Below, one piece after another: positions 1 through 64,000 of a DNA stretch of 64,000 nt. Below the pieces are notes generated by a model, which had not been told where the DNA came from, searched no databases, and was given only the letters and a program-made list of their open reading frames with translations. This DNA is from Gemmatimonadales bacterium (GTDB taxonomy: Bacteria; Gemmatimonadota; Gemmatimonadetes; Gemmatimonadales; GWC2-71-9), in contig JBFJHJ010000012.1 in the NCBI GenBank assembly GCA_041613315.1, positions 9,731-73,730 of the forward strand. Direction: 5' to 3'. A program made the position numbers and the translations under genes. Each line of letters starts with the position of its first letter. Positions within the stretch are counted from its first letter, which is position 1.

Positions 1-1
1 G

Positions 2-1045
2 GTGCGGGCCCTCGCCGAGGCAGCCGCGGATCCCGCCATGAGCCGGTATGCCTTTCAGGTGGGCCTTCCGGCGTTTCGTGAGGCGGCGGCCGGCTACATG
101 CGTCGCCGCTTTGGCGTGACGCTCGATCCAACGGCCGAGATCCTGCCGCTCCTTGGCTCCAAGGAAGGCCTCGCCCATCTGCCGGCCGCCGTGGTGAACC
201 CCGGCGAGGTGTGCGTGCTGCCCGATCCCGGGTACCCGGCCTACGTCGGGGGGGCCGTGCTGGCGGACGCGGAGATCGCGCGATATCCGCTCACCGCGGC
301 GGGGGGGTTCTTGGTCGAGCTCGACCAGCTTCCCGCCGAGCGGCTCGACCGGGTGCGGTTGGTGTATGTGAATTATCCGAACAACCCCACGGCGGCGGTG
401 GCGCCGCGGGAGTACTTGGAGCGTTTGGTGCAGTTGTGCCGCGATCGGGGGATCGTGATCGCCTACGACAACCCGTACTGTGAGATCACGTTCGACGGTT
501 ATCGTGCGCCGAGCATTCTGGAGATCCCCGGCGCTCGCGACGTGGCGGTCGAGTTCCATTCGCTGTCGAAGAGCTTCTGCATGACGGGCTGGCGCCTCGC
601 GTGGGCCGCTGGGAACGCCGAGCTCGTCGCAGCGCTGACCCGGGTCAAGACGTACGTGGACACGGGAGCGTTCTTGGCCATCCAGTACGCCGGGGCCCAC
701 GTGCTGGAGCGAGCGGCGGAGCTGGTGGAGCCGATCCGCCGGCGGTTTGCCGAGCGCCGCGATGCGGCGGTGGCGGCGCTGCGGGACACGGGGCTCGACT
801 TCGCTGCGCCGCTGGCTACGATGTATCTCTGGATTCCGGTGCCGGAGGGGGTCTCCGCCCGGAGCGTCGCAGAAGACGTCCTCGAGCGCGAGGGCGTCAT
901 GGTGCTGCCGGGCCCGGCGTTCGGTCCCGGTGGCGAAGGTTATGTCCGCCTTGCACTCACCGTCGATTCCGGCCGCCTCGCCGAAGCCGCTCGGCGGATC
1001 GGGAACACGCTCCGGCGGCTCGCGGCCGCCGGCGCACGTTCCTAG
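2..1045 (+). CDS. PLP-dependent class I/II aminotransferase, LL-diaminopimelate aminotransferase-like (5' truncated by window edge)
   Basis: Motifs LLGSKEGLAH, PDPGYPAY, NYPNNPT, YDNPY and EFHSLSKSFCMTGWR (PLP lysine); ends GEGYVRLAL. Confidence 0.88.
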   Translation: MRALAEAAADPAMSRYAFQVGLPAFREAAAGYMRRRFGVTLDPTAEILPLLGSKEGLAHLPAAVVNPGEVCVLPDPGYPAYVGGAVLADAEIARYPLTAAGGFLVELDQLPAERLDRVRLVYVNYPNNPTAAVAPREYLERLVQLCRDRGIVIAYDNPYCEITFDGYRAPSILEIPGARDVAVEFHSLSKSFCMTGWRLAWAAGNAELVAALTRVKTYVDTGAFLAIQYAGAHVLERAAELVEPIRRRFAERRDAAVAALRDTGLDFAAPLATMYLWIPVPEGVSARSVAEDVLEREGVMVLPGPAFGPGGEGYVRLALTVDSGRLAEAARRIGNTLRRLAAAGARS

Positions 1046-1064
1046 GTTCCGCCTCCCGCCTCCG

Positions 1065-1928
1065 GTGCGCGAGCGCGGCCGCCCACTGTGGGTGGCCGCG
1101 AGCGTCCTCGTCCACCTCGTCGCGGTCCTCGCGTTGGCGCGCATGGCCGGCCGCACCTTCGCCGTCTCGGAGACCACGCCATTTATCTTGCTCGAGCTAG
1201 GCCCGTCCGGCCGAGAGGTGGCGATGCCGGCCTACGCGTCGCCCGGCCAACGCGGCGCGAGCCAGGGCGGTCAGGGCCTGCGGGCGGACGAGCTGGTGGG
1301 CGAGCGCCTCGTCCCGGTCGCACCCACCACGCCGCGCGATTCGGTGATCCCGCTCCGGACCGACGAGATCGTGATGGTCGTGACCCGCGGGCCGGTGCGC
1401 TCCGACAGCGGGCCCGCCGGCGCGGAGGGCCCGCTCAGGACCGACCGGATCCTGGGCCCGGCGTACGGCGATGGCCGGCTCTGGGTGCGGCCGTTCTTCG
1501 CGGCACTCGGCGTCGTGGGCCCCTCGCCCGACGCGGCCACGCACACGGCTCGCGTCGAGGCGGCGGTCCTGGAGCGGATGAAGGCGTTCATCGACACCAT
1601 GCCGCGGGACAGCTTTGCCCTACCGCCGCCGCCGCGGTGGACCACGGACCTCGGCGGCAACACCTGGGGGATCGACCGGAACTGGATCTACCTCGGCGAC
1701 ATTAAGCTTCCGACGGCACTACTGGCCCTGCTGCCGCTTCCGCAAGGGAACTACGACCAGGCGAAGGCGGCGCAGGAGCTCCAGCGGATGCGGGAAGACA
1801 TCATCCAGGCCGCCCGACGCGCCGAGACCGCGGAGGAGTTCCGGAAGTACGTGGAGGAGCTCCGCAAACGGAAAGATGCCGAGCGCGAAGCAGCCCGAGC
1901 CGCGCAGCGGGACTCGGTGGTTCCGTAG
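1065..1928 (+). CDS. Hypothetical single-pass membrane protein with TonB/TolA-type N-terminal anchor (SxxxH)
   Basis: Frame of ORF 747..1928; TM segment LWVAASVLVHLVAVLALA, Pro/Gly-rich linker and helical charged C-terminus; start (GTG 1065) uncertain. Confidence 0.7.
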   Translation: MRERGRPLWVAASVLVHLVAVLALARMAGRTFAVSETTPFILLELGPSGREVAMPAYASPGQRGASQGGQGLRADELVGERLVPVAPTTPRDSVIPLRTDEIVMVVTRGPVRSDSGPAGAEGPLRTDRILGPAYGDGRLWVRPFFAALGVVGPSPDAATHTARVEAAVLERMKAFIDTMPRDSFALPPPPRWTTDLGGNTWGIDRNWIYLGDIKLPTALLALLPLPQGNYDQAKAAQELQRMREDIIQAARRAETAEEFRKYVEELRKRKDAEREAARAAQRDSVVP

Positions 1929-2086
1929 GCGCCCCACGGGTAGACGGGGAAGTGTTCCGGTGGCAAGTTGCCGGCGTCCAGGGCCACCGAATGGAGAAGA
2001 GCCGCACGTGTCTGAGGGAACTTGACCCCGGTGGCGCGTGTTAGATGGAACGATGGTCACGCCGCTCGATACCTGAAGAACCGCTC

Positions 2087-2599
2087 ATGGCCACGCTGTT
2101 CGCCTACGGCACCCTCATGTGGGACAACGCCCTCGCCTCGTATCGCGGGCAGCACGCCCGGGCGGAGGGCATGCGTCGGGCCTTCATCGGCCAATCCGAG
2201 CGCCGCTGGGGATCTCCCCGACATCCGTGTCCTCAGATCGGGCTGGTCGAGGGCGAGGGATGTGGCGGCGTGCTCTTCGACGTTCCTTCCGCCGACCGCC
2301 GCTACCTGTTTCGCAACCTCAAGCAGCGCGAGGGCGTGCCCCTGCGCTCGGTCCGTCTGCGGGACCACCGCGGAACGGTCATGCGGGCGCGGTGTTTTCT
2401 GCCCGACGCCGGCAGCCGCCGCTGGGAGGACGCCGAGGAGCTGCTCGAGGCGCTGCGGGCCGCGCGGGGCCTGGTGGGCACCGGGGCGGAGTACGTCCGC
2501 GCGATCGTACATGCGATGGAGCTGTGGCAGATCGACGATCCGGTGGTGACGCACATCTGGGAACGCATCCGGCACTGGGCCCCCAACCCGGTGACGTGA
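2087..2599 (+). CDS. ChaC-family gamma-glutamylcyclotransferase
   Basis: N-terminal LFAYGTLMW, RRAF..RWGSP..P, L.QREG and ARGLVGTGAEYV motifs; ATG 2087. Confidence 0.85.
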   Translation: MATLFAYGTLMWDNALASYRGQHARAEGMRRAFIGQSERRWGSPRHPCPQIGLVEGEGCGGVLFDVPSADRRYLFRNLKQREGVPLRSVRLRDHRGTVMRARCFLPDAGSRRWEDAEELLEALRAARGLVGTGAEYVRAIVHAMELWQIDDPVVTHIWERIRHWAPNPVT

Positions 2600-2608
2600 A
2601 ACGACGAC

Positions 2609-2634
2609 ACGGAACACGGACTACGGATGACGGA
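2609..2634 (+). repeat. Heptamer-period tandem repeat (ACGGA at 2609, 2616, 2623, 2630)
   Basis: Read directly: cACGGAacACGGActACGGAtgACGGA. Confidence 0.7.
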
Positions 2635-3826
2635 CACGATCTCTGGCACGTTGGAGCAGCGCCGCGACGCCGCTTCCTTCCCGTTCGGCGTCCGACCGGA
2701 GGCGGCGGCGCCCGATCGGGACGGTCGAGGGCCGGACACCATGAACCGGCTCCTGCTCCACGCGGCGCGCTACCATGCCCGGGACGCGGTCTCGCTGCGG
2801 TGGGAGGAGGGGCGCACGGAGTGGGGATGGCAGCCGATGCCGGATTGGCGCGCGGACCGGTACACGGTACGGGCGGCGCTGGTCCTCCGTCAGCGGCTCG
2901 AGGTCGCCGACGGCGAGACGGTGGCGCTGTGGCTGCCGCTGAGCACGGAATGGCCGATCGTCGAGCGGGCGGTGTGGTCCATCGGCGCCGTGAGTGTGCC
3001 GGTCTGGCCCGAGTGGGATCTCGAGCGCGTCGCGCAGGTCATGGCCGATGCGCAGCCGGCGGTGCTGGTTGCCCCGGATTGGGAAGCGGTGCGGCAGCTC
3101 CGCGTGATCGGCGGGCTCCCCGAATCCGTGCGAGGCATCGTGCTGTGGCGGGGGGCGCCGGACGACGCGCAGGACGCCCTACCGTTCGCCCAATTCCTGG
3201 ACTATGGGGGCGTGCTGGACACCGCGGAGCGGGCAGCCATGTGGCGCACCCTCACGCGGGGTCTCTCGCCGGACACGGCCGTGAGCCGTGAATACACCTC
3301 GAGCGGCCCGCTCCAGTGGGGCAAGCTGGATCACCGGATGCTCGTGGCTGCCGTGGAGCGGATGCTGCGGCGCTTTCCGGCTCATGCCGGGCGGGTCCAG
3401 GTGCTCACCACCGAGCGCCCGCACCCCACGCTGCGCGCGCTGATCTTCGCCGGCTGGGTGGACGGCCTCACCCGGACGATCTTCGCCGCGACGTCCGAGG
3501 CCCAGGAACATCTCGAGGCGTTCGTCCCGGATCTCGTCGTGGGTCCGGCGGAATCGCTCGGCAGCGTATTGCGTACGGTGCAAGCTGCTGCGGCGGCCCC
3601 GGAGCCGCCGGCGCCGCGCCGCGGACTGCTCGCCCGGCTGCTTGGGGTGCGGAGCGGTGACGACACCGCTCCGCGGCGTCGGCCACGGGCGCCGACGGTG
3701 CGGGTGCTTCTGACCGACGGCGCGCCGCCCGCCCTGGACGACGCGACCGTCACTATGCAGTTTGTGGAAGAGTCGGAGATCGACGTGTTCCCGATTGGCC
3801 CCGGCATGGCCGGCCAGGGTCAGTGA
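2627..3826 (+). CDS. AMP-binding (long-chain acyl-CoA synthetase-like) protein, degenerate and C-terminally truncated
   Basis: N-terminal ACSL-like segment (GETVALW..STEW.IVERAVWSIGAVSVPVW); P-loop eroded to EYTSSGPLQWGKLDH; no GYGxTE or TGD motifs. Confidence 0.7.
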   Translation: MTDTISGTLEQRRDAASFPFGVRPEAAAPDRDGRGPDTMNRLLLHAARYHARDAVSLRWEEGRTEWGWQPMPDWRADRYTVRAALVLRQRLEVADGETVALWLPLSTEWPIVERAVWSIGAVSVPVWPEWDLERVAQVMADAQPAVLVAPDWEAVRQLRVIGGLPESVRGIVLWRGAPDDAQDALPFAQFLDYGGVLDTAERAAMWRTLTRGLSPDTAVSREYTSSGPLQWGKLDHRMLVAAVERMLRRFPAHAGRVQVLTTERPHPTLRALIFAGWVDGLTRTIFAATSEAQEHLEAFVPDLVVGPAESLGSVLRTVQAAAAAPEPPAPRRGLLARLLGVRSGDDTAPRRRPRAPTVRVLLTDGAPPALDDATVTMQFVEESEIDVFPIGPGMAGQGQ

Positions 3827-3883
3827 GGCAACGACGTTGGGCCCGACTGGCTCGTCAGGCCCGAACACCAGAGGGAGGTTTTC

Positions 3884-5758
3884 ATGAGTGACTTGCTCGC
3901 CACGGCCACGAAAACCGCCGCGAGTCTCGCGTGGCGCACCTTCCAGAGCGTCAACACCCGCATCCCCGACAGCCCCTCCATCCAGCCCACGTGGGCGCCG
4001 GGGCCGCTCCCGAAGAGCTACGAGCGCACCAAGCCGCCCCTTGGATGGCCGCGAGAGACCGATTCGCTGTGCCCTCGGTGCGTCATCGAGGTGCGTGACG
4101 CGATCATCGCGGGTGAACGGGACATCTCCGAGTTCGTGGAACGGCGGGCAGGCGAGGTCCGCGCGCGCATCAACGAGGAGCACGGCAAGCTGATCATCCG
4201 CAAGACGTGCCCGACGCATGGGGACTTCTGGGACACGCTCTCGATCGATCCGCAGTTCAGCGCGCTCCTCGAGCGGCGATTCTTTGGTCGCGACTACCGG
4301 ACGGCGGCGGACGCGCACGTCCACCGGCATGGCACCTCCACGATCCGCTACGGTCGCGGGGCGGTGCTGACGATCGACCTGACGAACCGCTGCAACATGA
4401 TGTGCAACCCGTGCTTCATGGATGCGAACCAGGTCGGGTACGTGCACGAGCTGACGCTGGACGACATCAAGCAGATCCTCGATGACTCGATCTCCTTCAA
4501 GCCCCGGCGCCAGATGTCGGTGCAGTTCTCGGGCGGCGAGCCCACGATGTCGCCGCACTTCCTCGAGGCGTGCCGCTACGCGAAGGAAGTCGGGTATTAC
4601 ACCGTGCAGGCGGCGACCAACGGGTTGCGCTTCGCGCTCGAGCCGGAGTTCGCCTATCAGGCGAAAGAAGCCGGCCTCAACATGGCCTACTTCCAGTTCG
4701 ACGGGGTGACCAACGAGGCGAACGCGCACCGGCAGATCAGCAACCTGTTCGATGCCAAGTGGCTCGCCGTCGAGCGGATGCACGATGCCGGGATCGACAT
4801 CTCACCGGTCACGACCGTGGTGAACACGATCAACGACCAACAGGTGGGCCCGATCCTCGACTTCGTGATCGAGCACTCGGACAAGATGGGCGCCGTGTCG
4901 TTCCAGCCGGTGTCGTTCACCGGCCGCGACGAGGAGATCAGCGACGCCGACCGGCACGCCCAGCGCTACACGATCTCCCACCTGGCGCACGCGTTCGCGG
5001 AGTACTTCGACGGGAAGATCGATCCGTACCGTGACTGGTACCCGCTCGGGGCCATGGGGGCGTTCACCTGGCTGGCCGATCACCTCCGCGGGCCCGACAT
5101 CGACTTCGGCGGCGTGTCCTGTTCGTGTCACCCGAACTGCGGTGCCAGCGTGGTGTTGGCGCTCAATTCGAAGACCAAGGCGTGGGGGCCCCTGACGGAG
5201 TTCTTCAACGTCGAGCAGTTCGTGAAGGACATCAACGTCATCACGGATACGTCGCGGGGCCAGGGCTTGAGCAAGGCGCAGGCGGGGCTGGCGCTGCTCC
5301 GCAACCTCGACCAGCGCAAGATGCCCTCGGGCCTCACGGTCAAGAAGTTCCTCCAGCTTGCCAACCGGAAGATGGGTGGCGCGCTGGACGAGAAGGCCGA
5401 CCGCGACACGAAGGAGTGGAACCTGATGTGGATTGGCGGGATGTGGTTCCAGGATCTCTGGACCTATGACTTCCGCCGCACCGAGATGTGCGTGATTCCC
5501 TACGCCACCCAGGAGGGGGAGATCTCCTTCTGCGCGTACAACACGGGCGCCGGGTGGCGGAAGATCGTGGAGAACATGCACATGGTCGCGAAGACGAGCG
5601 ACTGGTTCAAGGACAAGGGCCGGCACCAGATCTATGCCGGGAACCGGCCGATGGACCTGAAGCCGGGGACGCGCGCGCTGCCGGTCGTCGAGAAGCGCCA
5701 GCTCGCCGTGCCGCACGCGGGGACCGTCCAGTTGGGCTCGGGCTGCGGCTGCCACTGA
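3884..5758 (+). CDS. tes: Radical SAM enzyme of the tetraether lipid synthase (Tes/GDGT-MAS, MJ0619-like) family
   Basis: Rubredoxin-like SLCPRC...KTCPTHG, rSAM CNMMCNPC, QFSGGEPT, YFQFDG, CHPNCG and C-terminal MCVIPYAT..ISFCAYN; GGAGG RBS upstream. Confidence 0.8.
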   Translation: MSDLLATATKTAASLAWRTFQSVNTRIPDSPSIQPTWAPGPLPKSYERTKPPLGWPRETDSLCPRCVIEVRDAIIAGERDISEFVERRAGEVRARINEEHGKLIIRKTCPTHGDFWDTLSIDPQFSALLERRFFGRDYRTAADAHVHRHGTSTIRYGRGAVLTIDLTNRCNMMCNPCFMDANQVGYVHELTLDDIKQILDDSISFKPRRQMSVQFSGGEPTMSPHFLEACRYAKEVGYYTVQAATNGLRFALEPEFAYQAKEAGLNMAYFQFDGVTNEANAHRQISNLFDAKWLAVERMHDAGIDISPVTTVVNTINDQQVGPILDFVIEHSDKMGAVSFQPVSFTGRDEEISDADRHAQRYTISHLAHAFAEYFDGKIDPYRDWYPLGAMGAFTWLADHLRGPDIDFGGVSCSCHPNCGASVVLALNSKTKAWGPLTEFFNVEQFVKDINVITDTSRGQGLSKAQAGLALLRNLDQRKMPSGLTVKKFLQLANRKMGGALDEKADRDTKEWNLMWIGGMWFQDLWTYDFRRTEMCVIPYATQEGEISFCAYNTGAGWRKIVENMHMVAKTSDWFKDKGRHQIYAGNRPMDLKPGTRALPVVEKRQLAVPHAGTVQLGSGCGCH

Positions 5759-5784
5759 CCGAGTCCCGATGGCGTGAAAGCGAC

Positions 5785-5815
5785 ACGGGCGGCTGCAAGG
5801 CCGCCCGTTCTCGTT
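5785..5815 (+). terminator. Hairpin after tes (probable terminator)
   Basis: ACGGGCGGC-tgcaag-GCCGCCCGT followed by tctcgtt. Confidence 0.55.
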
Positions 5816-5824
5816 CGCCTGTCT

Positions 5825-5906
5825 GTGGGGAGTGATATGTGAAGGGTGATACCTGAGGCACGACTTCCCACCGCTCACGTTTCACTCGTACCTCGTTCAC
5901 CTCTCA
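5825..5906. repeat. Heptamer-period imperfect palindrome between convergent tes and gltX
   Basis: GTGA at 5832/5839/5846 (CTGA 5853), then CCAC/TCAC at 5868/5875/5882. Confidence 0.6.
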
Positions 5907-7238
5907 ATGGTCGCTCTGCAGATCGGCCGGCGCCCACTCCCGAGCCGCCTCCATCCGCGCCAGGCTCTCCCCGCGCCCCACGATCTCCAGCAGCACGTTA
6001 ACGGGCTCCGAGACCGTCGTCCCGGTGAGCGCGATCCGGATCGGTTGGAAGATCTTGCCGGCGCCGACGTCCAGGGAGTCGGCGAGCTCGCGCAGCTCGG
6101 TCTCGAGCCGCGCCTGCTCCCACTCGCCATCGTCGAGCCCCCGGAGGCGCGCATGCACCGCCTGGAGCGCGTTCAGAAACCCCACGGGGTCCTTCGCGAT
6201 CTGCTCCTCCGCCTTCTCGTCCCGCTTGACGTGCGCGGCGTCCAACCGGACGCTCATCTGCCACGCGGCGTGCAGCGTCGTGCGCGCCCGCTCCCGCACC
6301 ACTTCCATCACCCGGCGGAGCCGTGCAGGCGCGTAGCGCCCGGAGTCCACGCCCGCCTGGGCGAGCAGCGGCTCCACGAGCGGGAGGAGCTCGTCCGGCG
6401 GCGTCCGGCTCATGTGTTGTCCGTTCATCCACTCCAGCTTTGCCGGATCGAAGATCGCGCTCTTCTTCTGGATCCCGTTGATCGAAAAGGCCGCCACCAG
6501 CTCGTCCGGCGCGAAGAACAACTCCCGGTCGTCGCCCGGATTCCACCCGAGGAGCGCGAGGAAGTTGCGGAGTGCCGGCGCCAGGATCCCCAGCTTGCGG
6601 TAATCACCGACCGCCGTCGCCCCGTGGCGCTTGGAGAGCCTCTTCCCGTCGGGCCCATGGATCATGGGGACGTGCGCGAAGACCGGGGGCTCGTGGCCCA
6701 GCGCGCGATATACGGCGATCTGCTTGGGGGTGTTCGAGATGTGATCGTCGCCCCGCATCACCTGCGTGATCCGCATGTCGATGTCGTCGACCACCACCGT
6801 GAGGTTGTAGGTGGGCGTGCGGTCCGAGCGCAGGATCACCCAGTCCTTGACGTCCTCGCCTCGAAACCGCACGCGCTCGTATACGGCGTCGTCCCACGCG
6901 ATCTCGCCCGTGGGCATCCGAAAGCGGATCGCGCCTTCGTGCTCGTACGCGTGGCCCTCGGCCAGGAGCCGGTCCGCGAGCTCCTGATGCCGCGCGATCC
7001 GCGCGCCCTGGAAGACGGGCTCCTCGTCCCAGTCGAGGCCGAGCCACGCGAGGCCGTCCAGGATCACGCGCGTGTGCTCCTCGGAGGAGCGCGCGCGGTC
7101 GGTGTCCTCGATGCGCAGGAGAAACGCGCCGCCCGCCTGGCGCGCGACGAGCCAGTTGAACAGCGCGGTGCGGGCCCCGCCCACGTGCAGATAGCCCGTC
7201 GGCGAGGGCGCGAACCGGACGCGGAGCGAGGGGTCCAT
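5904..7238 (-). CDS. gltX: Glutamate--tRNA ligase (short form lacking the Zn-binding insertion)
   Basis: VRFAPSPTGYLHVGG, LRIEDTD, RGDDHISNT, RLSKRHG; ATG 7238 with GGAGGA RBS at 7241-7246. Confidence 0.96.
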   Translation of the reverse strand: MDPSLRVRFAPSPTGYLHVGGARTALFNWLVARQAGGAFLLRIEDTDRARSSEEHTRVILDGLAWLGLDWDEEPVFQGARIARHQELADRLLAEGHAYEHEGAIRFRMPTGEIAWDDAVYERVRFRGEDVKDWVILRSDRTPTYNLTVVVDDIDMRITQVMRGDDHISNTPKQIAVYRALGHEPPVFAHVPMIHGPDGKRLSKRHGATAVGDYRKLGILAPALRNFLALLGWNPGDDRELFFAPDELVAAFSINGIQKKSAIFDPAKLEWMNGQHMSRTPPDELLPLVEPLLAQAGVDSGRYAPARLRRVMEVVRERARTTLHAAWQMSVRLDAAHVKRDEKAEEQIAKDPVGFLNALQAVHARLRGLDDGEWEQARLETELRELADSLDVGAGKIFQPIRIALTGTTVSEPVNVLLEIVGRGESLARMEAAREWAPADLQSDH

Positions 7239-7436
7239 GGTCCTCCATGGTGCCGGTACCACAGGATCGCGCGGGTCGTCGCCCGCTACGCGACCAGTCC
7301 CGGCGCGGCCGACCGGACGTCGGGCGCGACGTGATCGCCCAAAGGTAAACCGGGCACCGCCATTTGGGCACACGCTCCGCCCTTGCGCGGAGGCGCTTAC
7401 GACCGCACGTTGTGGGGATCCATATCGACAGGTGTA

Positions 7437-9014
7437 ATGCCAGTGAGCCGACTTCGCATCGGTATCCTCGACCTCGTCACCAAGGGTCCGACCAAGGCGT
7501 TTTACGCCCGGGTGATGCATGCCAATCTCGCGAGCATCATGCCTCAGGCCGTCGCCGTCTGGTGCGAGGAAGCCGGCCACGACGTCACCTTCGTGTGCTT
7601 CACCGGATTCGAAGACCTGCTGGAAGAGCTCCCCGATGACATGGATGTCCTGTTCATCGGGGCGTTCACGCAGGCGGCCCAGCTCTCCTACGCGCTGAGC
7701 AACATCTTCCGCCGACGTGGGGCGGTGACGGTGTTGGGTGGGCCGCACGCCCGCTGCTATCCGGATGATGCTCGGAAGTACTTCGACTATGTGGTGGGAT
7801 TCACCGACAAGACGGTGATCCAGGACATTCTCCAGGACTGCAGCGCGCATCGCCCGTACGGCGTCCACCTGAGCGCGGATCGGCAACCGCAGCACCTGCC
7901 CGGGGTCCGGGAGCGATGGAAGTTCATCGCCCCGACCATCGCCAAGGCGCCGACCAAGCTCAAAGGCGTGCCGATGATCGGCAGCCTCGGCTGTCCCTAC
8001 ACCTGCGAGTTCTGCATCGACTCGGTGGTGGACTACCAGCCGATGAGCTACGACCAGATCCGGGAAGATCTGCGGTTCCTCAACCAGCGGATGTCGCACG
8101 CGTGGGTCGGCTGGCACGACCCCAACTTCGGCGTGCGGTTCAACGACTACATGACGGCCATCGAGGACGCGATCCGTCCCGGCTCGATCACCTTCGCGGC
8201 CGAGAGCAGCCTCTCGCTCCTCTCGGAGTCCAACGTGAAGCGGATGCGGGCCGCGGGCTTCAAGGTCCTCCTGCCCGGGGTCGAGTCCTGGTTCTCCCTA
8301 GGGAACAAGTCGAAGACCGGCCGCAAACAGGGGCTCGACAAGGTGGCCCAAGTCTCGGACCACGTGAACATGCTGCTGGAGCACGTGTCGTACGTACAGG
8401 CGAACTTCGTGGTCGGCCTGGACGTGGATGAGGGCGACGAGCCGTTCGAGCTCACCAAACGCTTCATCGACCGAACGCCCGGAGCGTTCCCCGGCTATTC
8501 CTTGCTCTCGGCCTTCGGCGAAGCGGCGCCCCTCAACCTCGAGTTCCAACGCGACGGCCGGGTGCTGCCGTTCCCGTTCCACTTCCTGAACAACAACCAG
8601 GCGATGAACGTCCGGCCCAAGCATTACGCGTGGCCGGATTTCTACGACCGCGTCATCGATCTCACGAAGTACTCGTTCTCGTGGCGGGCGATCTACCGTC
8701 GAGCCCGGGCGACGCAACGCGGGTTCGCCACCTGGATGAATGTCATCCGCGCGGTCTCGTCGGAGGGCTTCGGGCGCATCAAGTACTTCCGGAAGGTGCG
8801 GCGCCTGCTCGACGAGGATCGCCAGTTCCGGGCATTCTTCGAGGGCGAGGCGACCGAGATCCCGGCCTTCTTCGTCGACCGGGTGAAGCGGGACCTGGGG
8901 CACCTGTGGCCTCACCTGCCGCCGGGCGCGCTACACCACGATCCCCTGGCGTACCTGAAGAAGACCCGCGCTCAGGCGCAGCTCGGGACCACCCCGGCGG
9001 CGTCGCTGGCGTAG
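7437..9014 (+). CDS. B12-binding-domain radical SAM protein
   Basis: N-terminal Rossmannoid segment (LFIGAFTQAA..GAVTVLGGPHA), SLGCPYTCEFC, WHDPNF, ANFVVGLD. Confidence 0.85.
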   Translation: MPVSRLRIGILDLVTKGPTKAFYARVMHANLASIMPQAVAVWCEEAGHDVTFVCFTGFEDLLEELPDDMDVLFIGAFTQAAQLSYALSNIFRRRGAVTVLGGPHARCYPDDARKYFDYVVGFTDKTVIQDILQDCSAHRPYGVHLSADRQPQHLPGVRERWKFIAPTIAKAPTKLKGVPMIGSLGCPYTCEFCIDSVVDYQPMSYDQIREDLRFLNQRMSHAWVGWHDPNFGVRFNDYMTAIEDAIRPGSITFAAESSLSLLSESNVKRMRAAGFKVLLPGVESWFSLGNKSKTGRKQGLDKVAQVSDHVNMLLEHVSYVQANFVVGLDVDEGDEPFELTKRFIDRTPGAFPGYSLLSAFGEAAPLNLEFQRDGRVLPFPFHFLNNNQAMNVRPKHYAWPDFYDRVIDLTKYSFSWRAIYRRARATQRGFATWMNVIRAVSSEGFGRIKYFRKVRRLLDEDRQFRAFFEGEATEIPAFFVDRVKRDLGHLWPHLPPGALHHDPLAYLKKTRAQAQLGTTPAASLA

Positions 9015-9148
9015 CGTCCGCACCCTCCCGCGCCACCGGTTAGAAGGGGAAGCGCGAGCCGCACACGACGAGAGGTGTCGGATATGGCAACCCGGCGCCT
9101 CTGCCGCTTCCGCCCGTTCCCCCCCCGGTCCGGGAGCGCGGGGCGGGA

Positions 9149-9739
9149 TTATTGGATCATTTCGGACAGTGCCGCCTGCAGACTCGCCAGCATGAGCCGC
9201 ACTTGTCCGGGCAGCCGGACCCGCCACCCCTCGCCCGTCCGCATCACCGTCACCACCTCCACGTCGCTGAAGGGGTTGCCGTCCACGTTGGTAGTGATGC
9301 GCGCGAGGACGTGTACGAGGGCGGCCCCCTCCGGCACTTCCCCCACGATCCGGAACGAGGCGTCGGCCAGCACTTCGAGCGGATTCCCGCCCTGCTCGGT
9401 ACTGAATTCCAGGAACCGCGCGAACACCCGGGCCGGGTCGAGCTGGTTCAGCTCGGCCGGGCTCGCCACCTCGAACAGGCCGAGGATTTCGCCGCCCGCC
9501 TCGGTGCCCGCAAACGCGACGAACGTGCTCCTGAACGCCGCCAGGCCCTCCGGCTCCAGGAGTCGGGCCGCGGCCACCATGCTGTCGGTGGCGAGCGCCG
9601 CGTAGTAGTCGTACGCCACCGCGGCGGCCGTGCCGGAAGCGGGCCGGGCGGCGGTCGAGTCGGGGACTTGGGCCGCGAGGGGCGTTGTCAGGAGCCACGC
9701 GGCGATCACGGCCGCGGTCCGGATGGGGCGCGAGGGCAT
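9149..9739 (-). CDS. Hypothetical exported protein
   Basis: Signal peptide ending PLAA-Q, GGAG RBS, alpha/beta body ending in a GWRV strand. Confidence 0.7.
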   Translation of the reverse strand: MPSRPIRTAAVIAAWLLTTPLAAQVPDSTAARPASGTAAAVAYDYYAALATDSMVAAARLLEPEGLAAFRSTFVAFAGTEAGGEILGLFEVASPAELNQLDPARVFARFLEFSTEQGGNPLEVLADASFRIVGEVPEGAALVHVLARITTNVDGNPFSDVEVVTVMRTGEGWRVRLPGQVRLMLASLQAALSEMIQ

Positions 9740-9858
9740 GTGGGTCTCCAGGTCGGTGTGGCACGGGCCCGTCGCGGCCGGTTCTCACCCACGCCTCGGG
9801 GGGCGGAAGACAGAGCGAGGCCGCATCCGGCGGGCGGAGCGGCCCCGGTGAGACGGGA

Positions 9859-9948
9859 CGGAGAGGGGGGGATTCGAACCCCCGATAGGGTTTTTGACCC
9901 TATAACGGTTTAGCAAACCGCCGCCTTCAGCCGCTCGGCCACCTCTCC
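9859..9948 (-). tRNA. tRNA-Ser(GCT)
   Basis: Reverse complement GGAGAGGTGGCCGAGCGGCTGAAGGCGGCGGTTT-GCT-AAACCG, long variable arm, GGTTCGAATCC, discriminator G; CCA not encoded. Confidence 0.96.
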
Positions 9949-10158
9949 AACGACAGGCGGTAGGGCGGAACGTCGCGCCGCCGCGCCTCGGTGCTCAGGT
10001 GAGCCCTCACGCCCCTTGGGCCCGCGAAACCTACGCCGCCCGGACAGTGGAAGCAACGCGCGCGCCGGCGGTTCCTGCCGCGGCGGATCGGGACCTTCTA
10101 TCTTTCGCGCGGGCTGCGGACTGCAGGATCCCTTCTCGGTTACGAAAGAAGCCGTGTC

Positions 10159-11865
10159 ATGAGCGGGACGCCAAAGAAGCAGGACTTCATCCGTGCGATG
10201 GTCGCCCGCGACGTCGAGGCGGAGAAGTACGATCGTCACGTCATGACGCGCTTCCCGCCCGAGCCCAACGGCTACCTCCATATCGGTCACGCCAAGTCGG
10301 TGTGCCTCAACTTCGGCATCGCCGAGGAGTTCGCCGGCGCGTGCAACCTGCGCTTCGACGACACGAATCCGACGACCGAGGACCTGAGCTACGTCGAGGC
10401 GATCCAGCAGGATGTGCGCTGGCTGGGCTTCGACTGGGAGGATCGGCTCTACTTCGCGTCGGACTACTTCGAGCAGCTGTACGGGTTCGCCGTGCGGCTG
10501 ATCGAACGGGGGAAGGCGTTCGTGGACAGCGCGAGCGAGGCCGAGATCCGCGAGGCCCGCGGCACGGTGAACGCACCGGGCCGGGAGAGCCCGTTCCGGA
10601 CGCGCTCGGTGGCGGAGAACCTCGACTTGTTCCGGCGGATGCGCGCGGGGGAGTTCCCCGACGGAGCCCACGTGCTGCGTGCGAAGATCGACATGACCCA
10701 TCCCAACATGCTGATGCGCGATCCGCTGCTGTATCGCATCCGGCACGCGCACCACTACCGGACCGGCGATGCGTGGTGCCTCTACCCGCTCTACGACTTC
10801 GCCCACTGCCTGTCGGACGCGATCGAAGGGATCACGCACTCGCTGTGCACCCTCGAGTTCAAGGACAACCGGGAGTTGTACGACTGGATCCTCCGGGAGG
10901 TCGGGTTCGAGCGGCCGCCCGAGCAGACCGAGTTCGCGCGGCTCAACCTCGAGCACACGGTCTTGAGCAAACGTCGTCTCGTGCAGCTCGTGAAGCAGGG
11001 ACACGTGAGCGGGTGGGACGACCCACGGATGCCTACCATCGCGGGGCTCCGGCGCCGAGGGGTGACCCCGGCGGCGCTCCGCAGCTTCTGTGACATGATC
11101 GGCGTCGCGCGGGTGGACAGCCGGGTGGACATCGGGAAGCTCGAGTATGCCATCCGGGACGACTTGAACCCCAACGTGCCGCGGGTGATGGCCGTCCTCC
11201 GCCCGCTCAAGCTCGTGATCGTGAACTACTCTGAAGGCCGGGTCGAGCAGCTGGACGCGCCGCTCTACCCGCGCGACGTCCCCAAGGAAGGTACGCGGCC
11301 GGTCCCCTTCTCGCGTGCGCTCTACATCGAGCGGGACGACTTCCTGGAGGACCCGCCCAAGGGATTCTTCCGGCTCGCGCCGGGACGGGAGGTGCGGCTC
11401 CGCTACGCCTACTTCGTGACCTGCGTGGACGTGGTCAAGGACGCGGCCGGTGAGATCACCGAGGTGCACTGCACGTACGACCCCGCGACGAAAGGCGGCG
11501 ATGCGCCGGACGGCCGCAAGGTGAAGGGGACGCTGCACTGGGTCTCGGCGGCGCACGCGCTCCGGGCCCAGGTGCGGCTGTACGACCGGCTGTTCGTGAA
11601 GCCCGATCCGGACGATGTCGGCGAGGGGGAGGCGTTCACCGACTCGCTCAACCCCGAGTCGCTGGTCGTGTTGCCGGAGGCCCGGGTCGAGCCCAGCGTG
11701 GCAGACGATCCGCCGGGGACGCGGTATCAGTTCGAGCGGCAGGGCTACTTCGTGAGCGATCCGGTGGAGTCGCGTTCCGGCGCGCTGGTCTTCAACCGGA
11801 CCGTGACGCTGCGGGATACCTGGGCGAAGATTCAGGCGAAGACGGCGGCGGCGACGGGCAGCTAG
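10159..11865 (+). CDS. glnS: Glutamine--tRNA ligase
   Basis: TRFPPEPNGYLHIGHAK, LRFDDTNP, YPLYDFAH, VLSKR, GWDDPRMPT, KVKGTLHWVS, QFERQGYF. Confidence 0.97.
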   Translation: MSGTPKKQDFIRAMVARDVEAEKYDRHVMTRFPPEPNGYLHIGHAKSVCLNFGIAEEFAGACNLRFDDTNPTTEDLSYVEAIQQDVRWLGFDWEDRLYFASDYFEQLYGFAVRLIERGKAFVDSASEAEIREARGTVNAPGRESPFRTRSVAENLDLFRRMRAGEFPDGAHVLRAKIDMTHPNMLMRDPLLYRIRHAHHYRTGDAWCLYPLYDFAHCLSDAIEGITHSLCTLEFKDNRELYDWILREVGFERPPEQTEFARLNLEHTVLSKRRLVQLVKQGHVSGWDDPRMPTIAGLRRRGVTPAALRSFCDMIGVARVDSRVDIGKLEYAIRDDLNPNVPRVMAVLRPLKLVIVNYSEGRVEQLDAPLYPRDVPKEGTRPVPFSRALYIERDDFLEDPPKGFFRLAPGREVRLRYAYFVTCVDVVKDAAGEITEVHCTYDPATKGGDAPDGRKVKGTLHWVSAAHALRAQVRLYDRLFVKPDPDDVGEGEAFTDSLNPESLVVLPEARVEPSVADDPPGTRYQFERQGYFVSDPVESRSGALVFNRTVTLRDTWAKIQAKTAAATGS

Positions 11866-11900
11866 CCGCGAGTCCCCAGGCGTCGGCCTGTGCGCCCGAT

Positions 11901-11932
11901 CGCCCGACCGCCTGTCCGCCCGACCGCCTGTC
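11901..11932. repeat. 16-bp perfect tandem direct repeat (CGCCCGACCGCCTGTC x2)
   Basis: Read directly between the glnS stop and the tRNA 3' end. Confidence 0.8.
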
Positions 11933-11936
11933 GCTA

Positions 11937-12020
11937 CGGAGGGCGAGGGATTCGAACCCCCAAGGGCTTGCGCCCGGCGGTTTTCAAGACCGCTGCCTTA
12001 CCAGTTAGGTCTAGCCCTCC
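11937..12020 (-). tRNA. tRNA-Ser(TGA)
   Basis: Reverse complement GGAGGGC..GCGGTCT-TGA-AAACCGC, variable arm GGGC-GCAA-GCCC, GGTTCGAATCC; CCA not encoded. Confidence 0.93.
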
Positions 12021-12032
12021 CGTGCCGCCGGT

Positions 12033-12062
12033 AAGGTAGGGAGCGGGAGCCGGTGGGGTCAA
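12033..12062 (-). promoter_or_regulatory. sigma70-like promoter of tRNA-Ser(TGA)
   Basis: TTGACC-18nt-TACCTT just upstream of the tRNA 5' end. Confidence 0.6.
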
Positions 12063-12168
12063 CGGAACCGGCGGCGGTGGCCGCCGGCCCGCGGGCGGTC
12101 GCGGGCGGCGCCCTGCGAGGGCGTCGCATAGCGAGGAAACGTTCACCCTTTCTTCACGGTCACCCTCC

Positions 12169-12198
12169 TTGACGCCGTCGATGGGGGTCCTCTAGCTT
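12169..12198 (+). promoter_or_regulatory. sigma70-like promoter upstream of the SusC-1 leader
   Basis: TTGACG-18nt-TAGCTT. Confidence 0.5.
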
Positions 12199-12598
12199 TC
12201 GCACGCTCGTTTTAGGAGTCAAAGCGGCGTACGGCGCCTGTCTGGTCCGGATCAGAGTGGTCTGGCGGCAGAGCAAGTCCGTAGCCGCGACGCGGAGCGG
12301 CACCCTTTCTGCCTGCTATGCGTTGTCGCGCAGGGCCCGGGTCGTTGGGTACCGTGGCACATTCGCCACGGTTCGAGTCTCGAATGGCTCAGGTATGGCT
12401 CGTAATTTCCCCGGTACGACTGTCCGGTGCCGCGGTCTCGCGGTGCACCACTCCGGCTATTCCCCTCATTATGGCGTGGCAAGCCGCGTCCTCATCGATC
12501 ACCGCGGACGACCGGGGCGGTCGTCGGCGCGAGCGCAGATTCCCTCACGCGTTCGCGCCATTTTCTGCATTCCTTATCAACAAACAGGAGGTCTCGTG

Positions 12599-15500
12599 AT
12601 GAAGCATCACGTCGTTGAACGCTGGGCGACCGCGCGGCCGCGCCTGGGCATGCTCGCCACCGTTGTGGCCGGCGTCGCCCTCTGGCTCTTCGGCGGCGCC
12701 GGTATCGTCCACGCGCAAGCCACGCTGCGCGGCACCGTGAGTGGTGCCGACGGTCAGCCGATCGAAGGGGCGGAGGTGCAGATCCTCACCCTTCAGGTCT
12801 CCACCACGACCGGGGCGGACGGCACCTATTCGCTCCTCGTGCCCGCGGCGCGCCTCGCGGGTCCCGTGGCGGTGCAAGTCGTCGCTCGGCGCATCGGCCT
12901 CAGGGCCCAGCGGGTGAACGTGACCGTGAGCCCCGGGGCTACGCTGCAGCAGAACTTCCGGTTGGAGGCCGACCCGTTCATGCTCGACGCGGTCGTCGTG
13001 ACGGGGCAGGGGCTTACCGAAACCCGCCAAAAGCTGGGTGTGACGATCAACTCCGTGGACGCCCAGGACATCGTGGACAGCCGGGAGACGAACGTCGTCG
13101 CCGCGCTGGCGGGCAAGGCACCCAACGTCGAGGTGACCAAGTCGGCGGGCGACCCGGGGGCGGGGACGTACATCCGTATCCGTGGCTCGAAATCCGTCTC
13201 CGGCGGCACCCAGCCGCTCATCGTCGTGGACGGTCAGCCCATCAACAACACGAGCCATACCATTGAGACCACGGTCGCCGGCACGGTCTACCAGAACCGG
13301 GCGGCGGACCTCAACCCGAGCGACATCGCGAGCATCGAGATCCTGAAGGGCCCGGCGGCCGGCGCCATCTACGGCTCGCGCGCGTCCAGCGGTGTCGTGC
13401 TGATCACGACCAAGTCGGGGCAGCGCAACACCTCCCGGATGTCCCTCAGCTCGACCTATTCCTGGGACAAGGTCAACAAGTCGGTCCCCCTGCAGCGGCA
13501 GTTCCGGCTCGGGACCGACCAGGCGGCCGTGGGCGGCACCGGCAACAACCCGGCGGGCGTCCGCGCGTGGGGCACGCCGCTCGCGTCCGATGAGCCGAGT
13601 TACGATCACTTTGGCGAGCTGTTCCGGAACGGGCACCAGTTCGACAACACGCTCACGCTGTCGGGCGGCACGGACCTGACGACGTACTACCTATCGCTCG
13701 GGTATCTGAATCACGACGGCGTGATCGCGGGCAACTCGGCGTACGACCGGTTCACGGCGCGCCTCAAGGGGTCCCACGACTTCGCGTCGAATCTCAACGT
13801 GGGCGCCAACATCTCGTACACGTCGAGCACCGGTGACCTCGTGCAGACGGGTTCGAACATCAGCGGGCTGCTACTCGGCGGGCTGCGGACGCCGCCCGAG
13901 TTCAACAACCTGCCGTACCTCGATGCACAGACCGGGCTGCACCGGTCGTACCGGACCCCGAATCCGACGACTGTGAGCCAGAGCCGCGGCTTCGACAACC
14001 CGTTCTGGATCGCGAACGAGATCCTGAACACGACGGAAGTCGATCGCGTGTTCGGGAACGTCACGATCGACTACCAGCCGTTCCCGTGGCTCAACCTGAG
14101 CTACATGCTGGGAGCGGACTTCGCCAACGATCAGCGCCTGACGCTCTTCCCCAAAGGGTCGTCGGACTTCCCCGACGGGCGGATCATCCGTGCCGAGCTG
14201 GTGGACAAGAGCTGGGACCATTCGCTGCTCGCAACGGTCTCACGCGAAGAGAGTGCGGATCTGTCGTGGAGCGTGACCGTCGGTCAGAACCTCAACCAGG
14301 TCGAGTTCCGCCGGTACCAGGTCAACGGATTCAATCTGATTTTCGGCACGCAGCTCCTCGATTTCACGGTGGACCGCACGCCGAACGAGTTCGTCTCGAA
14401 GATCCGCACCGACGGGTACTTCGCGCAGGGCAACGTCGATCTCTATGGGCAGCTCTACCTCTCCGGGGTGCTGCGGCTGGACGGCTCCAACACGTTCGGC
14501 GGCGAGATCGATACGGTAACGGGCCAGGCGGAGTCCAGCCGGTTCCTGTATCCCAAGGGGAGCGTCGCCTGGCAGTTCCACCGCTACGTGCCGTTCTTCG
14601 ACTTTGCCAAGCTGCGGTTTGCCTACGGCCAGGCCGGAAAGCAGCCGCCGATCTTCTCGAACGTCAGCGCGTTTACGACCGGGACTTTCACGGACGGGTG
14701 GCTGTCGCCGAACGGCCTCAACTCGATCTACGCCGGTATCGACGGCGTGTTCTCACAGAACACGTTGGGCAATGCGGCGATCGAGCCTGAGAAGACGACG
14801 GAGGTCGAGGTCGGAACCGACCTCACGTTCCTGGACTCCCGGGTCTCCCTCGCCGTCACGTACTACCGTGACAAGACCGATGGCGCGATTCTGAGTCTCC
14901 CCATCGCCCCGACGACGGGCTATGGCGCCGTTCAGGCCAACGGGGCGGCGTGGCGGAACTGGGGATGGGAGAGCACGCTCGACGTCCTGCCGGTGCAGGC
15001 GTCGAATTTCGCCTGGAAGATCGGGCTCCAGTGGGCGACGAACAAAAGCATGGTGGATACGCTCCTGGGCGCGGAAGAGATCGGCCTCTCGGGCTTCACC
15101 GGCGGGACGGCGTCCATCGTCCAGGGTCAGCCGTTCCCGGTCTTCTTCGGCCGGGACTTCGTCCGCTTCGGTCGGAGCCTGCTGGTCAGTGGTGTGGACA
15201 TCGACCAGACCTATGCCGGGCAGTGGAGCGCGGGTGACCTCTATATCGCCGCGGACGGGTTCCCGCGCCTGGATCCGCAGGAGCGGGTCCTCGCCGACCT
15301 GAGCCCCAAGTGGACTGGCAGCGTGCGCAACACCTTCACGCTGTTCGGGAAGGTGCGCGTGTCGTCGCTGTTCGACGTCAAGCACGGCGGCTTCACGTGG
15401 AACGGTACGAAGGGCGCGCTGGTCAGCTACGGCACCGCCGCGGTCACCATCCCGTGGCATGGCGCCGGAGCGGACACGGTGTTCCCCGGCGCCGGACCGG

Positions 15501-15838
15501 GGGCAGGCCAGACCGTGAAGCTGAACTGGTCCACGTGGGGCCAGAACGGTCTCGGCAGCGGGTTCAACGGGCCGCGGTCGCTGTACGTCGAGCCGTCGGG
15601 GTTCGTGAAGCTCCGGGATATCTCGGTGGCCTTCACGCTGGACGGCCGGTGGCTGCGCCAGATCGGTTTCCAGACGCTCGATGTGACGCTGAGCGGACGG
15701 AACCTGGCGACGTGGACCGACTACACGGGCATCGATCCTGAATCGAACCTGAACGGCCAGACGACGGGGCGCGGGCTGGAGTACTTCAACCACCCGCAGA
15801 CCCGGTCCTTCGTCGTCGGCTTCACCCTTCACCGATAG
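12599..15838 (+). CDS. SusC/RagA-family TonB-dependent transporter (copy 1)
   Basis: AGGAGG RBS; signal peptide, CarboxypepD-reg-like N-domain, TonB box LDAVVVTG, plug PLIVVDG..DLNPSDIASIEILKGPAAGAIYGSRA, barrel end YTGIDPE..P..RSF. Confidence 0.95.
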   Translation: MKHHVVERWATARPRLGMLATVVAGVALWLFGGAGIVHAQATLRGTVSGADGQPIEGAEVQILTLQVSTTTGADGTYSLLVPAARLAGPVAVQVVARRIGLRAQRVNVTVSPGATLQQNFRLEADPFMLDAVVVTGQGLTETRQKLGVTINSVDAQDIVDSRETNVVAALAGKAPNVEVTKSAGDPGAGTYIRIRGSKSVSGGTQPLIVVDGQPINNTSHTIETTVAGTVYQNRAADLNPSDIASIEILKGPAAGAIYGSRASSGVVLITTKSGQRNTSRMSLSSTYSWDKVNKSVPLQRQFRLGTDQAAVGGTGNNPAGVRAWGTPLASDEPSYDHFGELFRNGHQFDNTLTLSGGTDLTTYYLSLGYLNHDGVIAGNSAYDRFTARLKGSHDFASNLNVGANISYTSSTGDLVQTGSNISGLLLGGLRTPPEFNNLPYLDAQTGLHRSYRTPNPTTVSQSRGFDNPFWIANEILNTTEVDRVFGNVTIDYQPFPWLNLSYMLGADFANDQRLTLFPKGSSDFPDGRIIRAELVDKSWDHSLLATVSREESADLSWSVTVGQNLNQVEFRRYQVNGFNLIFGTQLLDFTVDRTPNEFVSKIRTDGYFAQGNVDLYGQLYLSGVLRLDGSNTFGGEIDTVTGQAESSRFLYPKGSVAWQFHRYVPFFDFAKLRFAYGQAGKQPPIFSNVSAFTTGTFTDGWLSPNGLNSIYAGIDGVFSQNTLGNAAIEPEKTTEVEVGTDLTFLDSRVSLAVTYYRDKTDGAILSLPIAPTTGYGAVQANGAAWRNWGWESTLDVLPVQASNFAWKIGLQWATNKSMVDTLLGAEEIGLSGFTGGTASIVQGQPFPVFFGRDFVRFGRSLLVSGVDIDQTYAGQWSAGDLYIAADGFPRLDPQERVLADLSPKWTGSVRNTFTLFGKVRVSSLFDVKHGGFTWNGTKGALVSYGTAAVTIPWHGAGADTVFPGAGPGAGQTVKLNWSTWGQNGLGSGFNGPRSLYVEPSGFVKLRDISVAFTLDGRWLRQIGFQTLDVTLSGRNLATWTDYTGIDPESNLNGQTTGRGLEYFNHPQTRSFVVGFTLHR

Positions 15839-15869
15839 GCCGCGGGGCGCGGAAAGAAAGGAACACGAC

Positions 15870-17267
15870 ATGGCTCCGAAATATTCGTGGAGCCGCGCTC
15901 TCGGCGCGGCCCTGATCGCCGGGTCGCTGGTGGCATGTGATTTCATTCAACCCGTCACCAGCGATCCCAACGCGGTGCCCGATGCCGGCCTCGACCAGTT
16001 GTTCGTCGGGGTGCAGGTGAACGGGTATCTGCTCGAAGAGGGCCAGGCCGCGCGCCTGGCCTCGGTCTGGCTCCAGCAAATGGCGGGCACGGACCGGCAG
16101 TTCGCCACGTTCGACACCTACGTCATCGGGGAATCCGACGTGAGCGGACAGTATGTGGACGTGTATACGGGTGGTGGCCTCGTGGATATCCGCAACGGCA
16201 TTCGGATCGCCGAAGCGAACGGCCGGCGGGTGTACGCCGGGATCCTCAAGCTCTACGAGGCGTACTTCATCGGCATGGCCGCCAGCATCTTTGGTCAAGT
16301 CGCCTACTCGGAGGCCGTACGGCCCGATGTCACCGAGCCCAAGCTCGATGCGCAGGCGGACGTATATGCCGCCGTGCAGGCGAAGCTCGACGAGGCGATT
16401 GCGGACCTCGGGAGCGCCACCGGGTCGCCGCCCGGCGTCGCGGACTTGGGCTTCGGCGGTGACGCGGCCAAGTGGATCGCCGTCGCGCGCACGCTGAAGG
16501 CCCGGTTCCATATGCACTGGGCCGAGGTGGACGCCGGCCGCTATGCGCTGGCGCTCGCTCAGGCGCAGCAGGGGATCGCCGCCTCCAGCGGGGATCTCGT
16601 GGCGAAACACAGTGCCGCCGCGACGGAGAACAATCTGTGGTTCCAGTTCATGCGGGATCGCGAGGGGTATGTCTCGGCCGGAGAGTTCCACGTCGAGCTG
16701 CTGAAGGCGCGGAGCGACCCCCGCCTCCAGTTCTACTACAGCCAGGGACGCGGCACGTTCGCCGGGCAGTACGTCGGCTCGCCTGTCGGGGAGCCGGCCG
16801 GCGACCCGGGCACCAACTCGTCACGGCTGAACGATGTGAGCGGGGCGGGCGCGCCGGCCTACCGGCAGCCGTTCGTCACGTGCGCCGAAACGCAGTTCAT
16901 CATCGCCGAGGCGTTGTATCGGACGGGCGGCACCGATGCGCAGGTGCGGGCCGCCCTCGACGCCGGCATTGCGTGCGACGCGGCGCGTAAGGGACTCAGC
17001 CTCGCCGGCGCGCTCGCCGCCAATGACGCCCTCACGGGGCAGGCGCTGTTCGACGAGCTGATGACGCAGAAGTACATCGCCTTGTTCCTGAATCGGGAGA
17101 TCTGGAACGACTATAAGCGGACGTGCCGGCCCGCCATCACGACGTACCAGGGCCAACAGATTCCCGGCCGCCTGTTTTACGACAATGCGGAGCGCCAGAC
17201 GAATCGTAACATTCCCGAGGCGACGAGCCAGCCCGCTCGGAATGCGAACGATCCGAACCCTTGCTAG
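15870..17267 (+). CDS. SusD/RagB-family lipoprotein (copy 1)
   Basis: Lipobox LVAC-D, FGQVAYSEA..PKLD.Q..VY, QKYIALF..EIWNDYKRT; directly follows SusC. Confidence 0.93.
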   Translation: MAPKYSWSRALGAALIAGSLVACDFIQPVTSDPNAVPDAGLDQLFVGVQVNGYLLEEGQAARLASVWLQQMAGTDRQFATFDTYVIGESDVSGQYVDVYTGGGLVDIRNGIRIAEANGRRVYAGILKLYEAYFIGMAASIFGQVAYSEAVRPDVTEPKLDAQADVYAAVQAKLDEAIADLGSATGSPPGVADLGFGGDAAKWIAVARTLKARFHMHWAEVDAGRYALALAQAQQGIAASSGDLVAKHSAAATENNLWFQFMRDREGYVSAGEFHVELLKARSDPRLQFYYSQGRGTFAGQYVGSPVGEPAGDPGTNSSRLNDVSGAGAPAYRQPFVTCAETQFIIAEALYRTGGTDAQVRAALDAGIACDAARKGLSLAGALAANDALTGQALFDELMTQKYIALFLNREIWNDYKRTCRPAITTYQGQQIPGRLFYDNAERQTNRNIPEATSQPARNANDPNPC

Positions 17268-17275
17268 GCTTCGCA

Positions 17276-17659
17276 GTGCGGCGCGGTCATCGCCGTAGCG
17301 GTCTCCTGCCGGCTGCCATCCTGCTGCTCGTCGCGGGATGCGCAGCCGGCAGGTCCGCCGCGGACCCGGTGGTCCCCGAGGACGCCGTTGAGGTGCGTGT
17401 CCGCAACAACCTCACCCCGCGGACCCTCGTCACGGTGCGGATCTTCTCCCGCTCGGGCGCCCGGACCTTCCTGGGCGCCGTGGCCCCGGGCGACACGAAG
17501 TCCCTCACCTTTCGTGAGGCGATGTTCGAAAGCCGTTACCAATTGGTGGCGACGGGAGAAGACGGTCAGGAGATCCGCTCGCGCGATTTCGACATGTATC
17601 TCGGGGCGCGCGTCGTGTGGACCCTCAAGACCAACGTGCTCGACATCGGGCCACGCTGA
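17276..17659 (+). CDS. Small hypothetical lipoprotein (beta-sandwich-like)
   Basis: Lipobox VAGC; beta-rich body (VEVRVRNN..FLGAVAPG..YQLVA); operonic with SusD-1. Confidence 0.72.
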   Translation: MRRGHRRSGLLPAAILLLVAGCAAGRSAADPVVPEDAVEVRVRNNLTPRTLVTVRIFSRSGARTFLGAVAPGDTKSLTFREAMFESRYQLVATGEDGQEIRSRDFDMYLGARVVWTLKTNVLDIGPR

Positions 17660-17668
17660 GGCTTCGTG

Positions 17669-18172
17669 ATGACCCAACGTGGTGAGCCACCGCCGCGGGG
17701 CGGTCGGCGTCTCGCGCGACGGCCCATGCCAGGAGGGCCGGTGACCTGGCTGGCCGTCGCGGTGCTGTGCGGCGGTTGCGTCGCGTACGTGCCGGTGCGC
17801 GAGGGGGCTCCCCCGTTGCAGCGCGGCGCGGTGGTGCGGGCCACCCTCTCGAGTCCTGCCGAAGTGCCGCTTACGAACATCACCGCGCGCGGCGTCCAGG
17901 TGGTGGAGGGCGAGGTCGTCGAGTCGAACGGCGAGGAGCTCGTGCTGTCGGCCTTGTGGCTCCGCTCGACGAACGGTGCGGAGCATAGGGGGATCGGCGA
18001 GACCGTCAACGTCGCGTGGCAGGGGATCGCCCAGGTCGAGGTCCGGCGCCTCTCGGCCGTGCGGACCGGGCTGCTGGCGGGCGTTCTCGCGCTCTTCGCC
18101 GTCCTGGCCAACGCCGCCCTCATCGGCGGCGGGGGCGAAGAACCACCGCCGCCGCCGCCGCCGCCCCTGTGA
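17669..18172 (+). CDS. Hypothetical lipoprotein with C-terminal hydrophobic helix and poly-Pro tail
   Basis: Hydrophobic signal ending CGGC; alignable by eye with paralog 34485..34937; start uncertain. Confidence 0.75.
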   Translation: MTQRGEPPPRGGRRLARRPMPGGPVTWLAVAVLCGGCVAYVPVREGAPPLQRGAVVRATLSSPAEVPLTNITARGVQVVEGEVVESNGEELVLSALWLRSTNGAEHRGIGETVNVAWQGIAQVEVRRLSAVRTGLLAGVLALFAVLANAALIGGGGEEPPPPPPPPL

Positions 18173-19350
18173 GTCCGGTGCGGACCGCCGATCGCGTACC
18201 GCCGTTGACGATGTCCCGACGTCGGATCGCCATGGTCGTCGGCATGGTGCTCGTCCCGCTCGTGAGCACGTGCGGCTCGGAGCCCGTCGGCCCCGGCACG
18301 ACGGCGTTCACCTCGCTCTCCGCCGGTGGCCTCCATACCTGTGCCCTCACCGCGACGGGACAGGCGTTCTGCTGGGGGTTCAACGACGAGGGCCAACTCG
18401 GCGACGGGTCGACCACGGCCCGTGCGGCCCCCGCCGCCGTCTCCGGCGGAACCGCGTTCGCCGCGCTGGAAGCGGGAACTCCGCACACCTGCGCGGTGAC
18501 CACAAGCGGGGCGGCCTTCTGCTGGGGGCAGAACTTTCGCGGTCAGCTCGGGGACGGGACGGACGTTGCGCGGTCGTCCCCGGTCGCCGTGAGCGGCGGC
18601 CTCGGCTTCGCCACCGTCCATCCTGGAGGCACGCACACCTGCGGCGTGACGGTCGCGGGGGTGGCCTACTGCTGGGGCGACAACGAGCGCGGTCAGCTGG
18701 GAGACGGGACCGGGACCACGCAGCTCGCGCCGAGCGCCGCGACCGGCGGTCTCGTATTTCAGCACATCGCCACCGGTGCCGCGCACTCCTGCGGCCTCAC
18801 GACCGGTGGCGAAGCCTACTGTTGGGGCGGCGGCGCCGCCGGGCAGTTGGGGACGGGGTTTCCCAACGATCAGGCGGAGCCCGCGATGGTGGTCACCGAT
18901 CTCCGCTTCAGCGCCATCGTGACGGGCGGCTCCCACAGCTGCGCGCTCGAGGTGGGGGGCGAGCTCCATTGCTGGGGCGACAACGACTTCGGCCAGCTCG
19001 GGCTCGGGAACCAGGTGCGGCGCGGCACGCCGGTGCGCGTCGGCGACTTATTCTTCGCGCGCGTGAGTGCGGGCCTCGACCACACCTGTGCGGTGACCGC
19101 GGCGGGCGTCGCCTACTGTTGGGGCCGCAACGATCGCGGCCAGCTCGGTGACGGGTCCCGCGACGACCGGAGAGCGCCGGTGCAGGTGCGCGGCGGGTTC
19201 GCGTTCCGAGCGATCACGGCCGGGGGATTGCACACGTGCGGCGTGACGACCGCCGGGGAGGCCTACTGCTGGGGGTGGAACGACAACGGCCAACTCGGGA
19301 TGACGGCCGGCTCCGACCAGTTGCAGCCGGTGCCGGTCCCGAGTCCGTAG
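18169..19350 (+). CDS. RCC1-repeat beta-propeller lipoprotein (copy 1)
   Basis: Seven repeats of AGxxHTC.LT..G.AYCWG.N..GQLG; putative lipobox VSTC; GTGA overlap with upstream stop (alternative ATG 18211). Confidence 0.9.
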   Translation: MSPVRTADRVPPLTMSRRRIAMVVGMVLVPLVSTCGSEPVGPGTTAFTSLSAGGLHTCALTATGQAFCWGFNDEGQLGDGSTTARAAPAAVSGGTAFAALEAGTPHTCAVTTSGAAFCWGQNFRGQLGDGTDVARSSPVAVSGGLGFATVHPGGTHTCGVTVAGVAYCWGDNERGQLGDGTGTTQLAPSAATGGLVFQHIATGAAHSCGLTTGGEAYCWGGGAAGQLGTGFPNDQAEPAMVVTDLRFSAIVTGGSHSCALEVGGELHCWGDNDFGQLGLGNQVRRGTPVRVGDLFFARVSAGLDHTCAVTAAGVAYCWGRNDRGQLGDGSRDDRRAPVQVRGGFAFRAITAGGLHTCGVTTAGEAYCWGWNDNGQLGMTAGSDQLQPVPVPSP

Positions 19351-19428
19351 CGGCACGCACGGACGGACGCCACCGGCGGCGGCGCAACGTCCGTCTCGAT
19401 CAGGCGGCCGGCGGCGGTCTTGACTGGC

Positions 19429-20199
19429 CTATCGGAACGGCCGCGACTTCGTCCACATCACGATGACGCCGCAGGCGGCGTTCGAACCGGTGAACTCGCC
19501 GGGGATCTCTCCGGGGCCGCGGTAGATCTCGATCCCGTAGATGTCGCGGATCGGGGTATTCTCGTGGAACGAGCGGACCTCTACGCCGTCAATCCACCAG
19601 GTCGGCTGGCATTGGGGGGCGCGGGCCATGACCGCGAAGCACTCGAATGTCTGCTGGTTGCATTGGATGCGGACCCCACGGACGGTCCGGAGGGCATCCC
19701 CCGCCGAGCTGTACCCCCGCTCGATCAGCTCGTCCCATCGGAGGTAGGCGCCCAGCCCGCGCTTCCGTCGCCGTTCGAAGTCCAAGTAGCGCGGCATGAG
19801 CTGGTCGGCGCGGGCCTGCACGACCAGCTCCGGCAGCCGGTGTCCCGTGAAGGTGAGAGCGAAGACCCAGTCCAGCTCGCCCGAAAGGGGAAGGCGAACG
19901 GTAGAGACACCGGTGGCGTACCCCAGCACGTGAATCGTGACCTCCACATCTCCCGCGTGGAGTTCCGGGGCCTCGAACCGACCAAGAGTGTCCGTGGTGA
20001 GGGAAGGGTGGCCGGGCCGGATCTGGACGACGGCCCCCGGGAGTGGGTGGCCTGTTTCGCTGTCGATGACGCGTCCCCGAAGTGTCGCCTGGGCGGTGCC
20101 GGTTTCCGGACCGATCGCGACCCCGAGTAGGGCTGCCAGCAGGGCTCCGGCCAGGATGCCGGCTCCGGCGGTGCGGCTCGGCGGTGCTCTAGGGATCAC
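19429..20199 (-). CDS. Exported protein: CarboxypepD-reg-like domain + TonB-plug-like domain, no beta-barrel
   Basis: AQATLRGRVIDSETGHPLPGAVV, TonB-box-like LPELVVQA, PTWWIDG..DIYGIEIYRG..CGVIVMWTK; start uncertain. Confidence 0.8.
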   Translation of the reverse strand: MIPRAPPSRTAGAGILAGALLAALLGVAIGPETGTAQATLRGRVIDSETGHPLPGAVVQIRPGHPSLTTDTLGRFEAPELHAGDVEVTIHVLGYATGVSTVRLPLSGELDWVFALTFTGHRLPELVVQARADQLMPRYLDFERRRKRGLGAYLRWDELIERGYSSAGDALRTVRGVRIQCNQQTFECFAVMARAPQCQPTWWIDGVEVRSFHENTPIRDIYGIEIYRGPGEIPGEFTGSNAACGVIVMWTKSRPFR

Positions 20200-20433
20200 G
20201 AGACTGCTCCATTGGCCCCTATTGCGCAATCATGTACCAGGTGTAAGATAGCCCCTATCTCAGTGCTCTACCAACAGGCCCAAGAGTTGCCCAACGTACG
20301 GCCGATTCCACGCTCACGCGAAGCGTCGGCATTGCCCCGCGATGCTCGGCCCTTTGCGTCAGTGCGGCTCGGCCGAGGCCCGCGGGGATTCCGCAGTCGC
20401 AGGTCGTTCTCCGCTTAATCAGCAAGGAGGCCG

Positions 20434-23400
20434 ATGATGCGCGTTTCACGTCGTGGTCCGCTGGCGGTCGGCAGTGCCGCTGCGGCATTCGTGGCCCTCA
20501 TCGCCAGTCCGCTCGTGGCGCAGGACGCGGTCATTACTGGCCGCGTTGTCTCGGAGCGTGGCGATCCGGTGGGTGGTGCCACCGTGACGGTGGCCAGCAC
20601 CAACTTCGCGGCAGGCACGGCGGAGAACGGGACCTATACGATCACCATCGCCGCACCAGCCGTGCGCGGCCAGCAAGTGGTGCTGATGGCGCGATTCATC
20701 GGCTATCGACCCGCCAGCCGCACCATCACCCTCGGGCCGGGCACCCAGCAACAGAACTTCGAATTGGAGGCCGACCCCCTTCGCCTCGAGGAGGTCATCG
20801 TCACCGGCGTGGCGGAAGCCATGTCCGCGAAGAAGCTGACCTTTACGGTGGGGAAGGTGTCGGCGGAGCAATTGCAGGAGGTCCCTGGGTCGAGCGCGCT
20901 TGTGGCTCTTCAGGGTAAGGTGGCTGGCGCCCGCCTGGTTCCGACCTCGAGCCAGCCTGGCGGCGAGGTGTCGATCCGGCTCCGCGGCGCTACCAGCATC
21001 GGAGGTACGCAGGATCCGCTGTTCGTCGTGGACGGGTTGATCACCCGGTTCGGTCTCGCGGACATCGCGCCCGAGGACGTGGAGCGGGTGGAAGTGATCA
21101 AGGGAGCCGCCGCGTCCTCGCTGTACGGCTCGAACGCGGCAAACGGGGTGGTGCAGGTCTTCACGAAGCGAGGGCGGTCGCTGGCTGAGGGCACGCTTCG
21201 GGTGACCACGCGCTTTGAGGCCGGCGTCAACAACATGCCAAAGCGGATGGAGTTCTCCCAGTCGCACGCGTGGGTAGCCTGCGGCACGACGCCCGGCGCA
21301 CCCTGCGACCCGGCCGGTGTTTACGAGGTCACCCCAACCGGCGGCCGGATCACGGAGCCGGACCAGATCGCCGACAATCCGTTCTCGGTCCAATACGACC
21401 ACTGGGACGCCCTGGTGAATCCTGGCGCGTTCTGGACAGGGTACATCTCGGTTGGGCAGCGGCGCGGAACCACAAACTTCAACGCCTCGTTCCAGAACAC
21501 CAACAACGAGGGCGTGATCTTCGGGCTCGGCGGGTACAACCGCCAGAACTTCCGGCTCAACCTCGACCAGCGTCTGCGCACCAATGTCGACGCGTCCTTT
21601 AGCACGTTCTACGGAACATCGACCAACGGGCGAGCAGAGGAGGGTCAGGGAGGACCGTTCTTCGGTCTCATGTTCCTCCAGCCGGACGTGGACATCACTG
21701 CCACGTGTGGCGGAGTAGAGTTCTGCCCCATCGTGCCCCTGAGCGGCGACGTGGCCAACGACTTCAACCCCATGTACGAGCTGGCCAATCGGAAGATCAA
21801 CCAGGACCGCACTCGGTTCATGGGGTCGGGCAGGGTACGGTGGTGGATGCGCGACTGGCTGACGGCGGAAGCCAGCTTCGCCTACGACCAAGAGTCGGAG
21901 GCCTTCAAGGACGTGACACCGTTCGGCTTCCAGACCTCCTCAGGCACCGAGCTTGCGGGGTCCCTCGTCAAGCTGATGAGAAACAACAGCCAGTACAACG
22001 CCGGCGCGACGCTCAGCAGCACCCGGACCTTTGGTGACATCACGAACACGACGAAGCTGGGCGTGACCTACGAGAAGGAGCAGAACAGGCTGCTCGGAGA
22101 CACGGCTAACACGCTGCTCGTGGCCCGCGTACCGGAGTACGCTGGCGCCGACCAGAGCACCATTCGGGTGGCCTCGCGCGAAGAGGATCTCCGGACCCAG
22201 AACTACTATGGCATCACCACGTTCGACATCAAGGACCGGTACATCGTGGATGCCTTGGTGCGGCGCGACGGGTCGTCACTGTTCGGGCCGGAGAGCCGGT
22301 GGGCCACCTACTTCCGCGTCTCGGGGGCGTGGCGGGTCACTGAGGACCTGCGGATCCCGGGCCTCGACGAGTTGCGGCTCCGGGCCTCCTACGGCACGGC
22401 GGGTCTGCGGCCCCAGTTCGACGACCAGTATGAAATCCTGACCGTGACCCCCGGTGGGTTCACCAAGGAGATCCTGGGCAATCCGCTCCTCAAGCCGGCC
22501 CGCTCGGCGGAGCTGGAAGTGGGCACCAACATCGAGTTCGGGGGCGGCCGGTATAACTTCGAGTACACCTACGCTGAGAAGAAAACCACCGACCAGATCC
22601 TCTTGGCCGATCTGCCCGCGGTGGCCGGCTTCAAGCAGCAATGGCAGAATACCGGCTCGCTCCGGTCGAGGACCCATGAGGCGACACTCGCGGCCCGCCT
22701 GATCAACAGCCGCACCACCACCTTCACCCTGAACATCGTGGGCGACCGGACCCGCCAGGTGATCACGGAGTGGGACCTGCCGGAGCGGCTGTACAGCTTC
22801 CAGCAGATGCCCGCTGCGTTCTTCCTGGGCCAGGGCTCGGATCTGGGGGTCATGTACGGCAACCGCTGGGTTCGCAACATCAACGACCTGTACGACGACC
22901 CGGCCAAGGCGGCCCAGTCCGGGCCCGGCCAGACGTGGGATCCCAACAATGTCATGGTCAACGAGGACGGCTTCGTCGTCCGGAGGGACGCCTACGGCAC
23001 GATCAACGAACGGGCCATCAAATACACGTTCTGCAAGCGCGAGGACGCGAGCGGCACCTGCTTGGAGACGTCGCAGATCGTGGAGATCGGCAACGCCAAC
23101 CCCGACTTCAACATGAGCTTCGGCACCACGTTCACTCACAAGCGACTCGTGGTGAATGCGTTGCTCGACTGGTCGAAGGGCGGCGACCTGTACAACGGGA
23201 CCAGACAGTGGGCCTTCCAGGCGACCCGCGACCGAGTGCAGGATCAGGCCGGCAAGGGCCAAAACGACCCGACGTGTGGCACGGTATCTGACCCCATGCC
23301 AGCTTGCCCCAAGAAGGCGTTATCGTACTACGCGGTCGCGATCTACAACGGCCTCGATCCGAGCGACTTCTTCGTCGAGGACGGGTCGTACGCCAAACTC

Positions 23401-23637
23401 AAAGAGCTGTCGGTCCACTACACCTTCGTGGGCGACCAGCTCAGGGCAATCGGGTTGGGACGACTCCACCAGTTACGGCTCGGGTTCATCGCCCGCAACC
23501 TGTTCACGATCACCAACTATTCCGGGCTCGATCCGGAAGTGTCAGGCCTGTTCGGCGACCCGTTCCAGGTTCGGATGGATTGGTTCCAGTATCCGCAATT
23601 CCGGACCTTCTCGGCCGTCGTCGAGATCTCGTACTGA
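20434..23637 (+). CDS. SusC/RagA-family TonB-dependent transporter (copy 2)
   Basis: AAGGAGG RBS; LEEVIVTG TonB box; PLFVVDG..DVERVEVIKGAAASSLYGSNAANGVVQVFTK; ends YSGLDPE..YPQFRTFSAVVEISY. Confidence 0.95.
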   Translation: MMRVSRRGPLAVGSAAAAFVALIASPLVAQDAVITGRVVSERGDPVGGATVTVASTNFAAGTAENGTYTITIAAPAVRGQQVVLMARFIGYRPASRTITLGPGTQQQNFELEADPLRLEEVIVTGVAEAMSAKKLTFTVGKVSAEQLQEVPGSSALVALQGKVAGARLVPTSSQPGGEVSIRLRGATSIGGTQDPLFVVDGLITRFGLADIAPEDVERVEVIKGAAASSLYGSNAANGVVQVFTKRGRSLAEGTLRVTTRFEAGVNNMPKRMEFSQSHAWVACGTTPGAPCDPAGVYEVTPTGGRITEPDQIADNPFSVQYDHWDALVNPGAFWTGYISVGQRRGTTNFNASFQNTNNEGVIFGLGGYNRQNFRLNLDQRLRTNVDASFSTFYGTSTNGRAEEGQGGPFFGLMFLQPDVDITATCGGVEFCPIVPLSGDVANDFNPMYELANRKINQDRTRFMGSGRVRWWMRDWLTAEASFAYDQESEAFKDVTPFGFQTSSGTELAGSLVKLMRNNSQYNAGATLSSTRTFGDITNTTKLGVTYEKEQNRLLGDTANTLLVARVPEYAGADQSTIRVASREEDLRTQNYYGITTFDIKDRYIVDALVRRDGSSLFGPESRWATYFRVSGAWRVTEDLRIPGLDELRLRASYGTAGLRPQFDDQYEILTVTPGGFTKEILGNPLLKPARSAELEVGTNIEFGGGRYNFEYTYAEKKTTDQILLADLPAVAGFKQQWQNTGSLRSRTHEATLAARLINSRTTTFTLNIVGDRTRQVITEWDLPERLYSFQQMPAAFFLGQGSDLGVMYGNRWVRNINDLYDDPAKAAQSGPGQTWDPNNVMVNEDGFVVRRDAYGTINERAIKYTFCKREDASGTCLETSQIVEIGNANPDFNMSFGTTFTHKRLVVNALLDWSKGGDLYNGTRQWAFQATRDRVQDQAGKGQNDPTCGTVSDPMPACPKKALSYYAVAIYNGLDPSDFFVEDGSYAKLKELSVHYTFVGDQLRAIGLGRLHQLRLGFIARNLFTITNYSGLDPEVSGLFGDPFQVRMDWFQYPQFRTFSAVVEISY

Positions 23638-23650
23638 GGAGACGCCCGTC

Positions 23651-25372
23651 ATGAACCCACATAGAGCGATTCCCAAGCTGCGGTTGTCGTCCCTGGCCAC
23701 CGCCATGGCGGCGTTCGTCCTGGTAGCCGGCGCCTGCGACCTGGACATCGAGAACCCGAACGCCCCAGACGCGCCGCGGGCCTTCGAGGATCCCGCCGGC
23801 CTCTCGGCGTTGCTGGGTGGCTCGATCAGAACCTGGGTCGCAACCCGTGGCGACTACTTGATTCAGGCCCCGAACATGATGGCCGACAACTACACCGCCT
23901 CGTGGAACAACGCGGCCATCCGGTTCTACAGCTCCGTCGGTTCCGACTGCCCGTCGCGGTGCGGCTGGAACAACAGCGCCACGGCGCCCGAGGCTGCCGG
24001 CGGCCCAACCGTCGAAACCTCGTGGTACGGGTACAACTCGGTGCTCTCGTCGGCCAACGACGTGCTCGCGGCGATTGAGGGCGGCCTCTGCTTTGACTCC
24101 GACTGTGCCGCCGACAATACGCTGACGTCGCGCAACAAGGCGATCGCCAAGATGATGCAGGGAATGGCCTTCGCCGGCATCGCGCTGATGTACGATCAGG
24201 GCTTCGTGCTCGACGAGACCGCCGACCTGACCAACATTTCCGACATCGACTTCAACACCAGGGAAGAGGTGCGTGACGCCGCCCTGCAGAAATTCAACGA
24301 GGCGTGGACGGAGGCCGGGGCGAAGTCCTGGTCGACACCCGCCGCGTGGATGGGGGTCGGCGCCGGAAAATCCTACACCAACGAACAGATCCGTCAGGTC
24401 ATCCGAACCATGCAGGCCGAGCTGGTCGCCATGTTTCCGCGCAACGCCGCGGAGAATGCCCAGGCCGATTGGGCCAGCGTGGCGACGTTCGCCTCGCAGG
24501 GGATCAGCGTCGGCGCGTTCGACTGGGAGTTCTACGTCGATGCGACCGGCCGCGAATGCGGTGACCTCGATTGCGTGAAGGTCTGGGGGAACTCCATCGG
24601 CACCGCGCGGGTGGACACGCGGGTGGCCAGCATGCTCGCGACCAACCACGCGCATCCATGGCCGGAACCCGGGGGTAATCCCTGCCCGACGGTATCGGCC
24701 GACCGGCGGGTGGGGGATGGCTCGTGGGGGCCGGAGGACGACTTCAACGGCTACTCGACCATTGCGGCGACCGCCAACGCCGGCACCGACTTTGCCTGCT
24801 CGGGCGTGGTGATTTTCCCACCGGCGCGCGGCCAATACCACCAGAGCAACCTCGTGCACATCCGGTACGAGCGGCTGGCCTACCGGGGCGAGAACCTGCC
24901 AAGCTCCGACGGCACGGGGCAGGACCCGTTCTACACAGTTCAGATGAACGACCTGCTGTGGGCCGAGGGGCTGATCCGGAGTGGCGGCAACAAGGGGCAG
25001 GCGGCGCAGCTCATCAATAACAGCCGCGTGGGGCGGGGCGGGTTGCCCGCCTTGACCGGTGGCGAATCCGACGCCGCGCTGCTCGCCGCGCTGCAGTACG
25101 AGCAGGAGATCGAGTTCATGGGTCAGGGCTCCACGCCGTTCTTCAATCGGCGCCGGGTCGACGGGCTGATCGCCGACACGCCGAGGCACATGCCGGTCCC
25201 GGCGAAGGAGCTGGACGTGCTCTTGCGCGAGATCTACACGTTTGGCGGGCCGGGCAAGCCCGACATGTCGGTCGTCGGCGCCGGCGGAGGCGAGAGCAGC
25301 CGCACCAGGGTCCGGTCGGTCCGGGAGATCTGGGCGCACTACCTGGCTATGCGGCCCTCCAGGAGGTTCTGA
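23651..25372 (+). CDS. SusD/RagB-like lipoprotein (copy 2)
   Basis: GAGGAG RBS; lipobox AGAC-DLDIENPN; LLWAEGLIR..INNSRV..YEQEIE..FFNRRR..PVPAKEL. Confidence 0.85.
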   Translation: MNPHRAIPKLRLSSLATAMAAFVLVAGACDLDIENPNAPDAPRAFEDPAGLSALLGGSIRTWVATRGDYLIQAPNMMADNYTASWNNAAIRFYSSVGSDCPSRCGWNNSATAPEAAGGPTVETSWYGYNSVLSSANDVLAAIEGGLCFDSDCAADNTLTSRNKAIAKMMQGMAFAGIALMYDQGFVLDETADLTNISDIDFNTREEVRDAALQKFNEAWTEAGAKSWSTPAAWMGVGAGKSYTNEQIRQVIRTMQAELVAMFPRNAAENAQADWASVATFASQGISVGAFDWEFYVDATGRECGDLDCVKVWGNSIGTARVDTRVASMLATNHAHPWPEPGGNPCPTVSADRRVGDGSWGPEDDFNGYSTIAATANAGTDFACSGVVIFPPARGQYHQSNLVHIRYERLAYRGENLPSSDGTGQDPFYTVQMNDLLWAEGLIRSGGNKGQAAQLINNSRVGRGGLPALTGGESDAALLAALQYEQEIEFMGQGSTPFFNRRRVDGLIADTPRHMPVPAKELDVLLREIYTFGGPGKPDMSVVGAGGGESSRTRVRSVREIWAHYLAMRPSRRF

Positions 25373-25399
25373 CGTCGGAATGCCGCAGGAGTGGCCAAC

Positions 25400-25433
25400 A
25401 AGAAGGGGCGGGATCACGATCCCGCCCCTTCTT
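25400..25433. terminator. Perfect 16-bp inverted repeat, bidirectional terminator
   Basis: AAGAAGGGGCGGGATC-ac-GATCCCGCCCCTTCTT between convergent genes. Confidence 0.85.
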
Positions 25434-25464
25434 CATTATTGGATGAACGCGAGGGATTCCCTCC

Positions 25465-28400
25465 TCAGGGCACCCGCACCGTGACCTCCACTTGGCCCGG
25501 CGCCAGCGGGACCACGTGTTCGCGTCCGCCGGGCCACCGGACCGACAGCGCCGTCGGCTCACCGGCACGCCCCAGGACCTGCACCGCGCCGTTCTGCGAC
25601 CAGTACCCCGAGCCCGCCTGCACCTCCCTGACCGGCCCGGCCCGGTCACCGTAGCGCAGCCGCATTTGCGCGCCGACGGTCGTCGGGTTGCCCGGCGGGC
25701 CGACCAGCCGAACGCGGAGTCCGGGGACGGCACCGGCGTTTCGGAACAGGCGCGTGGAGGCCCCGTTCTGGCTGACGGCGAGGTCGAGCCGCCCGTCACC
25801 GTCGAAGTCCGCGTACGCCGCTCCCCGCTGGTCGCCGTAGACGATCAGGCCGGAGCGCTGCCCAGGGACGGGCTCGAGTCCCCCGGCGCCGTCACCTCGG
25901 AGCAGGAGACTCCGGCCCGCATCATGCCGCGGCGTGGCGACCTCCGTGGCGAAGAAGTTCTGACTCAGGAACAGGTCCTCGTTTCCGTCGCCGTCGAAGT
26001 CCGCGACGCCGGCGTAGAAGGCCGGCGTGAATTGCGCCTCGAGGGGCAGCGGCCGGGCCTCAAACCGATCCCCCCGGTTGAGGAACACCAGGTGGTCCAT
26101 GGTCGTGGCGCCGAGCCGGATCGCTGCTGAGGCGAGCGGGCCCAGGACCTGATCCACGGTGGCATCGGCGTAAGCACCGAACGTGCGGAGCCGTCGGGCG
26201 GCATTGGGAAGCGCCAGGGTGACGCGTTCGAAGGCGAGAAGCGGCGCGACGCCCCCGATGCGGGGGTCCTCCTGCGCCAGCACCCCGGTGGGACGGGCAC
26301 TCTCGAAGAAACCGGAGTACAGGAACAACGGCCGGGTCTGGCTCACCTGGTAGTCGGTGTTGCGGCCCCAACTGGTGGCAACGATGTCGAGCCGCCCGTC
26401 GCCGTCCAGGTCGCCGGTGGCAAGCCCGTTCCACCGGCTGTAGATCCCCGACAGGCCCGGCATCTCCGGCGCGGGCCGGAACCGGCCGCTCTCGTTCAGC
26501 CAGATGCGGATGGTTCCCCACTCGATGGCCGCGATCAGGTCCAGCCACCCATCGCCGTCGATGTCGGTGAACAGGGCCGCCGAGACCATGCCTATGCCGG
26601 CGAACCGAGCGTTATTCGCGGTATCGGGTACCAGACGCCCCCCCTCGTTCCGGTACAGCCGCGAGGACGGGGAGAGCGGGTAGCCACCTGGGAAGATCCT
26701 CCCGCCGGCGAACAGGTCGAGGTCGCCGTCCCCGTCGTAATCCGCGACGGCCAACGGGCCCACGCTCGCGCTGTCACCGGGGACCAGGGGCGTCATCGCC
26801 CCGGTCACCGGAGAATAAGTGACCACGCTGGGCGCGGCCAGGGCATCCTTGGTCGTTCCCATTTCGTAGCTCGAGACGCCGGCGATCACCGTCCGCCCTC
26901 CCCGGCCATTGGGCCAGCCCAAGACGGTGGTGAGGTCTACCTGCGCCGGAGGGACGCGTACCGCGGCTGGCCTCAGTCGGCCGCCTTCGTTCCGGAACCA
27001 GGCAAGCGTGCCGGTGCGGCCGGCGCCGACGATCAAGTCTTCGAGGCCGTCGCCGTCCGCATCGAACCAAGCGATGCCCGGCCCCAGCTGGCTGAACGCG
27101 TTGGGGAGCAGGACTTGGCGGGCGTAGTCGTCGAAGTAGGGTTCGACGTGCCGGTGGCCGCCGAGCTGGTCGGAGACATCCTGGAACAGCGCCGGCGCGG
27201 GGTCCGGCGCCGGGTCCGATGTGGGCAGCGCGGCGACCTGGTCGATCTCGTAGAGCCGGTTGGGGCGCGCGCCCTCGATCACCGTCCGGCGGCCGTCGCG
27301 CCAGTCCACTTCGATCGTCACCACCTCCGCCTTTCCCGTCGCGAAGGCGAGAAGGGCCTCCGAGCCCGAGAGATACAGGCCGCCGGCGATGACTTCTCGC
27401 TGCTGCCTCGGCACCGCACCACCGAGCACCCGCACCCGGCTGCCGATGCCCCTGGTGTTCGGCGGCTCGCCGCGGAGCCGGATCGCGACCCGCGGCGCGG
27501 TGGCATCGCTGCGCAGGACGGCGACCGGCGTGCCAAGCCGGTTGATGACGACGTCCAGATCGCCGTCCCCGTCCAGATCGGCCAGCGCCATCCCGTGCGA
27601 AATGTCCTCTCCCACGTCGAACCGCCAGGCGCGGCTCGCATCCTCGAAGGTCAGGTCACCGCGGTTCCGGAACGTCACGTTCGGCAGCGCAAGAGGCGGG
27701 AACTCGAACAGCATGCGCCGCCAGTCGATCTCGTCGAGCCGGCTGCGCAGGCTGTACTGGGTATCTCCGTCCATGACGTCCCATGGGTGGCCGGTCCCGA
27801 TCAGGATGTCCTCCCAGCCATCGAGGTCCACGTCGAGGAACAGGGTGGACCAGGACCACCCTGAAGCTCCCACGCCGGCGAGTCGCGCGATCTCCGCGAA
27901 GGTGCCATCGCCACGGTTCAGGTGCAGGGTATTCCGCTGCATCTGGGGGCGGCCTTCTCCCTGCCCGGGCTTCTTGGGCACCGCGGTGTGCGTCGCGATC
28001 TGCGTCTTGAGCCGGCGCGTGTCCTGGCTCAGCATGTCCACCTGGAAGAGGTCCGGCCGTCCGTCGCGGTCCACGTCCCCCACGTCCACGGCCATGGTCG
28101 AGTTGCTGGTGGAGCGCAGGGCGTACCACGGCGCCAGCCGGAAATTCCCCCGGCCGTCGTTGAGCCAAAACTGGTCGGGGTCCTCGAAGTCGTTGGCCAC
28201 GTACAGGTCGGGCGCGCCGTCGCCGTTCAGATCCGCGAACATCGCGGCGAGACCGAAGTCCTCCGGCTCTTCCGCGAGCACGCGGCCGTGCTCGTCCACG
28301 AACCGGGGGTTGCCCGCGATCGGCTCGCGGACGAATCGGCCGGCCCCGTCGTTCCGGTAGAAGAAATCGGGGTCCGCGCGCTGCACCAGGCTGATCCCGC

Positions 28401-29136
28401 CCAGGTCCTCACGGTCGACCAGCTTGTACTCCGCGCGGTATCGCTCCCGAACCTCAGACTGCCGGAAACCCAGCGGCCGCACGACCTGATCGAAGGCCCG
28501 CTCCTGCGGCGACATCCGGTCGAGGGTGGTGTAGGCTTTGTAGTTGACGACGTACAGGTCGAGGTCGCCGTCGCCATCCACGTCGGCCACGGCGATCGTG
28601 GTGCTCCCGGCCGACGAGGTCAGGCCGGCGCCCTCGCCTTGCTCGGTGAAACGCCCAGTGCCGTCGTTTAGGAAGAGCGCATTCGGCCCGCCGAGGGCGA
28701 GGAGGATCAGATCGAGATGTCCGTTGCCGTCGACGTCCGCGAACACGCAGCCCGTGGAGTAGCGGTCGGGCGCCGCGACGCCCGTACGCTCGGCGATGTC
28801 CTCGAAGCGCCACCCGCCGAGGTTGCGATAGAGCGCGTTGGGCCCCTCCGTGCGGGCAAGGAACATGTCCACCATCCCGTCGCCGTCCACGTCCCCGAAG
28901 CACACGCCGCCCCCCTCAGCCAGGATGCGGTTCCTGACGACCAGCGACTCGCTCACGGTATTACGGAAGGTGACGCCGGTTCGGCGGGAATGAAGCAGCG
29001 TGAAGCCGGGCGTGCCTCTCCGCGGGACGTCCAGCGCCCGCCAGCGGTACCCCTCGCTGTCGTGCCACGCCGTGTCGGCGGGTTGGCCGCAGCTCGCGAC
29101 GAGCAAGGCGAGAACCAGGAACCGGTGCCCGCTCAT
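25465..29136 (-). CDS. FG-GAP/VCBS-repeat lipoprotein with two ASPIC/UnbV domains (CRTAC1-like)
   Basis: Lipobox VASC; many DxDGDGxxDL repeats; two N..GIG/VG.......GxGY.S..L.F/LG..V.WP/R.G segments (middle and C-terminus). Confidence 0.9.
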   Translation of the reverse strand: MSGHRFLVLALLVASCGQPADTAWHDSEGYRWRALDVPRRGTPGFTLLHSRRTGVTFRNTVSESLVVRNRILAEGGGVCFGDVDGDGMVDMFLARTEGPNALYRNLGGWRFEDIAERTGVAAPDRYSTGCVFADVDGNGHLDLILLALGGPNALFLNDGTGRFTEQGEGAGLTSSAGSTTIAVADVDGDGDLDLYVVNYKAYTTLDRMSPQERAFDQVVRPLGFRQSEVRERYRAEYKLVDREDLGGISLVQRADPDFFYRNDGAGRFVREPIAGNPRFVDEHGRVLAEEPEDFGLAAMFADLNGDGAPDLYVANDFEDPDQFWLNDGRGNFRLAPWYALRSTSNSTMAVDVGDVDRDGRPDLFQVDMLSQDTRRLKTQIATHTAVPKKPGQGEGRPQMQRNTLHLNRGDGTFAEIARLAGVGASGWSWSTLFLDVDLDGWEDILIGTGHPWDVMDGDTQYSLRSRLDEIDWRRMLFEFPPLALPNVTFRNRGDLTFEDASRAWRFDVGEDISHGMALADLDGDGDLDVVINRLGTPVAVLRSDATAPRVAIRLRGEPPNTRGIGSRVRVLGGAVPRQQREVIAGGLYLSGSEALLAFATGKAEVVTIEVDWRDGRRTVIEGARPNRLYEIDQVAALPTSDPAPDPAPALFQDVSDQLGGHRHVEPYFDDYARQVLLPNAFSQLGPGIAWFDADGDGLEDLIVGAGRTGTLAWFRNEGGRLRPAAVRVPPAQVDLTTVLGWPNGRGGRTVIAGVSSYEMGTTKDALAAPSVVTYSPVTGAMTPLVPGDSASVGPLAVADYDGDGDLDLFAGGRIFPGGYPLSPSSRLYRNEGGRLVPDTANNARFAGIGMVSAALFTDIDGDGWLDLIAAIEWGTIRIWLNESGRFRPAPEMPGLSGIYSRWNGLATGDLDGDGRLDIVATSWGRNTDYQVSQTRPLFLYSGFFESARPTGVLAQEDPRIGGVAPLLAFERVTLALPNAARRLRTFGAYADATVDQVLGPLASAAIRLGATTMDHLVFLNRGDRFEARPLPLEAQFTPAFYAGVADFDGDGNEDLFLSQNFFATEVATPRHDAGRSLLLRGDGAGGLEPVPGQRSGLIVYGDQRGAAYADFDGDGRLDLAVSQNGASTRLFRNAGAVPGLRVRLVGPPGNPTTVGAQMRLRYGDRAGPVREVQAGSGYWSQNGAVQVLGRAGEPTALSVRWPGGREHVVPLAPGQVEVTVRVP

Positions 29137-29358
29137 CGTGCGAGCCCCGCCCGTGCGCCGAGCCGCTCCAGTACCACGGCCGCCTCGTGGAACGACGCGT
29201 ACCGGCGGACGGGATGGCCGAGCGCCAGGTCGGCTGAGGGAATGGATCGCGGAGTACACGGTGTCCATCCGCTACGGCTGTAGCCTGCGCTTCGAGTTGT
29301 CACGCGCACGGCGAAACAGAGGAGGAGCTCGTTGATCGGCGGTGGCACGGCCAGCTCG

Positions 29359-30900
29359 CTAGTTCACCCGCACGGCGGCGGCTGCCGCCAGGATCTTCAT
29401 CCCCCGAAACAGATTCCCCAGCCGCACGTTCTCGTTCGCCGCGTGCTGGTTGTTGTCATGGTTCACGATCGGCACCACGACGAACGGCGCTCCGAGAACG
29501 TCGGTGAACACGTAGGCCGGCCCGCTGCCGCCCATCGTGGGGCTCACGACGGGGTTGCCCAACCCCGCTCGCCGGAGCGCCTCGACGAGTCCCACCGCTG
29601 CCGGATGATCCAACGGCGTCCGGCCCGCCGGGTACCCCTCACCCGCCGTCACCTGCACCAATCGCGGCGTGGTGACCCGCGTGGCCGAATCGGGCGCGGA
29701 GCCCACGACGGTATAGCCCTGGTCCTCGATGTGGCGCACCAGCTTCGCGACCTGCGCGGCGGGGTCGTTGCCTGCCACGAGCCTGAGATCCAGCTCGGCG
29801 ATCGCGACGTCCGGGATCAATGTGCGGGCCTGGGCGCCGGTGAAGAGACTGCGAAGGCCACGCACGTTGAGCGACGGCTGCGCGATCAACTCGAGCCGCG
29901 TCCGCCCGTCGCCGTCCATCGACCCCAGCTGGAGCTGGCGCCGGCGCGCCTCGTCGTCGTGCGGGTACGCGTCGAGCGCCGCCCGCTCGGCGGGCCCTAG
30001 CGGGACCATGTCGTCCGCCCACCCCCGCACGAGCACCGCGCCGTCGGGTCCCTTCATGCTGGCCAGGAGCTGGGCGAGACGCATGGCGGGGTTGGGCGCC
30101 CAGTTGCCGTAATGCCCCGAATGGAGCGGACGCACCGGGCCGTACAGGGTGAGCGTCACTGCCGCGAGCCCGCGTAGCCCGAAGTCGGCGGTCGGCCGCC
30201 CCGACGGATGGATCGGGCCGTCCGCCATCACCACGAGGTCGGCGGCGAGCAGGTCGCGATGCTCCCGCGCGACCTCGGCGAGGTGCTGCGAGCCGGCCTC
30301 CTCGTCCCCCTCGAACAGGAAGGTGAGCCGGTTCGGGAGGGAGACGCCCGCCGCACGCCAGGCGTCGAGCACATGCAGGAGGGCGACGATTGGCGCCTTG
30401 TCGTCGCTCGCGGATCGAGCGTACAGCCGCCAGTCGTCGGGGTAGGGCTCACGCCCCGACGGCCAGCTAGTGACGGGCGCGCCGCCCGCCTCGATCGCCG
30501 CCGTTCGGAGCACCGGCCGCCAGGGGTCGTCCTGCGCCCAGTCGGATGCATCGGCGGGTTGGCCGTCGTAATGACAGTAGAACAGGATGGTGGGGAGCGA
30601 CTGATCGCCGATCTCGCCGAAGACGAGGGGCTGGGCCCCCGTCTCGAGCAGCCTGGCCCGGACGCCACGCCGCTCCAGCATCGCCACCAGCGTCTCCGCG
30701 TTGCGCCGGATGTTGACGAGGTCCGCGGCCACGTTCGGGATCGCGAGCAGGTCGCTGAGCTCGGTTACCACGGCGGCCTGGTGGCGCTCGAGATAGCGGT
30801 CCACCGCCCGAAGCGGATCCTGGGCGGCGGCTGGAGGAGCCGCCGCGAGGAGTCCCAACGGGACGACCAATGACGCGGCGCGGGGTATGATGGTAGTCAC
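29359..30900 (-). CDS. Exported M20/M25/M40-family metallopeptidase
   Basis: Signal ending AAAQ; YCHYDGQP, YARSASDDK, EGDEEAGS, LHSGHYG, NQHAANEN; start GTG 30900. Confidence 0.9.
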   Translation of the reverse strand: MTTIIPRAASLVVPLGLLAAAPPAAAQDPLRAVDRYLERHQAAVVTELSDLLAIPNVAADLVNIRRNAETLVAMLERRGVRARLLETGAQPLVFGEIGDQSLPTILFYCHYDGQPADASDWAQDDPWRPVLRTAAIEAGGAPVTSWPSGREPYPDDWRLYARSASDDKAPIVALLHVLDAWRAAGVSLPNRLTFLFEGDEEAGSQHLAEVAREHRDLLAADLVVMADGPIHPSGRPTADFGLRGLAAVTLTLYGPVRPLHSGHYGNWAPNPAMRLAQLLASMKGPDGAVLVRGWADDMVPLGPAERAALDAYPHDDEARRRQLQLGSMDGDGRTRLELIAQPSLNVRGLRSLFTGAQARTLIPDVAIAELDLRLVAGNDPAAQVAKLVRHIEDQGYTVVGSAPDSATRVTTPRLVQVTAGEGYPAGRTPLDHPAAVGLVEALRRAGLGNPVVSPTMGGSGPAYVFTDVLGAPFVVVPIVNHDNNQHAANENVRLGNLFRGMKILAAAAAVRVN

Positions 30901-31000
30901 GAGCCTGCCTGTCTCGAGTAGCGTGGTGTGGTTACACTCCGCTGCGGGGACGAGCGGCCACGCAGGGCCGTCGGCGATGCTTGAGGACGAAGATACCTCC

Positions 31001-33163
31001 ATGGGACGTCAACGCCATTTCGATCGTTGGCAGCGCGTAGGCGCTTCGGCGCGCCGGTGGCGCCGTTCCGCGGCGACGGTGGCGGGTGTGGCCACCGTCG
31101 TGGGTGCCGTCGCGGCAGTCCACGGTCCGGGTCCGACACCGATCGTGTCCCCCGCGGCGCGGGACACGCTGACGTTCGCTCGCGACGTCGCGCCGATCCT
31201 CTACAGGAGCTGCGCGGGATGCCACCGGCCCGAGGGGCCGGCGCCCTTCAGCCTGCTGACGTATCGGGACGCGAAGCAGCGCGCCGAGCTGATCGTGGCC
31301 GTGACCGCGACACGGCGAATGCCGCCGTGGTTGCCCGCCGCCGGTCGCGGACGCTTTGCGGACGAGCGGCGGCTGGGCGACAGGGAGATTGCGACGTTGC
31401 AGCAGTGGGTGGCGCAGGGCGCGGTGGAAGGTGATCCCGCGGACCTGCCGGCCCGGCCATCATGGGCGGACGGGTGGCTGCTCGGCGAGCCCGATCTCGT
31501 GGTGCGGATGCCGGAGGCGTACACCCTCCATGCGAGCGGGCCCGAAGTCTTCCGCAACGTGGTGATCCCGGCCCGCGTGTCCGCAACGCGTTACGTCGCC
31601 GCAGTCGAGCTCCATCCCGGGAACCCGCGGGCGGTGCATCACGCCATGGTCATGGTGGATCGCACACCCGCTTCCCGCCAGCTGGATCTGCGGGATCCCG
31701 AACCCGGCTTCGACGGCATGCACGTGGGCAACGCCCGGATGCCGGAGGGGTTCTTCCTGGGCTGGACGCCGGGCCGTCTCCCGTTTCGGGAGCCCGAGGG
31801 CTTTGCCTGGCCCCTCGAGCCCGGGACCGACATCGTGTTACAGCTCCACCTCCGGCCTACGGGGCGCCCGGAGAGGATCGCCGCGACCGTCGGGCTCTAC
31901 TTCGCCGACCGGCCGCCCACGCGCCTTCCCACGACCCTGCGACTCGGATCGGAGACGATCGACATCACGGCGGGCGTCCCGGACTACGTCATCGAGGACC
32001 GCTACGTTCTCCCCGTCGATGTCCAGGTGCTGGGTGTGTACCCCCACGCCCATTACCTCGGCAAGGACCTCCGCGCGTTCGCGGAGTTGCCCGACGGCTC
32101 GGAGCGGTGGTTGCTGCACATACCCGACTGGGACTTCAACTGGCAGGACGCCTACCGCTACGCCGAGCCCGTAGATCTGCCCCAAGGGACGACCGTGGTG
32201 ATGCGGTACACGTACGACAACTCGGCGGCGAATCCGCGCAACCCCAACGACCCGCCACGGCGCGTCGTCTTCGGGCCGCACTCCGTGGACGAGATGGGCG
32301 ACCTGTGGATCCGGGTCCTGCCGCGGGATGCCGAGAACCTCACGATCCTGCAACGGGATGTCACGCGCAAGAACCTGGCGACCCGTCTGGCCGGCCTCCA
32401 GCAAATGGTCGCGCTCCGCCCCGACGACGCGACCGCGCAAGCGGACCTGGCGGGTCTCCTGTTCGCGCTCGGGAGATACGACGAGGCGATCGTCCGCTAC
32501 GGCCAAGCGCTCCGGATCGTGCCCGGGGACGGCAACCTGCACTACAACCTCGGGCTCGCCCTCCAGTCCCGCGGACGCCTCGACGAGGCGATCGCCCACT
32601 TCCGGCTCGCGATCCGCGCCATCCCCGCCCACGTGGATGCGTACAACAACCTGGGGAACGCGCTCATGGGTCGGGGCGACGTGGAGTGGGCCATTGCGGC
32701 ATATGGCCGCGCCCTGGCGCTCGACTCGCTCCGCGCCGACGTGCATCACAACCTGGGGCTGGCGCTGACGGCGACGGGACGGGTCGCCGACGGCCTGGCG
32801 CATGCGCGGCAGGCGGCGCGCATCGCCCCGGCGTGGCCGGCGCCGCTCCTCGCGACGGCGTGGACCCTCGCGACAACGGCAGACGATCGCGCGTGGGATC
32901 CGGCGGAGGCCGTCCGGCTGGCGGAGCGGGCGGTGACGTTGACGCGCCGACACGATCCGGGCGCGCTTCATACGCTCGGCGTCGCCTACGCCGCGGCCGG
33001 CGAGTATTTGCGCGCGATCGTGACCGCCGAGGAGGCGCTCGCGCTCGCCCGCCGCCGAGGTGACGAGCCGCTCGCCCGCGAGATCGAGGCCCTCGTGTCC
33101 CTGTACGTGCAGCAGAAGCCCTACCGGCAACCGACCGGCCGTCAGGAGGACGTGCCGCAGTAG
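31001..33163 (+). CDS. Cytochrome c + copper type II (PHM/DBH-like) monooxygenase + TPR fusion protein
   Basis: N-terminal hydrophobic segment; CAGCH; VHH, LQLH, PHAHYLG, WDFNWQ, DEMG; C-terminal TPRs (LHYNLG, AYNNLG, VHHNLG). Confidence 0.85.
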   Translation: MGRQRHFDRWQRVGASARRWRRSAATVAGVATVVGAVAAVHGPGPTPIVSPAARDTLTFARDVAPILYRSCAGCHRPEGPAPFSLLTYRDAKQRAELIVAVTATRRMPPWLPAAGRGRFADERRLGDREIATLQQWVAQGAVEGDPADLPARPSWADGWLLGEPDLVVRMPEAYTLHASGPEVFRNVVIPARVSATRYVAAVELHPGNPRAVHHAMVMVDRTPASRQLDLRDPEPGFDGMHVGNARMPEGFFLGWTPGRLPFREPEGFAWPLEPGTDIVLQLHLRPTGRPERIAATVGLYFADRPPTRLPTTLRLGSETIDITAGVPDYVIEDRYVLPVDVQVLGVYPHAHYLGKDLRAFAELPDGSERWLLHIPDWDFNWQDAYRYAEPVDLPQGTTVVMRYTYDNSAANPRNPNDPPRRVVFGPHSVDEMGDLWIRVLPRDAENLTILQRDVTRKNLATRLAGLQQMVALRPDDATAQADLAGLLFALGRYDEAIVRYGQALRIVPGDGNLHYNLGLALQSRGRLDEAIAHFRLAIRAIPAHVDAYNNLGNALMGRGDVEWAIAAYGRALALDSLRADVHHNLGLALTATGRVADGLAHARQAARIAPAWPAPLLATAWTLATTADDRAWDPAEAVRLAERAVTLTRRHDPGALHTLGVAYAAAGEYLRAIVTAEEALALARRRGDEPLAREIEALVSLYVQQKPYRQPTGRQEDVPQ

Positions 33164-33278
33164 CGGATGGCGCGCGGTGGTGGGCAGAGCCACGCGCCCG
33201 GCCGATCCCGCCGCGCTGGCATGCGTTCGGGGCCCGCCCTATTCTTCTGCGATTGCCCAATGACCCGAAGGGGACTCT

Positions 33279-34478
33279 ATGACGACTGCAACGTACGATC
33301 GGATGTTGGGGTTGCTCCTGGTGACGGTGTTGGCCGCCGGCTGCGGGGACAGCACCGGGCCGATAATCGGGTCGCCGTTCGTGTCGGTGACCACCGGCTC
33401 GCTCCACAGCTGCGGCGTCACCGAGGCCGGCTCCGTCTACTGCTGGGGGTGGAACCGCGACGGCCAACTCGGCGACGGGTCCACCTCGGACCGGAGTCGT
33501 CCGGTGCGGGCGCAGGCGGGCGGCGTCGCGTTCACGGCGGTGACGGCGGGAGGTGGGCACACCTGTGCGCTCGCGGGCGACGGCCGCGCGTTCTGCTGGG
33601 GCTTCAACCTCAACGGCCAGGTGGGCGACGGGACGCTCAACAACAGCCGGACCGCCCCGACCCAGGTGGCCGGGGGGCTGCTCTTCACCCAGTTGAGTGC
33701 CGGCGGCTCTTACACCTGCGGGATCACCACGGGCCAGGAAGCCTACTGCTGGGGCTGGAACGGCAACGGTCAGCTCGGGGACGGCACGAAGCAGGACCGT
33801 TCCCAACCGACGCTCGTGAGCGGCGGGGTCGGGTTCCGGGTCATCAGCTCCGGCGCGTTCCATACGTGCGCGCTCTCGAGCGCGGACGAGCCGTACTGCT
33901 GGGGCTCCAACTCGCTCGGGCAACTCGGAACGGGCAGCGGCGACGAGGCCACGTCGCCGGCCGCGGTGTCGGGGGGACAGACGTATCCGTCCATCAACGC
34001 CGGCTTCGAGCACAGCTGCGCCGTGACGTCCGCCGGCGAGGGGTTTTGTTGGGGGAACGCGGTGTTCGGCCAGTTGGGCACCGGCAGCCGGCTGAATGAA
34101 AACGTCCCCGCCAGCGTGGTGGGCGGGATCGTATTCAACCGCATCTCGGCGGGCGGGTTTTTCAGCTGTGGCGTTTCGACCGCTGACGAGGCCTACTGCT
34201 GGGGGCTGAACGGCAACGGCCAGCTGGGCCTCAGGGCGCCTGGCCTGTGCGCCGACCCCGGTACCGGGGTCGACTTCCCGTGCGCCCTCGAGCCGGAACC
34301 CGTATCGGGCGGACTCCGGTTCAGCTCGGTCGCGGTGGGCAACCAGCACAGCTGCGGGCTTACCACCGACCGGATCGTCTACTGCTGGGGCCTCGCCAGC
34401 AACGGACAACTGGGCAACGGCGTGTCCGGCGGCAGCGACTTTAGCGTCGATCCGGTGCGCGTCGGGGGCCAGCAGTAA
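33279..34478 (+). CDS. RCC1-repeat beta-propeller lipoprotein (copy 2)
   Basis: Lipobox AAGC; seven H(S/T)C..YCWG.N..GQLG repeats. Confidence 0.92.
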   Translation: MTTATYDRMLGLLLVTVLAAGCGDSTGPIIGSPFVSVTTGSLHSCGVTEAGSVYCWGWNRDGQLGDGSTSDRSRPVRAQAGGVAFTAVTAGGGHTCALAGDGRAFCWGFNLNGQVGDGTLNNSRTAPTQVAGGLLFTQLSAGGSYTCGITTGQEAYCWGWNGNGQLGDGTKQDRSQPTLVSGGVGFRVISSGAFHTCALSSADEPYCWGSNSLGQLGTGSGDEATSPAAVSGGQTYPSINAGFEHSCAVTSAGEGFCWGNAVFGQLGTGSRLNENVPASVVGGIVFNRISAGGFFSCGVSTADEAYCWGLNGNGQLGLRAPGLCADPGTGVDFPCALEPEPVSGGLRFSSVAVGNQHSCGLTTDRIVYCWGLASNGQLGNGVSGGSDFSVDPVRVGGQQ

Positions 34479-34484
34479 GGACGG

Positions 34485-34937
34485 TCATTGCTGCTGCGGC
34501 GGCTTGCCTCCACCGGGCGGCGACCCGCTGGTCGCCGCCTGGACCGTAAAGATCGCCGCGGCAAGCGCGGCACCGCCGATCACGAACAGCAGTCCGCTGC
34601 GCCACCCGGACAGCCGCTTGGCCTGCAGCGCGTGGGCGTTGTCCCGGGCGATCGCGACCCGGGCGCCAAGCGCGTCGTGCCGCACGCCGCTCCGAGACCA
34701 CAGGTTCTGAGCGGCGAGGACCAGTGAGTCGGTCGTCGCCGTGAGCAGTGTGCCTTCGACCTCCATGATGTTCTGCAACCGCGCTTCCACGACCTGAAAC
34801 TCGATCGGCTCCGAGAGCTGGGCGATCAGCACTTGGCCGGGCAGGGGCTCCGTGTGCCCCAATGGCCGGATGGTGTTGCACGCGCCGACGAGCACGAGGG
34901 TGAGCGACAAGGCGACCACGGACAACGGATGACGCAT
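34485..34937 (-). CDS. Hypothetical lipoprotein, paralog of 17669..18172
   Basis: Lipobox VGAC; VEG...SLVL..RLS..RSGLL plus hydrophobic helix and Pro/Gly tail. Confidence 0.78.
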   Translation of the reverse strand: MRHPLSVVALSLTLVLVGACNTIRPLGHTEPLPGQVLIAQLSEPIEFQVVEARLQNIMEVEGTLLTATTDSLVLAAQNLWSRSGVRHDALGARVAIARDNAHALQAKRLSGWRSGLLFVIGGAALAAAIFTVQAATSGSPPGGGKPPQQQ

Positions 34938-35088
34938 GGGCGGCTCCAACGGATGAACCCTTCCGAAACACTACTCGCTCTCCGGGAACGGACGCAAGCG
35001 CTCGTCAACCGGCGCGGCCGTCCCTGGGGCGGGAACCCCTCGCCGCCGTGGGCGGTTAGCGAGGGGCTGCCACCGGAGTCGTGACCCC

Positions 35089-36171
35089 ATGCGTCTGGCG
35101 ATCCTGCTCACCCCGCTCCTCGCCGCGGCGTCCCTCGCGGCCTGCTCCGACTCGGGCGGTCCCGCAGATCTGCTCGTCGACTGCGATCTGTTCTCGCCGT
35201 TCGTGTTTGACGGCGGCGTGGGACGTGGCGGGATTCCGGCCCTGAGTGATCCCCACGTGGCCAGCGCCGCGGCCGCGACCTTTCTCACGCCGGAGGACCG
35301 GATCCTCGGGGTGGTCCGGAACGGCATGGCCCGTGCCTATCCCTTGATCGTGATGTGGTGGCATGAGGTGGTGAACGACACTCTGGGGGGCGAGCCGCTG
35401 CTGGTGTCCTACTGCCCGCTCACGGGGTCGGGCCTTGCGCACGATCCGTGGGTGAACGGCACCCTCCACACCTTCCTCGTGTCCGGGCTCATCTTCGAGA
35501 ACAACCTCATGATGGTGGACGCCGAGACCGAGAGCGTGTGGCCGCAGCTTCTGGCGTCGGCCCGGTGTGGCCCGCGCAAGGGCGCGGCGCTCCAGTCGGT
35601 GGCTATCGCGGAAACCACGTGGGAGCGCTGGCTCGAGCTGCATCCGGCCACGACGGTCGTGACCACACACACCGGCTTCAGCCGCGAGTACGGGCGCTAC
35701 CCCTACAACGACTACGCCGTGCCGGCGAACGATGAGCTGCTCTTTCCGTCATCCCCGTTCAACATCACCCGGAACCCGAAGGAGCCGGTCCTCGGCGTAT
35801 TCGAAGGCGACGCCGAGGTCGTGTATCCCTACTTCGCGATGCGCGATGTCACGTTGGCGGCAGGCGTGGACGCCCTGGCCCTCAACGATACGCTCGCCAG
35901 CCGGCCGATCGTGGTGCTGTGGGACACGCCCAGCCAGACTGCGATCGCGTACGATCGTCGCGCGAACGGTGAGACGCTGACGTTCCGCGCCAGTGCGGAA
36001 CACGCCGGGCAGTACGAAGACGAGGAGACGGGGTCACGGTGGTCCCAGTCCGGCGTGGCGCTCGCCGGGCCGCTCACGGGCGTGGCGCTTACGCCGATCG
36101 CACGCTCCTACACGGCGTTCTGGTTCGCGTGGTCCATCTTTCATCGCTTCGCCCGCCGCGGGATCGAGTGA
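35089..36171 (+). CDS. DUF3179-domain lipoprotein
   Basis: Lipobox LAAC; GIPAL, RAYPL..HEVVND, SYCPLTGSG, SGL..NNL.M.D.ET.S.WPQ, FWFAW. Confidence 0.88.
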   Translation: MRLAILLTPLLAAASLAACSDSGGPADLLVDCDLFSPFVFDGGVGRGGIPALSDPHVASAAAATFLTPEDRILGVVRNGMARAYPLIVMWWHEVVNDTLGGEPLLVSYCPLTGSGLAHDPWVNGTLHTFLVSGLIFENNLMMVDAETESVWPQLLASARCGPRKGAALQSVAIAETTWERWLELHPATTVVTTHTGFSREYGRYPYNDYAVPANDELLFPSSPFNITRNPKEPVLGVFEGDAEVVYPYFAMRDVTLAAGVDALALNDTLASRPIVVLWDTPSQTAIAYDRRANGETLTFRASAEHAGQYEDEETGSRWSQSGVALAGPLTGVALTPIARSYTAFWFAWSIFHRFARRGIE

Positions 36172-36251
36172 GTGACGTATACATAAGTTGTTGCTGTACA
36201 TGCTGTTACGCTCGATCGCAGCCTTCTGCCGCGCCCGATTATGAAGACCCC

Positions 36252-36280
36252 TTGACGTTACTCCTGACTGGAATCATTGT
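36252..36280 (+). promoter_or_regulatory. sigma70-like promoter of the SusC-3 operon
   Basis: TTGACG-17nt-CATTGT in AT-richer intergenic DNA. Confidence 0.5.
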
Positions 36281-36373
36281 TGAAGGATACCGGGTATCCT
36301 CGACTTCCCTCGCAGTCCCAGTCGCGGAAACCCTCTTTGTCTTAGCCCCACAACCCCTAGGCCGGGAGGTCTC

Positions 36374-39300
36374 ATGTCTCCTACTGGTTGGTTTAGAGGG
36401 GCTCTTGTGGCGGTCGTCGCCGTCATGCTGTCCGTCGGGATGGCGGCATCGGCGTTCGCCCAAGGGATCGGCACCGTGCGGGGCCGCGTGGCCGACGAGG
36501 TCAGCCGGCGGCCGCTCAACGCGGTGCAGGTGTACGTGCCGGGCACCGACCTGGGCACGCTCACCGACGAGGATGGGCAGTTCCAGCTCAATCTGGCGGC
36601 CGGCAACTATACGATCCGCGTGCGCCGGGTGGGCTACAGCACGACGAGCCAGTCGGTCACGATTGGCGCCGGCCAGGTGGCCGAGCTCAACTTCGCGATG
36701 GCGCAGAACGTGATCGTCCTCGACGAGGTCGTGGTGACCGGCGCCGGAGCCGCGACCGAGAAGAAGCGGCTCGGCAACACCATCGCCTCGATCAAGACGA
36801 GCGAGCTCGAGAACGCGCCGACGCTCAACTTCTCCGAGCTGATCTCGGCGCGTGAGCCCGGCGTCGTGGTCAGCCCGTCGGGCGGGCTCGCGGGCGAGGG
36901 CGCGCGGATCCGCATCCGCGGGGTCGCGAGCCTGTCGCAGAACAACGAGCCCATCGTCTACGTGGACGGCATCCGCGTGGACCGGGGCGGCGGCTTCGGC
37001 AGCCCGTTGATGTTCGTGGGCGGCGGCGGCGCGCCGTCGCGGCTGGACGACATCAACCCCGAATCGATCGACCGCGTGGAGGTGCTGAAAGGCGCCGCGG
37101 CGGCCACGCTGTACGGCACCGAGGCTTCCAACGGCGTCATCCAGATCTTCACGAAGAAAGGCGCGCGCGGCGCCCCGCAATTCGACTTCACGGTCGAGCA
37201 GGGGCTCGCTTCGGTGAACCAGGGCCGCTACAAGACGAACACCGGCTTCGCGCGTGACGACGCCACACAGACCACGGCCAACTTCCTGACGGCGAGCGAG
37301 CTGAGCCAGTTCTGGGGATTTCAGATCCAGCCGTTCCAGATCTTTGAGGTCGACTATTTCGATCCGGTGCTCGAGACCGGCTGGGTGCAGTCGTATTCGA
37401 GCTCCGTGAGCGGCGGCACGAGCGGGCTCACCTACTTCGTCTCGGGCCGGTTCGCCCGCGAGAACGGACCGATCACCGGGAAAGAGGTCGGCGGAATCGC
37501 GGACGACATCAACAAGAAGGTGCAAGGCACGGCCAATCTCGAGGTGGTGCCGTCGGACAAGTTGAAGATCCGCTTCACCACCCAGTTCTCCGACTTGCAG
37601 CACCAGACGCCGGAGAACAACAACAACATCTACGGGTTCATGCCGTCCGTGATGGACGCCAAGCCGGAGCGGGCCACCTGCAAGACGTCTTTTGGTCAGG
37701 GTACGCCCAATGGTGACGGCACGTGCAGTCCCGTGGGGAATCCGGAGGGTGCGACCTTCGCCACGACCAGGGAGACGGCGCAGGTCCTCGTGAGCCAGAG
37801 CGCCCGGCATTACCTGGCGAGCTTGCAGACCCAGTACAGCCCCGTGTCGGAGCTGATCCTCGACGCCACTATCGGCGTTGACGTGACCAGCGTGAAGGAC
37901 GCCGAGTTCTTCCCGTTCGCCTGGAACGTGGACCTGTTGTCGGGCGCGCGTGTGGCCGGCCGGCGTGACATCGCCGACCGCCGCCGCCGTGAGATCACGC
38001 TGGAGACGAAGCTCCAGTGGGACCGCCGCTTCGGCGACAAGATCTCCTCTACGTTCGTCGCTGGCGGCCAGGGCTTCATTTCCAAGAACGAGACGGACTA
38101 CGGCCGCGGCGAGAGCTTCCCCGGGCCCGGTCTCGAGGTCGTGGGAGCGGGCGCGCAGCAAATCGCCGGCGAGAACATCCTCGAGGTCGTGAACGCCGGC
38201 GCGTTCGCGCAGGAACAGATCGGCTACAACAACGTGGTCTTCCTGACCGTGGGCGGGCGGTACGACCGCAACAGTGCCTTCGGTGAGTCCACCTCCGGCA
38301 CGTTCTACCCGAAGGTCAGCGTTTCCATTGTGCCCAGCGACCTGTCCACCTGGAACTCGCGCACGTTCTCGACGATGCGGGTGCGTGGCGCCTTGGGGCA
38401 GTCGGGCTTGCAGCCGGGCGCGTTTGACAAGTTCACGACGTTTTCCGCGGCCGCGTCGTCCCTCGGACCGGGGCTCGTAGCGGACAACCTGGGGAACCAG
38501 GACCTGAAGCCCGAGAAGTCGACGGAGTGGGAAGTGGGTGCCGAATTCGGGCTGTTCGATGACCGGCTCGGGATCGACTTCACCTACTGGGACCGTGCGA
38601 CGCGCGACGCGCTGTACGCGCGCCAGTTCGCGACGTCGGGCGGGTTCGTGAACCCGCAGGTGGTGAACATCGGGCGCCTCGACGCCAACGGGCTCGAGGT
38701 CGCGGCGAACGCGCTGGTCTATAACCAGCCGAACGTAACGATCCGGATGTTCGCCAACGCGTCGTACCTCAAGGAGACCGTGACGGATCTGGGTGGCGCC
38801 CCACCGATCAAGGTGGGCGGCTCCTACATCCGGTACCGGAACTGGATCCGTGAGGGCTACGCCCCCGGCGCGTTCTTCGGCGCGAAGCTGGCGCCGTTCG
38901 CCCAGGGCTTCACGCCGTTCGACGTCACCGGCCCCGGCGGCATACCCGACGGCCAGCCGGACAGCGAGGCGGAGCTGCTCGCGTTCTTCGCGGTGCCGCG
39001 CTCCCTCGATGCGATCAGCGGTTCGTCGGCTATCCTGCTGGAGGACGGGCTGGAGAGCCATCTCGGGAAGCCCACGCCGGACTGGCAGGGCTCGTTCGGG
39101 ACGAACATCTCGCTCATGGGCAACCTCGAGATCGCGTCCACGTTCGAGTACAAGGCCGGCGACTTCTGGGTACACAACTTGACGGACGCGTTCCGCAGCA
39201 CCCACCCGAACATCGGGCGGAACTTCCGGAAGGCCACGGAGGTCGAGTTGGCCCTCGTGAACCCGGCGTCCACGCCGGAACAGCGGCTGGCGGCGGCGAT

Positions 39301-39649
39301 GACGTTCGCGACGGAGCTCAAGCATCTCTCGCCGCGGAGCGGGCTCAACGCCATCGAGAAGGGGGACTACCTCAGGTGGCGCGAGCTGAGCCTGACGTAC
39401 CGGCTCCCGCGGGCGTGGGTCCAGCGGAAGCTCGGTGTGCGCTATGTGACGCTGAACGCGGCCGTCCGTAACCTCGCGTTGTGGACGGGCTACAGCGGGA
39501 TCGACCCCGAGACCAACCTGATCAGTCGCGGCGGCGACCCGGGCAGCGCGGGTGAGACCACGCTGGACCAGAACTTCGCCGACGGCATCGACGCGTGGGG
39601 CGTGCCGCTCCCGCGCCGGTTCACGTTCAGCCTACGCTTCGGCTTCTAG
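36374..39649 (+). CDS. SusC/RagA-family TonB-dependent transporter (copy 3)
   Basis: GGAGG RBS; LDEVVVTG; PIVYVDG..DINPESIDRVEVLKGAAAATLYGTEASNGVIQIFTK; terminal FSLRFGF. Confidence 0.95.
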   Translation: MSPTGWFRGALVAVVAVMLSVGMAASAFAQGIGTVRGRVADEVSRRPLNAVQVYVPGTDLGTLTDEDGQFQLNLAAGNYTIRVRRVGYSTTSQSVTIGAGQVAELNFAMAQNVIVLDEVVVTGAGAATEKKRLGNTIASIKTSELENAPTLNFSELISAREPGVVVSPSGGLAGEGARIRIRGVASLSQNNEPIVYVDGIRVDRGGGFGSPLMFVGGGGAPSRLDDINPESIDRVEVLKGAAAATLYGTEASNGVIQIFTKKGARGAPQFDFTVEQGLASVNQGRYKTNTGFARDDATQTTANFLTASELSQFWGFQIQPFQIFEVDYFDPVLETGWVQSYSSSVSGGTSGLTYFVSGRFARENGPITGKEVGGIADDINKKVQGTANLEVVPSDKLKIRFTTQFSDLQHQTPENNNNIYGFMPSVMDAKPERATCKTSFGQGTPNGDGTCSPVGNPEGATFATTRETAQVLVSQSARHYLASLQTQYSPVSELILDATIGVDVTSVKDAEFFPFAWNVDLLSGARVAGRRDIADRRRREITLETKLQWDRRFGDKISSTFVAGGQGFISKNETDYGRGESFPGPGLEVVGAGAQQIAGENILEVVNAGAFAQEQIGYNNVVFLTVGGRYDRNSAFGESTSGTFYPKVSVSIVPSDLSTWNSRTFSTMRVRGALGQSGLQPGAFDKFTTFSAAASSLGPGLVADNLGNQDLKPEKSTEWEVGAEFGLFDDRLGIDFTYWDRATRDALYARQFATSGGFVNPQVVNIGRLDANGLEVAANALVYNQPNVTIRMFANASYLKETVTDLGGAPPIKVGGSYIRYRNWIREGYAPGAFFGAKLAPFAQGFTPFDVTGPGGIPDGQPDSEAELLAFFAVPRSLDAISGSSAILLEDGLESHLGKPTPDWQGSFGTNISLMGNLEIASTFEYKAGDFWVHNLTDAFRSTHPNIGRNFRKATEVELALVNPASTPEQRLAAAMTFATELKHLSPRSGLNAIEKGDYLRWRELSLTYRLPRAWVQRKLGVRYVTLNAAVRNLALWTGYSGIDPETNLISRGGDPGSAGETTLDQNFADGIDAWGVPLPRRFTFSLRFGF

Positions 39650-39685
39650 AGAAGCCGGGCCATCGAGATAAGGAGATTGATCGAC

Positions 39686-41074
39686 ATGAGGACACAATCG
39701 ACTTCGCTCAGTGGCGCCGGCTGGCGGGCCCGGGTCGCTCCCGTGCTCGCCCTCTGGTTCGCCGCGAGCTTCGCGGGTTGCGACGCGCTGATTGACGTGT
39801 CGAACCCGAACAACGTGAAGGACGAAGACCTGAGTAACCCCACCGCCGCCCCGGCGCTGGTGAGCGGTGTGCTCAACGAGGTCACGGACGCGTGGGCCAC
39901 CTCGCTCACGCCGTACGCGACGGCGACCGACGAGCTGCACTGGATTGGCTCCCGGGACGACTGGAAGAACCTGAACAACGGCACCCTGTCCGTCACCACC
40001 AATGAGTTCACCGACGCCGCGTTCCCGGATGTCGCGGAGGCCCGCTGGCTGGCGGACAACGCGATCAAGCTGATCAAGGGCTTCGACGACGCTGGCACCC
40101 TCAGCAGCCGGCTCAATCTGGCCCGCGCGTACCTGTATGGCGCGATCATCTACATGCTGATCGGCGACCAGTGGGAGGACTTCGTCGTCTCGTCTGACCG
40201 GGAGACACCGGGACCGCCGGTGGGCCCCGCCAACATGGCATCCATGTACGATAAGGCGATCCAGTACTTGACCGACGGGATCGCGATTGCGCAGGCCGTC
40301 GGCGGCACCACCGGCACCGGCCTGGTCACCGACATGCGGGCGCTACGGGCCAGCGCCACGCACCGCAAAGCCATCTGGCAGAGCATCCGCCCGACCTTCC
40401 CGGCGGCGCTGCCGGTGTACGCGGGCGTGGACGCCCAGGCCGTGGCCGACGCCCAGGCTTTGATCGCCGCCCGCGGCGGCACGGATTGGGCGTTCAAGTT
40501 CACCTACGCGGTCGCCACGACCACGAGCTCGATCGGCGGCTGGGTCAACGAGCGCCTGGAGCACCGCATTGACACGTCGTATGCGGTGGCGGACGCGTCG
40601 AACAAGACCATTACCGGCGTCGCCCTGCGCGATCCGATTGACAACGTAGCCGACGGCGGCGTCGCCAGGATCATCGCCGACTTCTGCAACATCAGTGGCA
40701 CCAAGTGCCTCAACACGAATGTCGGCCCGCTCTGGGTCACGTCGGAGCGCGAGATGTACCTGATCCTGGCCGAGCACGCGTGGGTGAACAGCGATCCCGT
40801 GACGGCGGAGACCAATATCAACGCGTTGCGGGCGCTGGACGGGCGGACGGCGTACAACCGCCTGAACCCCGCGCACCCCACGGTGGGAGCGATGATCCAG
40901 TACCACCGCAAGGCGAACACGTTCTACCAGGGCCGGCGGCTGTCGGACATGTACCGGTTCGGGATTCGGGACCCGCGGTGGACGCCGGAGGCGGAGACCA
41001 TCAACCGTCCGGGCACCTTCCTGCCCATCACGACGATCGAGTGCCGCTCGAATCCGAACCTCAATTGCACCTGA
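39686..41074 (+). CDS. SusD/RagB-like lipoprotein (copy 3)
   Basis: AGGAG RBS; lipobox FAGC-D; EMYLILAE..INALR..FYQGRRLSDMYRF..LPI..E..NPN. Confidence 0.9.
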   Translation: MRTQSTSLSGAGWRARVAPVLALWFAASFAGCDALIDVSNPNNVKDEDLSNPTAAPALVSGVLNEVTDAWATSLTPYATATDELHWIGSRDDWKNLNNGTLSVTTNEFTDAAFPDVAEARWLADNAIKLIKGFDDAGTLSSRLNLARAYLYGAIIYMLIGDQWEDFVVSSDRETPGPPVGPANMASMYDKAIQYLTDGIAIAQAVGGTTGTGLVTDMRALRASATHRKAIWQSIRPTFPAALPVYAGVDAQAVADAQALIAARGGTDWAFKFTYAVATTTSSIGGWVNERLEHRIDTSYAVADASNKTITGVALRDPIDNVADGGVARIIADFCNISGTKCLNTNVGPLWVTSEREMYLILAEHAWVNSDPVTAETNINALRALDGRTAYNRLNPAHPTVGAMIQYHRKANTFYQGRRLSDMYRFGIRDPRWTPEAETINRPGTFLPITTIECRSNPNLNCT

Positions 41075-41116
41075 GGTCTCGAAGGACGGCGCGCCTCGCG
41101 GCGTGACGGAAACACG

Positions 41117-41144
41117 GAGAGGCGGCCAGCACTGGCCGCCTCTC
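41117..41144. terminator. Inverted repeat, probable bidirectional terminator
   Basis: GAGAGGCGGCCAG-ca-CTGGCCGCCTCTC between convergent genes. Confidence 0.8.
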
Positions 41145-41185
41145 TCGTTTCAGGTCGCGGCGTCGCGCCGCGCCTCGGCCCGCCC

Positions 41186-41626
41186 CTAGCCTCCTTTGGT
41201 GTCGATGAAGATCACGCCCTGCGTCGCGTTCGTGCCGTAGAACGTGGTCCCGTCGATCCCGCTCACGACCCTGATACGGACGATGTGCTGGGCGGGGATC
41301 GTCGAGAGGAATGACAGGTCGGTGATCCTGATCCCATCCAACACGACGATCGGCTGGGTGGCGGTGATCATGCTGCCCTTGCCTCGCCGCGAGATCCGCC
41401 CCGGGGTCCCGGAACGCGTCTCCGTCAGCGAGATGAACGGCACCACGCGCCGCAGCGCCTCCCATGCGGTGGTCGCCCGGGACCGCGCGATCTCGTCGGC
41501 CGTGATGACCTGGCTGGAGAGCGCCGTCTGTTGCTGCGCCGCCACAGGGGTCGAGGCGGCGCCGGCGACGACGAGCGGTGCGAGGAGCAGGACCCAGCGA
41601 GCGGCGGTCCGGCTGGCCTGCAGCAT
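41186..41626 (-). CDS. Stand-alone TonB-dependent receptor plug-domain protein
   Basis: GGGGAGG RBS; signal peptide; VITADEI..TAWEALRR..PIVVLDG..IPAQHIVRIRVV..FYGTNATQGVIFIDTK then stop. Confidence 0.85.
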   Translation of the reverse strand: MLQASRTAARWVLLLAPLVVAGAASTPVAAQQQTALSSQVITADEIARSRATTAWEALRRVVPFISLTETRSGTPGRISRRGKGSMITATQPIVVLDGIRITDLSFLSTIPAQHIVRIRVVSGIDGTTFYGTNATQGVIFIDTKGG

Positions 41627-41705
41627 GTGCGCCTCCCCGAGGTCGGGAGGGCGTGAGCGGTCGGGCTCGCGCCTCTCTTCAATCCACGCCGCGGGCCGAC
41701 GATTG

Positions 41706-43631
41706 TCAAGGCTCGCCGGCGTCGCGCGCACCACCGGCCCTCTGCACGATGCGCTGACGCTGCCCCGCCGTCAGCATGTCGCGCGCGACGATGTCCCGAA
41801 CGATCTTGGCGACGAACCCATACCCCCGAGGCTCCGCCACGAGCCAGCGTTGCCACTCGAGCTCGTCCAGCGCGGCGTGGAGCGCCGTGCCCGTGAGCTC
41901 CGCTCCCCGGCCGAGGCGCTCCTCGGGCACCCGGTCCCCCAGCACCGCGGCCGCCACGAGCACGTGCTGGGCGCCTTTGCTGAGTCGCCCGAAGCCCACG
42001 CGGATCGCCGCCACCGCGGCGTCGGGGAGCTCCCCCGGCAAGGTCTGATCGAGCGTCTTCAGGGGCTGGGGCCACGCGCCGGTGATCGCTCCGAGATCCA
42101 TGCCCAACGCGACGGCGTGCAGCAACTCCACCACGAGCAAGGGTAGTCCGGCGGCATCGGCGGCCACGCGACGCGCCAGCCGGTTCAGGTCGTCCTCCCC
42201 GTAGTTCGGCGCGGCCCACGCCGCGAGCCGCCGGACGGCCGCCGCGTCGAGCGGCGCGAGGGCGAGCCCGACGCCCGGCACGTCGCGGCCGATCCGGGCG
42301 CGGAGTTCGTCCAGGTCGGACCGCGGCGGCTGGCGCGGGACGGCGAGCGCCAAGAGGAACGGAGCGGCCCGCACGTCCCGCAGCGCCGCCGTCAGCGCGC
42401 CCGCCGACTCCGGATCCAGCCACTGCGCGTCGTCCACGAACGCGACGACCGGCTGCTCGAGCGTCGCCGCCCGAAGGACGTCGCTCAGGGCCGCCCCGGG
42501 GGGAAGGGGCGAACGGTGCGGGACGGTGCGGCCGAATCGATCGGCCCACTCGGGGATCTCCTCGGCGAACGTGCGGAGCGCTTGGGGCGCGGCCGCGGCG
42601 AGGCCGGCGGCGTCGAGCAAGCCGCCCCGGCCGAGCCCGAAGAGGCCGCTCCAGGTGGTCGCATGATCGGCCTCCACCGCGCGCACCGCCGTCACCGCAG
42701 CGCCGCCCAGGCGCGCACGCGCCAAGAGCTCCTCCATCAGCCGGGTCTTGCCGAGCCCGGGATCTCCCTCGACGACGACAGCGGCGGCCTGTCGCTCGCG
42801 GACACAGGCATGCCAGACCGTCAGCAGACGCTCCAACTCCCGCTCCCGTCCCACCAGAGGCGCCCGGCGTGTAACGGCCCCGCCCGCCGACCCCGCCAGC
42901 AGCTCAGGTGCGAAGCGCCAGGTACGCTCGCCCCGGATCCGATCGGCGAGCTCGAGGGTTTCGGCAGCCGGCTCGCCCCCCGCCACGCCCAGCGCCCCCC
43001 TGAACCGCGCGAAGTGAGCCAGGGCGGCCGACCGGTCGCCGTCCAGCGCGAGCGCCGTCATCGTGACGCGGACCGCGCGGTCCGCGAGCGGCGCGAGCGC
43101 CAGCGCCCGGGCTCCCGCCGCTCGCGCGTCCCGCAACTGTCCGCGGGCCGTCAGTTGCTGTGCCCACGCCACGAGTGCGGCGGCGGCGCGGTCCCGCCAT
43201 TGCGTCCGCTCGGCCGCGACCCAGTCCTCGAACGCCGAGGCGTCCGGCACGCCGAACCCCTCGAGGAAATCGCCGGCCACGAGTCGCCCCGCCGCTTCCC
43301 AATCCATTTCGCGCTCGGCCCGCTCAAACGTGTCCGTGTCCAGCCGCACGGCGTCTTGGGCCAGACGCACCTGGTCGTGCGCGGCCGTCAGCCCCTCCTC
43401 GCCGATCGTCCGGCGCACCACCCGCAGCGCTTCCCGCAGGGAGTGCCGGGCGGAGGCCTCTGACTTGTCTCCCCAAAGGAGCGCCGTCAGGTGATTGCGG
43501 GTGCGCGCCCGCTTGGGCGAGCGGGCGAGGTAGATGAGGAGCGCGAGATGCTTCCGCCACATCAGCTCGGAGGGCGGGGCGGCGCCATCAACCCACACCC
43601 CGACGGGACCGAGCACCCGGCACTCGATCAC
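41706..43631 (-). CDS. SARP/BTAD transcriptional regulator fused to an AAA (STAND-like) ATPase
   Basis: CRVLGP..LLIYLA..LLWG..ARHSLREAL, GDFLEGF..FEDWV, PLVGRERE, Walker A GDPGLGKT, Walker B FVDDAQW; GTG start overlaps the kinase stop. Confidence 0.88.
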   Translation of the reverse strand: MIECRVLGPVGVWVDGAAPPSELMWRKHLALLIYLARSPKRARTRNHLTALLWGDKSEASARHSLREALRVVRRTIGEEGLTAAHDQVRLAQDAVRLDTDTFERAEREMDWEAAGRLVAGDFLEGFGVPDASAFEDWVAAERTQWRDRAAAALVAWAQQLTARGQLRDARAAGARALALAPLADRAVRVTMTALALDGDRSAALAHFARFRGALGVAGGEPAAETLELADRIRGERTWRFAPELLAGSAGGAVTRRAPLVGRERELERLLTVWHACVRERQAAAVVVEGDPGLGKTRLMEELLARARLGGAAVTAVRAVEADHATTWSGLFGLGRGGLLDAAGLAAAAPQALRTFAEEIPEWADRFGRTVPHRSPLPPGAALSDVLRAATLEQPVVAFVDDAQWLDPESAGALTAALRDVRAAPFLLALAVPRQPPRSDLDELRARIGRDVPGVGLALAPLDAAAVRRLAAWAAPNYGEDDLNRLARRVAADAAGLPLLVVELLHAVALGMDLGAITGAWPQPLKTLDQTLPGELPDAAVAAIRVGFGRLSKGAQHVLVAAAVLGDRVPEERLGRGAELTGTALHAALDELEWQRWLVAEPRGYGFVAKIVRDIVARDMLTAGQRQRIVQRAGGARDAGEP

Positions 43632-46468
43632 CGGCACGAGCGGCGCACCTCCTCCCGGGCGCGAGTGATTTGGGGCGCGAATGCCGGGTCGGCATCGGTC
43701 CACAGCTCGAGCACGCGGCTGAAGTGGCGGCAGGCGTCGGGTCGCCGGCCGCGGCGGGCCGCCTGGTCGCCGCGGACCCACATGACGTGTGGGCCAATGG
43801 CCCAGTCGATCTCCGCGGCCTGGGCGGGGCCGACGGGGATGCGGACGAATTCGAAGTGCTCGTACCAGAGGCGCGTCGAGTCGGCGGCTTCCGGCCGGCC
43901 GAGGCTGTCCAGCCAGGCGGCGCGCTGCACGTGCAGCAGGGCCCGGGCGAAGGGGTCGCCGCCCCGGGCCGCAGAGTCGAACGGCAGGAGGGCGGCCGAC
44001 CGGGCGAGCGCGTCGCGGAACGCCCCGCGCGCCCCCAGGCCTGCCGCGTCGAGCTGGGCGCCGAGGCGCACGGCGGCGGGGTCCAGCGCCAGCCCGCCCA
44101 GCACCTCCGCCCACCGTGCCGCCGCGGCGCCGTCACCGGCGGCGACCGCCAGCATGCCCAACGCCCAGGCCGCCCGCGGACGCAGCTCGGGCCTGCGGCG
44201 CGCCAGGGCCTCCAACTCGGCGCGGCCGGCCGCGACGGCGTCCGAGGTGAGGCCGGGGATCCCCAAGACTCTCCCGAGGACGCGCCATTCGGCCGGCTCG
44301 AGCCGCGCGGCGGGTGACCCCCGCAGGGCGGCCGCCGAGTCGAGGTGCGCGAGCCCACGCGGTATCTGGCCGAGCGCGATCCGCCCAAGGCCCTGACCCT
44401 CGTATGCGTCAGCTCGGGCCGCCGCGCTCGTCACGGGCGCGGCGGCCAGGGCCGCGCCCACCTCGGCCAGCGTTCGATACAGTCCCAGCATCGCCGTCAG
44501 ACGGAAAGCCTCGGCGAGCGCGGCGGCGTCGTCAGGTTGGCTCAGGATCTCGCCCCGTGTGGCCGCCGCCCGCTCCGGGTGAAAACGCTCGGCGATCGCG
44601 AAGGCCATCAGCGGCGGCTGATAGAACTGCACCTCGTCTCGAGGAGCCGACACGGCCGTGAACCGCGGCAGCAGCCGCTCTGCCCGCTCCCGGTTGCCCT
44701 GTCGGATGTAGGCCCAGAGGAGATGATAGAGTGTCGGGGCGAAGCTGCTGTCGGTGCGGAGGGCGGTCTCGAGTCGCTCTGTGCTGGCGTCGAGTCCAAT
44801 GCCGACGTGCGGTCCCCGACTCTGGCTCTCTTCGCCGTACAGGAAGGCGGCGTAGCCGTTGCGCGGGTAGCGCTCGGTGGCGAGGCGGTACGCGGCTAGC
44901 CGTGCCGCCTCCCCCGGTGCCAGTTGCGCCTCGATGAGCAGACTGTCGAGCTCGGGGAGGTCGCTGCCCCGTGTAGCGAGCAGCACGCGGAGGTCGACCG
45001 GGCCGTGCGGCTCCCCCGTCACGTTCCAGCGCCACGCGTTGGAGAGCCACCACGCGGCCAGCGGGAAGTCGGGATCGGCCCGTAACGCGTCCTCGAAGTG
45101 CGAGACCGCTGTTCGGAACGAGTTCCGCTTGAAGGCGCGAAGGCCGTCCAGAAAGCTGATCAGTGCCGGGTCACGCCGGGAGAGGGCGGTCGAGCCGGGA
45201 TAGTCGGACTCGTGTTCAGGCGCCACGACACGCGCGATCAGGTGCCCCAGCCGGTGCCCCGCCGTCGAGAGCTCCGTGACGGCAAGCCTTCCGGCGTCCC
45301 TGCGGGTGCCGTCGCGGGCGATCAGATCGAGATCTACGGACAGGGGTCCGGTCGTGCGCGTCAGCGATCCGGACACCAGGTACCGCGCCCGGGCTTCGTG
45401 GATGCATTTCGAGGTGAGTTGATCCGGCGGACTGCCGCAGGTCTTCCGCCACGCCTCGACGTCGCCGGCGCTCGCGAGCCTGAGTTGAGCGCGCCGCATG
45501 AACGGCTCGAGATTGTACCGGGTGAGCGTGGTGAGGTCCTCCGCGATCGTCGAATCGCCGGGGCCGCCGCTGAACGGGAGTACGGCGACATCCGATGTGG
45601 TCGTCGGCGGCCACAAGAGACTGATGGCGGCGAGTGCCCCGGCCACGACCCCGCCGAGCGTCAGCAGCAACGTCCGGCGGCGGTATTTCCGCGTGCGGGT
45701 CCGCCAGATGGCGCGACGGAAGGTGCGGGCGTCGGGCCATCGGTCGGGAGGACTCCACGCGAGGGCCTTTCGCAGGAGCGGTATCATGCGGCGCGGCACG
45801 CCCGACCAATCGGGCTTTTCTTCCGGCAGCATCGCGGTCCAGCGGCGGCCGGTGAACGCTTCGTAGACCACCATCGCCGCCGCGTAGAGATCGGTCCGGA
45901 CGCTGATGTTCCAGCCGAAGGCATGCTCGGGCGGCATGTAGCCGGGCGTCCCGGAGATGCCGTCGCCCGTCGTGGCGCCACTGTGGAGATCCCGGGCGAT
46001 CCCGAAGTCACAAAGGAGTGCGCGGTCGGCGAGGAGAAAGATGTTCGTGGGCTTGATGTCGCGGTGGATCACGCCCAGCCCGTGCACCGCCTCGAGGGCG
46101 TCCAGCAGGTCACGGCCGAGCTTGAGCGCTTCGGGCGGCGAGAGCGGCCCCGACGCGAGCCGGTCGGCGAGGGTCTCGCCCTCGATGTAGTCCATGACGT
46201 AATACGGGAGCCCGTCCGCCTCGCCGGCCCGATGCACGGGAACGACGTTGGGGTGGGTGAGGCTCGCGAGCACCCGCGCCTCCCGGAGGAAGCGCTCGAC
46301 CGCGCGCGCCGTGGCCAGCTCGGGACGGAGGATCTTGACGGCGACCGGGCGCTGGAGTACGGCGTCCCGGGCGAGGAAGACCGTCCCCATGCCGCCACGC
46401 ACTAGCAGACGCTCGACCTCGTACTCGGGCGCGAGGGCGGTCCGCAGGCGTTCCAGGATGGTGACCAT
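43628..46468 (-). CDS. Hanks-type Ser/Thr protein kinase with TM helix and TPR-like sensor region
   Basis: GGMGTV, VAVK, HRDIKPTN, DFG, GTPGYMPPE; TM LLLTLGGVVAGALAAISLLW; VAVLPF domain followed by helical repeats. Confidence 0.92.
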   Translation of the reverse strand: MVTILERLRTALAPEYEVERLLVRGGMGTVFLARDAVLQRPVAVKILRPELATARAVERFLREARVLASLTHPNVVPVHRAGEADGLPYYVMDYIEGETLADRLASGPLSPPEALKLGRDLLDALEAVHGLGVIHRDIKPTNIFLLADRALLCDFGIARDLHSGATTGDGISGTPGYMPPEHAFGWNISVRTDLYAAAMVVYEAFTGRRWTAMLPEEKPDWSGVPRRMIPLLRKALAWSPPDRWPDARTFRRAIWRTRTRKYRRRTLLLTLGGVVAGALAAISLLWPPTTTSDVAVLPFSGGPGDSTIAEDLTTLTRYNLEPFMRRAQLRLASAGDVEAWRKTCGSPPDQLTSKCIHEARARYLVSGSLTRTTGPLSVDLDLIARDGTRRDAGRLAVTELSTAGHRLGHLIARVVAPEHESDYPGSTALSRRDPALISFLDGLRAFKRNSFRTAVSHFEDALRADPDFPLAAWWLSNAWRWNVTGEPHGPVDLRVLLATRGSDLPELDSLLIEAQLAPGEAARLAAYRLATERYPRNGYAAFLYGEESQSRGPHVGIGLDASTERLETALRTDSSFAPTLYHLLWAYIRQGNRERAERLLPRFTAVSAPRDEVQFYQPPLMAFAIAERFHPERAAATRGEILSQPDDAAALAEAFRLTAMLGLYRTLAEVGAALAAAPVTSAAARADAYEGQGLGRIALGQIPRGLAHLDSAAALRGSPAARLEPAEWRVLGRVLGIPGLTSDAVAAGRAELEALARRRPELRPRAAWALGMLAVAAGDGAAAARWAEVLGGLALDPAAVRLGAQLDAAGLGARGAFRDALARSAALLPFDSAARGGDPFARALLHVQRAAWLDSLGRPEAADSTRLWYEHFEFVRIPVGPAQAAEIDWAIGPHVMWVRGDQAARRGRRPDACRHFSRVLELWTDADPAFAPQITRAREEVRRSCR

Positions 46469-46512
46469 GGCTCCCCGTACCGGACCGGGCGGGTGGCCCG
46501 GCGGCAGGGGAT

Positions 46513-46541
46513 AGCGTAGAGAGCGGGAGGGACCGGGTCAA
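46513..46541 (-). promoter_or_regulatory. sigma70-like promoter of the kinase operon
   Basis: TTGACC-17nt-TACGCT on the minus strand. Confidence 0.55.
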
Positions 46542-46551
46542 GCGCACAGAC

Positions 46552-46574
46552 GCCCCGGGCGGGGCGCCCGGGGC
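46552..46574 (-). terminator. GC hairpin downstream of the fasciclin gene
   Basis: GCCCCGGGCG-ggg-CGCCCGGGGC; weak U-tract. Confidence 0.5.
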
Positions 46575-46599
46575 TCCGTGCATCCGACCGGTGGAGATG

Positions 46600-47103
46600 T
46601 TACGGGATCAGTACCGTGTCGATCACGTGGATCACGCCGTTGGACGCTCTGATGTCGGTCGCGGTGACCTTGGCCTTGTCCACCATCACCGTACCACCAT
46701 GCACCATGATCGAGATGCTCTTGCCCTGCACGGTCTTCGCCGACGAAAGCTTCACGACGTCACCCGCCATGACGACACCGGGGACGACGTGGTAGGTGAG
46801 GACCGCCGTCAGCTTGGCCTTATCCGCCAGCAGCGCGTCCAGCGTCCCCGCGGGGAGTTTCTGGAACGCCTCGTCGGTCGGCGCGAAGACGGTGAACGGA
46901 CCGGGGCCCGTGAGCACGTCCACCAGCCCAGCGGCCTTGAGGGCCGTCGCCAGCGTCGTGAACGAACCGGCGGCCACCGCCGTCTGCACGATGTCTTTCT
47001 CGGCCCGGGTGGCCTTCTTCTCCTTGTACTGCGCCGCGAGCGGGCCCGCCAAGAGGGGGCTCAGCGCCAGCGCGGCGATCGCGATCAGCATCGTCCTCTT
47101 CAT
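46600..47103 (-). CDS. Secreted fasciclin (FAS1) domain protein
   Basis: [57 protein letters not shown]. Confidence 0.95.
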
Positions 47104-47176
47104 TATGGATCTCCTTTACTAGTCGAGTGCGAGCTCCCGGCCGGCGGCCGGGAGCCGGTGACGAGGTGGTGCCCGT

Positions 47177-47398
47177 TTAGGCCCGGGCAGGCGCCAGGTG
47201 CCAGCGGCGCTGAATGGCCTTCCAGCCGAGGCCCTGGTAAATGGCGGCGAGGCCCACCAGCGCGTACACGGTGCGGCTCAGCGCGCTCATGTCGCCGAGC
47301 AGGGTGGCGACCAGGTCGAAGTCCAGCACACCCACGAGGCCCCAGTTGAGACCGCCCACGACGAGCAGGATCGCGACGGTGATGTCGAGCGCTTTCAC
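47177..47398 (-). CDS. DUF378 small membrane protein
   Basis: LLVVGGLNWGLVG..FDLVA.LLG....LSR.VY.LVGLAA; GGAGG RBS. Confidence 0.9.
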   Translation of the reverse strand: MKALDITVAILLVVGGLNWGLVGVLDFDLVATLLGDMSALSRTVYALVGLAAIYQGLGWKAIQRRWHLAPARA

Positions 47399-47427
47399 TT
47401 GTCCCTCCGTTGCAGAGTGGCATAGTC

Positions 47428-47497
47428 TGTCTATTGATTGTCTAGGACGATACTAGGGCGGTTGCTTTTTGTCAAGTCTGTGTCTAGTTTCTGTCTA
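47428..47497 (-). promoter_or_regulatory. CarH/LitR-type operator (11-bp direct repeats) overlapping the sigma70 promoter of DUF378-fasciclin
   Basis: Plus strand TGTCTA at 47428, 47439, 47481, 47492 and TGTCAA at 47470 (11-bp spacing within each block); minus-strand -35 TTGACA (47475-47470), 17 nt, -10 TATCGT (47452-47447). Confidence 0.8.
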
Positions 47498-47564
47498 AGT
47501 ATCGACGCTACGCGGGTTTATTGGGGGGCTTGCAAGGGGGACTCGCCGAGGACGGAGAGGCGAC

Positions 47565-48497
47565 GTGAGCGACCAGCGACATCCGATCCAGGTCGTGGCT
47601 CGGCGGACGGGCCTCTCGGCGGACGTGCTGCGGGCCTGGGAGAAGCGCTACGACGCCGTCACGCCGGAGCGGACGGCCACGGGGCGGCGGGTGTATTCCG
47701 ATGCCGATATCGACCGGCTGCGCCTCCTGAAGCGGCTCACGGTGGGCGGCCGCAGTATCGGGCAGATCGCAGCGCTCCCGAGTGCGGACCTGGTGGCGCT
47801 GGTGCGCGAGGACGCTTCCGAGGCCGCCCGGGCGGCCCCCGCTCCCGGGAGCGCCCCCTCACTGGGCCTCGCAGCGCCGACCGTCGCCCGCGCGCTGGCG
47901 GCGGTGAAGGCGCTGGATGGTGAGGCACTCGATTCGGTGCTCGCGCGCGCCGTGGTTGCCCTTCGGGCGCCTGAGATGATCGACCAGGTGGCAGTGCCGC
48001 TCCTCGAGCAGGTGGGGGCGGAATGGCAGGCGGGCCGCCTTGGCGTTGCGGAGGAGCACCTCGCCTCCGGGGTGCTCCGTCGGGTGCTCGGCCAACTCCT
48101 GAGCTCCAGCGCACCGGCAAGTGCCCCCCGGCTGGTCGCGGCGACGCTCCAGGGCGAGCGTCATGAGTTCGGCGCCCTGCTCGCCGCCGCGAGCGCGGTC
48201 GCCACCGGCTGGCCGGTTACCTACCTCGGCGCGGACCTCCCCGCCAACGACATCGCTGCGGCCGCGCGGCACCAGGACGCCCGCGCGGTGGCGCTGAGCA
48301 TCGTTTGTCCCACGACCGGCGCCGATATCGCACGGGAGGTGGCGGCGCTCACGGACGCCCTTCCGAAGGAAATGACGCTCGTCGTGGGCGGCCGAGCCGC
48401 GGCGCGCTACCATGCCGCCCTCGCGGACGCCGGCGCGGTCCACCTCGCGGACTTCGCCGCGCTGCGCGCGTATCTGGCGTCGGTGGAGCCGCTCTAG
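47565..48497 (+). CDS. MerR-family regulator with B12-binding domain (CarH/LitR-like photoreceptor)
   Basis: MerR HTH (VLRAWEKRY..P.RT..GRRVYS), W-x9-EH (WQAGRLGVAEEH), ExHxxG (GERHEFG), YLGADLP. Confidence 0.9.
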   Translation: MSDQRHPIQVVARRTGLSADVLRAWEKRYDAVTPERTATGRRVYSDADIDRLRLLKRLTVGGRSIGQIAALPSADLVALVREDASEAARAAPAPGSAPSLGLAAPTVARALAAVKALDGEALDSVLARAVVALRAPEMIDQVAVPLLEQVGAEWQAGRLGVAEEHLASGVLRRVLGQLLSSSAPASAPRLVAATLQGERHEFGALLAAASAVATGWPVTYLGADLPANDIAAAARHQDARAVALSIVCPTTGADIAREVAALTDALPKEMTLVVGGRAAARYHAALADAGAVHLADFAALRAYLASVEPL

Positions 48498-48657
48498 GGG
48501 ACGCGCCGTTTGCGGTCCGCAATCCGTGTGGTCCCGTCAGCCCATCTCAGGGGCGGGGATCGACGACGTTGGCGCGGGGCTGCGTTCGACGCCCCGCCGC
48601 TCCGGATCGCGGACTGCCGATGGCCGTGAGCGCGCTTGGCCTCACAGCAAACAGACG

Positions 48658-50814
48658 TCACTCCCGGAACGGGCTGGTCTCGAAGAAGCTCGTCTGCCGA
48701 AACATCTCGTTCGCCAGCTCCCCGGCGCGCCTCGCGCGCGCGAGGCGCGCCGAGTCCGGGGGTGCCGCCGCGTCGGCCTGCTGCTGGACGGCGAACTCGG
48801 CGAACCCGTTGTACACGAGCGCGTACAGCGAGAGGATCCCTTCCGAGGGCTCGTCGATCCAGCCGCGGGGCCGGTCGCGCGCGGCGCTCTCCGGGTGATA
48901 TACGTCGAACAGCAGGCTCTCCGTGCGCACCATGTCGGTCCACCCCAGGCCGGAGAGGCGCACCACGGTGTCGGAGCCGCGCACCGAATCGGGCAGCAGC
49001 TTGCGGGCGAGGCCATGACCCACGACATAGGGGCGGAACCCCAGGGCGTCCGGATACCCGCCCGTAGTGCGCGAGAAATACACCGGCCGGCGACCCAGGT
49101 TGTCGCGGATGAGCTGCAGCGTCACGATGTCCGCGCGGGCGAGGTACGCGGCGCCCAGCAGGGCTTGAAGCTCCCCGACGCGGAACATGTTGCGATCTCC
49201 GACGGGATAGACCTCGGGCAGGGCGTCGATTTGGGCGTACGACCAGCTGATCGCCGGCTCGGTCGGTCGCGGCCACGACCGGCCGGCGTACGGGGGGATC
49301 GCGCGGCTCGAGTCGAACGCCTCGATCGGTCGCCGTTTGAGTTGACGGATGTGCCAGAAGGTGTTCATCAGGGAGAGATTCGCCACCAGCACGTCGCGCC
49401 GCACCCCCTCGACCTCCTGCGCGTACCAGAGCGGGAACGTGTCGTTGTCCCCCGACGTGATCAGAATCCCGTAGGGCTCGACGGACTGGAGCAGGTCCCA
49501 CGCGAAGTCGCGAGGCATCGTCTCGCCGGCCCGGGACGCCGTGAGGTGGTTGCCCCACAAGGGAAGGAGGGCGAGCAGCAAGACGGGCGTCGCCGGTGCC
49601 ACGCCTACGGCGTGCGGGAGGCGCTTCCCCACCCACGCCAGGATGGTGCCGAAGCCGAGCGCCGCCCAGACCCCCCAGAGCTGGAATGAGGCGATGAAGA
49701 AGTAGTCGCGCTCGCGAACTTCGCGGTCGATGTTCTCGCCGGGCCGGATGGAGTAGCCGTAGCGGAAGTTCAGGTAGAACACGAGGACGACCGTGACGGT
49801 CACCATGAGCGCCGTCATGGCCACGGCGCCCCGGCGGTCGCGCTGCCAATGTTCCACCGCGCCCACCAGCCCGAGCGCGCCGAAGAGCGCCGCCAAGCCG
49901 CCGCGGAGCGCCGTCCCCCAATCGTGGGCGAACTGCCAGGTGAAGTACTGCACGTAGTTGGCGTACTGCCACAGCAGGTCGGCTTGGCGCTGGAACAGCG
50001 ACCCCTTCTGGTACTGATCCCGGTTGAGCACTGCGAGCAGCGCGTCCCAGGTCGTGGGCTCGCCCTCGTTGATTGCCGGAAAGTGCTTGGCGCGGAACCA
50101 CAAGAAGGCGAAGACCGTGAGGCCGGCTCCGAACGCCAGGGCGCCGGCCGCCCACATGCGCCACCGGACGAGCACCGTGGGGTCGGTGTAGAGCACGTAC
50201 ACCAGAATCGCCGGCGCGACCAGCAGGCCCATCAGGTGGTTCGTCGCGCTCAGCCCTATGAGGTAGGCGATCACGATCAGCCAGTGATCGCGCCGCTCGC
50301 CGGCGGGTTGGTCGCCCCAGTGTACCACGAGCCACAGCACCAGGGCGATCGAGAACAGGCTCAGCGTGTAGACCTTCTCGTTCACGACCGATTGGTTCCA
50401 GACCGTGAAGCTGGTGGCCCCCACCAAGACCCCAGCCAACGCCGCTCCGAGCCGTGCCCAGCGCGGGCCCGGTAGGACCGTCTGGAGGAACCGCTCGGCG
50501 ACCAGAAAGAGGAAACCCGACGCCAGGGCGCTCGCCAGTGCCGAGAGGAGGTTGATCACGAGGGCGTAGTTGCCGACGAAGCCGAGCAGGTCGCCCCATA
50601 CGTGTGCCAGGATGACGAACAGCGGGTTGCCGGGCGGATGCGGGATGCCCAGCACCTTGGCCGCGGCGATGTACTCGGACGTATCCCAGAACTGGGTCGT
50701 CGGGGCGATCGTCAGGAGGTAGATCGCGAAGACGATCAGCGCGACGAGCACCGCGGGCCCGTAGGGCGGGCGAGTTTCGGGCTGCGTGGCTGGCGTGGTC
50801 GCCGTTGTGGTCAT
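48658..50814 (-). CDS. DUF2723 (TMEM260-like, GT-C fold) polytopic membrane protein
   Basis: YLLTIAPT..FWDTSEY, LGIPHPPGNPLF, EVRERDYFF, GDNDTFPLWYAQEVEG. Confidence 0.88.
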   Translation of the reverse strand: MTTTATTPATQPETRPPYGPAVLVALIVFAIYLLTIAPTTQFWDTSEYIAAAKVLGIPHPPGNPLFVILAHVWGDLLGFVGNYALVINLLSALASALASGFLFLVAERFLQTVLPGPRWARLGAALAGVLVGATSFTVWNQSVVNEKVYTLSLFSIALVLWLVVHWGDQPAGERRDHWLIVIAYLIGLSATNHLMGLLVAPAILVYVLYTDPTVLVRWRMWAAGALAFGAGLTVFAFLWFRAKHFPAINEGEPTTWDALLAVLNRDQYQKGSLFQRQADLLWQYANYVQYFTWQFAHDWGTALRGGLAALFGALGLVGAVEHWQRDRRGAVAMTALMVTVTVVLVFYLNFRYGYSIRPGENIDREVRERDYFFIASFQLWGVWAALGFGTILAWVGKRLPHAVGVAPATPVLLLALLPLWGNHLTASRAGETMPRDFAWDLLQSVEPYGILITSGDNDTFPLWYAQEVEGVRRDVLVANLSLMNTFWHIRQLKRRPIEAFDSSRAIPPYAGRSWPRPTEPAISWSYAQIDALPEVYPVGDRNMFRVGELQALLGAAYLARADIVTLQLIRDNLGRRPVYFSRTTGGYPDALGFRPYVVGHGLARKLLPDSVRGSDTVVRLSGLGWTDMVRTESLLFDVYHPESAARDRPRGWIDEPSEGILSLYALVYNGFAEFAVQQQADAAAPPDSARLARARRAGELANEMFRQTSFFETSPFRE

Positions 50815-50886
50815 CAGCAGCTCATGTGTCGAAGAGAGGACGGGGCCCCGGACACCGTATCAGGGACAACGGGGAACGGCATCCGC

Positions 50887-52419
50887 TCAATGTCTGAACT
50901 GCCGCCGGCCCGTGAGGACCATGGCGATCCCGTGCGCGTCGGCCGCCGCTGTAACATCGTCGTCCCGGACCGAGCCGCCGGGCTGGATGATCGCGCTGAT
51001 CCCGGCCCCGGCCGCTTGCTCGATGCCGTCCGCAAACGGAAAGAAGGCATCCGACGCGAGCACCGCCCCCGCGGGGTCATGGCCCGCCTCGCGCGCCTTG
51101 TGGACGGCCAGGAAGGCGGCGTCGACGCGGCTCATCTGGCCGGCTCCGATGCCGACGGCCGCCTCGCGCCTGGCCAGGAGGATGGCGTTCGACTTGACGC
51201 CGGCCACTGCGGCCCAGGCGAACCGGAGGTCGCGCCATTCGGCGTCGTTCGGGCCGCGCTGCGTGCAGACGCTCCAGCCGGTCTCACGCGGTTCGAACAC
51301 GAACCGGTCCTGCACGAGGAACCCGCCGCGCACGCGCTTGAAGTCCAAGGCTGGACGCGTATCGGCGATCGGCAACTCGACGACGCGCAGATTCTTCTTT
51401 CGCTGGAAGACCGGAAGCGCGTCATCGTGGAACCGGGGAGCGACGACGACCTCCACGAACAGCTCGCGCATCGCCTCCGCGGTCTCGGCGTCCACCACGG
51501 TGTTGAAGGCCACCACTGATCCGAACGCCGAGGTGGGGTCCGTGGCAAGCGCTGCGCGGAACGCCTCCGCCGGCGTTCCGCCCAACGCGATGCCACACGG
51601 CGTCGTGTGCTTGATGACGGCGCAGGCGGTGCGGTCGGGCCACGGCGCGAGGGCCACCGTGGCGCCCTCGATGTCGAGCAGGTTGTTGAACGACAGCTCC
51701 TTGCCGTGGAGCTGCGACAGCGCGTCCACGCCCCGGCCCTCGCCGCTCGCATACAGCCCCGCTCGCTGAAACGGGTTCTCGCCGTAGCGGAGCGGTTGCA
51801 GGCGGTCGAGCACGAGGCTCAGCGCGGGCGGCAGGCCCTCGCCCGCCGGCGCGAGGTAGCGGGCGATCGCGGCATCGTACGCCGCGGTGTGGCTGAACAC
51901 GCGGGTGGCCAGCTCGCGCCGGAAGTCGTCGGGGACCGCCCCGTCCCGAAGCGCGGCCAGCACTCGATCGTAGTCGGACGGGTCGGTCACGACGAGCACC
52001 CAGCGGTGGTTCTTCGCCGCGGAACGAAGCATCCAGGGGCCGCCGATGTCGATCTGCTCGATGGCGTCCTCCGGACGCGTGGCCGGGTTCGCGACGGTTT
52101 GGCGAAACGGGTAGAGATTCACCGCCACGAGGTCGATGGCGGTGAAGTCATGCGTCTCCAGCGCCTCGAGATGCGCGGGCGTGTCGCGGCGGGCGAGGAG
52201 CGCGGCGTGCACCGCGGGGTGCAGCGTCTTGACGCGGCCGTCCATGATTTCGGGAAACCCGGTGACGTGCTCGATCCCGATGACGGGGAGCCCGGCGTCG
52301 CGCAGCGCCCGCGCGGTCCCCCCGGTGGAAATGATCTCCCAGCCGAGGGCGACGAGGCCGCGGGTGAACGCCACGACGCCGGTCTTGTCCGATACCGAGA
52401 TGAGGGCTCGTCGCGTCAT
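50887..52419 (-). CDS. purH: Bifunctional AICAR transformylase/IMP cyclohydrolase
   Basis: RALISVSDKTG, GRVKTLHP, LRYGENP, VKSNAI, GAGQMSRVD, ASDAFFPF, TGRRQFRH. Confidence 0.97.
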   Translation of the reverse strand: MTRRALISVSDKTGVVAFTRGLVALGWEIISTGGTARALRDAGLPVIGIEHVTGFPEIMDGRVKTLHPAVHAALLARRDTPAHLEALETHDFTAIDLVAVNLYPFRQTVANPATRPEDAIEQIDIGGPWMLRSAAKNHRWVLVVTDPSDYDRVLAALRDGAVPDDFRRELATRVFSHTAAYDAAIARYLAPAGEGLPPALSLVLDRLQPLRYGENPFQRAGLYASGEGRGVDALSQLHGKELSFNNLLDIEGATVALAPWPDRTACAVIKHTTPCGIALGGTPAEAFRAALATDPTSAFGSVVAFNTVVDAETAEAMRELFVEVVVAPRFHDDALPVFQRKKNLRVVELPIADTRPALDFKRVRGGFLVQDRFVFEPRETGWSVCTQRGPNDAEWRDLRFAWAAVAGVKSNAILLARREAAVGIGAGQMSRVDAAFLAVHKAREAGHDPAGAVLASDAFFPFADGIEQAAGAGISAIIQPGGSVRDDDVTAAADAHGIAMVLTGRRQFRH

Positions 52420-53141
52420 CCGTCGTCGGTCGTCCGTTCCCCTTGGGGTCGGTGGATCCGTCCCGCGGCCGCCGTCGCCCGCCCCTCGCCGTCGTCCGCG
52501 GGCATCAGGCGGTCCGCGATCGTTCGTGGATCGGCGCGCACGTCGAAGGCGCCGCCCCGGGGTACGAGCCGCACCACGCGCCCTGCGCGCGCGGCGGCCC
52601 GTACGACGGCCGGGAGTAACCGGTGCTCGACGGCCAGCACCCGGGCGGCCAGCGTCTCCGGCGTGTCGCCCGGGGCGACCGGCACCGGCCACTGCGCGAC
52701 GATCGGGCCGCGGTCGTATTCCGCCGTCACGAGGTGCACGGAGACACCCGAGATCGCGGCACCGGAGGCCAGCACTGCCTCGTGCACCCTCCGCCCGTAC
52801 ATGCCGGCGCCGCCGAAGGCGGGCAGCAGCGCCGGATGGATGTTCACCATGCGGGCTCGGAACGCGGCGACCACGGGTTCCGGCACCAGTTTCAGGTAGC
52901 CCGCGAGAATCACGAGATCGACCCGGTGCGCCCTGAGCAGCGCGACGATGGCCGCGCCGTCGGCGGGATCCGCGATCAGCGCCGTCGCCACGCCGGCCGC
53001 ACGTGCCCGCTCCAGCGCTCCCGCGTCCCGGCGATTGCTCGCCACGAGCGCCACGCGCGCGAGCGCATCGTCCCGAAGGTCGTCCAGGAGCGCCTGCAGA
53101 TTGGTCCCGCTCCCCGACGCCAGCACCGCGACCCGCATCAT
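52416..53141 (-). CDS. purN: Phosphoribosylglycinamide formyltransferase
   Basis: VAVLASGSGTNLQA, LAGYLK, NIHPALLP.FGG.GMYG..VH, YDRGPI. Confidence 0.96.
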   Translation of the reverse strand: MMRVAVLASGSGTNLQALLDDLRDDALARVALVASNRRDAGALERARAAGVATALIADPADGAAIVALLRAHRVDLVILAGYLKLVPEPVVAAFRARMVNIHPALLPAFGGAGMYGRRVHEAVLASGAAISGVSVHLVTAEYDRGPIVAQWPVPVAPGDTPETLAARVLAVEHRLLPAVVRAAARAGRVVRLVPRGGAFDVRADPRTIADRLMPADDGEGRATAAAGRIHRPQGERTTDDG

Positions 53142-53193
53142 GCGCGGGGCAATCTCGTCATCGGGCCGCCGATCCACAATGCTCGCGAGGTCA

Positions 53194-54543
53194 TCAGCCG
53201 CTCACCGGCACCGAGGTCGCCAGGCCCGTCACCGCCTCGACCACGATCGCAAACTCGTCATCGGCAATCGTGCGGACGTCGAACACGAGCCGGTCGTCCT
53301 GAACTCGCGCGATGACCGGTGGATCGTGGGCGCGGAGCGCGGCCAGCGCGGCGTCGCAGGAGGAGACGGCGAGCGTGACGAGCGTGGTCGGCAGGGCCGC
53401 CTCCGGGAAGGCGCCGCCGCCCACGGCGGACGAGCCCGGCTCGGTGCCGGCGCCGGGAAGGCGCCGCGCCAGGCGACGGGCGCGCCGCTTGAGTGCGGCG
53501 GGATCGGCGGTCAGCATCTGGAGCGTGGGAATCTCGGCCCGCGCCCGCTCGGGATCTCGGTAGAGCGCCAACGTCGCTTCGAGGGCCGCCAGCGTCACCT
53601 TGTCCGGCCGTAGCGCCCGCGCCATCGGGTTCCGCGCGGCCTGCCCGACGTGGGACACCGGGCCGACGATGATGCCCGCCTGCGGGCCGCCGAGCAGCTT
53701 GTCGCCCGAGAAAATGACCGTGGCCCCGGTCGCCACCGCGTCGCGCACGAGCGGCTCGCCCGAGAGGCCGTAGGCCTCCAGCGAGATCAAGAGCCCGCTC
53801 CCCACATCGAACACGGTGGGGAGTCCCCGGGGGCCGCCCAGGCCCACCAATTCCTCGATCGAGGCCTCGGTGACGAAGCCGCTGAGGCGGAAGTTCGAGC
53901 GGTGCACCTTGAGCAGCAGCCGGGTCGTGGGGGCGAGCGCCTGCTCGTAGTCGCGGAGCCGCGTGCGGTTGGTGGTGCCCACCTCGCGCAGCACGCTGCC
54001 GCTCCGCGCCAGGATCTCGGGGAGGCGAAATGCGCCGCCGATCTCCACGAGCTCGCCGCGGGAGACGATCGTCTCACCGCCGGCCGCCGTCGTGTTGAGG
54101 ACGAGCATGAGCGCCGCCGCGGCGTTGTTCGCCACGAGCGCGGTCTCCGCGCCGGTCAGCTCCTGCAGGAGATCGCGCAGGTGGTCCTGGCGCGAGCCGC
54201 GCTCTCCCCCCTCGAGATCGTACTCGAGCGTGCAGTACCCGAGCGCGCCCTCCACCGCGCGTCGCGCGGCGTCCGCGAGGGGCGCCCGGCCGAGGTTGGT
54301 GTGCAGGACCACGCCCGTGGCGTTCACGACCCGGCGCAGCGACCGGCGGCTCGCGTCATCCAGGCGGCGCTGCACGGCGGGCATCCAACCCTCGGTCGGC
54401 TCGGCACCGTGCTGCTCCCGGGCGGCGGCTAGCGTCGCGCGGACCGCGTCGACCAGGAGCGCCCGCGGTACGTCGGCTGCCAGTCCCGCGCGCTCGGCGT
54501 CCGCCAGCAGCGCGTGCACCGCGGGGAGCCGGCGGCGGTTCAT
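53194..54543 (-). CDS. selA: L-seryl-tRNA(Sec) selenium transferase
   Basis: VVNATGVVLHTNLGRAPL, SRGELVEIGG.FRLP, EVGTTNRT, FSGDKLLGGPQAG. Confidence 0.96.
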   Translation of the reverse strand: MNRRRLPAVHALLADAERAGLAADVPRALLVDAVRATLAAAREQHGAEPTEGWMPAVQRRLDDASRRSLRRVVNATGVVLHTNLGRAPLADAARRAVEGALGYCTLEYDLEGGERGSRQDHLRDLLQELTGAETALVANNAAAALMLVLNTTAAGGETIVSRGELVEIGGAFRLPEILARSGSVLREVGTTNRTRLRDYEQALAPTTRLLLKVHRSNFRLSGFVTEASIEELVGLGGPRGLPTVFDVGSGLLISLEAYGLSGEPLVRDAVATGATVIFSGDKLLGGPQAGIIVGPVSHVGQAARNPMARALRPDKVTLAALEATLALYRDPERARAEIPTLQMLTADPAALKRRARRLARRLPGAGTEPGSSAVGGGAFPEAALPTTLVTLAVSSCDAALAALRAHDPPVIARVQDDRLVFDVRTIADDEFAIVVEAVTGLATSVPVSG

Positions 54544-55730
54544 TGCGTTGGGGGTGCCTCGGGCACGGCCAGCACGGTGCGCGTGATCGCTTCCACGCCG
54601 AGCACGTTCTGGGCGCGGGCCTCGAGGAGGTACCGTCCCCCGGGAACGAGCGGAGTGGCGAAACGCACGATCCATTGGTCCACGAGTCGCGGGCGCTCCG
54701 CCAGCAGCCGGGCCGCTTGCGACGTGTCGGGAGCCTGCGGGGCGCCCGTTCGCACCCCTGGCCGAGCCGGCGGCCCTGCCGCCGGAGCCGCAGCGGAATC
54801 TGCCCCCACTGCCGCTCCCGCCCCAGCGGTGTCGCCGGTCGTCCTCCGCGCCGCCTCGTACGTCTCGGGTCGCCAGACGGCGACGTGGGGGACTTCGACC
54901 GTGTCCGGCAGCGCCCAGGCCGTGACGCTGGTGAGGATCGGGGGCTCGAGTGCCAGGCGCTGGCTGAACTCGAGCCGCGCAGTCACGGAGTCAATGGCCA
55001 CGGCGCGCCGGAGCGCTGGCCCGGCGGAATCGTGCGTGAACGTCCAGTAGACGTGACTCGCGGTGGAGTCGAGTTGCACGATGACGGAGTCGAACGCCTC
55101 GCGCCGGTCGCGCCGCCCGTTGCCGTTGGCATCGAGGACGGCGTAGACCGCGTAACGGGCCGGCGGCAGGGCGCCGAGCGCGAACGAGCCGTCCTCACCG
55201 GCCTGCCCCACGTACACCAGCGAATCGGCAAGGCGGACCGCCTCGATGAGCGCATTCCGTGCCGCGCGGCCCGCTTCCCAGTCGAGCACGATGCCCGCGA
55301 GCGTCGTCGCGGGAATAGGGATACCGGTGGAGAAGATCACGGTGCGGCCCGTCTCCGTCCGGTTGTCGCTGAGGTCGGCGACGCCCGGGAGTACGGTGAG
55401 CTGGTAGACCACGGAGTCGCGCCAGCCGCCCGCGGGCTTCACCTCGACGGCGCTGCGCTTCCACTTGACGTCGAGCCGCTCGGCGCGCGGCGAGAGCCGC
55501 ACCAGACGGTCGAGCCCGCCGCCGGATCGCTCGCTGATGACTTCGTCGAACTGGATGCGGGCGGCGTCGGTGAAGCGGCTCAGGACGGCCCCCGAGTCGG
55601 GCCGGACGCTCATCACCACGGGCGCGGTGAAATCCGGCGGTCCGCCCGGCGGCTCTTGCACGACGGCGCAGGCGCCGACGAGGGCCGCTAGCAGCCCAGC
55701 GCGCGCCGCTTGTCGGCGAGCGTCTCGCAC
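54540..55730 (-). CDS. Ig-like (Big_5) domain lipoprotein
   Basis: Lipobox VGAC-A..PPGGPPD..AP.V, IQFDE, LDANGNG; start uncertain (overlaps valS 3' end). Confidence 0.75.
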   Translation of the reverse strand: MRDARRQAARAGLLAALVGACAVVQEPPGGPPDFTAPVVMSVRPDSGAVLSRFTDAARIQFDEVISERSGGGLDRLVRLSPRAERLDVKWKRSAVEVKPAGGWRDSVVYQLTVLPGVADLSDNRTETGRTVIFSTGIPIPATTLAGIVLDWEAGRAARNALIEAVRLADSLVYVGQAGEDGSFALGALPPARYAVYAVLDANGNGRRDRREAFDSVIVQLDSTASHVYWTFTHDSAGPALRRAVAIDSVTARLEFSQRLALEPPILTSVTAWALPDTVEVPHVAVWRPETYEAARRTTGDTAGAGAAVGADSAAAPAAGPPARPGVRTGAPQAPDTSQAARLLAERPRLVDQWIVRFATPLVPGGRYLLEARAQNVLGVEAITRTVLAVPEAPPTQ

Positions 55731-58381
55731 TGCTCGCGCCACGTTCCGGCCTTTTGGCGTTCGCGCTCGACCACCTCCGCGGGCGCGCGGTTGGTGAACT
55801 GATCGTTCCGCAGCTTGGCGTCGACGGCCGCGAGCTGGCGCTCGACCCGCTCGATCTCCGCCGCGAGGCGGGCGCACTCCTGGCGCACGTCGATGGCGTC
55901 GCCGAGCGGCACGAAGACGGACGAGCCGTCGGGGAGGACGGCGTGGGCACCGCCGCCGCCGCCGCCGCCGTCCATCGCGAGCTTCCCGATCTTGGCGAGG
56001 CGCTCGATCGTGCGCTGCTCGGCGTTGAACGCCTCGAGCGCCGCCGTGTTCGCGGGCTGCACCCGCGCGGTGACCGCCCTGCTCGGCGGCACGCGGTATT
56101 CCGCCCGCACCGCGCGTACCGCTCCCACTAGCGCCTGCACCCGGCCGAACCGGTCCTCGGCCTCCTCATCCAGAAAGTCCGTCTGGGGCACGGGCCACGC
56201 GGTCGTCGCCAACGGCTCGGCGCCCGCACCTGGCAGGTGGCTCCACAGCTCCTCGGTGACGAACGGCATGATCGGGTGCAAGAGCCGTAGCGCCGTGCCG
56301 AAGACGTGGCTCAAGATCGCGCGCGCCACCTCGCCCCCGGGCACGGTGCCGTAGAGCCGCGGCTTCACCTGCTCCACGTACCAGTCGGCGAGGTCGTCCC
56401 ACACGAAGTGATAGCCCGCGGCGGCGGCGTCGTTCAGCCGGAACCGATCCAGCGCGTCCGTCGTGTCGGTGATGGCCCGCTGGCAGCGCGACAGGATCCA
56501 TCGGTCGGCGAGCTCGAACTGCGCCGGGTCGAGACCGTCCGCGGGCGTCGTCGGGGCGTCCAGGTTGGTCACGATGAACCGGCCCACGTTCCACAGCTTG
56601 TTCGCGAAGTTCCGACCAGCCGCGAACGTGGACTCGAGATCGTTGGGGTCCATGATCACGTCGGTCCCGATCGCCGAGCCTGCCACGACGGTGTAGCGGA
56701 GGGCGTCGGCCCCGTAGCGATCCACCACCTCCAGCGGATCGATGCCGTTGCCCGCCGACTTGGACATCTTGCGGTGCTGCGTATCCCGCACGGTGCCGTG
56801 CAGGAACACCGTCTCAAACGGCGCCTGGTGCATGAAGTGGTAGCCCGCCATGACCATGCGCGCGACCCAGAAGAAGAGGATCTCCGGGGCCGTCACGAGC
56901 GTGTGGCCGGGATAGAACCGCCGGAGATCCGCGGTCGGCCGCGGCCAGCCCATGGTGGCGAACGGCCAGAGCCACGAGGAGAACCAGGTGTCGAGGACGT
57001 CGGTCTCCTGCCGGACGCGCCCGCCGCACGCCTGACAGCCGGCCGGCGCGTCCCGCTGCACCGTCAGGTGGTCGCACCCGTCGGCCTCGCAGAACCAGGC
57101 CGGGATGCGGTGCCCCCACCACAACTGGCGGGAGATGTTCCAGTCCCGAATCTGCGTCAGCCACTGTTCGTAGACCTTGCCCCAGCGCTCCGGCACGAAG
57201 CGGAGCCGGCCGCGGCGGTACGCCTCCAGGGCCGGAGCCGCGAGGGGCGCCATCCGCACGAACCACTGGTCCGAGAGCCTGGGCTCCACGACCGTGTCGC
57301 AGCGATAGCAGTGCCGCACGGCGTGGCGGTACGGCTCCGCCTTCTCGAGCAGCTGCTCGGCCCGGAGGCGCTCGACGAGATACGTCCGCGCGCCGTCACG
57401 CTCGAGACCCCTGAGGTCGGCCGGCACGCGCTCGACATCGGCCATGCGCGCATCCTCAGTGAGGATCACCGGCCGCTCGCCCTTGGGGTCCAGAACGGCG
57501 GCGATGTCGAAGTCGTTCGCGTCGTGAGCCGGGGTGACCTTGAGCATGCCCGTGCCGAAATCCCGCTCGACCGCTGGGCTCACATCGATCCCGATCTCCA
57601 CCGCGGTCAGCGGAATCCGCACCCGCCCGCCGCGATGGCGGCGGTACCGTGCGTCGTCGGGGTGGAACACGAGCGCGACGTCGCCGAACATGGTCTCGGG
57701 GCGGGTGGTGGCGACGACGACGTGCTCGTCCGCCGCGTGCGTTCCGCCGCCGCGCACGATCGGATACCGGATGTAGTACAACGACTCGTCCCGCTCCCGG
57801 AACTCGGCCTCTTCGTCGGAGAGTGCCGTGAGGCAGCGCGGGCACCAGTGGATCACGCGATGGCCGCGATAGATGAGCCCCTCGTGGTACAGCCGCACGA
57901 AGACCTCGAGCACGGCGTCGGAGTACTCGTCGTCCAAGGTGAATCGGGTGCGCGACCAATCACACGAGGCGCCGATCGCCTTGAGCTGGTCCAGGATCCG
58001 GCCGCCGGTCTCCCCCACGTACGCCCACACCCGCTCCACGAAGGCGTCGCGCCCCAGATCCTGGCGCCGCTTGCCCTCGGAGGCGATGAGCCGCTCCACC
58101 ACGTTCTGCGTCGCGATGCCCGCGTGGTCGGTGCCGGGGAGCCACAGCACGGCGCGGCCGCGCATGCGTTCCAGGCGGATGAGCACGTCCTGGATCGTGT
58201 TGTTGAGCCCGTGTCCCATGTGCAACACGGCGGTCACGTTGGGCGGCGGGATGACGATGACGTACGGCTCCCGGTCTCCATCGGCGGGCGGCGCGAACAC
58301 GCCGAGGTCCAGCCAGCGCTGATAGATCGCCCGCTCGATGGTGGAAGGATCGTATTGCGGGGAGAGCTGCGTCGTGGTCAT
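55688..58381 (-). CDS. valS: Valine--tRNA ligase
   Basis: IPPPNVT..LHMGH, PGTDHAGIATQ, ISRQLWWGHRIP, KMSKS, C-terminal coiled coil. Confidence 0.97.
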   Translation of the reverse strand: MTTTQLSPQYDPSTIERAIYQRWLDLGVFAPPADGDREPYVIVIPPPNVTAVLHMGHGLNNTIQDVLIRLERMRGRAVLWLPGTDHAGIATQNVVERLIASEGKRRQDLGRDAFVERVWAYVGETGGRILDQLKAIGASCDWSRTRFTLDDEYSDAVLEVFVRLYHEGLIYRGHRVIHWCPRCLTALSDEEAEFRERDESLYYIRYPIVRGGGTHAADEHVVVATTRPETMFGDVALVFHPDDARYRRHRGGRVRIPLTAVEIGIDVSPAVERDFGTGMLKVTPAHDANDFDIAAVLDPKGERPVILTEDARMADVERVPADLRGLERDGARTYLVERLRAEQLLEKAEPYRHAVRHCYRCDTVVEPRLSDQWFVRMAPLAAPALEAYRRGRLRFVPERWGKVYEQWLTQIRDWNISRQLWWGHRIPAWFCEADGCDHLTVQRDAPAGCQACGGRVRQETDVLDTWFSSWLWPFATMGWPRPTADLRRFYPGHTLVTAPEILFFWVARMVMAGYHFMHQAPFETVFLHGTVRDTQHRKMSKSAGNGIDPLEVVDRYGADALRYTVVAGSAIGTDVIMDPNDLESTFAAGRNFANKLWNVGRFIVTNLDAPTTPADGLDPAQFELADRWILSRCQRAITDTTDALDRFRLNDAAAAGYHFVWDDLADWYVEQVKPRLYGTVPGGEVARAILSHVFGTALRLLHPIMPFVTEELWSHLPGAGAEPLATTAWPVPQTDFLDEEAEDRFGRVQALVGAVRAVRAEYRVPPSRAVTARVQPANTAALEAFNAEQRTIERLAKIGKLAMDGGGGGGGAHAVLPDGSSVFVPLGDAIDVRQECARLAAEIERVERQLAAVDAKLRNDQFTNRAPAEVVERERQKAGTWREQCETLADKRRALGC

Positions 58382-58422
58382 CGACCGGGCGGTCACAGAG
58401 GGGCCCGCGCGCCGAGCGGCGC

Positions 58423-58872
58423 TCAGCTTGCGCTCGGGGGGTTGGCGCGCCGCTGCGGAGCGTCGCTCTCGCCCACCAGGATGCGGTTGACCACCACCTC
58501 GACGGCGTCGACCCCGCGGGCCACGTCGGCGGCGAGCTGCCGCGCGGCGTCGTCAGGGGCCCGGCCGGTGAGCTCCACGATGCCGTTGCCCACGGCCCGC
58601 GCCTCCACGGCCAGGGAGCGCGTCGCAGGGTGCTCGGTCAAGGCGGCCTGGACGGCGCGTTCCACGTCGTCAGGGTCCGCGAGCGGCGCCGCAGCGGGTC
58701 GCAAGCGTCGCACCGCGCGGCGCACGCGCTCGCCGTCCACGTCGCCCAGCAGCTCGCCCACGACGAGGCCCGTCAGCAGCCCCACGCCGAGTCCCGCCGC
58801 CGCCGAGAGCACGACGCCGGCCCAATGCTGTTCTCGATGGTGAATGCGAATCAGGGTCGCCTCCTGTGGCAC
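58423..58872 (-). CDS. BON-domain membrane-anchored protein
   Basis: TM segment then VQAAL...VEA..GIVELTG...A.GVDAV..VVNRI; start uncertain (see finding). Confidence 0.8.
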   Translation of the reverse strand: MPQEATLIRIHHREQHWAGVVLSAAAGLGVGLLTGLVVGELLGDVDGERVRRAVRRLRPAAAPLADPDDVERAVQAALTEHPATRSLAVEARAVGNGIVELTGRAPDDAARQLAADVARGVDAVEVVVNRILVGESDAPQRRANPPSAS

Positions 58873-58886
58873 CGGTCACCGCTCTG

Positions 58887-58899
58887 TGATACAATTATA
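58887..58899. promoter_or_regulatory. Overlapping divergent -10 elements
   Basis: Plus strand TGn-TACAAT (58887-58895); minus strand TATAAT (58899-58894); AT-rich gap between divergent operons. Confidence 0.55.
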
Positions 58900-58931
58900 C
58901 GCAACCGGTATTTCCTTTGGTATAGCGACGC

Positions 58932-59090
58932 ATGCAGCACACTGATCCCGAATTCGTCAGCCGCCGGGCGCTGTGGATCTCCGGCCTACTGGGACTCGTG
59001 TTCCTGGCGGGCCTGGTGCTGCTCTTTCTTCTCGGTCACGACGCCCAGTCGGTCGCCGACTCCGCCGCATCGGTCACGCCCCCGCGATGA
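58932..59090 (+). CDS. Unannotated 52-aa single-pass membrane protein
   Basis: Translated by hand: MQHTDPEFVSRRALWISGLLGLVFLAGLVLLFLLGHDAQSVADSAASVTPPR*; ATGA overlap with thrS start. Confidence 0.7.
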   Translation: MQHTDPEFVSRRALWISGLLGLVFLAGLVLLFLLGHDAQSVADSAASVTPPR

Positions 59091-61030
59091 CGCGCACGAT
59101 CGCGATTACCCTGCCCGACGGGACGATCCGATCGATGCCCGCCGGCAGCACGGCACGTGCCGTCGCCGAGGGCATCGGTCCGCGGCTCGCGCGCGCCGCG
59201 CTGGCGGCGCGCGTGGACGGCGCCGTGTGGGACCTGGACCGCCCCATCCCCCACGATACGGCGGTGGAGATCCTCACCGAGAAGGACCCGGACGCGCTCG
59301 CCGTCATGCGGCACTCCGCCGCCCACGTGCTCGCGACGGCGGTGCGGCAGCTCCACCCCGACGCGAAGATCGGCTTCGGCCCGCCGATCGAGGACGGCTT
59401 CTACTACGACTTCGAGGTGCCGCGACCATTCACCCCTGAGGACCTCGCCGCGATCGAAGCGCAAATGGCCGAGGTGGTGGCGGCCGATCACCCGTTCGTC
59501 CGGGAGGAGGTGAGCCGCGCGGACGCCCACGCACGGTTCCGCGGCGATCCCCTCAAGCTCGAACGGCTCGAGGAGCTGCGAGACGACGAGGTGATCTCGG
59601 TTTACACCGACGGCCCCTTCGTGGACCTGTGCCGCGGCCCGCACGTCCCGAGCACGGGGCGGGTCACGCACTTCAAGCTGCTGCACGCCGCGGGCGCCTA
59701 TTGGCGCGGGGATTCCCGCCGCCAGATGCTGCAGCGGATCTACGGCACCGCGTGGTTCGACCGCAAAGACCTGGAGGCGTACCTCCGGCGGCTCGAGGAG
59801 GCCCAGAAACGCGACCATCGGGTCCTGGGGAGGCAGCTCGACCTCTTCAGCATCCAGGAGGACGTGGGGCCGGGGCTCGTGCTGTGGCATCCGCGGGGGG
59901 CGACCATCCAGTTCGAGCTGCGCCGCTTCATCGAAGACGAGATCGTGAAGCGCGGCTACGACCTGGTCTACACGCCCCATGTGACCCGCGAGGACCTGTT
60001 CCTCCGTTCCGGGCACCTGCCGCTCTACGGGGAGAACCAGTTTCCTGCGATGGGGGCCGGGGAGGGCGAGTCGGAGCAGGTGCGCTACCGGGTCAAGCCG
60101 ATGAATTGCCCGATGCACATCCTGATCTACGCGTCGCGCCAGCGCTCCTACCGCGACCTGCCGGTCCGGCTCGCGGAGGTGGCGAGCGTGTACCGCAACG
60201 AGATGTCCGGCACCCTGCATGGGCTCCTCCGAGTGCGTGCGCTCACGATGGACGACGCCCACATCTTCTGCCGCGAAGACCAAATCGAGAGCGAGATCTT
60301 CGACATGCTGGACCTCGTGGACCTCGTGCTCCACCGCACGTTCGGCTTCAAGTACCGCCTCGACCTCGCGACGCGACCGGAGAAGAAGATCGGCGATGAC
60401 GCGGCGTGGGACGTGGCCGAGCGCGCGTTGCGCGGGGCCCTCGAGAAACGGGGGCTCACGTACGGGATGGACGTGGGTGGGGGCGCGTTCTACGGGCCGA
60501 AGATCGACATCAAGCTGGAGGACGCCATCGGGCGCGAGTGGCAGGGCGCGACGATCCAGCTCGATTACGAGCTGCCCGAGCGGTTCACGCTGGAGTACAC
60601 CGGCACGGACAACCGGCCCCACCGGCCCGTCATGATCCACCGCGCGATCTTCGGAACCCTCGAGCGCTTCGTCGGGTGCCTGATCGAACACTTTGCTGGC
60701 GCCTTCCCGCTGTGGCTCGCGCCCGAGCAGGTCCGGATCATCCCGATCGCCGAGGCGCACGCCGAGGCCGCCGGTCACATCCACGGGCGGTTCCGGGCGG
60801 CCGGGATCCGCGCGACGCTGGACGATCGGAACGAGACGCTCAACTACCGGATCCGCGACGGCGAGACCATGAAGGTGCCGTATATGGGCGTCGTCGGCGA
60901 GCGGGAGATCGCCAACGGGACCATCGCCGTACGCGTGCGCGGGGCGGGGAAGAAGCAGGAGATCGTCCCCGTGGACGAGTTCCAGCGGCGGCTCGTGGAG
61001 GCGATCGCGGTCCGCCGGCTCGAGCCGTAA
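59087..61030 (+). CDS. thrS: Threonine--tRNA ligase
   Basis: TGS domain (ITLPDG), RHSAAHVLA, DLCRGPHV, KPMNCP, AFYGPKID, MIHRAIFG..ERF. Confidence 0.97.
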   Translation: MTRTIAITLPDGTIRSMPAGSTARAVAEGIGPRLARAALAARVDGAVWDLDRPIPHDTAVEILTEKDPDALAVMRHSAAHVLATAVRQLHPDAKIGFGPPIEDGFYYDFEVPRPFTPEDLAAIEAQMAEVVAADHPFVREEVSRADAHARFRGDPLKLERLEELRDDEVISVYTDGPFVDLCRGPHVPSTGRVTHFKLLHAAGAYWRGDSRRQMLQRIYGTAWFDRKDLEAYLRRLEEAQKRDHRVLGRQLDLFSIQEDVGPGLVLWHPRGATIQFELRRFIEDEIVKRGYDLVYTPHVTREDLFLRSGHLPLYGENQFPAMGAGEGESEQVRYRVKPMNCPMHILIYASRQRSYRDLPVRLAEVASVYRNEMSGTLHGLLRVRALTMDDAHIFCREDQIESEIFDMLDLVDLVLHRTFGFKYRLDLATRPEKKIGDDAAWDVAERALRGALEKRGLTYGMDVGGGAFYGPKIDIKLEDAIGREWQGATIQLDYELPERFTLEYTGTDNRPHRPVMIHRAIFGTLERFVGCLIEHFAGAFPLWLAPEQVRIIPIAEAHAEAAGHIHGRFRAAGIRATLDDRNETLNYRIRDGETMKVPYMGVVGEREIANGTIAVRVRGAGKKQEIVPVDEFQRRLVEAIAVRRLEP

Positions 61031-61106
61031 TCCCTGCCGCCTGGGCGCTCTGCCCGCCCTCCCCCGGGGCAGGAGGGGCCGGTGAGGCAGATCCGCGGTA
61101 TTCCGG

Positions 61107-61135
61107 TTGAGGGGGGTCCCCCCCGCCGTTAGCTT
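61107..61135 (+). promoter_or_regulatory. sigma70-like promoter of the thiolase operon
   Basis: TTGAGG-17nt-TAGCTT. Confidence 0.45.
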
Positions 61136-61268
61136 TCACGGCTGCACAGGGTGTCGCGCTGCGGGCCGGGAGGAACTGCGCCCGACGTGCCCGCCTACCT
61201 CCCGCGTGGGCCGCGCGCCGCGGGCCGCGCACCTCGACGTACGCCGAACGGACGGTGGACTCACGGAC

Positions 61269-62471
61269 ATGCCGAGCCCGACAGACCGCATCCCGGTGAT
61301 CCTCAGCGCGACGCGCACCCCCGTCGGGAAGTTCCTCGGCGGGTTGCGCGCGGTGCCGGCGACCACGCTGGGCGCCGTCGCCGTGCGCGAGGCGGTACGC
61401 CGTGCCGGCGTGGACGGGACAGCGGTGGATGAAGTCCTGCTCGGTCAGGTGCTCCAGGGTGGAGCGGGGCAGGCGCCGGCGCGTCAGGCGGCGATCGGCG
61501 GCGGCCTTCCCGACACGATCCCGGCCGTGACGATCAACAAGGTGTGCGGCTCCGGGCTCAAGGCGGTGATGCTCGCGGCCCAAGCGGTTCGGGCGGGTGA
61601 CGCCCAGTGCCTCGTCGCCGGGGGCATGGAGTCCATGTCGAACGCCCCGCACTACCTCTTCGGCGCGCGCGGCGGCATCAAGTACGGCCCGGCACAGTTG
61701 GTCGACGGCCTCCAGCACGACGGTTTGTGGTGTCAGTTCGGCGACTGCATCATGGGAAGCTACGCGGAATACACGGCGAAGCGGGCGGGCGTCTCGCGCG
61801 AGGAGCAGGACCGCTTTGCGCTGGAGAGTCACCGCAAGGCCGTCGCCGCGATGGAGGCATGCAAGTTCTCGGCGGAGATCGTCCCGGTGGAAGTACCGGG
61901 CCGGAAAGGCGCCGTTACCGTCGTGGAGAAAGACGAAGGGCCGCGCAGCGACACCTCGATGGAAGCGCTCGCCGGGCTCCGCCCCGCCTTCACCCCCGAT
62001 GGCAGCGTCACCGCGGGCAACGCTCCCGGGCTCAACGACGGCGGGAGTGCCCTGGTCGTCGCCTCCCAGGCATTTGCCGACGCGCACGGGCTGCGGGCGA
62101 TCGCCCGGATCACCGGCTACGCCACGGGCGGCGGCGCGCCTCGCGACCTCTTCTTCGCGCCCATCGGCGCGGTGCGGAATCTGCTGGCGAAGACCAAGAC
62201 GACGATCGACGCGTACGACCTCATCGAAGTGAACGAGGCGTTCGCGGTGCAGGTGCTCGCGGACGGTCGCGAGCTCGGCGTGGATTGGGATCGGGTCAAC
62301 GTGCACGGCGGCGCCGTCGCCCTCGGGCATCCCATCGGCGCCAGCGGCGCGCGTGTCCTCACGACGCTCCTGTATGCGATGCGCGATCGGGACGCCGCGA
62401 CTGGACTGGCAACGTTGTGTCTGGGCGGCGGGAACGCCGTCGCCCTCAGCGTGGAGCGCATGAACTCATGA
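61269..62471 (+). CDS. Acetyl-CoA C-acetyltransferase (thiolase)
   Basis: NKVCGSGLKA, GGMESMS, NEAFA, GHPIGASG, LCLGGG. Confidence 0.96.
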   Translation: MPSPTDRIPVILSATRTPVGKFLGGLRAVPATTLGAVAVREAVRRAGVDGTAVDEVLLGQVLQGGAGQAPARQAAIGGGLPDTIPAVTINKVCGSGLKAVMLAAQAVRAGDAQCLVAGGMESMSNAPHYLFGARGGIKYGPAQLVDGLQHDGLWCQFGDCIMGSYAEYTAKRAGVSREEQDRFALESHRKAVAAMEACKFSAEIVPVEVPGRKGAVTVVEKDEGPRSDTSMEALAGLRPAFTPDGSVTAGNAPGLNDGGSALVVASQAFADAHGLRAIARITGYATGGGAPRDLFFAPIGAVRNLLAKTKTTIDAYDLIEVNEAFAVQVLADGRELGVDWDRVNVHGGAVALGHPIGASGARVLTTLLYAMRDRDAATGLATLCLGGGNAVALSVERMNS

Positions 62472-63037
62472 CAGACATCCAGACGGCACGGCTGACCATG
62501 ACGCCGACCACGATCGTGCGGCGCTCGCTCGCGATCCTGGCGGGCGTGCTCCTCGTCGCGCTCGGCGCGCAAGCGGCCGTGCCCCTGCCCGGGACCCCCG
62601 TGCCGGTCACCCTCCAGGTGCCGGCCGTGCTCATCGTGGGGGCCCTTCTGGGACCGCGCCTCGGCGCGGCCAGCATGGTGCTCTACCTCGCCGTGGGCGC
62701 CGCTGGCGCCCCCGTCTTCGCCCCCGCCGGCGTGCCGGGCCTGGCGCGCCTGCTGGGTCCCACGGGCGGCTATCTCCTGGCCACCCCGCTGGCGGCGGCG
62801 CTCGTGGGGCGCCTCGTCACGGACCCACGGTCGTGGGGGCGGCTCGCGCTGGGCCTCGTAGCGGGACTCCTCGCCATCCACACCGGCGGCGTGGCCCAGC
62901 TCGCCGTGCTCACCGGTGACGTGTCCGTCGCCCTGGCGCTGGGGTCGCTCCCCTTCCTGCTCGGCGACGTGCTCAAACTCCTGGTCGCCGGGCTGATCGT
63001 CCGGCGCTTCGCTTCCACCGCGCGCGCGCTCCTGTAA
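62468..63037 (+). CDS. bioY: Biotin transporter BioY
   Basis: PVPVTLQ..LLGPRLG..S..LYL..G..G.PVFA, GPTGGYL, PFLLGD.LK; ATGA overlap with thiolase. Confidence 0.92.
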   Translation: MTDIQTARLTMTPTTIVRRSLAILAGVLLVALGAQAAVPLPGTPVPVTLQVPAVLIVGALLGPRLGAASMVLYLAVGAAGAPVFAPAGVPGLARLLGPTGGYLLATPLAAALVGRLVTDPRSWGRLALGLVAGLLAIHTGGVAQLAVLTGDVSVALALGSLPFLLGDVLKLLVAGLIVRRFASTARALL

Positions 63038-63049
63038 AGGGCGCGCGTT

Positions 63050-63898
63050 GTGTTTTGGGAGCGGACGCGCGCGGCCGGCCGGTCGCTGCTGAGTATCGGT
63101 GCCTACTACGGTGCCGTGGCGGCCGTCGCGCTCGGGATCGGGGCGCTGCTGCCGATCGGTCCCGTCCAATCGCCGGCCATGCTGGCGCTGACCAGCCTGC
63201 CCGTGGTGGTCGCGGCTCTGGCGATCAACGCCGTGATGGCGACCCGCCGCTGGGCCTCGTGGCCCCTCATGGGGTGGCCCGAGCGCCGCGCCGGGCTCCG
63301 CGGACTCGGCGCCGGGATGCTGCTCGGCGTCGGCATGGCCCTGACGGCGCTGGCGCTGGCGCTGGCGGCCGGAGGGGCGCGCGTCGTGCGCACGGGCGAG
63401 CCGGTCTCGGCGTACCTTGCGGTCGCCGCCGGGCTCGTGGCCATGCTCGCGATCGCCGCCCTGGCCGAGGAGCTGCTGTTTCGCGGCTACCCGTTGGCGC
63501 GCCTGGCGCAGGGGGTGGGGAGAGTGGGCGCCAGTCTCGTGCTGGCGCTGGCATTTGCGCTGTTGCACCTGGGGAATCCCGAGATCTCGCCCATGGGCCT
63601 GGCGAACATCGGTTTGGCAGGGCTCGTGATGAGCGCGGCATTCTTCACGCCCGGCGCGCTCCCGGCGGCGTGGGGCGTCCACCTCGGCTGGAACGCCGGC
63701 CTCGCCGTGAGCGCCGATGCGCCCGTGAGCGGGATCGCGCTCGGCGTCCCGATGCTCGACTTCGCGCCGGGCCAGCCGGTGTGGATCTCGGGCGGCGCCT
63801 TCGGGCCGGAGGGGGGCCTCGCCGCCACCGTGGCCATGAGCGCGGCGCTCATGTGGCTGGTCCACGTCGCGAACCGGGGGGAGGGCGCGGCACCGTGA
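63050..63898 (+). CDS. CPBP (CAAX/Abi) intramembrane metalloprotease
   Basis: EELLFRGY, FALLH..N, H..WN, GGAFGPEG. Confidence 0.9.
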   Translation: MFWERTRAAGRSLLSIGAYYGAVAAVALGIGALLPIGPVQSPAMLALTSLPVVVAALAINAVMATRRWASWPLMGWPERRAGLRGLGAGMLLGVGMALTALALALAAGGARVVRTGEPVSAYLAVAAGLVAMLAIAALAEELLFRGYPLARLAQGVGRVGASLVLALAFALLHLGNPEISPMGLANIGLAGLVMSAAFFTPGALPAAWGVHLGWNAGLAVSADAPVSGIALGVPMLDFAPGQPVWISGGAFGPEGGLAATVAMSAALMWLVHVANRGEGAAP

Positions 63899-64000
63899 CG
63901 CAGATGGCGGTGGTGGGCGCGGGGACGATGGGCAACGGGATCGCCCATGTCTTCGCGCAGCACGCGTGGCACGTGACGATGATCGACGTCGCCCGAGACC
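63895..64000 (+). CDS. 3-hydroxybutyryl/3-hydroxyacyl-CoA dehydrogenase (3' truncated by window edge)
   Basis: GTG start overlapping the upstream stop; MAVVGAGTMGNGIAHVFAQ..V.MIDV Rossmann motif; follows thiolase. Confidence 0.85.
   Translation, partial: MTQMAVVGAGTMGNGIAHVFAQHAWHVTMIDVARD

What the first reader, a model, noticed from the sequence alone, without database searches (positions are those of the whole stretch)
2087..9014. Candidate bacterial membrane-spanning (brGDGT-type) lipid locus built around a Tes homolog
Seen: ORF 3884-5758 has the Tes/GDGT-MAS layout (CxxC...CxxH rubredoxin-like site, CxxxCxxC, HPxC, C-terminal C..Y...FCxYN). It is co-oriented behind ChaC and an acyl-CoA-synthetase-like gene, and a B12-radical SAM gene lies 1.7 kb downstream. 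Known: Tes couples lipid tails tail-to-tail in archaeal GDGTs; bacterial homologs are candidates for branched GDGT synthesis, whose producers are poorly known outside Acidobacteria. Inference: this probable Gemmatimonadota organism may make membrane-spanning lipids using a lipid-handling partner.
Basis: partly seen in the sequence, partly recalled or inferred. Interest (0 to 1): 0.78.

Follow-up and report, generated by a model that had tools for sequence, protein, structure and literature searches.

The report
Divergent bacterial tetraether-synthase three-gene module
This bacterium carries a divergent relative of the archaeal enzyme that welds two lipid tails together, in a conserved gene trio with a truncated fatty-acid ligase and a glutathione-cleaving-type enzyme; it likely makes membrane-spanning lipids, but nothing here shows that they would be the ether-linked climate-proxy lipids.

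Summary
ORF 3884-5758 is a real homologue of archaeal Tes/GDGT-MAS (MJ0619): the only PDB sequence hit, model Z 35.8. It is not a canonical member. It scores 304 against a cut-off of 450 bits and has lost the N-terminal [4Fe-4S] ligands, while keeping the rubredoxin site, the radical-SAM site and the C-terminal cluster residues. The upstream 'acyl-CoA synthetase' is a truncated ligase without the ATP-binding loop. It is under purifying selection, lies beside the enzyme in 9 of 9 carriers among 201 phylum genomes, and is fused to it in four proteins. ChaC-like genes precede it in 24 of 80 related loci. The real fourth partner is an HpnR-like methylase, present in the 8 other carriers but not found here (83% complete). 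No Ger-type ether enzyme was found in 12 genomes searched. Best reading: radical coupling of acyl tails into ester-linked spanning lipids, untested. Bacterial Tes homologues have been proposed in print since 2022, and this scan found the module before on other DNA.

The parts
2087..2599 (+). ChaC-like gamma-glutamylcyclotransferase-fold gene (170 aa); Glu82 kept; family-specific invariant PCP motif
   Evidence: Pfam PF04752; alignment A3; PDB hits are ChaC2-type glutathione-specific cyclotransferases; dN/dS 0.07-0.22 in 7 pairs of relatives
2627..3826 (+). Truncated long-chain acyl-CoA-ligase derivative without ATP-binding loop and C-terminal half (399 aa); predicted non-catalytic partner of the Tes-like enzyme
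   Evidence: beside the Tes-like gene in 9 of 9 carriers; fused to it in P0062, P0065, P0078, P0102; dN/dS 0.12-0.39 in 8 pairs
3884..5758 (+). Tes/GDGT-MAS-like radical SAM enzyme of the bacterial branch lacking the N-terminal [4Fe-4S] motif (624 aa)
   Evidence: NF045702 303.6 bits, cut-off 450; 7TOL only PDB hit, E 1e-59; model against 7TOM Z 35.8, rmsd 3.2, 470 aligned; tree
5904..7240 (-). gltX, glutamate--tRNA ligase (start approximate); separates the trio from the B12 gene; not part of the module
   Evidence: TIGR00464 439 bits over cut-off 290; not near Tes in any of 80 loci
7383..9014 (+). B12-binding radical SAM gene of a family common in the class; probably not part of the module
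   Evidence: orthologues in 57 of 201 genomes, with varied neighbours; near Tes in 1 of 80 loci

Best explanation
The trio encodes a Tes-like radical SAM enzyme that likely joins the ends of two fatty-acyl tails into a membrane-spanning, probably ester-linked lipid, a truncated ligase that likely serves as its non-catalytic partner, and a ChaC-like enzyme that may support its sulfur supply. SHOWN: homology and fold; conserved radical-SAM, rubredoxin and C-terminal cluster residues; loss of the N-terminal cluster ligands; gene linkage, fusion and purifying selection. INFERRED from MJ0619 (Lloyd 2022): SAM cleavage gives a radical that takes a hydrogen from a tail terminus; this first radical is parked on a sulfur of the C-terminal cluster; a second radical displaces it and forms the C-C bond. 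The lost cluster lies on the protein surface, so the core chemistry could survive. INFERRED, weaker: the substrate is an iso-branched phospholipid, giving an iso-diabolic-acid-type C30 chain; the dead ligase binds and presents the acyl chain or anchors the enzyme; in relatives an HpnR-like B12 enzyme methylates the product. GUESS: the ChaC-like protein frees cysteine from a gamma-glutamyl thiol for cluster repair.
For: 7TOL is the only PDB sequence match. The model matches 7TOM at Z 35.8 against 19.8 for the next entry (TM-score 0.81 by target). Of 13 active-site residues named by Lloyd et al., 12 map to identical residues in the printed alignment (F178, G218, Y269, D273, V309, T311, Q341, S344, T346, R348, M520, Y540) and Arg210 to R283 with a one-column shift; all are invariant in 72 of 72. 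Partners point to lipids: a derivative of long-chain acyl-CoA ligase; a B12 enzyme whose best family is the hopanoid methylase HpnR (334.5 bits, cut-off 650), found in the 8 other carriers and at orthologue level in none of the remaining 192 genomes, while 7 of those 8 lack squalene-hopene cyclase; flippase-like, DedA/VTT and PlsC genes in several loci. The same branch is found by score in 141 of 301 Acidobacteriota genomes, the phylum known for iso-diabolic acid without mss. A cultured marine Gemmatimonadota genus has 32-43% iso-C15:0.
Against: No bacterial Tes homologue had been validated in the papers I read, the latest from June 2026. The protein fails the curated Tes cut-off and is 27-29% identical to MJ0619 in structural alignment. 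It has extra conserved cysteines (C413 in 69 of 72, C415 in 72 of 72) and a new invariant D143/H147/H149 set that could change the chemistry. Under strict cut-offs Tes homologues were found in only 3 of 14 iso-diabolic-acid-producing acidobacteria. The dead ligase was found in 0 of 301 Acidobacteriota genomes (only 7 candidates scored per genome, no positive control in that sample), so the main acidobacterial branch appears to work without it. The module is rare and patchy (0 of 60 sampled relatives). I could not inspect the lipid pockets of the model. ChaC has no known link to lipid synthesis (my knowledge).
Confidence: 0.5

Rival explanations
1. Same C-C coupling chemistry, but on acyl chains held off the membrane (acyl-CoA, acyl-carrier or free acid bound by the dead ligase), or on another lipid class, giving a diacid or macrocycle that is incorporated later or used as a specialised metabolite.
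For: The partner derives from an enzyme that binds single fatty acids, is tightly linked (start within about 100 bp in 32 of 36 loci) and is fused in one lineage. Patchy distribution and a gene tree that mixes three phyla fit an accessory pathway.
Against: MJ0619 binds intact phospholipids, including bacterial ones. Branch members without the partner keep the same active-site residues.
Confidence: 0.2
2. A different radical reaction, such as sulfur insertion or thioether formation on a lipid or small molecule, with the ChaC-like enzyme handling a glutathione-linked intermediate.
For: MJ0619 passes through a carbon-sulfur intermediate. This branch has extra invariant Cys/His residues, and the ChaC-like partner has invariant C48 and C59. 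ChaC is linked in 24 of 80 loci in two phyla.
Against: ChaC is absent from the other 56 of 80 loci; its Glu82 is replaced in some members; Met439 and Tyr459 equivalents are invariant.
Confidence: 0.15
3. One reading: the locus, with the downstream B12 enzyme, makes true ether-linked branched GDGTs.
For: Solibacter usitatus was found as a brGDGT producer through a Tes homologue. All 9 carriers also encode the downstream B12 family, and its closest homologue (76%) lies in a Tes locus in G159.
Against: That Solibacter homologue is 40% identical to archaeal Tes, far closer than this branch. DUF2229 (Ger/PlsA) was found in 0 of 1 and 0 of 11 genomes. The activase hits here are benzoyl-CoA-reductase-like, the FAD oxidase is GlcD-like, and the only reductase-domain hit is weak. 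48 of 192 non-carriers have the B12 family.
Confidence: 0.12

Closest known systems
Archaeal tetraether synthase Tes / GDGT-MAS (MJ0619; PDB 7TOL, 7TOM; NCBIfam NF045702)
   Same: Fold over 470 residues, rubredoxin C-C-C-H site, radical-SAM motif, SAM-binding residues, Met439 and Tyr459 equivalents
   Different: No N-terminal [4Fe-4S] ligands; about 55-residue N-terminal extension; extra Cys; below the family cut-off; bacterial host; dead-ligase, ChaC-like and HpnR-like partners
Bacterial Tes homologues proposed for brGDGT synthesis (Zeng 2022; Chen 2022; Halamka 2023)
   Same: Same hypothesis; Zeng lists 456 bacterial homologues, including weaker ones (Edaphobacter aggregans, 32%)
   Different: The passages I read do not separate the two branches, name Gemmatimonadota or describe the partner genes; none is validated
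Mss membrane-spanning lipid synthase with Ger (Sahonero-Canavesi 2022)
   Same: Radical SAM tail-to-tail coupling of bacterial fatty acids, the product proposed here
   Different: A separate family, described as only remotely related to Tes and found in anaerobes; I had no Mss query, so its presence in this genome was not tested
Long-chain acyl-CoA ligase (ANL superfamily; FadD15/FAA1-type label recalled)
   Same: N-terminal half aligns with the genome's own intact paralogue (124 bits)
   Different: ATP-binding loop and C-terminal half absent; own invariant motifs (W74/R78; D198-T-x-E-R-A203)
HpnR hopanoid C-3 methylase (TIGR04367), for the fourth gene seen in relatives
   Same: Best family hit, full-length B12 radical SAM
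   Different: 334.5 bits against a cut-off of 650; 7 of 8 carriers lack squalene-hopene cyclase; not found in this genome

Membership tests
Tes/GDGT-MAS | Radical-SAM CxxxCxxC and SAM-binding residues | tested here: met
   C170/174/177, F178, G218, Q341, S344 invariant in 72 of 72
Tes/GDGT-MAS | Rubredoxin-like CxxC..CxxH site | tested here: met
   C63, C66, C109, H112 in 72 of 72
Tes/GDGT-MAS | N-terminal [4Fe-4S] cluster (C73, C77, C80, His) | tested here: not met
   Aligned to H145, H149, S152, R155; motif in 17 of 17 canonical and 0 of 11 divergent phylum loci
Tes/GDGT-MAS | C-terminal cluster, 3 Cys + Met439 | tested here: met
   M520 = Met439; C419, C536, C550 invariant and aligned to MJ0619 cysteines. 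Which MJ0619 cysteines are the ligands was not stated in the passages read, so that mapping is inferred
Tes/GDGT-MAS | NF045702 cut-off of 450 bits | tested here: not met
   303.6 bits
Tes/GDGT-MAS | Overall fold | tested here: met
   Z 35.8, rmsd 3.2, 470 aligned to 7TOM; model mean pLDDT 81.7
Tes/GDGT-MAS | Two hydrophobic lipid pockets; tail-to-tail C-C bond formation | not testable with these tools
Acyl-CoA synthetase (ANL) | ATP-binding loop and downstream adenylation motifs | tested here: not met
   Loop pattern in 0 of 39, YGxTE-type pattern in 0 of 39 (patterns recalled); intact paralogue has both
ChaC gamma-glutamylcyclotransferase | Pfam match, N-terminal YG(S/T)L motif, catalytic Glu | tested here: met
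   PF04752 46 bits over cut-off 21; E82 at 90% or more; its catalytic role is recalled, and glutathione specificity is untested
brGDGT pathway | Ether-forming enzyme (Ger/PlsA, ElbD or AgpS) | tested here: inconclusive
   DUF2229 0 of 1 and 0 of 11; no ElbD- or AgpS-like hit in this 83%-complete genome by proxy domains; unknown routes not excluded
brGDGT pathway | Mss homologue | not tested
   No Mss sequence or profile was on hand
brGDGT pathway | iso-C15 precursor | tested here: inconclusive
   One FabH-type and five E1-type genes do not show branched-chain specificity; a cultured marine member of the phylum has iso-C15:0

The most novel reading that the evidence does not exclude
The Tes-like enzyme, dead ligase, ChaC-like enzyme and HpnR-like methylase form the missing non-Mss bacterial route to methylated membrane-spanning lipids: tail coupling plus the extra chain methylation on which brGDGT temperature proxies rest, running in Gemmatimonadota, Myxococcota and Acidobacteriota.
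Probability: 0.15. Interest if true: 0.85.

Novelty: new variant of a known kind. Interest (0 to 1): 0.5.

Why it matters
The enzyme that makes iso-diabolic acid and brGDGTs in aerobic bacteria is an open question, and the lipids are widely used as palaeoclimate proxies. This work splits bacterial Tes homologues into two branches and names a small, co-inherited gene set that can be expressed and assayed. Earlier cut-off-based surveys may have missed the divergent branch, and single-gene expression may fail without the partner. This genome is one of many carriers, is known only from sequence, and lacks the methylase in its assembly, so it is not the best test case.

Tried and rejected
Single-sequence fold of the dead ligase failed (mean pLDDT 39) and was not used. 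The complex prediction of enzyme and dead ligase was not available, so physical binding has no verdict. Read-level support for the assembly stayed unchecked. Sequencing-run search: no RNA holder listed; a fifth run with a 0.19 share was not used. Promoter scan found 0 sites (0.4 expected) and 3 terminator-like sites (3.0 expected), uninformative. The maximum-likelihood tree did not finish; FastTree was used, with no archaeal rows, midpoint rooted, and with a long-branch warning (106 of 111 rows; three rows under 480 aa, one duplicate of the window and one non-homologue left out). ESM Atlas returned only AMP-binding clusters. Hopanoid role rejected: no squalene-hopene cyclase in this genome or in 7 of 8 other carriers. 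Pseudogene reading of the ligase rejected (dN/dS 0.12-0.39). BcrAD-domain hits rejected as Ger. Acidobacterial hits to the HpnR-like protein were only 31-39% identical in 19 of 301 genomes, not orthologue level.
Full report
OBSERVATION. The window is contig C12 of a 2.63-Mb assembly, 82.9% complete. Three co-oriented genes lie at 2087-2599, 2627-3826 and 3884-5758, with gaps of 27 and 57 bp. Pfam names them ChaC, a partial AMP-binding domain, and radical SAM with an HMPTM zinc ribbon. An intact gltX on the minus strand follows; the B12 radical-SAM gene at 7383-9014 starts divergently from it. The nearest protein and genome hits are labelled Gemmatimonadota. Four runs of one study, labelled marine metagenome, hold 95-97% of the sampled words; one may be the source sample.

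THE ENZYME. GDGT-MAS of Methanocaldococcus jannaschii is the only PDB sequence hit (E 1e-59; E 4e-86 with a 72-row profile, next hit E 5e-6). An AlphaFold model (mean pLDDT 81.7) matches 7TOM at Z 35.8, rmsd 3.2 over 470 residues; the next entry, MoaA, scores 19.8. Reading the printed alignment with the 20-residue offset of the PDB chain, the rubredoxin, radical-SAM, Met439 and Tyr459 positions and the SAM-contacting residues named by Lloyd et al. are kept and invariant in 72 of 72 homologues. The N-terminal cluster ligands C73, C77, C80 and His are not: they align to H145, H149, S152 and R155, and D143, H147 and H149 are invariant instead. The NCBIfam Tes score is 303.6 against a cut-off of 450. 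It works like Tes by anatomy, but it is not a member by two tested criteria.

TWO BRANCHES. Among 201 genomes of the phylum, 17 pass the Tes cut-off, all among the 18 genomes of other classes (the 18th has a split gene). 11 of the 183 genomes of the own class carry the divergent type. The N-terminal motif is in 17 of 17 and 0 of 11 loci respectively. A FastTree tree separates the two with full local support, but it has no archaeal rows and carries a long-branch warning. The divergent branch spans Gemmatimonadota, Acidobacteriota, Myxococcota, Latescibacterota, Calditrichota and others. By score alone (E below 1e-170, my count from the table) it is in 141 of 301 Acidobacteriota genomes; 37 have weaker matches and 123 none (the 141 include the unpublished G228, G253, G350). 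The window protein is closer to genomes of another order (81-82%) than to its own family (68-74%), and 0 of 60 sampled relatives carry it, which suggests horizontal spread.

THE DEAD LIGASE. A 39-row profile aligns it with the N-terminal half of the genome's own intact long-chain acyl-CoA ligase. The ATP-binding loop pattern is in 0 of 39. It is not decaying: dN/dS is 0.12-0.39 in 8 pairs. It lies directly upstream of the enzyme in 36 of 80 named loci, in three phyla (a 37th is cut by a contig end). These loci are not independent: four have an enzyme identical to that of a sampled genome. In the phylum sample it occurs in 9 of 201 genomes, always beside the enzyme; the two more distant carriers G104 and G186 lack it. 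Four database proteins fuse it to the enzyme's N-terminus; they are 76-82% identical to each other, so probably one event. It was not found in 301 Acidobacteriota genomes, with few candidates scored and no positive control.

CHAC AND B12 PARTNERS. The ChaC-like gene precedes the pair in 24 of 80 loci in two phyla, once inverted, and is under purifying selection. The window's B12 gene has an orthologue near the enzyme in 1 of 80 loci and is present in 57 of 201 genomes (one, G056, unpublished) with varied neighbours in the 11 other loci viewed. All 9 carriers have it, against 48 of 192 non-carriers, and its closest homologue sits in a Tes locus, so a loose link is not excluded. A different B12 family is the consistent partner. 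Neighbour clustering found it; it lies within 8 kb in 14 of 80 loci, with a related type in 10 more (profiles built from these same proteins). Orthologues occur in exactly the 8 other carriers of the pair; one further genome has a weak 38% hit. Its best family is HpnR, below cut-off, and 7 of the 8 lack squalene-hopene cyclase. It was not found in this assembly.

ETHER BONDS. The Ger/PlsA domain DUF2229 was found in 0 of 1 and 0 of 11 genomes; the control rang in Thermotoga maritima. Proxy domains gave no ElbD- or AgpS-like gene here. Mss was not tested. The brGDGT label therefore lacks support; an ester-linked product is the simpler reading.

MECHANISM. See Best explanation: tail-to-tail coupling by the MJ0619 route, 0.5; off-membrane or other-lipid coupling, 0.2; sulfur chemistry, 0.15; true brGDGTs, 0.12.

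LITERATURE SEEN. Passages only: PMC8941075 (three supplements searched without a hit for four phylum names, one picture PDF unreadable), PMC10087280, PMC13274423, 10.1101/2022.04.07.487437, PMC9433317, 10.64898/2026.06.23.733905 (supplements closed), PMC11868695, PMC11214058, PMC11651109, 10.64898/2026.09.04.749484. PMC13459092: passages and section 2.1. PMC13159169: passages, supplement search and part of Table S21. The hypothesis for bacterial Tes homologues is in print since 2022 and was called unvalidated in June 2026. Searches listed no paper on the cluster-less branch or its partner genes; subscription journals are not covered, and unseen tree figures in supplements may bear on this.

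EARLIER SCAN NOTES. Follow-ups on other genomes reached similar readings. They are not independent evidence; the counts above are my own.

VERDICT. Real and conserved; a new variant of a known enzyme kind with an untested, already proposed function and a well-defined partner set. Interest 0.5.

Noticed in passing
L001-L017 (G002-G030, families f10-f12): Canonical Tes with all four metal motifs passes the cut-off in 17 of 18 sampled genomes of the other classes of the phylum; these are better candidates for archaeal-like chemistry than the window gene.
   Followed up: partly
L063 and L064 (record OZ244937.1): One Latescibacterota chromosome has two copies of the divergent enzyme, identical in the tree columns; one near a B12 radical SAM gene, one before the tig-clpX region.
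   Followed up: no
L113, L114, L124; L115, L117, L120, L104: In acidobacterial genomes the divergent enzyme lies beside lpxA/lpxD-like genes (recognised from sequence), or behind an Rrf2-family regulator.
   Followed up: no
L033, L038, L147; L035, L036, L045; L055, L094, L096, L099; L044, L050: Flippase-like, DedA/VTT and PlsC acyltransferase genes recur next to the enzyme in separate sub-branches.
   Followed up: partly
window 7383-9014: B12 radical SAM family of unknown function, 57-76% identical across 57 of 201 phylum genomes, with no curated family over cut-off.
   Followed up: partly
window 9856-9949 and 11937-12020: Two tRNA-Ser genes flank a glutamine--tRNA ligase gene (10159-11865).
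   Followed up: no
window 12257-17267: SusC-like TonB-dependent receptor and SusD-like lipoprotein pair.
   Followed up: no
window 747-1928 and 9149-9739: Two open frames without Pfam or NCBIfam match; the second has a signal-peptide-like start.
   Followed up: no
L145 (G000:C4:18500-30500): Benzoyl-CoA-reductase-like gene cluster, all subunits checked below curated cut-offs.
   Followed up: partly
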